The translations under genes and the position numbers were made by a program. A DNA stretch of 60,532 bases, counting the filler, from Dugesia japonica (lineage: Eukaryota), in assembly GCA_001938525.1 (NCBI GenBank). It is 5 parts of 5 records of this genome, joined end to end, with 100 filler letters (N's around TTAATTAATTAA, not from the genome) between each part and the next. Parts side by side here need not be neighbours in the genome. Positions count along the whole stretch, not along the records: positions 1 to 14,775 come from MQRL01272380.1; 4 more parts are not named here. One strand, 5' to 3'. The notes under the pieces were generated by a model, which worked only from the letters and a program-made list of their open reading frames with translations, made no database searches and was not told the origin of the DNA. This document shows positions 1 to 60,532 of this stretch, piece by piece (positions within the stretch are counted from its first letter, which is position 1; each line of letters begins with the position of its first letter).

Positions 1-279
1 AGTAAAGAAGGTAGATAGTTGAAAGGTTATTCCTTTTTTCAAAAATTTAAATGTTTAAAATATAATTTTGGTATCATATTTAATCAAATTGTATCAAATT
101 AAGTTTCAACAAAATTGCAATGAGAATTCGGATAAACATGTTTGGCTTTCAAATCAGTTTGATAAATAACCGATGAAATATAAGTCGTAAAAAATTTAAA
201 GTCGTGTCACACCTATTAATTATTCGACATCAATGAAAAATTATATCATTTTTAAGGTAGAAGATCTGATAATAATATT

Positions 280-1450
280 GATAGGTAAAGACGAAATACG
301 TAGAGGAGGATATCATCAAGAGAAATCTAGAAAATAGGAAACCAAAGATTAGTTAAAGAAAGAAGACTTTAAGGTAATACTAATATTAGGCAATAAATAC
401 ATTGGCAGTGACCTGTAAATTCTGGAAAACAAAAATGAAACAACTTGAGAATGAAGAAATCAAAAAAGAAAGAAATGACAGAATGCACCAGCAGACTTAG
501 ATAACAAAGAAATGGAGAATAAGAAATAAATCAAGTAATTTATTAAGATGAATAAGAAAAATTGATTTAAATTAATAATTAAAGAGGGAAAAAATAAATG
601 AAATATATTGTTTAAGGAAAGGAATGCCTAAATTATATTAAAATTCAGTTTGAAAATGAAACATGGCTATCTAGTTAATAAACTAATTGAGAAAGAAATA
701 AAAATAAACAATAAATTTATGAAACAAAATAAGTCATGACAATTAATATTATATATAATATATTTAACAAGAAAACAGAAATAGATGAAAACGAAGTTTT
801 CCCATTAAGAAAAATGCAACAAATAAAACAATATGGTCAAGAAAACCTCATAGATTTCAGAAATTTAATCTAGAAAATCATAGCTAAACCAAAAAGGAAG
901 TTATGGGGGTTTTAAAGATAGCTAATTAGATTCCAACAGTTTTAAAATTCCAAAACACTGACCAATGCAAAGAAATCGTGCGATAGGATGCGAAAAATTA
1001 GAGATAATGAGAACGGTAGAAAAATAAAAGGATGCTAGTTAACCAATGAAAATAATGGGGGCGTACCAGAAAACTGATATAAATCCACTGTAATTTTCGG
1101 AAAAAATCAATTAGATAAATACATTTTAACTTGACACTAAAAAGCAAAAGGTGAATTATTAAAGCATTATTACAACGGTTTCCGAATCAGTAAATTATCT
1201 GTTCTATATGGATAAATGGATGTGATGTGTCCAGAATAGAATATATACCGTGTAGGTGTGTAAAATAATTGGTTAGAAATCTAGACTGTGCTAAGTGTAT
1301 GCAACAAAGGATATATAGATTTATTAATGCAAGTTGCCATGCTGATTTTAATAGCGTTCTGTGCTTGATCCAGATTGATATGCTGCTAATAGTATAACTT
1401 TTCATAAACTGAATTATCCTTTCTTAATAATAAAGATTAGCAAAAACTAC
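280..1450 (+). mobile_element. Degenerate LTR-like fragment related to the solo LTR at 25603-27186
   Basis: Shares colinear blocks with 26230-26700, e.g. aattccaaaacactgaccaatgcaaagaaatc vs aattccaaaattctaaccaataaaaagaaatc, ttaaccaat...ataaat, and aaaggtgaatt. Boundaries are approximate. Confidence 0.4.
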
Positions 1451-2734
1451 ATTTTATGGATTAAATATTCAAATAATGTTAATTTAATAATGATAATATT
1501 GATTAATAATTGTAGTAATAAGAAATATTTAATTAATAAAGGGGTAATGATAAAACTAGTAATAAAATACGAGTAAAGCTCTTTTAAAGTAATGCAAATC
1601 ACCGTAATAATTCTCGAATTTCGCTACCAACAGTTTTAATGATAATGATAATGATCATGATAATTATGAGAACTCTTAAAATAATAATCGATGATAACAC
1701 AAAAAAAACGATAACTTAATAAGTCAACGATAAGTAGTAGTGATAGCAACTAGTGACAATAACGATATTTCAAAAATAAATTAAAATCAATATTTTTCAT
1801 GGAAAATAAAAAAGTATGGTTTTAAAAATATTGTTTGCCAATTAAATAGTTAAAAAAAATTTAAAATTTTCAAGAAATAGATTTTCACAATTATTTTACT
1901 CATAATTTGTAAGTAGATTTTATGGATTAAAAATTCTTAATTTTTATTTTCTTTAAAAAAATTCATTTAATCGTTTAGTAAAGAATTATTTATTTAATGT
2001 AAGTATTAAATTAATTATTAATATAGTCATATATTGATTTAAAAATGCTTCACAAACTCATCGGTACAATGAAAATAGCGCTACAACGACAATGTAATTT
2101 TTCTAGCACGATTAATGTATAATTATAAAATTAATTGAGAAGATGTTATAATTTTATTGAGAATAAACAAAACTTTAGAATTTTATATTTAGTGAAAAAA
2201 TTTCATGAAATATATTTATGACACCAAAATATTTATAAATCAATTAATTAATTTATTAAAATTAATTAAAATTAATCAAATGAATATCGTTATAAAGAGA
2301 GATGACTTTATAATTTAATTAACAATTGATATACAGTCTTAAAGATTCAATAATTGATTAAGATAAATTTGTAAAAACCTGATAAATTGAAGCAATCTTA
2401 TTGGGTTACTATTATATAAGAAATTTAATAAATAAATTATAACAATTTAATAAGGGACAACCTATTTTAACTTGATGAATATAATATGCTATATACAAGG
2501 CGTAAGAAAATATTTGTAAGCACACACATTCACAAAAAGGTTATACTATAGACTAACATTCATTATTTCTCGATTCTGTAAGGAACAATCTCATTTTATT
2601 AATACCCTATTTTTAATAAAAACTAATTACATTTTTTGAAAGCATATCAAGTGCTAGCTTGGAAGGAAAATTTCCGTGCAAAATCAATAAAACCAGAGCA
2701 AAGAACTATTTAAATTTATTTATTAAATATTTAT

Positions 2735-4030
2735 AAAATTATTATGATTTCCTCCATTGACAAAAAGTGTATTATCAGCGCTTATGAAAATGGAGAGCAT
2801 ATGAATATTGTAGCCAGGCACGTCAATATCAATAAAGTTACAAGCACAAATATATTATACTGATTGAATAAAACCAGATCAATTTTATCCTGTAAAAGTG
2901 TAGGATAAAAAAGAAATTAATAATTGAAGAAATGGGGAATGAAATCTTGGCGAAAATTGGAAAGTAGCCCGACATAACATTAGAAGAAATGAAAATATTT
3001 TTGCCTCAAAACAACTGCCATGTTTCTTCAGGAATTATTTCAAATGTTTTGAAAAACAAGTTCCACGCGTTCAAGAAACTCAAATATATCAACGTTGAGA
3101 AGAATTCAGACAGAGTTAAGGAACTCCGGAGAGATTATCTAAAAAATATGCTATGTTACTCTGTCCGTTCTGAGCAGTGAGTTTACATAAACGAAACGTA
3201 CTGCAACATTGTAACACAAAAATTGGAAGTACGAACAGCTAGGGGACAATCGACATATTTACCAGTGCAATAACAAAGAAAAGCAAACATATCAATTTTG
3301 ATGGCCATTGGAAAAAAGTGCCCATTCATTTTGAAATCTGTAAACGATCTGTCACTCAGTCAAAATATCAAAATTTTATCAGTGACTTAAGCATTATCTT
3401 GAAATCAAGGCTGCATTATCTTTCATTAAAATAAGAAAAAGCTTCGATCAAAATAAAATGTATTTGTAAACAGGTTCAAATTTTTGACAATATTCTTCTT
3501 CAGAAACATGTTGGTTTCTTGATATATTCAAAACAATAGATCTTTGTTACTCAAATCTTAAAATTTTAAAAGATCTATTGTATTGAATATATCAAGAAGC
3601 CAACATGTTTCTGAAGAAGACTTTTGTCGAAAATTTGAACCTTTTTATAAATACATTTTATTTTGATAGAAGCTTTTTATTATTTAAATGAAATCTTAAA
3701 TGCGATCAATGGTTAATTCCAACAATTATTCTCACAATAATTGTAATTATAAAATGGTTTATCTTATCCATGATAATTCTCCAATTTACAATGATGTCCT
3801 CATTACTGCAGATTGTCATAAAATTTGGAAGCTCCCTCCCTAGAGCACAACCCGATTGAAAATTATTTACCTAAAAAAATTATAATTGAGAAAGAAACTT
3901 ACTGATTTCGATTTTAATTCCAATATTAATTCGAAATTGGAAGTAATCAAAAACGCAATAATGGCTTCTGAGAAAGAAGTTAATTTAAGCAAGTATTTTC
4001 ATCATGAAAAAATCTTTTATCCGAGTTGCT
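2735..4030 (+). pseudogene. Tc1/IS630-mariner DDE transposase pseudogene, interrupted by a foldback MITE
   Basis: HTH-like N-terminus (KCIISAYENGEHMNIVARHVNINK); KKLKYINVEKNSDRVKELRRDY; VYINET (first D region, ~3181); LIHDNSPIY (second D, ~3765); LPP*S..NPIENY (~3833-3870). Contains stops and frameshifts. Confidence 0.7.
3412..3752. mobile_element. Foldback/MITE with ~130-bp inverted arms; family recurs at 21320, 21672, 49021 and 59305
   Basis: 3421-3545 is the near-perfect reverse complement of 3568-3695. The end motif cgatcaatggttaa(t/g)tccaacaattattctcacaataattgtaatta recurs in the other copies. Confidence 0.75.
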
Positions 4031-5037
4031 TGACGTTTGAAAATATATAATAAAATTAGATTTTCTTTTTTTATTAACTTTTATGTTGAAATTAATTAAA
4101 ATATCTAAAAAAAATAATATAAATGCAAAGAGAAATATTAATTAGGGCCTTACTAAATTTCTTTGTTTCTTTATTTAAATGTTTTAACATTTGATTATTT
4201 CAATAACTTTTTTGCCATCATGATGATTTATTGAAAACAAGTGTCTATTTTATTAGTTCTGAAACTGCATGTGTAGAGAGATTCGAAAAGTATAACTAGA
4301 GCATACTAAATTAAAAGCAAGAAAGCGAACACAGAGTCTGAATCCGCTTATGTACAAGCGTTAGCAATTGTTGCTAAAAGGAAGCCAATATTTTACATCT
4401 TTTAATGGATTTTATTCCCTTATAAATATATTAAATCTTATAACTTAATCACTCAAATCTTTATAAAAGTTATTAAAAGTCTTAGAAAATGTATTAAATC
4501 CTAAATTATTCATATAATTATATAAAGAATTAGACCACTATAATCATAACCTTAAAAACATTAATTAAACAAATAGAAAATAATTAAAATCATTTACTCA
4601 TACTTATTTTTCATATAAGATATTACCCCGAGCAATGTTAATATTAATTATCCCCAGACAATATTAACGTTAACAAAATATTACTTAGCAATATTGATAA
4701 TAATGTTAATATCCCCCATGGAATACAACTAAAGAACGAAAGGCTTCACTTTTCTCGAAAATATTAGGATTGAAAACATGTTCACCTTCGAGAAAATTAT
4801 CAAAAATGCAATCAGAGTGTTCAACGGGAAATGATACGATTTGATTTATCATAACATATCCACATATGCAATGTTTTATTAAGCAGAATTAAACGCAAGG
4901 ACATTTATGAACATTAAACAACAATCACCAACACTACAATAAAACCCCGTTAGATATCAATTTTCGTAGAGACAATGAAAGAGATAATCCTATTTAAAAA
5001 ACCCACATTGATACGTTGTTTACATTGTTACAAGACG

Positions 5038-5870
5038 GGTAGGGGGATAGTAGGGCACTGCTCTACTTTGAGAATGGGGACAATTTGTAGAGGATCCCCC
5101 TTCTCCCAGGAAGGGGTCGGAAACCCATGAAGATTGTCCTGTTATTTTTGTCCTGTTTTATTTTTCTAACATTTTTGGGATCAAAATTTTTTTGATCGGA
5201 TCGTATTTTTTGATTCTGGGTGTGTGTGTATTTTTAAATTTTAAGGTTTGTGTGTGTTTGGGTTGTTAAGGTGGATTTTAAAAAGTAGGTCAAGTTGAGA
5301 TTGTGTGTGTGGTTGTATGTGTGTTTGAAAGAAGGAATTTGGACTCGAATGGGAGCTAGAAATCTTGGAAATACTATTTTTGATGTTTTTAAGATTTGAT
5401 TGTTGTTGGACAAACATTTGGTCCATATATTGTCAAAATGACTTATGAGATTGGATGAATGATTTGTCCTAGAAAAGTGGTAGCCCAGGGGGACGGTCGT
5501 AGGAGTTATCGTGGGGTGTTTTTTTGGAGGCTGTTGGTTTGTATGTGATTGATGGATTTTGTTGGTTGATGTGTTGTTATGAAATGTATTGAGTTGCATC
5601 TGAGTTGCATCTATTGCATTTATTTAAATAATCAATAAAAATTCTTAGGCATGTAATTTTTAATGTATGTGTGTGGGGTATGAGTTGTATCCAAGTTGCA
5701 TACCTATTGCATTTATTGAAAAAATCAATAAAAATTATCAGGCATTTGATTTTTAGTGTATGTGTGTTGCATCTGAATTTTATACATATTAGATTTATTA
5801 ATAAAAAAATTCCTTGACACGTGATTTTCAGTGTATGTGTATTGCATCTGAGTTGTATACCTTTTGCAAT
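5038..5870 (+). repeat. Left TIR of the Polinton, with internal tandem subrepeats at 5590-5870
   Basis: 5038-5580 is the diverged reverse complement of 14175-14595. 5590-5870 (gagttgcat...tgcatttatt...aataaaaatt...catgtaatttttaatgtatgtg units) matches 13560-13735. Confidence 0.85.
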
Positions 5871-6089
5871 CATATTTTGCAATAAAAAAATATATTGACA
5901 AAAAGAAACATTTATTACACACCAACAACAACTGGTTTTCTTTTTTATCCTCTAGTTGGATTTCTATTGGTTTCTGGATTTTTATTGGTTCCTGGTTTGT
6001 TTCTATACCTTCTGCATCCAATAAAATTATACATACTAACATAAAAAGTTAATAAATATAGATTCTTTAAAATATTTCATTATTTTCTA

Positions 6090-6690
6090 AATTGTATATA
6101 TTCGCAATTCATCACACAAGCAATATGAAAGCAGATAGATATATGCAACAAAGATAATGAAGATACTCTACCCAATCAAGGGTACAAAGTGATGACAATC
6201 GTCAATCAAGCCTATACACGGGACTATATGAATAATTTGAATATGTGTTTAGTAAATTAAGCAGAGAGAATAAAAGGATAAAACAATCTGGAACCCTTTA
6301 TGAATCCAATGACAGAAATATCCAACAACGAAATTTAGTTGCATCGATATAAGTTGGAGAATAAACTACAAAAAGATCTTCATGCCTTTACAGATATTTT
6401 ATTTAGTGGTGGTAATAATTTTACTAATATTAAGACAATTATTATTATATAATTAGGTTTTAAGAAAAGAAGAAAGCAATAAAACACTTCAATTCGATCC
6501 AACCAACATCAGCTATTTAGATTTATAAGGAAGAAAAAGTTAAAATTACCAATAAATTGAACATGGACATACAATATCAGAGTCTGGAGATAATTAATAT
6601 AAAGAGAACAAATGTTAAAATGCAAGCTCTATCCATTGAATTTGGTAAACAAAGACAATGTCATGTGGATAGTAAGCAAAATAGTGGTAA
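6090..6690 (+). pseudogene. Probable remnant of the Polinton integrase C-terminus/chromodomain
   Basis: YKLE/KVGDK-like segment near 6350 and YQSLEIINIKRTNVKMQAL, resembling the start of a chromodomain. Highly decayed; no DDE core recognised. Confidence 0.3.
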
Positions 6691-7399
6691 TATGTTTTTT
6701 ATTTATGTAAACTTATTAACTATTAATTTAGATCCAGTATGCAATGTCAAACAATCACACCAACATCTTGTTTCTTGGTTGTAAAAGATTTTTTTTATTA
6801 AGTGTAGTAAATATTTTGTGTAGTTTTTTTTCAATGTAATATAATAAATCTTATGTAATCAAAGTATTTTTTATTGTAAACATATAATTTTAATTAAATC
6901 TTATAATTAAATAAAAAATCTTTTTTAAATAACTTTTTTGAATTGTTGGTAATATTTTTAATGCGGATACGAAATAATTTATTTCAATTTTTTCTAGGAT
7001 TTCTTCTATAACAAGGTCCAAATTCATTATTAATAAACATTTAAATTAATTTTGCTTATATTTAATATGCACGTGACATGCACAATACATGCTTGCGTCT
7101 TTCACAATGTATGTTTGTATTAATGAAACTTAATAAATAAAAAAACCAACACATAATAATAACAACTTTTATTTAGATAAATACAATAATGTACAATTTT
7201 GATCCTAAAGAGGACCGGTTATGGGTTCACAATTTTTTTTGGATAATGTTTTCTTTTTTATTCTTAGTAAAAAACAATTAAAATAAAATTTAGAAACCAA
7301 ATAAATAACTAACATTGTTTGAGGTTTTGTTCTTGACCAAGCTCCGTCAGATGAACGGTTTTATGTAAAAAACTATATGATACTATAGTGACCATATGG

Positions 7400-9730
7400 G
7401 ACACTTTTATTTTTGCCTACCCATATGCACTTATTATTTGTATTTGTTTTCTTCAATGTTACGCCTTTGGCTCTCAGGATGTTCTTTTCACTAAGCATGC
7501 TATAGCATTTTGGCGTCAAAAATACCCATTCTTGATACTTATTCCATTTATTTTCATCTTTAACTTTTCTCTATGACTGATTTCATGCTGTTATTATAAA
7601 GGGTATAATTTATTTTTCGTAATTTAGTCTTTTCTATTTCTAGTAAAAATCTATCTGTATCGCCGGCTACAATATTAAATTTATAATTATATCACTTTTT
7701 TTAGTTCTCCAACTCAAAGTACTAAAGTTTATACATTATCAATTTTGAGAGGTCAAGTGCAGTTAGTTCTATATAGCTCAGGCGATCTAAGCAAACTATG
7801 TCCTTTTTGAGAAGAACTGTAATTAAGTCATCATCAATTTTTGTTGTTTTCTTAAATCCAGCTTTTGGTGTATATGTAATCAGCTTCTTTGCCGAAATAG
7901 ATAAGCGCTGATTGATCCTGTTCTTGAGATTTTCCACTGATTTTTCATATTAGCTGTTATTTAACAGTTTATAATAACTTTTATCCAATTCTGTAACACA
8001 ATTTGATCTGAAAATTGTGTAAGTATTGATATAGTAAGTCTCGAATATTGAAGCCTGACTGAATTTTACTCCTTGATGAACCTTCATTACTTTAACTGCT
8101 AAACTTAAATACATCTGCAGCAATCCCCAGTGCACTATGCTATTGTTCTAGGAGTAGTGCGTTAACATTAATTTATTCACTTTACAACCTAAAGCGCTTC
8201 TATGTTCTGCTGCAACCGGTAAATCATTCAAATAATCATGAATTTCGGCAGGAATCACAATGTCTACCTCAAGAGAATATTCATATGATAATGATTCTAG
8301 ATCTGCATTCTTACACTGTCCCAAAACCATATCTAATCCATTATAGATCCTTTTAAAATTTGCAAAGGGCAACCTTTGATTAAATGCCCAACCAAATAGA
8401 TTATTTATATCTATATTCAACAATTCAACATTTTCACTAATGACAACATGGTGCTTGTTAACGAATTTTAACCCTACTCTTATATATCCTTCAAAAAAGG
8501 TATACATATCGTTATTTAGGAGCGACTAAATCGGTTTTTCTAATGACATCAACGCAAATGCACATGAAATTCCAGGTATTCCGAAAAAATTCAACTGTTC
8601 CAAAATATTATATGCTAAAGATTTTGCCCTAAATTGCTCGAAAAGATCAGCAAAAAAATAACATCATATTTAAATATAACATCATATAGTCCAGCAAATT
8701 TGTACATAAAAATATTTCCCACATCGATAATACTTTTTCATACATCCTCCCATTTTGGTGGCATTTGCTTTGTTTCTTCCAAAGCCTGTAAGGTCGTTGC
8801 AAAACTGTACGGAAATAATCCTTTGACTTGGTAATAATTTGATTCTTAAACTGCTCTGTAGTCAAAGGTGTTGCTTTTAAGGATTTAAGTAATTTATGAA
8901 CTGATAACTGTCGAGGAATTAAATTGTTGCTTATTTATTTTGCTGTACAATTAAACAGAAAATTTTCTGATGTTGTCGGGATGCGGGATTTTTCCCAAAT
9001 CTTAGATTTATTAATACCATACTTAAGGATGTGATGAACATCATATTCTCATAACTTATGAAAGACCACTGGTAGTTGAATATGAACTTTTCTACTTAAA
9101 TTGCATTGGTGAAATGTTGCTCCTCTATATTTCCCTGTGAAATGGTCATGGTCACGGACGGGATCTCTTTTTTTCTTATTACATTAGTAACAACTTTTTG
9201 CAGCTTTGAATTCTTTATCTTGATCCTAAGTTATTATTATTTTCTTTTTTCCTTACGTTTCATAATAAAGAAATTTAATGTTTTCGCTTATTTCCTCCAC
9301 AGCCTTTAGGAAATTATACACACAGTCATCTCTAATAAACTGTCTGTTTTTGTTTCGTTGGTAAAATTATTTACCAGCAACATACCAGACGAAACGGGTA
9401 AATGTTTCTGGAAATGCTTCTCATCTGGAGGTAAAACTGACTCAAAATCCACATATATATGTAACAAAAGATGGTGTTATAGTTTTTGAATAATCCTTAA
9501 AAATCAAGTTCTTCTCTGTTGGCATCTTATACATTGTAGTACCTGCCTGAATCTTTTCACAAATTGGTTCACGCTTTTTATATGCTACTTCATTTTTGAA
9601 TTCATTCAGACAATTAGGACACCATGTTGATTGAATGCCAGTTATAAAAGCAAATATCTTTTTCATTTAAAAAAAACAGTGCATTCTTCATAACATCAAA
9701 GGATAAAACATAGCATATTTCTTCTTCATA
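7400..9730 (-). pseudogene. Protein-primed family B DNA polymerase (pPolB), fragmented
   Basis: WCPNCLNEF zinc region; LPVVFHKL*EYD (HNxxxYD exonuclease II); FLDSYQFI; YIRVG (IRGG); NIDINNLFGWAFNQRLP (DxNxLY motif A); YYKLLNNS (motif B); VAGDTDR (DTDS motif C, ~7650-7675). Many stops and frameshifts. Confidence 0.9.
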
Positions 9731-10491
9731 ATAGTTTTTTTAAATTAAAATTTAACTTATAAAAAAAATATTTAAAAACATAATAAAATCAAAAATACTA
9801 ACGTGAATCTCCACCCACTATCATTCGAAATCCTTCACCTCTATGTCTCATTTCGTCAAAATTCTAAATTACATAATTAATTTATTTATAATAAATAATA
9901 ACAATCTTACAGCATTCATAGTTGAAATAAATCTTCTTTCATTTTGTTTATATGAATTCATGATAAATCTAAAAAAAAATAAAAGTCAACAATGTTAATA
10001 ATAATAATAATAAGTTACTTTAAGCTATCTTGAGTTGTTCACTAGTTTTCTAAAAATAATTTGAAATTGTGATGAATAATAATAAATTTTGCCAAGGTTT
10101 TCAACTCTGGCTAATCAAATCTAAGCAATCAAATTCGAGGACATGTGTATTTTAAAATGTCAAATTAATTTAAAGTATTGTAGACATATTACGTTGCGGT
10201 ATTTTAAATCAATTTTTAAAAATACAAATATATTACGTTGTGGTATTTTATATTAATCTTACAAAATACATATATATATAAATATATTACGTTGTGGTAT
10301 TTCAAAATAATTTTATTTATTTTTATTATAAAACGTGTCAAAATAATAATAAAAATATGTATTAATAGCATATTACTTAGAATTTTTTTATAAATAAATG
10401 TTGATTTTTTATTCTTAGTTTTAATAAATAATAAAGATTTCATTTCAATAAAAGACATTAATTTTTTTATAACAAGAACAAATAAATATTG

Positions 10492-10845
10492 TCAAGTGCA
10501 ATTTTGTTTTTTAAACCACAATAAACCTTGTTGACCACATGTAGTTGTAAATGGATCTTGATATCTGATTTTATTGTAAACTATTGGTTTTGGTATTTTC
10601 GATAAATGTGACACCAACATTGATAGATAATAAAATGCTAATGGGTTGAATACCAGTATTTGAGCAGGTTTATTGTAAACAGTTATACAATGTTCTCCAG
10701 CTAGATTTGATGTATGAGTATTGACAATTAACACAATGTTTACTGTAATATATTTTAGAATTTTATCGAACGCATAAACACCTAACCATGATAATCCAAG
10801 CCACTGTGATGCAATCCGATCAATCTGAATAGTACTATTAAAATA
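10492..10845 (-). pseudogene. Adenain-like maturation cysteine protease of the Polinton
   Basis: WLGVYAFDKI, then IVNTHTSNLAGEH(C)I...FNPL...RYQDPFTTTCGQ, matching the NTxxxxxxGEHW / FDS / QxxxxxxCGQ pattern of Polinton proteases. Confidence 0.85.
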
Positions 10846-10872
10846 AAAATCACTTGTATAAAAATCACTTAC

Positions 10873-12036
10873 TTCATAACATGTACCAATTACACAAAAT
10901 ACTGATTACACTAATACTGTTCCGTTTTCTTTAATCTGAATTTCTTTTCCAAATACTCCATAAATTATAACATGCTTGATTTCCAATCTCAAATGTTCTT
11001 GTTGAGGTTATTGACTTTGATTTATATCAAAAACTGGAGCAATACAAATGTAAAGAAGGAATAATTATCCTTAAAATCTTGAAGTGTTATTCCACAATTC
11101 ATATTCTTATCCAAATATCCCATATTTCTTACTATAGATTGCATTTATGTTGTAACATAATTATCGTTTGTAAAATCTTGAGTATATATTTCTCGATAAT
11201 CAGTGTTTTTCGTCAAAGACACAGAAACAGCATCTAAATTTTCAAATGTTGAACTCGAGTTTTTATAAATACCATTATACTGTTCACCATTTTGAAATGT
11301 AACCAGAATAAAGCTAAGTAATCGACGATCACCAATGATTCGTTCCTTATAAAACAATGAACTATCTTTACTAATTGAAAATGCAACGACTTCCTTGGCT
11401 CTTATTGAATAAACAGCATTTTTTCTTCTTTAAACCCATTTGATGAGCAATTAGTACTGAAGGTTCAAAACGTACACGTCTAACCATTAATGTTGCATCT
11501 AGTAATATATATTTAAATTGATTGGCTGCAGATTCCAAACAAATATCAGCATCTGCTTGTTTTAATCGAATATGAATATTGACACCTAGAATAAGGTATT
11601 TCGGTTGATCCATGAAATCGAGTTGCAATGAACCGCAAAGAGCCAATTGTTTTGATATTTTAATAGAATTCTTTCTATCTGCTTCTGATACATATCTAAT
11701 GGCTGTAAGACAGATATTTTTACTATCACCATTATAATTTATTTTAGTTTCAATTATTGCTTTATGAAGATAAGATCGATTTCTACCTTCAATTTTGAAA
11801 TTATTAAATGAAACAATTACATCCTTAAAAAGCGTATGTAGCATATAATTACTCGGAACTGCATCACGAGGGTCAGTCAAATCTTTACCAGACTTATCAA
11901 CCACCTTCACGTTAATATACAATAAAGTATCATTCAAGTCCAAATATTCTATTTGAGATTCATTTATAAAAAACTCTACGTCACTTTGTGATTCAGAAAT
12001 TGAATTCATAGGAAAGACATTTTCGAAAGTATACAT
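10873..12036 (-). pseudogene. Double jelly-roll major capsid protein (hexon-like) of the Polinton, frameshifted
   Basis: VEFFINESQIEYLDLNDTLLYINVKVV...NYMLHTLFKDVIVSFN...YLHKAIIETKINY...LQLDFMDQPKYLILGVNIHIRL. Continues in 11145-11357 and towards 10873. Confidence 0.88.
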
Positions 12037-12057
12037 AGTTCAGTTTTACCGCAAATT

Positions 12058-12260
12058 ATTTTTCAAATATTGTTCCATGGCCTCTTATTCGTTTGTTTAT
12101 ACGTGATCCATGAGATTTCTTACGTTTTCTACTATTTTGTGGTGTCATGACTTGATTTAATAGCATATTAGTTATTTCTGAGAATATTTTAGTAGTTATT
12201 CTTTGCTTCTTTTAGAATCATACTGGTTATTCCCTTAGGAAATGATGATATAACATTTTC
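12058..12260 (-). pseudogene. Basic core-protein-like remnant immediately upstream of the capsid gene
   Basis: ...QNSRKRKKSHGSRINKRIRGHGTIFEK*. A basic C-terminus ending in an xIF motif just before the capsid gene is usual in adintovirus-type Polintons. Confidence 0.4.
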
Positions 12261-12544
12261 AAGCTCAGCTATTTAATTTGGTAGTATTTTTCCGTCATTA
12301 GCTAGGAATCACTATTTAGTTTTATCAACTTTTCTACGCCTCAAAAACATGTTGGGTTTTTTTGTATCCGTCAATATCGTCTTTAGTTTCCCCATAGCAA
12401 CAACTCGATGCAAATTTTAAGTTAACATTAGGCAATGATTGCAATTCACCCATTGTTTATTAAGATATTAGTGAAAGGTGACTATTGTTTATTTGAAATG
12501 ACTTAAGCATAATGCCGCCATTGCAATTAGAAGTAATGTTGCTA

Positions 12545-12770
12545 TAAATTATTTCGTATTACTTTCCTCCTATTTTTTGTATTTACAAATAAGGTTTTTT
12601 ATGTTTTTTCAATGTTTCCTTTTTAGCTTCGCTCAAATTTACATTACTACAAACAATATTTACAATAATCTCAAGTAAATCATCCATAACATATTTTGGA
12701 AATGATTCTCATTGATTTTGATGATTTAATCAAAGCAGTAAAAAACGGAATACTTATTTCTAATTTAATT
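12545..12770 (-). pseudogene. Small conserved Polinton basic protein remnant
   Basis: DDLLEIIVNIVCSNVNLSEAKKETLKKHKK resembles the ExxxNxLxGNVxLxxxxKxxLxxHK motif of the small gene that follows the ATPase in Polintons. Confidence 0.5.
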
Positions 12771-13057
12771 TTTATTTTAATAACAAAGACAGTTAATTGT
12801 TTATAATGATATCCATTTTACATTCATCAATTCAAGTTTCTTTCCGTACTTTTTGTAAGTTTTTTGAACTTGTTCAATTGTTTTTTTTGCTGCATTCGTT
12901 ATCTTATGAGATTGTTTGTTGTGAGATTTATTTTAATAAGACTGATTTGTCTTTTTCTTCAAAACTAACGTTTTTCGTTGTTTAACAACATCACCGCCAG
13001 TAACTAAATCAACTACAATTTTCTTAAACTTTGCCATTTTATATAATATTATAAAAA

Positions 13058-13500
13058 TTACTTATTTTGTTTATATACTGTGATACCATTACGGTTGATT
13101 ATATCAGTTGTCATCCTATAATCATCTGGACATTGTTTTGTAAAGTCTACAATTAGATATCCATGTGGTTTTTCTATGGCATCTTGAAATGATTCAATAA
13201 CAAATTGTCTGATATTTGGATATGCTTGTCTCGCTAAAAAATCAACAATAGTTTGATCTCTAAGAATTTTGAATAAAACCAAATTTTGCACGTAAAAATT
13301 ACGTGTTATATGACTACCTTCTCGAGGAAATAGATTTTGAGTTATAAATATTACAGTCAAATTAAGATGTCTCGATATCTTTGTGAATTAACTATTGAAA
13401 TATTTTTCTTTGTTTACCTATTGATACAAATCATCAACAACAATAGCATGACCTGGTCTTATTTATTATTATTTCTGAATTAAGCATTATTTCTGAATCT
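13058..13500 (-). pseudogene. A32/FtsK-like DNA packaging ATPase (Walker B half; Walker A lost)
   Basis: AIVVDDLYQ (Walker B, ~13425-13450)...FTKISRHLNLTVIFITQNLF...NLVLFKILRDQTIVDFLARQAYP...DAIEKPHGYLIVDF. Confidence 0.88.
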
Positions 13501-13559
13501 CAAAATCTTGTTTTTTCCCTAATTTACTCATAATTTAGTACATTGTTTATAATTGAAAG

Positions 13560-14595
13560 TTAAAAACACACTAAAAATCACGTGCATAGGAATATTTTAT
13601 TAATAAATGCAGTAGGTATGCAACTTATATGCAACCCTCATACATTAAAAATCACATGACTGGGAATTTTTATTGATTTTATCAATAAATGAAATCGATA
13701 TACAACTCACATGCAACTCATTTGCAACATACACTTTTAGACTGCCCAATTCCTTGCAAAATATCAAGACTACCCCATACAATGCTAAACTAGAGCGTGA
13801 CTCATGCAAAATATAGAAACTGCCCCATGCAAATCATAGAGACTTGTCCATGTAAAGTTTCAAGACTGATTCATAACATGCTAAATATAGAGACTATTCC
13901 ATGCAAATTATCAAGACTGCTCTATCTCATACATAATTATAAAGTCTGCTCAAAAAAAATTAAATTTTCCATACCCACCTAACAGAGAAATTTCAAAGAA
14001 ATCTTAGAAAATTCCATAATTAATTGTCTTTCCAGACAAACCTCTGTCCCCCGCTTAAAATTTTTTTAACACACTTATACTACTTACAAAAATCAATTAA
14101 TCAAATTAAAGCACTAAAAATTATAAATTAAGTCATAATCGACATCAAAATTTTCTCAATCACATTTCCTCTCAAACAACACATCTACCAAGAAAATCCA
14201 CCAAGCACATACAAACCTACAGCCTCCGAAAAACACCTTAGGATAACTCATGTCCCGTGCGCTACTACACTTCTAGGACAAACCATCCATCCAACCGCAT
14301 AAGTCCTTTTGACAATATATAGAACAAAGTTATGTCCAACAACAACCAAATCTTAAAAACGTCAAAAAAATTATTTCCAAGATCTCCAGCTCTACCTCGA
14401 GTCCAAATTCCTTCTTTCACACATAGACACCCAGGATCAAAAAATATGATTCAATTAAAAAAATTTTCATTCCAACAATCTTAGAAAAAAAACCAGGACA
14501 ATCATAATTTGTTTCCGAGCCCCACCGGGGGAGGGGGGTCCCTTCCATATTATCCCCATTTTCCAAGTGGCGCCATGCGCTACTATCCTCCTTCT
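13560..14595 (-). repeat. Right TIR of the Polinton, with a right-specific block at 13740-14170 carrying agactgcccatgcaaa-type subrepeats
   Basis: Reverse-complement match to 5038-5870. Confidence 0.85.
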
Positions 14596-14775
14596 AAGAC
14601 GGAATAAAAATTAAAATTTTCTCTGCAAAAGTAAATAATGTAGTCAACCCTCGTCAATGCGGACAATACAGCAATCTAACTAAACATCAAACAAGTTGAA
14701 TAAAAAAAGAAACAAGAAGATGAATGATTAGATAAAAAATATATCATTAGAAAGAAAACGAGAAAAGGACAGCTA

Positions 14776-14875
14776 NNNNNNNNNNNNNNNNNNNNNNNNN
14801 NNNNNNNNNNNNNNNNNNNTTAATTAATTAANNNNNNNNNNNNNNNNNNNNNNNNNNNNNNNNNNNNNNNNNNNN
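14776..14875. other. Artificial scaffold/contig join (N44-TTAATTAATTAA-N44)
   Basis: Identical 100-bp structure at 23720-23819, 38014-38113 and 48921-49020. The linker gives stops in all six frames. Confidence 0.95.
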
Positions 14876-14899
14876 ACTTCAATTGCATTTGCTTCTCTT

Positions 14900-16009
14900 A
14901 TATTGGGACTAAATGATACTTCTTTCTTTGAACTATTTCTAGAATCATTTGATGAACTTCTACATACTCTTGCTATATGACCCTATTTATTGCAGTTATA
15001 ACATTTTATTTGTCCTCTTTTATTCAATTTATCTCTACCCTCATTTGAAAAGTATGGGCTTGGACTTCTTCTATTGTCATATCTCTTTGGACTATATCNN
15101 NNNNNNNNNNNNNNNNNNNNNNNNNNNNNNNNNNNNNNNNNNNNNNNNNNNNNNNNNNNNNNNNNNNNNNNNNNNNNNNNNNNNNNNNNNNNNNNNNNNN
15201 NNNNNNGACTCGAATTTCTATTATAATTATTATAATTGTTGTAATTGTTATAATTTCTTCCAGGGCTTGAATTTCTATTATTATTATAATTTCTCCCTGG
15301 ACTTGAATTCCTGTTATAATTATTGTAGTTTCTTTGTTAGTAATCAGTCTTGAATTTTATACTTTGATCTTTTCTAGTATCTTGTTTATTTTATATGCTT
15401 TCCTCATCTCGTCCCATGATGATTCTTCATTACCTGTTTCAGTCGCATATATTTGCCTAGTTTTCTCTTTGTGTTTAGTATTCGCCTCTATTCGCCTTGC
15501 TTTTGTCGTTACTTCTTCTAAATTTTTATACTCTGCTGCAATTAAAGCATCTCGAATATGTTTATGTGTCCCATTTAAAAATTGAANNNNNNNNNNNNNN
15601 NNNNNNNNNNNNNNNNNNNNNNNNNNNNNNNNNNNNNNNNNNNNNNNNNNNNNNNNNNNNNNNNNNNNNNNNNNNNNNNNNNNNNNNNNNNNNNNNNNNN
15701 NNNNNNNNNNNNNNNNNNNNNNNNNNNNNNNNNNNNNNNNNNNNNNNNNNNNNNNNNNNNNNNNNNNNNNNNNNNNNNNNNNNNNNNNNNNNNNNNNNNN
15801 NNNNNNNNNNNNNNNNNNNNNNNNNNNNNNNNNNNNNNNNNNNNTAATCTCTTTATTAACTCTGCCTCTGTCCACCCACAAGCTGTGGCACAAACTAGCA
15901 TATGTTCAAAATATTCGTCAAACTCTTCAGGTTTTCCTGCATAGAACTGAATAGGTAATATATTTAGATTACACCGTTGATTAAATCCACCTCCTACTTG
16001 ATTATTCAT
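14900..16009 (-). pseudogene. Gypsy/Ty3 gag (capsid) region, gapped
   Basis: LPIQFYAGKPEEFDEYFEHMLVCATACGWTEAELIKRL and QFLNGTHKHIRDALIAAEYKNLEEVTTKARRIEA (major-homology-like region), downstream of a primer-binding site and LTR on the same strand. Confidence 0.75.
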
Positions 16010-16464
16010 TGGTACATTTCCAAACGGTACATTCTCATCATTTTTATNNNNNNNNNNNNNNNNNNNNNNNNNNNNNNNNNNNNNNNNNNNNNNNNNNTTG
16101 TTTTGCTTTTTGAATTTTTAGTTGATTTCCAAAACTTTTACACTCCTTTGAACTTTGCTGGATTTTTCGGGTGTGTCCAAAATGTTTCCATTACAACAGT
16201 TTGATACAAAGTTTAGATAAATACGTGACAATAACTCTAATTTACCCATTGTTTATAAAAAATTTGCTAATACTGATTGAATTTTCTTTTAAAGCAACAT
16301 ATAAAAGCACTTTAAAAGATCTCCCTTTAAAGTTCTATATGAGCGAAAAGAGCTGTTACACGAATTGTTGAGAAATGAATCCGCTAATCATAAACAAATA
16401 GCTAATTAAACAGAAGTAGAACTAAAACGAGTTGTTGAGGAATAGAGATAACACGAATCAGATA

Positions 16465-16580
16465 CAAAAGATCAAAAGCAATTTGCAGTTGGGGAAAAGG
16501 TTCTAGTAAAAAATGAACCTCACTTTATATTCATAAATGGGGAAACTGATATGAAGGTCCATATATGATTATTAAATTAT
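16465..16580 (+). pseudogene. Gypsy integrase C-terminal GPY/F fragment, opposite orientation to the gag
   Basis: QKQFAVGEKVLVKNEP...YEGPYMIIK. Confidence 0.55.
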
Positions 16581-16604
16581 ATACTGTATTCTCTTCAATG
16601 ATTA

Positions 16605-16770
16605 TTCCTTCGGTATCTTTTCAACTGGTATACTAATTAAACAAATTCTTCGGTATCGTTTCAACCGGTACACTTAACAAACATTTTCTTCGGTTTCGTT
16701 TCAACCGGTACACTTAATCAAACAATTTCATCGGTTTCGTTTCAACCGGTACACATAATCAAACAATAAA
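16605..16770. repeat. Tandem repeat, about 4 x 40 bp, in the Gypsy 5' leader
   Basis: Unit ttcttcggtttcgtttcaaccggtacacttaatcaaacaa repeated head-to-tail without spacers. Confidence 0.9.
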
Positions 16771-17030
16771 CTTTGAGTCACTCTTAACTTTTATTATTTT
16801 AACGGAACTGATTTTATATTATCAGAACTTTGGTAAGAGATTGCGGCAGGAATTCAATCCAAATCTAATACCAAACTTAAGATAATTAAATTAATCAACT
16901 TGGATAAGAGATTGTAGTAGGATTTTCTCCAATATATGATATCAAACTGACTAATACACGGTATATTTTAATAAACGTCTGAACGCCCGATTGATTTTAA
17001 ACTGATTTTAATAATTTTATTAGTTTTATT

Positions 17031-17047
17031 CCCGGTTCGCGGCACCA
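17031..17047 (-). promoter_or_regulatory. Primer-binding site (PBS) of the Gypsy element
   Basis: - strand TGGTGCCGCGAACCGGG lies 4 nt after an LTR-type end (...TTCAACA, TGTTGAA on + at 17052). Resembles a tRNA-Phe/His 3' complement. Confidence 0.7.
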
Positions 17048-17051
17048 AATT

Positions 17052-17541
17052 TGTTGAATATTATAACTCAACAAAAGATTTTATGGTTCGTTTAAAATAT
17101 AATTAAGATTTTATGGGTGTTAAATTCTTTATCTTTATGTGTCTGTTTATACTATATTATATAAGCAATATATGACACGATAAATAGACTGATATAGTGT
17201 GTTATCCTATATAAATAAATAAAATAAACCTTTTAGAATACTTTTATTAGTTTTGATGTATAACAGATAAATACACTGAGTATAACTTTAAACTTAGAGA
17301 GCTAAATTTAATTATCTGAAGTACTGCCTCACTTAGAGTTCGGAGCCTTCAATAATTGAATTGTCTCATTTACATTAAAAACGAATCAGTATTTATACTG
17401 ATTTACATATGTAGGCTACACGCATATTAAAATAGACAGTTTAAACAAACTAAAAATAAAATTATTATTCACCACATAAAATTTTGCAAAAAATAAAAAT
17501 AAAAATAAAAATTAATCATAATTAAAATTAAATGTTTTAAA
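17052..17541 (-). mobile_element. 5' LTR (partial, runs into gap) of the Gypsy element
   Basis: Ends in CA on the - strand directly before the PBS; the far end is lost in an N gap. Confidence 0.55.
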
Positions 17542-17959
17542 ATAAAAATAATTCAAAATAANNNNNNNNNNNNNNNNNNNNNNNNNNNNNNNNNNNNNNN
17601 NNNNNNNNNNNNNNNNNNNNNNNNNNNNNNNNNNNNNNNNNNNNNNNTCAGGATAACAATCAAAATCAGTTCGATAAAAGTTCAATTTGATTCAATTTGT
17701 GGTGGGCTCAATCCCAACACCGACAATTTAAGGCGTTGTCACAGTATAATGCGTCGATTGCTGGTAGAGAGACACCTTAAGTGCCAGGCCGAACGTAAAC
17801 TTTTGAGACATCTCGCACAGCGCAACCAGTTAATAAAAAAGCTAGATCTAATCATCAAGAAACAGAGCGATCTAGCAGTTTTAACAAAAACCTAGAAGAC
17901 CAGTTAAACAACTACTTCTGAGAAACATAGATTTCCTCAAACAATATATCTCTGACCTA

Positions 17960-18332
17960 TCGCGTCAACTAGGGAATCCGACGTGGATCCAATGGGACGA
18001 TAGCTATGACCAAGCATCTTTTGAATTTTTTGGTTACCGATCCGGCACAGGTGTTAGACCCTGACGCTCTGGATGAGTTGTAATTATTATAAATAAAATA
18101 TAATTTAATATTAATGTTTGATTGACTTCTTGGTGAGTATAGTAAGGGAAATAATGAACCCAAAACAAAGATGTACGAGTGAGAACCTCCCGTAAAGGTT
18201 GAAGGTCAACCGCTCTGCATCGAAGATCTAACTTAGAAGCGTAAGATTAAATTCTTGAAAGGGATCCCCTGAGAGCCGTTTTTCCCCGACCAGTTTTTCC
18301 GTTTTATCATCAACTCAGGTGGAATCCCAACA
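17960..18332 (+). mobile_element. LTR 3' end fragment related to 25603-27186
   Basis: gaacccaaa...cgagt...gtcaac...cgaagatct...agattaaattctt...gaatcccaaca parallels 27015-27186 and ends in CA. Confidence 0.5.
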
Positions 18333-18539
18333 CTATTAATAATTTAATTTTTACTCTAAGAATGATTTTATTTATTTGCCATTTGAACATAAAAATTACC
18401 TGAAAATATTTTTTAATGAAAATTAAATTTGAATTAAATTATTAAGAAATATTATTTCAACAAAATTGAGTGTTTAAATAATCACTATTTTCTAACTTCT
18501 CCATCCATCGAAATTAATAACTCGTTTAAGAGTAAGTAG

Positions 18540-18622
18540 TTGTGTGCGCACCAGATCACTACGAGTTATCGATCACCATCCTGGAGGGCTCGATAACTCA
18601 TAGTTATCTGATGCTCTCATAT
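18540..18622. repeat. Hairpin/inverted repeat with ~27-bp arms, probably a MITE core
   Basis: gcgcaccagatcactacgagttatcga ... tcgataactcatagttatctgatgctc. Confidence 0.6.
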
Positions 18623-19198
18623 CCACAGAGTGATCTACTGGTTATCATGAATTTATTGATTTAAGAATTTTAAGCGGATCAAATTTTTGATCTCATCAAA
18701 AATTTGGCAGGAAATTATAAACGTTTTTCTCTTTTTATTTTTTTTCTTTCTTTTAATTTTTTTAAAATTTTTTATTCTTTTTTTATTTTTATTCTTTTTA
18801 GTTTTAATGTATTTGCATAAATCTTGTAAAACGGTATAAAATGTCATAAATGACTATGTACAAAAATGTTGCTGTTGGTTACAGTGACGAGTTATCAGAT
18901 TGTGGTTTAAATAATCTAGTGTTGCGAGTTTTAGATAGATTTCGATAATATTTGGTTTGAATAAAAGAGAGAGAGGTGACAGGTGATAGTGTTAAGTTGT
19001 AGTAATTCATAAAGTCTGAAACTTATTAGAAAATAATTCATAAATGTGGAACTTTTATAAAAATATTTAAAATAATAAATTGTTGAAATAGTTCAAATAA
19101 TTGTTAATGAACTATATTTATGTTATTTTGAATTTCAATAATATTCATGTTCATAGTTCAATAAAATGCTCTTATTGATTATTATTTATAAATAAGTA

Positions 19199-19393
19199 CA
19201 GTAAACCCTCCAACTGCGCGGTTTTTCATTGCGCGGTTTCGCAATTGCGCGGCCAAACCTTTAATACCAAAATTTCGATCTGTGCGCTAAAAATGTCGTA
19301 GCTGCGCGGTTTTTCGGTTTTTTTTTGTTTTTGTCTATCTTGATATGGACCCTGATATGGAGCGTTTACTGTTTCCAGTTGGAGGGTTTACTG
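19199..19393. mobile_element. Pogo/Tigger-type MITE with TA target-site duplication
   Basis: TA|CAGTAAACCCTCCAACTG ... CAGTTGGAGGGTTTACTG|TA, a perfect 18-bp TIR; internal tgcgcgg subrepeats. Confidence 0.9.
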
Positions 19394-21319
19394 TAATGAT
19401 AAAATATAGAAAAATATTAAATGAGATCAATTCAATGTGGATACTATTTGTTGGTTATATTTTTTGTTATTAAGAAACGATTTGTTTGGATTTAATAAAA
19501 TGATTGGTAAAAAATTATTTCTGTGTTTTTTAATATTATTTAATGTTGAGATGAATTCAGGATTATTGTGAACCCAAATCAACAATTGCGTGATTTTAAT
19601 GAAATACCAAATAATCCAAGTAATTATATATTGCACTTGTATGTTTTCCTATATAACCTTAAATATTATTATTATAGATAATAAATATTATTATAGTTAA
19701 ACTATCTAGTCGACCTTATATAACAATGAAAAAGAATTTTTCTTTTAGAAAAATATAATTGTATTACAATATTTCTTTCCAAATTAGTCTGCGTTAAAAA
19801 TTTGATCACTGAGTGTTGATTCAAGTAGATCTTGACTCTATTTGTGATTTTCAAAAAGGGGCGCAAAACTAAAATTTGCGTACATATTTATATTAAACAG
19901 GCCACTCGGTCATTACATGTAAATTAAAAATAAAATCAAATATTTATAAAAATTTTCTAAAATAAAACGGATATTTACAAAAGATTTTCTAATATTTATA
20001 TAAATTACATAAATATTACCTTTTATTAATAAAATTCGATCAATAATTTCATTATTAACAAAATCCGATAAACAGGATATGAAGATACAGTTGAAATATC
20101 ATTACATTAATAGAAATAAAATAATACATAATAATTAAAAAAGGTAAAATAATGTTAATAAAACATAAAATTGTCAAAAGAATTGTCCAATCAGATGATA
20201 CATAAAATTGATTATTCAACAATGTACAATTGTCATAATCAAAACACAAGTGAGGTTGTTAAAATAAAACTTATCACACGCAAATGTAACAAATAAAACT
20301 GATCGTAGAAATTGAATTTTAATTGAGGGATACGGATTTAGGTTTGACTGACTAAGTAGTATTGTTTTGAATGTTTGTAGTTTTTTGTGCATGTTTGTGT
20401 ATTTGGGAGCACATTTAAATACTTGTATTGTTTTGAATGTTTGTTGTGCATGTTTGTGTATTTATGTATTGCCCAACATTATCTCTAATTAGACAACAAT
20501 ATTTACAATTAAGTTTATTTTAGTTTTATATAAAAGTTTTTATGAAATTAAAATATTTTTATTTTTTAACTGTTAAATCATATTAACAATTTAAATTTAA
20601 GAAATACAAAATTTTAACATAAAATTGCGGTTATTTTTAGTAAGTGATCAATGCCGCTCGTCGGTTTTAAACAGTATGCTTGGTTGTTAGTTTTTTAAAG
20701 GGGAACTCCTTAATAAATTTTATTTAAAACATAGAATTAATAAATTAAATATATTCACGTCTAAAAAATTAAGAGGGCTTGAAAATCCAGCTCCACAGTA
20801 TATAATTGATATTTTTCAACAAAAAAATACTGATACATGGACACAATTTAATTATGCAAATTACAAATTAAATGGTTATAAAGATTATATCAATTATTTA
20901 GATAATTAAGTTTATGACCGAGAAGAAACTGAACTAGACGATGTTCACATTTTGTCGATATTTACTTTTAAAAAAATCTTTGAAAAAAATAAATATTATA
21001 AGCTTAAAAAATGAGTAATACATTTTACTAACAAAAATCTAAACTTAACTTAAACTACAACAAAGAATTCAAACACGACATAAAGAAAAATATATATTAA
21101 AAATCTCTCCAACATCCGGTTCTATTTCTAACTTAAATAAATCTAGAGGCAATCCTTTTCAATCATTACTATTAGTTAAATTCAAAACTTCACAACTCTC
21201 CATCACTTGTATTTATGATTACAACTGTATTTAATTAAAATAAAATTTAAATCAAGAATAATTCATAGTATTCAAACACATAATCTGAAAAAATTTTCAA
21301 TAAAATAATAAATATTCTT

Positions 21320-21860
21320 ATAATTACAATTATTGTGGGAATAATTGTTGGACTTAATCATTGATCGCATTTGAGATTTCATTAAAATAAAGAAAAGCTT
21401 CTATCAAAATAAAATGTATTTGTAAAAAGTTTCAAATTTTCGACAATAGTCTTCTTCAGAAACATGATCAAGACTTCTAGATTGATTCAAAACAATAGAT
21501 CTTTGTTACACAATTCTTTAGATTTTATCAGATTTTTATTGGTTTATTTTAATTATGAATTTTAATCTTATTTTTAAATTAGCTCTTAAAAATTTTACAA
21601 AAAAAAGAAAAAAAATTGTAAAATTTTTAAGAGCTTATAATTATATTATAAATTATACATTGTATTATTATTTTACAATTGCAATTATGGCGAGAATGAT
21701 AGTTGGACATAAACATTGATCGTTTTATAGAATTCATTTAATATAAAAGCTTTGATAAAAAAGTCAATTCCTGACAAAGACAAGGTCTAAATATCATATT
21801 GTTATACAATATCGATAAAAAAAACCAAAATTTTGATCAAAGGTTTTATATTAAATGAAT
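21320..21860. mobile_element. Two further copies of the foldback/MITE family seen at 3412-3752
   Basis: taattacaattattgtgggaataattgttggacttaatcattgatcg at 21320 and a variant at 21672. Confidence 0.65.
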
Positions 21861-24800
21861 TGTATTATTATTATTTAAATTAATTTAATTAATTAATAAA
21901 TTAAGTGTATACCTAATAATAATAAACAGAGATATAGTTAAAACAATAAATACCAATAAAAAGCTACCATATGCCATTACATGTAGTAAATATAAGGAAG
22001 AGTTAAATATATGAACTGAAGTTGCACAATCATTGAAAATGACAAACAATTCCGCATAAATTCAATATTAAATTAAATAAGAAAGTTAAATGCAACAATG
22101 ATATAAACTATGACAATAAGGCTGTGCAACAAGTTTAGAGTTAAATAAAGTCACTGTAATAAAACTCGAAAATATTCACTTGCTTTAGTCATTTATTTTA
22201 ATTGTTAGAAAATAGTTTTGTAATAAAATAGATCAGATAGATGAAATTTCATTTTTGGTTTATTAAATTTAATTTTTTATCAAATTTAATTGGTAAATAC
22301 TTTAAATTTAAGTATTGTTTGTTTATAAATATTTTTAAAAAATCTTTTCAAAAATTAGAATAGTCATTATTTGTTTAATTAATTGTATTTAATAATTAGC
22401 CATTTGTNNNNNNNNNNNNNNNNNNNNNNNNNNNNNNNNNNNNNNNNNNNNNNNNNNNNNNNNNNNNNNNNNNNNNNNNNNNNCGAATGTCTGATTCGAG
22501 TTTTTTAGAGTATCTTTTTGAAACTCATAATTCACAATTGAATAAGCCTCTGATTTTTGTCGTTATGTCATTCTATGGTTTTAGATAGAAAAGTGAAGTT
22601 AAAAACTGGTTAAGCTATATTACCAGATAATTGTAATCAAACTGACCCAATTCGACTTGTTTATTAATGTGAAGATGGAACAGAATAAAATGTAAGAATC
22701 TTAGTGAAAGTTATTTAGAAATTAATTTCGTTCTAATTGAATTTTGTTTAATTTGTATAAATAGTGAATATGAATTAAATGTCAACGAAGTGTTTAATAT
22801 TTTAACTTATTATTTATGGTTTCTTAATTTGAACATAAACAAAAATTCATCGATAGAATGAATACGGAGGTGAAACAAATTCATACATACTTTTACCTGG
22901 TTCGATAATCGTCAATAAATAGGAGATTGCATATCTTACCATCGAATGTACTGCATCATTTTATTATTTCAACTATGATAAAACACTAAATTGCAACGAA
23001 GAAAATAAACATTCATGTTGAAAAGCTATGAAAAATACTATTAATTCATTAAAATCAAAAATAAAGATACTTTCATATTGTATTCTATTTTACATTTATA
23101 TAAAAAACTAATATGAAAATTTTTTTAAAAGGATTTCACTAAAATACGGCAAGCAGTGTGGATTTTGTCACTCAATTAAAGTTTTATTAGCATTTGAGAA
23201 TGCAGTATTTCTATTATGTTTTCCGGCCAGTTTTTATGACAGCAAACACATTTGTTTGAAATTATTTAAACAAAATTATTATGTAAAAAATTGCATTAAA
23301 GCAAACATTTATTTAAATTCCAATAAAAAGTTTTGCACTTATTCGTGCTGTGCAGTTATCTGTTCTGTGTACAAATTATCACAATTTAAAAGAAATAAGA
23401 AAAATATATTGCGGAAATAACTCGATAGAGACGATCTAACTTGTAAAATATTCAAACATGAGGTTATAAATATAAGCGTTAATGAAGATGAAGATTTTGT
23501 TGATCCAGTTTGTGATTCAGTTAATGATCCGATTGTTGATTTAGTTCGTAATTCCGAGGTTCTTGTTAAAGCGTCGGGTATTTCTACTCAATAAAAGATT
23601 TTACAGTTTGGATTTGAAACTATAATTGGTAGAAACGATCTAGTTATTTGACGGTTGTTAATGATGCAGAATTTTTCCTTGTTTGATAATAGTTGTGTAG
23701 CTGCTCTATTATGTAATTGNNNNNNNNNNNNNNNNNNNNNNNNNNNNNNNNNNNNNNNNNNNNTTAATTAATTAANNNNNNNNNNNNNNNNNNNNNNNNN
23801 NNNNNNNNNNNNNNNNNNNTTAAATAATTAAGTTAATTAAATTTTACCCTTTAAAATTATCACAAAAACTGTATATTTTTTACCAAGTGCAGAAACAATA
23901 AATAACAAATTTTATAAATCTTTTATTATATTGCAGAAATTCTAATTTAAAAATCATTCAATAATTAATTCAAAATACTCCCATGACATTTCATTATTGC
24001 TGTACTCGTGTTTTTCATTTTTATTATATTGGTATTTCTTGCTCGATTGATTCTCGCTATTGTTCTTGGATTCGCAATGATTGAATCGAGCCTTCTTGAT
24101 ATCAATACAATTTTCCCATAGACTTGAATTGTGATATTAATGATCAGACGAGTTCTCCAAATTCATCTAACAATTATTATATTCTTTATCTTTATTATTT
24201 GGGAATGTAACTTGTAAACTAAAAATTAAAAAAAGAATGCTTTTAATTTTCTATTTCTATTGTAAAATATTATGAAGCTTAAATGTGCTTAAGAATACTC
24301 TTGTTTAAATAATTGGAGTGTTGTATTGAATGTTTAATTTTTAAAATTGCGTGAAATCGCGAGTTATAAATTATGTGTCAAAAAAATATTCTGATTTTGT
24401 TTTTGGAAAGTCTACTGTGGATATTTTTATTGAATAGAAATTTTTAGTAATTAGTTATTAATTGCAAAGTATTTTTATTCTTTTATCGGTATTGCTATTA
24501 ATATTATCTTTCATTGGAATTACATGTGGTAAATAATTTTAATAATTGTTTACAGAATAAATAAGACTTCTTGTCATTATCCATTACAGAGTTAGTTCTG
24601 ATAAGAATATTTTAATTTTAAAAGAAGATGGTTTCCATATTAATAAATGTTAGAAAACATGGATTTATTTGGTTTTAATGTCTAAAACGTCATTTTGGGG
24701 CGTAATTCTTTTCCAAATAAAAAGAAAAATGTTCACTATTTTTAAATCAAGATACTTTAAAGGCAGCAAGAGATTCAACTACCAGATAAGAGTTAATTAT

Positions 24801-25602
24801 CAATAAAGCTAGAAAACAGTTATCTCATTATTAAAAAAGTTTCAAAAATGATGATGTTTTAAATAAAATATTTCCTTGTAAATGAGAGGTCAATTTTTTT
24901 CCATACTGCTTTATATCGTTTCCAACTTCATAAGCCTCTTGAATATTTACAACAATTGCTAATAAAGTAAATTTATCGAATTCATAATAAAATTAAATTT
25001 AACACCAAAAATAATTATTTTAATTAAAATAATAATATTCAAACAAATTTTGAAAATGGCATCATCTTAGCAGACTTTTAGTCAAAATTGCACAATCATA
25101 CAAAAATTTAGACGGCATTCAAAATTTAAATTTTATTTATGTAAAACTATTTTATTTATTTATTTAAAATTTCGCTTTTTATTTTGGTTTAATATAAATA
25201 CACATTTTATCCAAAATTTTTTAATCTTAATGTACAAATCTCACAATAATGACGATGATAATAATAATATGGCAGACTGTTTATTAATATAAAATAATAG
25301 ATATTCATTGCTAAATAAACAAAATTTTGAAAGTAAAATTGACATTTGCCCAAAATGGATGTTAAATTCACCATGTAATATAAATAAATTATCAATCTAA
25401 CTAATTATTTCAAGATTATCATTCATTTATACAGAGATGTTTCAATATTAATAAAGAAATGTTAATATTTTAACCAGTTCCAGGCCACTTACCTAGTTTC
25501 ATCAGAAACTAAACAATTATACTAAATAAAGAAAATTGATTTTATATTTCATTTTTTTTTATTATAATATGATAATAATAATAATAATATTAATAATAAT
25601 AA

Positions 25603-38950: not shown

Positions 38951-39933
38951 TACTTGAATCTATCTTTAATTTTTATATAATATGAGAAATATGTTAATTC
39001 TTTATTACGGAATTTTATGATATACTTTTTTATTTACTGGAAAGTGGCTTCAACATAGATCTCGGTTATTGTTCTTAACCTGTTCCGATGTAATATAGTC
39101 ACACTGTATACAGATGGTAAGAAAGTTACTTGTTAGTTTACAGGGTTTAGAAACATCTTTTTGTTGAAAGAAGAGTGTAAGATGAAAGAAACGGGTGCAG
39201 TTGTTATTTAGCGTCTTGATTAATTGTTCAAAAGTGATATTTTTGCCTCTTTGAGATGTTTTCTATATATGAATCTATCATGCTTATGTTTAAATCTATT
39301 TATTGTGTGTGAACGACAAGAAGAGGACGAAAAATCATCTGAAAGTGAAGTTAAAATACTGTATAATACAAGACAAACAAAAGCAATATTCGAAAATGGA
39401 AATGTGTGCTACATTAGATTTTATCCTAACATAAAGGACAGCAAGGAGCTTCTTTTATATAAAAAGGTATTAACGCTTTATCGGTTCCAACTATATTCAA
39501 AGGATACAGATTAATAAAAGATAAAATTTCGAAATTATCTTTGCCCTAAAATTCAGATATAAATATGGGCTTTATAAGACTATCTATCAATAATAGTGAG
39601 CTGTTTTTGTCTTGGATAAAACAGGGCTTGTAGGAACATCATTCTTCTATATTTTAGGAAGACTGTAAAATATCACAGGTTGTGAAAATCTTCAACGTAT
39701 TTTTTCATTAGTAATTTTACTAATTTATGTTATCAATTTATTAAGTTGAGATGGAAATTCGGAATTTCTTGCAAATGATCAGTTGTCAAAAATCGAGTAC
39801 TATTTAAAATAGATAACAATTTGTCAATATAATCCTTATATTATATTATATTTTACTTAATGCATATAGACGTTATAATTTCTGAAAATAGGAAAATTGA
39901 GTACATTAACAAAATTATAATAATTATTTAGAA

Positions 39934-40349
39934 CAGTGGTTCTCAACCTGGGCGAAAGTTCATGGTGGTGGGGAAGGGCGCTNCTAGTAAATATGATTTT
40001 TTAGATGACATTTTAATCTTTATGTAAAAATATTGTAATAAATTATTTTTATGTAAGTAGATTTTTATTTAAAAATAAAATCTATTAAATTTTTACAAAA
40101 ACCGTCTTTATGTTTGTAAGCAGTATTGTTATTCAGCTTTAAGCCAAATATGAATGAATTGTAACCTAATGTCATCAACCTCAAAGATTACATTGATAAA
40201 ATGTTATTTATCGTAATAAAAAATTAAATTCCATAAAGAATTTAATATTAAATAATTTTTGCATAATATTTTTATTAATGTTGAGAGGGTGACATGAACA
40301 ATTAATTTATCAAAAGGGAGCACTAAATCAAACTTGTTGAGACCCACTG
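39934..40349. mobile_element. hAT/Charlie-type MITE with 8-bp TSD
   Basis: CAGTGGTTCTCAAC ... GTTGAGACCCACTG; flanks ATTTAGAA / ACTTAGAA. Confidence 0.85.
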
Positions 40350-40501
40350 ACTTAGAAGTATGGATAAAACACAATCAAAACAATAATTGGCTAGATGTGC
40401 CTGCTATAGTCTGTCTCGTCGATACTGACTCTTCCAAGACTAAAGCAGAAAGCACCTAAGAAATTTCTGCTGATAAAAGTAAATTTGTTCATAAAATTAA
40501 A

Positions 40502-40966
40502 GTAGATTGGTTTACTGATATACATATTGATAGATATCTGTCTAAATACATTACCAATAAATCATTTGCCCATATTAATCAATGCTTGGTTAAAGTTCTT
40601 TCTGCAGATGACACTTATAATAATTTACATAAGTCTGCCTTCACTGCATCTACTATTCTATGTTCTGTTAATATTCTGAATCTTCACTGGGTCCTCTTTG
40701 TGTATGACAAAAATGATAACACTTCTTTTGTCATAGACCCAATCAAAAATGTCTTTTATAAAGATGTTACAATTTATCTTGTTTTTAAAATTAACAAAAG
40801 TCTAAACAGAATTTATGGTATCAATAATATCTTTATTGAGCACCAGTTTAGTAGAGTTGCATATCAACGCGAAGACTATTATTGTGGTCTTATTGTTTGT
40901 TATTACGCTAATAATATAAGCAATGGTAAAAATCTGATGAGCAAATCAGATTGTGATACAATTTGA
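40502..40966 (+). pseudogene. Ulp1/SENP (C48)-like cysteine protease domain of the retrotransposon
   Basis: DWFTDIHIDRY...NLHWVLFVYD...FVIDP...YQREDYYCGLIVC; His, Asp, Gln and Cys are all present. Confidence 0.85.
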
Positions 40967-42403
40967 CAAAATGCCTTCGATTTGCTAACACGTAATGAAA
41001 TTGCCTCTCTGTATGGTGCTGGTGACTTTACGTATAGTGACTTAAACAATCTAGACATGTATGAATCTATAAAACACTGGTTTATTAATGATAAGAATAT
41101 TCTTATTCTCCCACTGACAATTGTTTACAATCTTCTAAAAAATGATATAGATTTTATAATAGATAATATCTCTTTCAAAGAATTTAAAAATATTATCAAT
41201 GTTATTTGCATATTTACCTTTGATAATTATCTTTATTTATTTATATACTCAAACTATAATAAATCTAGTTTCATTTTTCATATCCATAAAAATGTCACAT
41301 CTGAATATATTCTTAATTGTGGTGATGCTCTAAATGACAATCTTAATACTTTCTTTCTAAACAATTATGTAAAGTTTATGGATAACCACGAAATTAATTT
41401 TAAACAGATCAATAAAATCCAAATGTAAATACGAAAACATTTATAAGAATTATTTCTTACTTGATATATCAAGAAGATATCACTGAAATCGAATTCACTA
41501 ATTATCTTAATTTTATCAATAAAAATATCAATACTAAAATCCTTTATAACATAGATTCTTTAATTTTCATCAATTCTAAAATCAATAATGATACTTATCA
41601 TAAGTTCTTTAATAATCTTCAGCTTCCTTCAACATATATCTTTTTGGACAGAGTTATGTGCCATGCATTGATAGATGAAATCTGGCAGCACTCGTCTAAA
41701 TTTATAGATTTAGCAAGATTTTATAAATCTGAAATAATTTTTGCAATCTTTAAATCTTGTTTAAATCTCCTTGTTATTGATTGTACTATTAATGAATTCT
41801 ATTGTTTTGATCCGTGTTCAAGGAACCTGAAACCTGAACATCTGACTCTAAGCCAGTTTTTACTCGATAGGGTGCTTATTGCTAGTGGTAAATCTGATAT
41901 TAATTTTACCTTAAACACTTGTCCACACGACTTCAACATTTCATCCAATTTTTCCAAAATTCTCATTTGTTCTTTTATAAAAAACTATTCAGTTGATATT
42001 CCTTGTCATAATTCACCGATCAAAAAACCTACATCTACTAAAGTTATTTCTAAAAAGTTGACTCTTTCAGAGAGAAAAGAATTCTGTAATAGCATTCTTG
42101 ACTCAGTAAAATATTCTGACACAAACAGTATTATGAATGCTTTAACTGTTAACTTTCCTAACTATAAAAATTCAAAAAACGGTTATAAATTTTATCTTGG
42201 GAATAAAAAAATGCAATAAAATTTCGGAAAAATAAGTCTTCAAACTAGCTTCATAAAAGAGATGAAAAAACTGTTTATCATATACTAAATAATAAAGAAA
42301 CAAAAATAAGACCTTCCCTTGAAACTCATTTTCTACATCAAGAACCGAATAATGAATGTACATGGAATTTTTCTAATTACAAACGTATTGGAGATTACCG
42401 ATA

Positions 42404-43260
42404 ATGCTGGATAAAATTACTACTGATGAAATTCTTCATTTTTTCAAAACTGCTGATAATACAGCTCCAGATTTGGGTGGTATTACATACAAAAACCTAC
42501 AATCACTGGACCCTGAATGTTATTTGCTATGTCATCTTTACAATACTATAATATCTACAAAAAGTTTTAAAACGATTCTACTGCCAAAACCCGACAAAAA
42601 TGATAAATATCACGATGTTTCCTCTTGGAGACCAATCGCTCTTTTAAATTCCTCTTATAAAAAGTTTACTGCAATCCTATGTCAAAGATTAAGTACTTGG
42701 TTAAAATCTAATAACTTGCTTCATCAAAGTCAAAAAGCGGAATCCAACTTTGAAGGTTGTGTCGAACATAATAGTATATTAACTGCTGAACTTGACCATT
42801 CAAAATATACAAACAATTATATTTCAATACCTTGGCTTGACATTAAGGATGCCTTTGGTAGTGTTCCTCATAAATATATTTGGTCTTTACTCAATCACAT
42901 TGGTGTCAGTAATGAATTATCTACTATTCTGCAGCTTTTGTACACTGATAATAGTTCATACTATTGCTGTGATACTCTATAAACCAAACATCTTAAAATT
43001 CACCGTGGTGTCAAACAGGGTTGTCCGTTTTCAATGATTTTATTTTCTAAAGCGATCAATGCTGTTCATAAATCAATATCTTCCTTATTTATTCCTTGCT
43101 ACTACATTGGTGACTAAGGAATACAAATTTTATCATACGCTGATTATATAGCTTGAATTGCTAATAATTCTAATGATCTACAAAAGCTAATCAATCAAAG
43201 CATAATTACTAGTGTTATATTGGTTAGACTCACAGACCCGAAAAATGGGCATATAAAACG
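42404..43260 (+). pseudogene. Reverse transcriptase domain
   Basis: RT motifs as listed for the element; stop at 42982 and YADD decayed to YADY. Confidence 0.92.
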
Positions 43261-44044
43261 TTTCTTCACTCAAGACTTAACTTTATTTTTCGCATAAGGG
43301 AAATAAAAATATCATGTTTGTCTGCTCCTAATAAAACCTCTAAAATAAAATACAACATGAATAGAAAAATCTAATCATTAATTTACAAAATTTTAAGTAT
43401 ACTCACATATACGGAATCTTGTTATTTATATGCTAGTGTTGATGAAGGAGTTATTGGCCTCACTAATCTACAAGATGAGTATTATCATAATTGCATTATA
43501 CAAGCATTCAGACTTTTAACTACTCATTGTGACTATTCTAGAAAAATTATTAGTGATTCACTCTATCATACAGTTCAAGTCGCATCAAATTAAATCCTCT
43601 TACATTTGAAATGTGCCTTGATTTGCTTAACGGAATTGACTCCACCCGGACGGCATTAGCCTGTAAAACATGGTGGATTCGACCTAGACAAGCTATAAAA
43701 CACTTTTGCAGCACTTTAAAAATTATAGTTTCCTTAGAACTTGTGGAGAATAATGTTCAACTTCGTAATACTACATTAGATCGTGGTTCAAATGTTATAA
43801 CCTCTAATCAAAGTAGGACACTATCGCATACCTTACGTCTTTGGATTCATGAATATTATGGTAGTATTTGGCGCCAAAGTAAAAAAAGCAATTTTCTTGC
43901 TGAAACGGTTATTGACAATCCAAAAGTTAATAAAGGTATCTTAAAAGGTAAAATCAGCACATTTTATTGACAATTCATAGGTAAAGCTAAAATTAACACT
44001 TTACTTATTAACTCTAGACCAATGAATAAACATCATCACAGCGG

Positions 44045-44591
44045 ATCTGTAGAAAATGTGATCACCAAGAAGAAACTATGTCACATATTCTTCAAAAATG
44101 TGAATTTAACATGAAAATGGTTACTAAAAGACATGATTCTTGTCTTCAAATAATTTATGATAATCTTATCAACCCTAATCTCATTGTTGTCATGGACGAC
44201 AACTGCTTTTTAATTCCTAATATTACAGAACGTGTTGACCTAATGATAATCAATGATGATAAAAAACGGATGTTCCTTAGTTGAAATAAAATGTCCCATT
44301 GATTCTGAGATTAATTTCGAAAAAACACATAAATTATATATTAATAAATACAGTAATCTGAAAAACAAAATTCAAAAAATTAAGTCTAACTACAAAGTCA
44401 GTTTAGATACTTGTATTTTTGGTTCTTTAGGTTCTGTTCCTTCATATACGAATAAGGTTTTAACTAATATTGGTATAAACAAATCAAAAGTGGATACAAT
44501 AATAAAATCTAGTGTATTTTTAAACATTGAAAACTCTGCAAAAATTTGGCACTTTCAGTGGTCTGATAAAACGTCTAATGTTGATTTTTAA
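44045..44591 (+). pseudogene. CCHC zinc knuckle plus PD-(D/E)xK restriction-like endonuclease
   Basis: CRKC...ETMSHILQKC, RHD, RVDL...EIKCP, KY; frameshift near 44270. Confidence 0.85.
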
Positions 44592-46139
44592 ATTTGACTT
44601 TGAACTAAATTGCCTGACACTTATATCTAAAACTTCGGTTTCTTTGTTGATGCTAATAAACAAAAGAAAAGGAATGATGTGTGGACTACTTGAGATTTCA
44701 GAATTTAGAACGACAAATCACAATCGTATATTGAGTTGTCCATCTATGAATATCTTACTACCAAGCATTACTACCAAGCATTACTACCAAGCCTCGTCCT
44801 TCGCACTCTTTAGATGTGTCACTATGTGATTTCTTTTTGTCTACTATACTGAAATATCTGATGAATTGGATCCGATTATCCTCAGTAGAAGAAATTCAAA
44901 GTACATTCAATGGGCCACCTAAATTCAATATGTTGATAGTTTTCAGTCATTTGCCAAAAGATTTATTACCTTGTAATATCGAAATTTAATTGAAATAAAA
45001 ATTATAACCTTTTTAAAAATAATGTTATTCTTATAATTAAAATATTTAGCATTTTTAATTAAAAATTGTTTTTTTTATTATTACATAATATTAATTTCAA
45101 ATTTTCAGTGATGTACAATCCGTCATCTTTGTACAAGAATTCAAAAGCATAATCGTATCGGTAATGATAGTAAGAGTGCTGAAAATATATTATTAAACCA
45201 ATTTAAAAGAGTGTTGTATAAGACCTTGATAATCAAATTTCATAACAACTCCTTCGTAGAAATTAACTATATTATTGAACATACTTATGACATATCTTAT
45301 CAAGTTATAAATATGTTCAATAATAAATCTGTAACCCCTTTAAGCTTGTGTTCCGTTATAGTCTATCAATTTAAATCAAACACATTAGAGAGACTTTCCG
45401 TCATATCTCCACCAAAGTACAAGAGCATATTCAAAATAGTGGAAATAGTAATATTGTTTGTTCATTGAAGAAAATGTAATTGCAAAAAAATATTTTATTA
45501 AATGGCGTTCTAATTAATTATTTAATTTTATTTATATTTAGATCTTTTTGACATTCTTTTGAACTAGTTTATTGTGTATGGTTGCTTTTTGATTATATTT
45601 CTTCAAACAATAATTTAATATCGATTTAGATTTTTAAATGGGGTTAGCAAAATTATTATAATAAAAATCAGTTAATAAAAGAATCGCGTTTAATTTATTA
45701 TTTGCCGATAACATTCTACTGACTATTGTCAGTAAATAATATTGGTAAATTTGTGTTCTTAAATTCTAAGTTTTTTTCGTTTTTAAATTAAATGATGATT
45801 TCCATTTTATAAATAAAACATAATATTAAATTGATTTAACCTTTAATTTTTTTTATTTACTGGATATTATGACACTTTTTGAAAAATTTATATACTATTT
45901 TCCTTTATATTACATCTCTATATTGCAACAATTTTGAAAATGAATAACATCATGCAATAAATAAGTGTATTCGCCAAAATATAATTAAATAATAAATCAC
46001 TTATGTTAATTTTGTTTCAATCCGCCACCTACATTTTCAATTGAAAATATTTATATCGAATAGGTTCAATACAATAATTGTTTTTCTAAACTTTCAAATT
46101 AATCAAACCTCATGAATTTATCAAAGCCAACAAGATGTC

Positions 46140-47020
46140 AATTATCAATAAATGAGAAAATGCTTATTATTGAGACGGAAAAGACAACAACCAATCGAAG
46201 TGAAATTTTCAAAATTTTCAATAATCGGAATTCTTAGATCTAAAAAATCGATAAAAACTGCTGTTGATGATGAAATTGAAACAAAATATAGCATATTGAA
46301 GTTATCTAAATATAGCGTTGTTGAAAATGTTGTTTTAATTTGGTTTAAACAATTAGGAAGTTAAAATATTCTAATTAATGGACTGCTTTTGCAGGAAACG
46401 TCGAAACAAATAAATATGAATAGAGTGTGTCTGAAATTCAAACAAACAATCGAAATCTTTTGCAGCTGAATTCGATTGTATTTAAGGCAAAACAAAGGCA
46501 AAGCTGGTGCAATCAATATGAGAGAACTTAAAATTTGGCAATATACCAAGTTACAAGATGACTTAAAGGAGTTTTCACTTGATGATGTTTTCAATGTAAA
46601 TGAAACTGGCTTTTTTGGAGATTGTTACAAAATAAGACATTATCATTTAATGGTGGATATTGTTCAACTGGTAAGAAGAGCAAGAACGTACCACAGTTTT
46701 AATTGGCTCCAACATGATAGGTAGTTAAAAAATTATCTTTTTTAAAAAAAATCTAATTAAAAAATTATTTTTAAAAAATCTAATATTCCTGTGCTGTATA
46801 CAGCAAATATTAATGGGTGGATGATAGCAAACATTTTTGAGATGTTTCTTTAATCATGCAATAGAAAACTCTGACACGCAAATAGGAAATCTTGTTTGTT
46901 TATTGATAATTATTCTGTTCATATACCAAATATTTTGTTATCAAACATATCTATTAATTTCTTTAATTTAATACAACTATTGAAGATCGGCTAATGGACC
47001 AGGGGATTATTCAGGGACTT
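46140..47020 (+). pseudogene. Tigger/pogo (CENP-B HTH + DDE_1) transposase remnant
   Basis: KYSVVENVVLIWFKQ...INGLLLQE; DDVFNVNETGFF; YTANINGWM; LFIDNYSVH; MDQGII. Confidence 0.8.
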
Positions 47021-47324
47021 TTGTTAATGCAATAAATCTACTACATTGAAAATAAAAACCTTACAATTTTAATTTGTTAGATTTTAGGAAACAGTAACTG
47101 AAAAGTATATCAAAATATTTAAAGAGAAAAATTCGGTCAAATTATCAAAAATATAACCAAGGCAATCATTGAATAAACTCAATCGTTATTTCAAAAATTG
47201 TACTGATTCGAAAATGCTTAACATTTCCCATGAGTTGGATGGCAAATTTACTAAATCAAAGTAGTTAATAAATAATCAGGCTGCGGTTAGGTAGCAGAAT
47301 ACAAAATAATTTTTAAATGTAATC

Positions 47325-48110
47325 AGTAGATAGATAGTAAGGCATTGGAACATCACACATACATTACACCCCAGGATTAATGTTGTCATGAAACTTAATC
47401 TTAATGTTTTTAGTTGGTAATTTAAAAATTAAATCAAATTAGGTAATGTCACGTTAATGTTTTTAAATTACTCCTGTGTATTTATTTGGGAAAAAATGTT
47501 TGCACACAAATGACATCATTAGATTAATTTAATTGTTGAAATTTGATTTTTTTACTTTTTAAAATTTTTCAGGCTTTTTTTATCTGGCGAGCAAAATTTA
47601 TGTGCAATTACATCTTTTAATCGTATTTTTAAAGGTTTTGCGAATTATTTACAAATTTTAGGCTTTTTAAGAGGTCATTAGTAGATAGATAGGGGAAGTA
47701 AACCTCTGCACACATTCAGTAGACCCCCCCTATACGTAATCGGATTATTACATTACTGTTTTTAAATTTTTCTAATGTAAATAGGCGGCGGCACAGATTT
47801 GTGTGCATTACATAATGTAATTAATCTTCTCGCGAGATTATTACGTATGAGAGGTTACTTTTTCCTGTGTATTTAGTTGGGAAAAATTATTTGCACACAA
47901 ATTATGTCATGAGATTAATTTCATCTTTTGAAATTTTACGTAATAGGATTAATAGAGGTTACTTTTTTCCTGTGTATTTAGTTAGGAAAATTTTTTAGCC
48001 TTTTTAGGTTACAATGTTTTTATAGAGTATTTAAGCGGTTATATTTTTTATAGGCTTTTTAGTTGGGGAAAATTTTTTATATGAATTTTTTATAGGAAAT
48101 CATGTTGTTT
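47325..48110 (+). repeat. Two tandem related units, each starting AGTAGATAGATAG (Polinton-terminus-like)
   Basis: Starts at 47325 and 47680; shared block cctgtgtattta.ttgggaaaaa....ttgcacacaaat....tcat.agattaattt. Confidence 0.4.
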
Positions 48111-49094
48111 AAATAATATTAAAATTTAAAATTTTTTAAATCAAATTTTTCTGGGAATTTGAATGAACAGTCTAAATTTTTGAAAAAATATGTTCTTTAT
48201 ATCAGATTTCAAAGATTTTTATACCAAACTGCTGAAAACGTTTTGGCAAACCTTTCTCACAAATAAAAATTTTTCGAAAAAATATTTCTTCTCAAATAAG
48301 TTAAACAAGAGTCTATTCGATAGAAACATTTTCGCTGATTCTAAATATGTTAACCTAAAATCGCCAAAGTTAATACTTGATGAAATAAAATAGATTTTGT
48401 GGTGAAAAAAATCTCAAAACTCAGAGTTTAGTGCTCAGAGCTCTGTGCACAGAGAATTGCTATCGACTCAAATTTAGTATTATTTTATTCAAGAGGAAAA
48501 AGTGACTATGCAAAGTTAAAATATCGTCTCGATAAAAAGGATTCCTAACGAAGATATTCAGCTATCCTTTCGGATTTGGTAACTTTTTTCGAAAATTGAA
48601 AAAGTATCTCAAATTAGTCAAAGAGGTATCTATTTGATAGAGAATCTTTCACTAATTCCAAATATGTAAGTATATACTCACCAAACCGTATAGATAAAAC
48701 GTTATACTGAAAAAACTTGTATTTCATTTTTGGGAGTCTGGAGGGAATTATGAATTTTGGAAAGGGTAACTCAAATTTGAACATTAAAGTATCAATTAGA
48801 TAGAAAATTTAAAATTGAATAGGAAAAAGTTAGTAAAAAATCAAGGAATCTTATACATAAAAAGTTATAGAGAAACAAATACTTTATTTGGGAGTCTCCG
48901 AGGAACTTATTAAATAATAANNNNNNNNNNNNNNNNNNNNNNNNNNNNNNNNNNNNNNNNNNNNTTAATTAATTAANNNNNNNNNNNNNNNNNNNNNNNN
49001 NNNNNNNNNNNNNNNNNNNNATGAAATCTCAAATCCGATCAATGGTTAAGTCCAACAATTATTCTCACAATAATTGTAATTATAAAATTAACAG

Positions 49095-49592
49095 TTCTTC
49101 ATAAATTTAGAGATTTTTATCTGCACTTCTTATAAAAATTCCTAGCTGTACATTGTCAGTCAAATCAGTGCTCTCATCAAGACATAATGAAAAAGCTTCG
49201 AACTTAGATATTTTTTCTTTTAATAATTCAATAATATTTTGTGAAATTTCACTATTTCTGTTGAATACCGTGTGGCGTGATAAACTAGCCTTTTGAACTA
49301 GTTTTTGTTTTTCTGGGATAACATTATTTACAAGACACCGTGTTGCCTCTTTTATATATTATCTATCAGTAAATGGTTTCAATTTTATTGCTATTGATTG
49401 CGAAACCGAGAAACTAGCTTTTACGATATTCAATGATTGTAACATTGTCTTTTTGAAAAAATCCTGTTCAGCAGTTAATGTTTTTTTTAAATTATTAATT
49501 TTATGCAATCGTATTTCTGCTGTAAATTCACGAAACTCCTCGTGCTGTTCTTCATAGTGTCTTTTTACGTTAGAGCCTTTTATATTTTTCAT
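49095..49592 (-). pseudogene. hAT Buster/Charlie (GTF2IRD2/SPIN-like) transposase fragment
   Basis: SNVKRHYEEQH; KASFSVSQSIAIKLKPFTD; SLSRHTV; FSLCLDESTDLTDNVQLGIFIR. Confidence 0.85.
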
Positions 49593-49605
49593 TATTTTTT
49601 TACAA

Positions 49606-49879
49606 ATGCAAAACTACCTGAATCTTAAGACGTTTGCAACTGATGACCATTTGAAAGCTGCAGTTGGAGGCTTTTTTGACAGTAAACAAATGGACTTTTA
49701 CAACAAGGGCATCAATGACCTAGCCCGTCGTTGGAAGTATGTCCTTCAAAATAATGGNNNNNNNNNNNNNNNNNNNNNNNNNNNTTATTCCTGCATTGCT
49801 TCTTTGAATTTCGATGTATTTATCATTGTATTTTGCTATCAATAAAAATTGTGTAAGAACTTTCTTTCCAACTCAATGT
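49606..49879 (+). mobile_element. Mariner transposon 3' end (transposase C-terminus and TIR)
   Basis: FFDSKQMDFYNKGINDLARRWKYVLQNNG followed by a TIR-like aactttctttccaactcaatgta. Confidence 0.8.
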
Positions 49880-50320
49880 AAGTTAAAAGTATTACTAGTA
49901 CAAAGGTAAATTTTGATGAGTTACTTAATACAGTTAAACTCGCTTTACATCAGATATAAGTGGTCTAAAAAAAGCTTGATGTTAGCCGGGTTTTCGGACA
50001 GAGATGCATATTATTTTTGCCAATACCAACAATACATACTTCCGACTCGGAATTTCCGAGTTCAATTACATAATTTTTACACAATACACACAACACTGCT
50101 TATATTAACACCTTGGATACTNNNNNNNNNNNNNNNNNNNNNNNNNNNNNNNNNNNNNNNNNNNNNNNNNNNNNNNNNNNNNNNNNNNNNNAAGCTCCTT
50201 ATTAATTTATAATCTTTAGGTACGTAATCTAGGCATGAATATATGTGTATATGTATTTACGTGCGATTCTTTTCATCTAAATCATTACATACCTATTTCT
50301 TGGTATGTATATGTTGTGAC

Positions 50321-50741
50321 CAATGTTTCCTCTAAGCTGTGCGTATGCGCAGCCACGCAAATTTAGGTAAACTTTCTCTCAAAAAAAAAGATAAACATGT
50401 AATTTTAACTCATTTTACTATATTATTTAAGTTTTTTTTTTCTANAAAAAACTTTCGCCAATTAAAATTAGTCTTGTAAATTATAATTATCAAAAATAGT
50501 AAGTTACTAGCCATAAAACCTGTATAATTAACAATTACAATAATCAAAAACATAATAATGATATTGTATGCTTTATATTAAAGTTCTTTCGTTTGAATAA
50601 AGTTGTTCTAGTGTTTGATCTATATATGTAATGTCTATAAATAGAAAATTATGAGCGCCAAAATTTTTCCAAACTTTAAAAAAGTTGCCCAAGTAGCATT
50701 TTTTCCTCGTATTGCCATAAAAAAAATTAGAGAGAACATTG
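50321..50741. mobile_element. hAT-type MITE with 8-bp TSD
   Basis: CAATGTTTCCTCTAA ... TTAGAGAGAACATTG; flanks GTTGTGAC / GTTGTGAT. Confidence 0.85.
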
Positions 50742-52399
50742 GTTGTGATAGTGACATGATATAAATTTCTATGAAAGTGTGTTGATGTTAGACGAGTAAT
50801 TATGTTGAATGGGTTGATATCAAGCGGGTTTCAATGACTAGGATTTACATGGGACCGCGAATTTTCTTACTTAAAACGGTTTTAATTATAAGCAAGTTGG
50901 AGTTTGAATGGGTTCAGCTGTAGTATAGAAATTATCGGAAATAATGTTTTATGTTATTAANNNNNNNNNNNNNNNNNNNNNNNNNNNNNNNNNNNNNNNN
51001 NNNNNNNNNNNNNNNNNNNNNNNNNNNNNNNNNNNNNNNNNNNNNNNNNNNNNNNNNNNNNNNNNNNNNNNNNNNNNNNNNNNNNNNNNNNNNNNNNNNN
51101 NNNNNNNNNNNNNNNNNNNNNNNNNNNNNNNNNNNNNNNNNNNNNNNNNNNNNNNNNNNNNNNNNNNNNNNNNNNNNNNAATTTATTCATTTTAATTTAA
51201 TCTTTTAGCCTAATTTAATAAAAATCTAATTTAATTCTTTTATCTAAATAATTAATACAAAAAATACACATTTTTCATTATTTTATTTCTTTATTACCCA
51301 GGCTTATTACCAGTAAATGTAGTGTATCATAAAGAAAAATATGTCAATGTTATTTCATTTTGTGTATGATTCTTCGAGAAAAATTAAATTATTTCTATTA
51401 TTAAAACTTTCATAATATAAAATAGTTGTGAAAATATATTACTAATTTTTAATATTTTTTAACAGAATACGTCCACATAAACGTATTCGATTTTTTACTA
51501 AGTATTTGTCATATACATTATTGATAACTGAAGTACAGATTATCTTTGTTTATTGTTAAATTTTTGGTGCAGAATTTGCAGAAATTCATTTACTATCACT
51601 ATTCAAGTGAAACAAGTTAACAAAATGATTATTGTATATGTTGACTGTTTTGACGTAATTTCAATTCAGTTGTGTTTTACTCATTGTAGTAAAATTTTGT
51701 TATAATTTTCATTGAATTTGCTTATAATACTTTGTCTGCTAATATTTTGTTAAATATTATTAAACGTATAAATAACAAAAAATGCTCTTAATTATCAATT
51801 TGGACAAAAACTACAGTGTAATGAATCAATATTATTGATACTGTGTTCCAATTATTTTAGTATTAGATATATATTATTAATAATGTGATATTTCTATGAA
51901 ATATGTTACTGTTGAATAAAATATTTTCATTGCAAATATGCCTTGACATTATTGTTCTTGTTGAAACCCGTTAATGTGTATGTATGTATATGGAAACAGG
52001 AATTTAGTATTTTGAAGACAGAGTCATATATTGCGCCGAACTTTACATCGTTGGACGCGCAATTACACGACGGACAAATNNNNNNNNNNNNNNNNNNNNN
52101 NNNNNNNNNNNNNNNNNNNNNNNNNNNNNNNNNNNNNNNNNNNNNNNNNNNNNNNNNNNNNNNNNNNNNNNNNNNNNNNNNNNNNNTGTACAATTTGTTA
52201 AAGGATTAAAATTTATCTATACATTGTTTAAAGGATTAGTATGCGAAAATGTATACTTTACGAGTAAATCACATAAGAAAGAACAAAAGACTTTTAAAAA
52301 ATATTTTTAAAAGGAGTTTTTGGCACCATTTTTTTTATCAACATGTATCAAACTTGATATCATTAGAATGGTAATGAGATGAATTTTTTCCATGTTGTC

Positions 52400-53010
52400 A
52401 TAAAGAAAACAGCTTTTTTGGTACTGAAAAGTTACTTTTGATAAGGGACTCTTATGGTTGTCATTTAATGAATTAAGTGACCAAAGTACTAAAGAATCTA
52501 TGTAATGCCTAACCAATTATAATACCGCCAAAAACTACTTCATTTTTACAACCATTGAATGTTTTGAAAAATTATCCATTTAAAAATTTTATGAGAACAG
52601 CCTGGAATGATTGGCTAATAAATAATGAAGAGGAATTTACAAAAATAGGTTACAGGAAAAAACCGATTTATCAAAATATTGTTAATTTTACATCTTAAGC
52701 TTTAACAGAAATTTCACCAGAAATTATTGAAAGGTCATTTGAATATTGTGGAGTTGGAGAGTTTGGAAGAGCAATATGTTTAGAAAAACTGAATAGCCGA
52801 CTTCAAATTGTTCTTAAATTTCGTGGGGAAGCACATGAAAAAATATTTGTGAAAAACTAAGCCATATGATACAATTTANNNNNNNNNNNNNNNNNNNNNN
52901 NNNNNNNNNNNNNNNNNNNNNNNNNNNNNNNNATATGCAAACTATTGATGTACATGTAGGCGGTAGTGAGTGGACGTCCTCTGACGATGAATATAAGCGG
53001 AATTTTGAGT
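52400..53010 (+). pseudogene. Pogo-family transposase C-terminal remnant
   Basis: IIPPKTTSFLQPLNVLKNYPFKNFMRTAWNDWL...TKIGYRKKP...ISPEIIERSFEYCG. Confidence 0.8.
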
Positions 53011-54379
53011 GAAGCTGATACACGGGAACTTTTTGAATTGGTAAGGATGGATAAAAATTAAAGTTTGCTTGGGTGTTATCCTCCACGAAAGCTTCTCTCG
53101 GCAGGATTCTGAACCCTGTATTTACTATTTTAAATAAAATCCCTTAAGTATTAAAAAAATACTTAATTATTAATTCGTATTTTTAAGGAATAATACAGTT
53201 ATTTTATTTTGTTGCTAAATTATATTAATTGGATTTATTTTCATTTTAAGTAATACATTACCTGTTTTTTTTTCGTCCAAGACGAGAGAAATCATTTTTC
53301 CCGTGGGCCTTTTAAGTTACCCTAGGTTCTTTGGTGTACTGGGGGCCATCCACCTGGCTTTCATCGGGATTCACATTAGCTCATAAGAGGTCGGTACTGG
53401 AGACACGTTCCTTTGTGGGAGTCGTATTTTTCTATATTACATATTACGAGTACTTCTTGTGTATATTATTATTAATAGTATTATATATTATATTATGACA
53501 TAATGGTACTCGTATATAAACTATACTAGTATAATTACAAATTACACAGCAATATATTAGTTTACATTATGCATTACATAGCACAGCACCCCACATGACT
53601 CATCTTCCAAATTCTATAGTGCTGCTGTGCTATTGACATTTAATTACATTATGTTATTATTATTATTATCAACTTCTAGCAAATCTTTGAAAATGTTACT
53701 GACTTCTATGTAATTTATGAAAATGTTTATGGACTTCTTTGATATTTTTGAATTATTTTTCCTATTTTCTACTTGGAATTTTGAAAATGTTATTTACTTC
53801 TATGTAGTGTTTGAAATTTTTTACAGGATTGTATTGTATTGTATTTAATTTTACATATCGAGTGTATTTTATCCCGACGAACAGAAAAGTAATTTTTATT
53901 AAATATATTTTATATTATGAATTTGGAAAATTGAAATTTTCAAATAAACGAAGTTTCTAATAATATCNACATGATTTTTTTCATAATTTTTTTCCCATCA
54001 GTTGATATTTATTTTCTGATTACTGACATCATAATTAGTATGACTTGTAAATTTCTGCAACTTAATCGTTATAATTCGGCAATTTTCTATTTTTCCAATA
54101 AATCTTAGAAATTGTTTTTTTTTTTATAAATTTTAANAAATATTTTTTTTCCCGAAAAATANATGAGTAAGTTACAAAAACATGTTTGCAAATTGTAATT
54201 AATGGTTTTGTATTGTTTCTTTTTCTGTTTTAAAATGTTGTATTGAATTTTATTGAATCATTTCTATTTTACTTACACTTAAAAGTTACCATAAAGGTTA
54301 TTTTAATATTATAATTGTAATATTTGTAATAATTTCATTAAAAACTTGAATATTTCTAAATGAATTTTTGTATTAACAG

Positions 54380-54478
54380 GTAATTTTGTGTTCGCACCAA
54401 AGTTTTGTCGAATTGAGTCTAATCATGTATCTGAATGCGTGGACAAATGCTTAAATGCTGGTCTAGAATTCCCAATTG
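54380..54478 (+). CDS. ITPK1: Inositol-tetrakisphosphate 1-kinase exon
   Basis: aacag|..NFVFAPKFCRIESNHVSECVDKCLNAGLEFPI|gtagtt; corresponds to the ITPK1 segment ending GLTFPF. Confidence 0.85.
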
Positions 54479-54529
54479 GTAGTTAAAGATCATTGTATTG
54501 CTTAAGTTATTTGATTATATTATTTTTAG

Positions 54530-54573
54530 TTTGTAAGCCAGAAATTGCACATGGCCATAATTTCGCGCACGAG
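54530..54573 (+). CDS. ITPK1: ITPK1 micro-exon after a 51-bp intron
   Basis: tttag|(V)CKPEIAHGHNFAHE|gttagt; matches the ITPK1 CKxxxAHGxxxHE motif. Confidence 0.9.
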
Positions 54574-54749
54574 GTTAGTTTAAATTTATTTCTATTTCGA
54601 GTGAACGTATTAATCACAAAAATTTATTAATATATTCAATAAACAGCTTTTAGTTTTTATCTTGTTTGTTATATTATTTGCAAAAAATTAAATTAACTAA
54701 TTATCAATGTGTTTTTTTTTGAATATTTTTCTATCGCATCTTTTGGTAA

Positions 54750-54913
54750 GGGGCCATCAATAAAGTATGTCACGCTATTTTTTACAATTTTTACACCTGC
54801 ATCTCCGTATTGTCACAAATTTCTGTACCCCCTCCTTGAAAGTGCGTCACACTCTAGAACTAAAAAATTATTTTAAAAATTAACTACTCATTAAAATTAA
54901 ATCTAAAACACAT
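54750..54913 (+). mobile_element. DNA-transposon terminal fragment (Harbinger-like MITE end)
   Basis: ggggccatcaataaagtatgtcacgcta resembles a common invertebrate TIR; the partner end is not seen. Confidence 0.4.
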
Positions 54914-57900
54914 NNNNNNNNNNNNNNNCGGTCATCACATCATCAAGTTAAACATTACTGTCAATTTCAGGTTTTATTTGTAGGTTTAAAAGAAAACAAA
55001 TATTTCATACAAAGCCAAATAATTGGAATACCAATTTCAAATTTTAGTCCATTCAACTTCTCTTAAGAGTTTCCGCCTTTATTATTATTCGAATCTTTCA
55101 GAATTAGATCGTCAAGTTATCCTCAATTCAGCTATACAGTCCACTTGTCATGGCAGCTTATAATTAGTAACAGACCTTGTCCTGTTATGTCATACTTTAT
55201 ACAACAAATCTAATCTGCCTAGTAATGAGGTTTCTTAAATTTACTTAATTGTTTATCGGCATGTTTAATACGTGTAGTTCCCTTTTATTATTTTCATAAA
55301 TTCTATTCTTAATTATTTCTATATTACTGAATTGTATTTTCTACTTACCCTTATTTTTTTTCGTGTTCTTGGTTTGGTTCTTATTCCCTACTTTATATCT
55401 TTGGTGGTGTTTACACCAACGTTTTTAATCATTAAAAATTAAAATGGGTTAAAACTGCCGACTTTTTGTAACCATATATTGAAGCTTTTGAGTTTCTTGA
55501 CTTATCCGATAAATTTCATATGATATTTGAATATATATAAGTATTTTTCAACTCAGAATTCTGTACAATTACTNNNNNNNNNNNNNNNNNNNNNNNNNNN
55601 NNNNNNNNNNNNNNNNNNNNNNNTTAAAAATAAAGAAAAAAGAAAACATATATTCCTAAATCTTTTTAGATTTCTATATTAGTTAATAATAGTTAATCAT
55701 TTTATTTATAATTTCATTAAAAGAAAGAATAGTTCATAAGCAATATGTTAAAAATGTCTATCTCGATTTATAACTGTGTTTTTAGCATACATCTAATGTT
55801 TACTCAAATGATATGAACGTCAAAATGTAAATTTTAATTTTCATTTATAATATATAACAACAGAAAATTTGCTTTAATTTCAAATTCAATATTATTCAGA
55901 AATAAATGCTAAACAAGCTCAGTCAAGAAAAANNNNNNNNNNNNNNNNNNNNNNNNNNNNNNNNNNNNNNNNNNNNNNNNNNNNNNNNNNNNNNNNNNNN
56001 NNNNNNNNNNNNNNNNNNNNNNNNNNNNNNNNNNNNNNNNNNNNNNNNNNNNNNNNNNNNNNNNNNNNNNNNNNNNNNNNNNNNNNNNNNNNNNNNNNNN
56101 NNNNNNNNNNNNNNNNNNNNNNNNNNNTTGCTGAATAAATAATAAACAGTTTGGGTTTCGTGTATATATAGGTTTATGTCTTTTTTAATTATAAATGTTT
56201 TGAAAATTGATTGGCGATTTTGTATAATTCTTATATAGTTAGTAATTTAATTATATTTATAAATCATTAAATGATTTAAGGTTTAGTATTCCAACTGTCA
56301 TTAATATATTAAAATTAAGTTTCCTTAAAATTTTAAAAATTGTTAATTGAAGTGCTTTTTTTAATTTTCGTAAATAGAGAGTGTTAATAATGAAATGATG
56401 AAGGGGTATGAGATCTTGTGGTGTATAACGAATTTTAGATACAATTATAAATGAAAATCTAAACTCAACTTTTTATTGTGATTACAATATTTTTGCTTAC
56501 TTTATAAAACTTGAAAAATTAAAATATATTTCTATTAGTAAAAATACATTTATAAAACTTGAAAGGTTTCATTTATTGAGTGAATTTGTAAATGATTTTT
56601 TCCATATCTAATTTTTTATGGATTTGTACATATATAAAATCTTTTATTTCGACATTAATACAAATTAATTGATAAAATGTGATTTTCTAAAAGGTTACAT
56701 TTTCCGGAGTATTTTGAACTGTTGTTTGTTGAATTGTTATCAATAAGCTTTATTTGGCTATATTGTCACTAGAGCAAAACTAACTGTACTGCGAAAACCA
56801 AGACTACACTGAAAACTCAACGTCAACCAATCTATATGAANNNNNNNNNNNNNNNNNNNNNNNNNNNNNNNNNNNNNNNNNNNNNNNNNNNNNNNNNNNN
56901 NNNNNNNNNNNNNNNNNNNNNNNNNNNNNNAGACCCCTCGCAGAGATAATCAACGTTTTTCACAAACTATATTAAATATTTTGCATAATCATATTTTGTC
57001 TCATCGCCGTATTAACATGATCTAGCACAATCAAACTTAAGCATGTTGCTTTATATATTTTTAAAGCTTATTTTATGCTCTTTCATAATATGAAAATGGT
57101 CTTTTATTTCTTGATGTCTAAACGCGAGTTGTGTATTTATTCTAGTTTAAGGTTGATTATTACGTCGCTCAAACCTCTTGAAATATCACTGAAGTATTTG
57201 TTAAAGGAAGTTTCAATGAATGCGTAGTAAAACACTGGTTTCGAAATATCGTCTTGGTAACAGCAACCTTGAAGACGAGGCCTAATGAACCCGTCCACCA
57301 GCGATTGACGATGTCCATATACAAGCATTATTTGAAGTTCAGACATTCAAAACCACTCGATAAGTTACCGGGTAACTCAACATCAACCAATATACAGATG
57401 TGTTCACCATTTGATGCAAATTGGGAAAGTGAAGAAGTTTGACAAAGCGGTTTCTAATAAATTTAATGAAAACTAGAAAACGTGACGTTTTAATGTCTCA
57501 TCGGCAGTTCTTTTACATAAAAAAGATGATTCATGAAATATAACGAGAAGTTGGTGTTCTATGACAACATGAAACATTCGGTCTAGTTATTCGCTCACGA
57601 CAAAGCTCCTCAACACTTTTCAAAGTTGAAACTGCATTGAAAAAACTTTATAGTGATGTTGTGTTAGTCTACAATATGTCTGATGTAATATATGTACTGG
57701 TATTGTTTAATAGAGAAAACCGTACGTTTCATTGAGTTTTGCTTCGAAACTAACCACTACTGCCTAACACTTTTCAAGCATATCCACAACTCATTGTGTA
57801 TAAAGTTCTTAAAAATAAAGACATTCCGAAATAGCTTTCAATGACTTCATCATCTCCCTAACTGAGGAATTTTATATTACCCAAATTAAAAAACTTGTTA

Positions 57901-58970
57901 CTCGTTGACAAAAATGTATTGATTTGGATGGTTATTATTTCATAGAAAGTTGTTTTTGAGTTGAGTTATATTAATTTAAAGTTAAGATTAAAATCCTACA
58001 TTTCTTTTGCATTAACCTATTATTATAAAAAATTTTAATTTAATATTTTTAGTAGTTTAATTATTAAATTTAGAATTTCTTTTTAATTTTCAATCTGAAA
58101 GTGCAAACTTTTTTTGGTTTGAATGAAAAAGAAGTAAAATTTAATGTTCATACAATGAAGCGTTAGTATTTATTTGCTGAATTATTTTGGTATACACATC
58201 ATTACCAATAAATTGTCTTGCATCATTTAGTAACGGTCGTTGTAATTCAGACAAAAAGCCACGGTTAATCGGATCTACTTCTTCACCCCAAACTAATTGA
58301 AATATACGTTAACCGTTATAGTATATTAGTTTGTTAATTCCAAAACACTTTAACAAATTATTATTGACTTTTTTACTTGTGTGCAAGCGTTTCAGAATGA
58401 GTCAGTGAGTATATATCTAGTTTATCTTAAATTTATCAACTTAAATATCAGCGTTCCACAGNNNNNNNNNNNNNNNNNNNNNNNNNNNNNNNNNNNNNNN
58501 NNNNNNNNNNNNNNNNNNNNNNNNNNNNNTGCAATAATCATTAACAATTTTTCCTTGATAAAGTAATTCATTCCAAGGCTTTCATGATTTCATGCAGGAG
58601 GTAAGTGTAATGTGGACTTGGCCATAAGCGAAAACTGGTTTCAGCAAATACACGCTATCTTTATCAAATGGGCCTTGGGCCTTATTAATGGCCATAGAGA
58701 ATTCCAAGATTACTGGAAAAGTTTGAGCATAAAAATTGAAATTTTAAAGCTTTAGATTTATAATATTTTGTTTAACTGAATTGGGTGTTTATTATTAAAA
58801 GTGATAAAATATTTAATTAATATTTTGAGTAATCATTCATTATATATGAAAATTGTTATTTATATTGTTATTATTGCTTTAAAATAATCTCGTAATATAT
58901 TGAACCATGCTAAATATAAATAATTAACACGATTTTATTTGTAATTTTACATTAATTATATATGCTTTAG

Positions 58971-59130
58971 ATGTGTATTGTTTTCAACAAAGAAGGGTTC
59001 AAAGACATCGATGCTCCATGCGTTTCACAAACATTTATTAATCATAATGCTAGATTATTTAAAATATTCGTAGTTGGCAGCAAAATCTATATTTGTGATC
59101 GACCATCTGTGAAAAATCTTACCTCTGGGA
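58971..59130 (+). CDS. ITPK1: ITPK1 exon (ATP-grasp domain)
   Basis: ctttag|MCIVFNKEGFKDIDAPCVSQTFINHNARLFKIFVVGSKIYICDRPSVKNLTSG|gttagt; matches ITPK1 PCVVQNFINHNAVLYKVFVVG...RPSLKN. Confidence 0.93.
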
Positions 59131-59304
59131 GTTAGTTTTGTTTTTAATAATTTGGATATTTAATTTTGTTTGTTGAGATATATTATTTTGGAAAATTAAT
59201 TCTGTTTTGTTAATTATTGGTTATCAGATAAGACATTTTTTTTGAAATTATAAACAAAGAATGATTAATAAAATATATTAATGTTTTTCAACATTATTAA
59301 TTTT

Positions 59305-59535
59305 TACAATTACAATTATTGCAAGAATAATTGTTGGACGTAACCATTGATCGTTTTTTCAGAATTCATTATAATAAAAGCTTCGATCAAATTTATTTTT
59401 GTGTTTTTGATAATAATTCTTTATTTCGACTTTGTCTTCGTCAGGAATTGACTTATTTTAGAAAATTAGAATTATTATCAAAAACAAAAAAAAATTTATT
59501 TTAAAAATTTAAAAGCTTTTATTTTAATGAATTAT
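59305..59535. mobile_element. Further copy of the foldback/MITE family
   Basis: tacaattattgcaagaataattgttggacgtaaccattgatcg start, similar to 21672-21860. Confidence 0.6.
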
Positions 59536-60532
59536 TAATATTTTATAATAGTAGAAATAAAATTGAATAAATAATATAGAATAAGAAATTAAAATAAAAT
59601 ACAACGTGAATAATGCCACACTCGATAAATGTATAAAAATCAATAGACCTGTAAATATCAAATTTATTATTTATCATTTTAATAACTGAAAGGAATTAAA
59701 ATTTGACAAATTGGAAATAAATTGGTTGGGTATCAGAATATTTAAATTATATTTACGTACACTTGCAGTTTTATCTAGTCCTGTTAAAATGAAATGTCTG
59801 TTTCGTTAGTCTCTGACCTTAATAAAAAGACTTGTATTTTCAAGTTATATTCATACCAACAATAATTCTTCGAAAATCACTTCCCGCAAAAATTCCTAAA
59901 AATGAACAGTGGTCCACCAATATTAAAATACAATTGGTTAGAAAAAATACAATACAACGAATAAATGAACTAGAATTATTTACTTATTAGTACTTAAATG
60001 TTATTAATAAAATGTATACTTGAAATTTCATTAAAATAAAANNNNNNNNNNNNNNNNNNNNNNNNNNNNNNNNNNNNNNNNNNNNNNNNNNNNNNNNNNN
60101 NNNNNNNNNTTTTTTTTCGATATTAATTTTTATGTTAGGAATTTTTAAAATTTTTTTTTACAATTATTATATTATATTATACTTAAAATTTTTAAATTTT
60201 GAAAATTTTTGTTTTTGTGTTTTTTTTTAGATTATTTACTATAAATATAATTAGTATTTTATTTATGTTATACTCAAACAGCAATATTTTTAACAAAATT
60301 TTTTAAAATCAATTAAAAAAAAGAATTATTTTTATATTAAAATTATTTTTTTTAAGATATACATTTAAAAATTTCTTTCAAATTAATATTAAAATTTTTT
60401 TTATTTAATTCATAGTATTTAGTTTTTTATATAAATAATATTTAAACAATATTTATTGATATTGAAATAAACTTTTTATTTTTTCAAAATTTTTTTAATT
60501 ATTGTATACTTGAAATTAAAAAAGACTGATAC

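Follow-up and report, generated by a model that had tools for sequence, protein, structure and literature searches.

A decayed element with Polinton (Maverick) ends, capsid and polymerase genes, very probably an internally deleted copy that has drifted since its insertion

The window analysed here, the whole stretch of 60,532 nt with filler included, contains an element of 9,558 bp (5038-14595, with no N inside it) whose features are collected in Table 1. Its inverted termini are abutted in exact register by a pair of AAGACG hexamers, an arrangement that had been claimed in a preliminary description of the locus and is borne out here; two random 6-mers at the local base composition would agree with p ~8e-4. 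The cores of the terminal inverted repeats (TIRs), which measure 440-560 nt, are identical at 365 of 436 aligned columns (84%), with a K2P divergence of 0.18 and one 91-nt indel between the arms. A search of the whole window for a 16-letter end pattern found matches only at 5038-5053 (+) and 14580-14595 (-), where 0.11 matches were expected and none of 100 shuffles reached two, although this pattern was derived from these same ends and thus shows only their uniqueness within the window. With respect to the end motif AG...CT, the right terminus is CT and the left is GG rather than AG, and both termini resemble the (AGT)n type of PMC8097293. Inward of the cores, the inner repeat module of the left side recurs inverted on the right (124/154 identical between 5680-5834 and 13568-13721).

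Public contigs from two runs of two studies, one of which may be the source sample, span the left host-TIR junction without a difference (X1, 4846-5186; X2, 4714-5141), and the region 13648-13956 was also recovered, with 0-1 differences over the two. None of the contig pieces listed covers the right junction, and no empty-site allele was present among the 15 listed of 1,007 joints, so the target site duplication (TSD) is read from the sequence.

Table 1. Features of the element and its flanks, in window coordinates
Feature	Position	Strand	Evidence or remark
Left TSD copy, AAGACG	5032-5037	+	sequence
Left TIR core	5038-5593	+	TIR self-comparison
Inner repeat module, 2-3 tandem units of 75-93 nt	5590-5861	+	repeat scan; one inverted unit at right side
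Decayed accessory gene, ~240-aa family	6186-6790	+	opposite strand to every other gene
Probable 45-nt GT-AG intron within accessory gene	6687-6731	+	motif scan
pPolB pseudogene, 12 stops, 8 frameshifts	7379-9636	-	profile iE 1e-111; 53% to P0049
Two intron-like GT-AG segments upstream of pPolB match	10018-9969, 9910-9864	-	motif scan; putative coding role
~45-nt repeat, three copies, between protease and pPolB	10173-10315		repeat scan
Adenain-type maturation protease, aligned part without stop or frameshift	10498-10836	-	profile iE 4e-31; His and Cys motifs found
Major capsid protein pseudogene (double jelly roll), 2 stops, 3 frameshifts	10909-12059	-	alignment to P0001
Small core-protein-like gene, 3' part only	12059-12199	-	precedes capsid in relatives
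Internal deletion zone, ~2.1-2.4 kb lost (integrase and penton)	12200-12372		span and gene-order comparison
Small Cys-containing gene, 5' part only	12373-12453	-	19.5 bits; precedes integrase in relatives
Small basic gene, one frameshift	12556-12817	-	iE 4e-12; sits after ATPase in relatives
Packaging ATPase, C-terminal two thirds, 2 stops	13064-13471	-	profile positions 76-210 of 211, iE 2e-55
Inner repeat module, inverted copy	13568-13721	-	compared with 5680-5834
23-nt tandem array, between module and right TIR core	13803-13918		without left-side partner
Right TIR core, terminus CT	14155-14595	-	TIR self-comparison
Right TSD copy, AAGACG	14596-14601	+	sequence

The capsid pseudogene is 72% identical (275/382) to its counterpart in an intact relative, P0001. 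The earlier placement of a double jelly-roll capsid at 11371-12036 was correct as to the fold, but that interval holds only the first 55% of the gene, which runs to 10909. Pfam gave no match for 17 raw ORFs or for 6 intact capsid relatives, and the capsid profile had 0 matches among PDB sequences, so a fold search was needed. The model folded was that of A1, the alignment for P0001, and not the broken gene of the window; it reached a pLDDT of 86 and matched double jelly-roll capsids of the PDB in Foldseek (E 3e-17, TM 0.6-0.68), with iridovirus, PBCV-1 and virophage capsids and poxvirus D13 among the matches. PF21738 is found on 30% of the members of the capsid's atlas cluster, and a tree built by a quick method placed the capsid in a 45-row clade (support 99) with the integrase-bearing loci L002, L003, L005, L008, L009, and L020 among its members. 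Among the other virion genes, the ATPase has kept Walker B and lost the part with Walker A, and, for the protease, the relative L010 has a weak match to PF00770 (E 0.013).

The pPolB match confirms the polymerase that had been proposed at 7400-9730. It comprises a Zn finger, an exonuclease, an HNH/endonuclease VII insert (PF02945, E 1.6e-5), and a polymerase domain; the motifs ExoI, PolA, PolB, and PolC were all located, and the relatives carry PF03175. The same insert is present in the pPolB of intact relatives (P0049 and others), and we found no report of an endonuclease VII within a Polinton pPolB in the literature searched. An HNH-type nuclease domain also lies inside the pPolB2 of nematode and oomycete Polintons, whereas the 748 pPolB loci of flatworm genomes in the same paper are all pPolB1, with 0 pPolB2 (Jeong et al., PMC10748475). 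For the TP and vOTU domains, best scores of 11.5-16.6 fell within the control range of 7-22, although decay could mask TP remnants, and the vOTU Cys motif, which 36 of 49 relatives have, is missing from the element. Survival of the TP domain as short exons at 9700-10140 looked suggestive by eye, but the intron- and frameshift-aware alignment scored 11.5 and 16.6, inside the range that 40 controls from the window and 20 shuffles spanned. The only sign of an exonuclease-like gene is a trace of 6 bits (10215-10078). The polymerase shares the strand of the capsid here, whereas it faces the capsid in 7/7 relatives' loci.

The plus-strand accessory gene, overlooked in the preliminary description along with the internal deletion, is 71% identical to P0156 over 83 aa and 35-45% identical to P0157, P0159, P0160, and P0164, with profile matches of 87 and 56 bits. 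Two of the six matches, P0158 and P0161, were discarded as repeat-rich chance matches. The family has no Pfam or PHROG match and no member in 70 relatives' loci, its model from 7 sequences has a pLDDT of 37, and the other plus-strand frame of 6120-6830 found no match among 42 candidates. A strict GT-AG scan returned four intron-like segments in the element, compared with a mean of 0.63 and a maximum of 2 in 30 shuffles. The segment at 6687-6731, where three of four homolog lineages stop or lose frame, is probably an intron; the one at 6412-6456 was ruled out, since the homologs require that length as coding sequence.

No integrase or penton was detected. A 13-sequence profile of the RVE integrase was blank in the element (best local trace 2.9 bits), and a 29-sequence profile of the penton, a gene that we take to be one from its position and size in the relatives rather than from a database match, found nothing in the window. 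Among the relatives' loci with an ATPase and a capsid gene, an integrase lies between the two in 10/10 and a penton in 9/10, and the ATPase-to-capsid span is 1,005 nt here vs 3,104-4,059 nt in the eight loci for which it was determined. The order ATPase, basic gene, small Cys gene, [integrase, penton], core gene, capsid, protease matches that of the relatives, and the genes on both sides of the gap are truncated, the small Cys gene retaining its 5' part and the core-like gene its 3' part.

Decay is evident in the coding sequence, with 16 stops and 11 frameshifts over 1,357 aligned codons, and the earlier view of an old, decayed element holds. Drift since insertion is estimated at 7-9% by two concordant clocks: the TIR divergence gives ~9% per arm, and the 16 stops give ~7% (95% interval 4-11%) under a presumption of equal substitution rates from which this AT-rich genome departs. 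Intact Polintons are described as intronless, and intact, intronless open frames were not found here. The present copy is unable to make an integrase, a penton, or a whole ATPase, capsid, or polymerase, and it is likely unable to move autonomously or to make particles.

Related sequence is plentiful in public data. Between 19,711 and 47,031 contigs per run, from one organism and mostly 80-95% alike, aligned to the element and covered all 30 bins in 4/4 runs; their depth is uneven between the two ends, and the summed depth, which is not copy number, drops about tenfold in the bin to the right of the core gene (12249-12611). A second Polinton fragment lies 20 kb away in the window. The two window copies are 78% identical and have pPolB co-oriented with the capsid in both. 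The many aligned contigs and this second fragment indicate that the Polinton family is abundant, and the different deletions of the second copy indicate that copies lose pieces independently. Scans of viral_contigs with the capsid, the capsid alignment, P0160, and P0049 yielded no locus.

We conclude that the 9,558-bp stretch is very probably a dead, internally deleted Polinton (Maverick) copy that has drifted since its insertion. The Polinton origin advanced in the preliminary description is supported by the ends, the TSD, the capsid, and pPolB, and the co-oriented cassette of ATPase, small basic genes, capsid, protease, and pPolB that it reported is present on the minus strand. The cassette has neither integrase nor penton, however, so the element does not carry the defining Polinton gene set and is a derivative rather than a whole provirus; its broken genes and these losses lead us to file it as a Polinton-derived relic and not as an autonomous member. 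The intact ancestor would have copied itself from its TIRs by protein-primed pPolB, integrated by its own RVE integrase, and carried a virion module of capsid, penton, ATPase, protease, and core proteins, as do the intact L002, L020, and L059; the insertion into the chromosome was likely the work of a retroviral-type integrase, which would explain the 6-bp duplication.

As PMC8097293, PMC8502044, and PMC6431247 portray them, animal Polintons/Mavericks (eupolintoviruses, "adintoviruses") share with this element long TIRs, a 6-bp TSD, pPolB, a double jelly-roll capsid, an adenain protease, an A32-like ATPase, and small core-like genes, but they are 15-25 kb long, whereas the element has 9.6 kb, broken genes, and no integrase, penton, or detectable TP/vOTU. 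The intact relatives L002, L020, L006, L017, and L059, which are metagenome contigs, have the same ATPase-to-protease gene order and are 55-72% identical in the capsid and 44-55% in pPolB, but keep the integrase, the penton, and TBP-like and exonuclease-like small genes. The suggestion that the lineage may not be catalogued in its host is doubtful if that host is a planarian, Polintons being well recorded there: Repbase holds Polinton-1_SM (14,867 bp), Polinton-2_SM (15,944 bp), Polinton1_SM, and Polinton2_SM (PMC4028283 Table S1), an expansion of DNA/Maverick elements in Dugesia appears in bioRxiv 10.64898/2025.12.11.693146, and PMC8532177 treats Polintons as PIWI-silenced residents of planarian genomes. 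Compared by listed sizes and genes, the four Repbase families have the same capsid, ATPase, and protease set, but all four have a penton, which this element lacks.

The timing of the losses is less settled than the identity of the element. We lean only slightly toward the large deletions having mostly followed insertion rather than preceded it, and it is possible, though clearly the less probable course, that the deletion of integrase and penton and the rearrangement of pPolB arose once in a non-autonomous subfamily that was then copied by the proteins of full-length Polintons. Such a subfamily would fit the retention of both ends and the TSD despite the absence of an integrase, the co-oriented pPolB of both window copies, the contig cover of every bin, and the non-autonomous "N" Polintons that Repbase records in fish and in sea anemone (PMC4028283 Table S1); moreover, three separate differing blocks and the pPolB orientation are many events for 7-9% drift, which fits a deleted founder equally. 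Yet no deletion-bridging contig was among the pieces listed, the fall in depth at 12249-12611 fits other copies running into sequence missing here, and the second copy has deletions of its own. The co-oriented layout, too, may exist in full-length elements, given that the integrase is 5' of the intact pPolB frame in 18 of the 31 flatworm rows examined of 748, the integrase strand not being given (PMC10748475).

A chimera or mis-assembly of two Polinton copies, with the hexamers matching by chance, is quite improbable. The family is high-copy, the scaffold is fragmented, with N gaps from 14776 on, the TIRs are only 84% alike, and contig depth differs at the ends, but the exact register of the TSD (p ~1e-3), the absence of N, the recovery of the left junction and of 13648-13956 in public contigs, and the concordance of TIR divergence with gene decay all count against it. 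We give still less credence to an endogenised virus whose lineage lacked an integrase from the outset, as do the MELD viruses of Hydra and a spider, which have neither integrase nor OTU (PMC8502044). The integrase and vOTU are indeed both undetected here, but the genes flanking the gap are cut mid-gene, the penton, which a virus needs, is lost as well, the capsid groups with integrase-bearing loci, and a duplication of 6 bp suggests an RVE integrase.

Under the preferred reading of a deleted and drifted Polinton copy, the novelty is low, and the locus is for the most part an unremarkable fossil from a common family of repeats. A single locus carries little weight where Polinton copies are decayed as a rule; in vertebrates, 96% of Maverick loci are such fossils (PMC8097293). 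The insertion can nevertheless be dated, by two clocks that agree, and the uncharacterised accessory protein family, which probably has a conserved intron, together with a pPolB orientation unlike that of 7/7 close relatives, could matter more if true of the family. It is unlikely, in our judgement, that the element represents an abundant, host-adapted flatworm Polinton subfamily in which the polymerase was flipped into line with the virion genes, the integrase and penton were shed, and spread as a satellite of full-length Polintons followed, with host-style spliceosomal introns of 45-50 nt in a new accessory family and in the 5' polymerase. If the deletion were common to many copies, the element would be a satellite Polinton that keeps its capsid and polymerase and borrows its integration, which would bear on the question of virus versus transposon behaviour.

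The inverted termini and the 6-bp target site duplication claimed for the element at 5038–14595 are real: AAGACG lies immediately outside the termini (5032–5037 and 14596–14601) in exact register at both ends, the TIR cores (5038–5593 and 14155–14595) are identical at 365 of 436 aligned columns (84%; K2P 0.18, with one 91-nt indel), and the left junction is spanned without difference by contigs from two public runs belonging to two studies, one of which may be the source sample. At the base composition of the window, chance agreement of two hexamers would be expected about 8 times in 10,000. An inner repeat module is present in tandem at the left (5590–5861) and singly at the right (13568–13721; 124 of 154 positions identical), and the interior of the element is free of N. 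Just internal to the left module, a short minus-strand frame (5890–6050) begins with hydrophobic residues and contains a repeat of 6 residues; no match to it was found. The copy is also as old and decayed as first proposed, the TIR distance corresponding to roughly 9% per arm and a stop-based clock (16 stops in 1,357 codons) to roughly 7% (4–11%).

A Pfam search of 17 raw frames returned no match. When the 221-aa frame at 11374–12036 was used as query, 35 intact proteins of 392–413 aa were recovered among 531 candidates, the best being 69% identical. The alignment of these relatives, rather than the broken gene of the window, was folded with a pLDDT of 86, and the model matched the double jelly-roll capsids of iridovirus, PBCV-1, Sputnik, mavirus, and vaccinia D13 (best E 3e-17), as anticipated for this region; in a viral library, a Polinton-like bracovirus protein ranked first (E 4e-26). 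Gene profiles were built from 70 loci obtained from 141 pattern matches in a metagenome scan. With these profiles, an ATPase, a basic gene, a small Cys gene represented by its start, a core-like gene represented by its end, the capsid, a protease, and pPolB were found, all on the minus strand. The polymerase call likewise held, with 53% identity to the pPolB relative P0049 over 747 residues (12 stops, 8 frameshifts), recognisable ExoI, Pol A, Pol B, and Pol C motifs, and an internal endonuclease VII/HNH insert (PF02945, E 1.6e-5). The co-oriented cassette of the preliminary description stood in these genes, and integrase and penton were missing from it.

Features located in the window
Feature	Coordinates	Strand	Details
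Major capsid gene	12059-10909	-	275/382 residues identical to P0001, an intact capsid relative; 2 stops, 3 frameshifts
ATPase	13471-13067	-	profile positions 76-210 of 211
Accessory gene, unnamed ~240-aa family	6186-6790	+	protein matches
Second fragment of the family	33339-34964	-	capsid residues ~144-406, protease stub, part of pPolB; more broken than main copy
CUB-domain exons (PF00431)	32196-32390 and 36461-36640	+	E 2e-17 and 6e-9

Profiles of 13 integrase and 29 penton sequences gave no match in the element. In all ten related loci holding both ATPase and capsid the integrase lies between them, accompanied in nine by a gene that we take, from position and size, to be a penton. The ATPase-to-capsid span is 1,005 nt in the element vs 3,104–4,059 nt in eight measured loci, and genes are cut on both sides of the gap, which together point to a deletion of ~2.1–2.4 kb. 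The element's ATPase has no Walker A motif (present in 9/10 relatives), its pPolB no vOTU Cys motif (present in 36/49), and TP and vOTU domains were not detected even allowing for introns and frameshifts; no more than a 6-bit trace of the exonuclease-like gene remains, and the TBP-like gene is absent. The cargo of intact relatives includes host-like genes: a TBP-like gene at L002 2175–2618 (E 2e-17), a ubiquitin-conjugating enzyme at L020 225–719 (E 2e-12), and a dual-specificity phosphatase at L017 952–1260 (E 1e-20). TBP-like matches occur in eight loci, and penton-like genes are doubled in tandem in the relatives L019, L020, L021, and L058.

The element is of Polinton descent and works like a Polinton, and the present copy is dead. 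From established Polinton biology, its ancestor would have carried a virion module, been copied from its TIRs by protein priming, and been inserted by an RVE integrase that left the 6-bp duplication. Lacking integrase, penton, detectable TP/vOTU, and open frames, the element differs from an autonomous Polinton and is not an autonomous member. Loss of integrase and penton after insertion is somewhat favoured over arrival as an already shortened, non-autonomous derivative, because the second fragment has deletions of its own and contig depth falls beside the gap. That the element represents an intron-bearing satellite subfamily is unlikely, and that it is a chimera is very improbable; a virus natively without integrase is also very improbable, given a quick tree of 69 rows in which the capsid fell in a 15-row clade (support 99) within a 45-row clade (99) that includes integrase-bearing loci.

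In the relatives, pPolB faces the capsid in all seven loci holding both; unlike these, the element and the second fragment carry pPolB on the capsid's strand, and its presence in both copies suggests that this layout is a family trait. The second fragment has a CUB-domain exon of a host gene on either side, and its capsid part is 78% identical to that of the main copy at the DNA level. In the 31 of 748 rows of a flatworm pPolB table considered (PMC10748475 Table S3), counted by eye, with strand not given and some matches weak, 18 rows had an integrase match on the 5' side of where pPolB starts and 13 had one on the 3' side of where it ends; the former count suggests that the co-oriented layout is probably not unique.

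The accessory family yielded six matches among 1.84 billion representatives, four of them genuine (P0156 at 69%, P0157, P0159, and P0160), with no Pfam or PHROG match, no usable fold, and no member in any of the 70 metagenome loci. Contig depth over this gene resembles that over the other genes, which argues that it travels with the Polinton family. A 45-nt GT-AG segment (6687–6731), at which P0156 and P0157 go out of frame and P0160 comes to a stop, fits a conserved intron as judged from the proteins, P0156 being too close to count as independent; P0159 and P0164 read through a low-complexity linker there. Intact vertebrate Mavericks are described as without introns (PMC8097293), and introners are reported in dinoflagellate Polinton-like elements (PMC12166617). 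Among the matches listed for a literature search on Polinton, spliceosomal introns, and pPolB, none reported introns in flatworm Polintons.

Several other repeats were observed. Another Polinton-like terminus (38115–38379; AGTAG on the minus strand, then tandem GC-box-like repeats) is cut by an N gap, and only its first ~25 nt resemble the element's ends. A decayed non-LTR retrotransposon at 40460–44600 (+), which from its architecture we take to be NeSL-like, encodes an Ulp1-like protease (PF02902, E 0.01) followed by a reverse transcriptase (PF00078, E 3e-11). A Gag-like remnant at 14824–16120 (−), full of N gaps and without a Pfam match, has by eye a CCHC knuckle, as is typical of LTR retrotransposons; 2900–3400 (+), also without a Pfam match, appears by eye to be a broken Tc1/IS630-type transposase. 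A short palindromic MITE-like repeat recurs at 3421–3778, 21292–21760, 49021–49118, and 59271–59391. N gaps carrying TTAATTAATTAA at their centre (14776–14876, 23720–23822, 38013–38113, and 48918–49020) are assembly joins, so neighbourhood across them is not evidence.

The 74% AT content of the window and the CUB-domain exons indicate an intron-rich animal host. Four Schmidtea Polinton families of 11.6–15.9 kb have been described (PMC4028283 Table S1), integrase-linked pPolB1 occurs at 748 loci in 8/73 flatworm genomes (PMC10748475), planarian Polintons are silenced by SMEDWI-2 (PMC8532177), and Polintons have expanded in Dugesia (bioRxiv 10.64898/2025.12.11.693146); PMC11161782, PMC8502044, and PMC6431247 served for the TP-vOTU-Exo-Palm layout of pPolB, adintovirus classes, and Polinton size, respectively. 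The family is highly repeated: each of four DNA runs coded as one organism placed 19,711–47,031 contigs on 3900–14770, most of them 80–95% alike, and within the element the summed contig depth, which is no copy number, ranged from thousands to hundreds of thousands, vs 12–37 in the flank at 4263–4988. The element's own family may already be in Repbase, in the supplement of PMC4028283, or in those of the Dugesia preprint, and the element is one more copy of a kind already known and probably catalogued in this host group.

Follow-up and report, generated by a model that had tools for sequence, protein, structure and literature searches.

We analysed a window of DNA from Dugesia japonica (the whole stretch of 60,532 nucleotides, filler included, along which all positions are counted). 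Translation of positions 40300-44700 and tblastn show that an RLE-type non-LTR retrotransposon, decayed and interrupted by stops and frameshifts, occupies 40397-44591 on the plus strand. The order of the domains in the decayed ORF is: protease module 1, a Gly-x-Gly motif, the dead modules 2 and 3, reverse transcriptase (RT), a CCHC zinc finger and a restriction-like endonuclease (RLE). Their coordinates are presented in Table 1. The assignment to the RLE-type elements (R2 group) is based on the presence of an RT followed by CCHC and RLE within a single ORF. The solved structures nearest to the RT region are those of R2 (PDB 9nl2, 9dou and 8gh6; E 5e-45), vs 1e-17 for LINE-1. The motifs RHD, RVD and (D/E)IKCP near the C-terminus are those of the RLE. 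The host is an AT-rich organism.

Table 1. Coordinates of the retrotransposon copy and its domains, counted along the window
Feature	Position	Strand	Basis
Inserted copy, approximate extent	40366..44667	+	Depth steps near both ends and loose ends, contigs of run X1
Decayed single ORF	40397..44591	+	tblastn matches of intact relatives, spanning residues 1 to about 1500; translation
Module 1, Ulp1/SENP (C48, clan CE) protease domain	40508..40975	+	Pfam, catalytic columns, translation
L-Y-G-A-G, Gly-x-Gly motif, candidate self-cleavage site	41009..41023	+	44 residues past the catalytic Cys
Module 2, predicted C48 fold (from relatives), without His and Cys, split by a frameshift near 41413	41024..41500	+	Models, catalytic columns
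Module 3, C48 fold as predicted for a relative, with Ser in the Cys column (about 41953)	41566..42030	+	Model, alignment
Reverse transcriptase with YADY at 43136, interrupted by stops	42398..43222	+	Pfam RVT_1, E 3.4e-11
CCHC zinc finger position, first Cys decayed in the window copy	44051..44101	+	CRRC..H..C in 7/7 full-length relatives
Restriction-like endonuclease region, motifs RHD, RVD, (D/E)IKCP	44129..44591	+	Alignment of relatives, tblastn, translation

By tblastn, the matches of the intact relatives extend over 40397 to about 44580, and the window copy has GTG where the relatives have Met1. Concerning the ends of the inserted copy, other sequence precedes 40366 in one contig, AATAAA is located at 44655, and one contig of run X1 runs on past 44667 into a (TTA)n-like tail. 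Several (ATT)n tracts are found elsewhere in the window (27743-33095); the (TTA)n-like end past 44667 may be a tail or a microsatellite target. Target specificity in the NeSL clade concerns spliced-leader, U2, rRNA, tRNA and microsatellite sites; no target duplication was seen by eye at the flanks of this one copy. Neither a second copy of the element within the window nor a repeat between the modules at the DNA level was found. Three raw RNA runs (mostly oligo-dT, partly read) gave 4, 19 and 4 reads, none of which is at least 95% alike and none of which lies over the modules.

Contigs of runs X1 and X2 cover the element at about 94% identity; read depth on the element is not a measure of copy number. 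The deep contigs of both runs have a sense codon at 40964 where the window copy has TGA, one additional base at 41413 and nine additional in-frame bases at 41760-41765. Among the differences listed for run X1 there are also single-base indels at 42397, 43214, 43573, 44033 and 44275, close to the positions where tblastn shows a change of frame. The decay is that of the window copy, and the family as such is intact. As was described preliminarily, module 2 shares the frame of module 1 with a single stop between them (TGA 40964); module 3 is in another frame, past the frameshift near 41413. The column of the stop holds Arg in 8/8 relatives. Programmed readthrough of this TGA was considered and rejected, because the deep contigs of both runs read sense there and the stop is therefore decay of the window copy.

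A hAT/Charlie-like MITE of 416 bp (39934-40349) is located 17 bp upstream of the 5' end of the retroelement; it has near-perfect 14-bp terminal inverted repeats starting with CAGTGG, and its 8-bp flanks are alike at 7/8 positions. At 38114-38305, directly behind a gap of N, there are G-rich tandem repeats of 17, 22 and 41 bp, and a repeat of 61 bp is found at 38735-38869; together these are possibly the end of another mobile element. By eye, a short putative exon with a CUB-like extracellular domain is seen at about 36470-36640 (+), and putative remnants of a pogo/Tigger-like transposase at about 46140-46980. As for host-gene context, 17 ORFs of the window had no match in Pfam.

Relatives and module architecture

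A search with the RT fragment yielded six matches among 661 candidates; four of these are single ORFs of 1499-1537 aa which are annotated as RT and C48, and all four align over their full length, modules 2 and 3 included. A profile of modules 2 and 3, searched against 1.84 billion representatives, identified 26 proteins at E<=0.001, one of which was already in the profile. Six intact full-length relatives of 1499-1540 aa (P0006, P0007, P0008, P0009, P0016 and P0018) contain three modules ahead of the RT in one ORF, and module profiles find three modules also in the partial relatives P0017 and P0019. Modules 1 and 3 only are present in the full-length P0024 and the fragment P0021. P0035 and P0040 contain module 1 and a single dead module of intermediate type, and the remaining proteins among the 26 are fragments. 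The architecture of one live and two dead C48-fold modules in this element family is near certain; proposed in the preliminary description, it is confirmed by the six intact relatives, which carry all three. Because of the same relatives, we rejected the possibility that decay had produced the appearance of three modules. The three-module array is real and conserved in these protease-bearing RLE elements.

In a more distant metagenome locus (L001), an ORF of 734 aa containing two finger-like motifs is followed by an in-frame TGA, a lone dead module and the RT; the dead module is beside the RT, and no active protease is found within the 6.9-kb contig. In L001 (81-5732) the in-frame TGA is followed by CAA, and then by the lone dead C48 module and RT-RLE, a layout which could reflect readthrough, two ORFs or decay. 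An RLE-type RT relative without a C48 module (L004, 1-3708) has a low-complexity N-terminal region of 940 residues, with Asn/Ser/Arg runs and a zinc-finger-like start. No longer relatives of the lone-dead-module type were found among 984 candidates, in an index which is insensitive here because its region search recovered only two known members. A pattern search found an N-terminal C2H2-type finger in 0/7 full-length members of the family.

The mean identity among the six intact elements is 35% for module 1, 26% for module 2, 36% for module 3, 52% for the RT and 19-22% for the linkers, a pattern of constraint at the protein level. Modules 1 and 3 are equally conserved, and module 3 has a length of 166-167 residues in 6/6 intact elements. 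The conservation of module 2, which is missing in P0024 and P0021, is barely above that of the linkers: only nine of its columns have an identity of >=80%, and these are mostly hydrophobic.

Catalytic residues and predicted fold of the modules

The window copy of module 1 contains the residues that had been noticed at the outset: the Trp of WFTD at 40508, His-Trp at 40685, Asp at 40736, Gln at 40865 and Cys at 40883. Trp, His, Trp, Asp, Gln, Cys and Gly are invariant in the 9/9 module 1 sequences compared. The Pfam C48 match of the window copy (E 0.01) is below the cutoff, and all seven full-length relatives bearing module 1 are above it. From these residues we infer that module 1 is catalytically active. 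It is also acidic, in 9/9 and 7/9 sequences, at two columns which we take to be the SUMO contacts of Ulp1. A SUMO link for module 1 is plausible; the acidic columns would fit a ubiquitin-like (Ubl) substrate and self-cleavage equally well.

Modules 2 and 3 do not have the His-Asp-Cys triad with the oxyanion Gln. In module 2 the His is found in 0/12 sequences, the Cys in 0/11 (the alignment is looser there) and the Gln in 3/12. The Cys column of module 3 contains no Cys (0/14) and mostly Ser (10/14); the oxyanion Gln and the Gly after the Cys are both absent (0/14 each), the Asp column has Asn (11/15), Asp (3/15) or Ser (1/15), and the Trp after the His is found in 0/15. The His of module 3 is present in 8/15 copies (5/7 among the full-length ones); the seven without it include the intact full-length P0006 and P0024 (2/7 full-length). 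The single dead modules have neither His nor Cys (0/4 for both). The preliminary statement that modules 2 and 3 lack both residues thus stands for the Cys in all dead modules, intact family members included, and for the His of module 2, but not for the His of module 3. The window copy of module 3 has a 9-nt deletion at the His column, and its missing His is partly decay of that copy: the nine extra contig bases, read by hand, supply a His.

The changes are not limited to the triad. The Trp of WFxD is lost in module 2 (0/11) and module 3 (0/12), and the two acidic columns are retained in only 4/12 and 1/12 sequences of module 3 and in 3/11 and 0/11 of module 2. Where module 3 has lost these residues a different loop is fixed, with the conserved pattern PH(D)xxGSG-x-x-SN-LL-x-C. 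Judged by their residues, the dead modules go beyond a simple Cys-to-Ser trap: changes affect the Trps, Gln, Gly and most of the acidic positions, and the loop of module 3 is replaced.

Profile comparisons indicate that the three modules are homologous. The hhalign P values are 0.0015 (modules 1 and 2), 0.001 (modules 1 and 3) and 0.088 (modules 2 and 3), vs 0.3-0.6 for the controls, i.e. the five pairs that gave an alignment or a near-empty one. All three module profiles match the one module of L001 (E 6e-8, 1e-8 and 0.009), which is independent, as it was absent from the building of all three, and forty modules align nearly gap-free. Through the L001 bridge the register first proposed for module 3 is also confirmed. 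At the sequence level, Pfam C48 had no match on modules 2 and 3 of the window, Pfam had none on the fragments P0031 and P0020, and a PDB sequence search with the dead modules gave 0 matches at E<=10.

The fold models are those of the relatives P0008 and P0029 and not of the window copy, and the VIA scores are second looks at Foldseek matches. The AlphaFold2 model of modules 2 and 3 of P0008 (24 sequences) has a pLDDT of 89.9 and shows an identical order of helices and strands twice. Its top Foldseek match is Ulp1 (1euv; E 5e-6), which VIA places on module 3 (model residues 188-356; Z 16.5, rmsd 2.8, 168 aligned). Module 2 of P0029, folded alone (17 sequences), has a pLDDT of 75, with 84-91 in most core blocks, and its top Foldseek match is DEN1 (2bkq; E 5e-5; VIA Z 11.8, rmsd 4.3, 153 aligned). 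Based on these models, modules 2 and 3 are predicted to have the Ulp1/SENP fold, as the preliminary reading of the window had supposed. In the ESM Atlas, C48-containing clusters are found at 0.92-0.93 with 148-167 shared features, which is a lead only.

The Gly-x-Gly motif and the role of the dead modules

Gly-x-Gly is found past module 1 in 15/15 copies, i.e. all sequences with the Cys motif of module 1 and the linker (two duplicates were left out), and Gly-Gly is contained within it in 11/15. The motif occurs in 833 of 10235 stretches of 37 residues from the same proteins (8.1%) and in 3.6% of random draws, background rates which overstate its significance because the 15 sequences are related. 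Its two Gly are the only invariant columns of 52 in a four-sequence alignment of the linker. The distance to the Cys of module 1 is 43-49 residues (sd 2), and that to the His column of the next module 68-102 (sd 12; n=13); these values refer to a search from Cys+41 to +55 with one chosen site in P0007, and in a wider search the first matches are at +40 to +49. Behind a dead module, G-x-G or GG was found in only 1/24 cases with a full search window. At the place of the motif, the fragments P0031 and P0033 have G-S-G and G-A-S, respectively.

Four of the 15 motifs (window, P0007, P0023 and P0024) contain no Gly-Gly dipeptide and would stay uncut under a strict Ulp1-type rule. The second consensus of the adenovirus protease, Gly-X/Gly, would cover these four. 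According to passages of PMC6759571, clan CE enzymes prefer di-Gly, possibly via the Trp after the His, and passages of PMC9950752 describe the cutting of polyproteins at Gly-Gly-X by ASFV pS273R. Because of the fixation of the motif in 15/15 copies, this di-Gly preference and the processing by pS273R, self-cleavage at Gly-x-Gly is our leading interpretation, at about even odds. Processing of a polyprotein had been suggested beforehand; it has now gained a candidate site, at which the cut itself is conjectural. A glycine hinge is a possible alternative, as Gly-rich hinges are common at domain borders.

The reading we prefer, with a probability of roughly 45%, is that module 1 cuts itself off at Gly-x-Gly and the dead modules stay on the RT-endonuclease as non-catalytic binding modules. 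Within this explanation, the domain order, the catalytic residues, Gly-x-Gly and the conservation of module 3 are observed and the fold of modules 2 and 3 is predicted; the activity of module 1, the cut and the binding are putative. The element would produce one polyprotein, whose first domain has all the Ulp1-type catalytic residues; module 1 would be released by its own cut directly behind it, and the dead modules would then form the N-terminus of the RT-RLE protein. There they would bind a partner via their remodelled surface and not via a di-Gly tunnel. As the dead modules occupy the place of the zinc fingers that are usual in R2-group elements, this partner would most likely be the RNA or target of the element itself, or a host protein. 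With a mean net charge of -1 to -3, the dead modules are neutral to slightly acidic, which does not favour nucleic acid as the partner. SUMO or NEDD8 conjugates of the host may be further substrates of module 1 once it is freed.

In a second, rather unlikely reading, module 1 would remain fused and act as a deSUMOylase or deNEDDylase on proteins of the host, with modules 2 and 3 serving as Ubl decoys or for avidity, against SUMO silencing. The nearest structures (Ulp1, SENP5 and DEN1) are consistent with this, and so are both Trp and the acidic positions retained by module 1. The Ser of module 3 in 10/14 sequences also recalls the engineered traps SENP1 C603S and SENP2 C548S, which are among the structure matches, and PMC7676866 reports that SUMO represses insertion-interrupted rDNA units in Drosophila. 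However, the role as SUMO/Ubl decoys, put forward in the preliminary description, is weakened because the dead modules have lost the Trps and acidic residues that module 1 keeps: the WFxD Trp is gone (0/23), few of the acidic positions are retained, and module 3 is without the Trp after the His, the oxyanion Gln and the Gly after the Cys. This reading also leaves Gly-x-Gly unexplained.

It is less probable still that Gly-x-Gly is a flexible hinge at which no cut takes place and that the dead modules are spacers or folding scaffolds without a specific partner. The middle residue of the motif varies and 4/15 motifs are without Gly-Gly; the number of dead copies varies from one to two, and module 2 has few conserved columns, all of which would suit a hinge and spacers. 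Against this, the motif keeps its distance to module 1 but not to the following module, it is absent from the linker behind module 3 (0/12), which is equally long, and module 3 keeps its remodelled active-site loop and fixed length. That module 3 has remained an enzyme of clan CE fold with the triad Ser-His-Asn is very improbable: its triad columns do hold Ser (10/14), His (8/15) and Asn or Asp (14/15), and pS273R has Cys-His-Asn (passages of PMC9950752), but the His is gone in 7/15, including the intact P0006 and P0024, and the oxyanion Gln is lost in 14/14.

Concerning the history of the modules, we infer that the protease was duplicated to give a protease and a dead copy, that the dead copy was then duplicated, and that module 2 was lost in at least one lineage. 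In the module tree (unrooted, with long branches; 39 rows, one short row left out), modules 1 and 3 are each on one side of a 100/99 branch and module 2 of a 94/78 branch, and the single dead modules are ungrouped. In the RT tree, the three-module elements group with P0024 (100/99), which lies beside P0016 (90/89), and P0028, P0035 and the L001 protein are outside the three-module group. This tree has 16 rows, all of them relatives; P0034, P0019, L007 and one L006 frame were left out as too short or unmatched. The simplest reading would be that a dead copy was gained and then duplicated, and that P0024 lost module 2.

Comparison with known elements and proteases

Domains of the Ulp1 type are a recurring feature of NeSL/Utopia, Ginger and Mutator elements, where their role is a proposed one in the passages of PMC4640811 and PMC2836005 that concern them. 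The Ulp1 domain is found in NeSL and Utopia-1_TSP; the alignment in S5 Fig of PMC4640811 has one domain per element and ends before the position of Gly-x-Gly. The present family is similar in its N-terminal Ulp1-like protease with intact catalytic residues, found in 9/9 module 1 sequences. It differs in the combination of a live domain with one or two dead ones and Gly-x-Gly between them; dead copies are unmentioned in the parts of PMC4640811 covered. Utopia is described there with one to three N-terminal zinc fingers, whereas the N-terminal finger is absent from the present family, and two finger-like motifs are found in the upstream ORF of the distant L001. Full-text literature searches, with Repbase reports and most subscription journals outside their scope, found no tandem dead C48 copies in a retrotransposon.

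The Ginger1 and Mutator DNA transposons share with the family the presence of a C48 domain on a mobile element; however, the domain is C-terminal in Ginger1, and no dead tandem copies are mentioned in the parts of PMC2836005 covered. Ulp1, SENP1/2/5 and DEN1/SENP8 (PDB 1euv, 9gnn and 2bkq) resemble all three modules in fold, as predicted for modules 2 and 3, and module 1 in its catalytic set, but modules 2 and 3 are without the Cys and the identity is 6-20%. ASFV pS273R (6lj9) shares the clan CE fold, with a Z of 10.6 against module 3, and its Gly-Gly-X cleavage, as described in passages of the source cited above, is a model for the proposed self-cut. pS273R and the adenovirus protease are stand-alone viral enzymes, whereas here the protease and the candidate site share one retrotransposon protein.

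The family is a natural experiment, with a live domain, a candidate cut site at a fixed distance, one or two dead copies and one relative with the dead module only. A wider and quite doubtful reading is that this lineage, like certain DNA viruses, matures its own single protein with a SUMO-type protease and that tandem dead folds replace zinc-finger targeting, selecting the insertion site or RNA or gripping a host chromatin factor. R2 has the same order of RT, CCHC and RLE and provides the best solved relatives of the RT region. It differs from the present family in that it carries an N-terminal DNA-binding zinc finger and Myb domains and no protease. If dead protease folds do replace the zinc fingers, this would be a new way for R2-like elements, which now serve as gene-insertion tools, to find their RNA or target.
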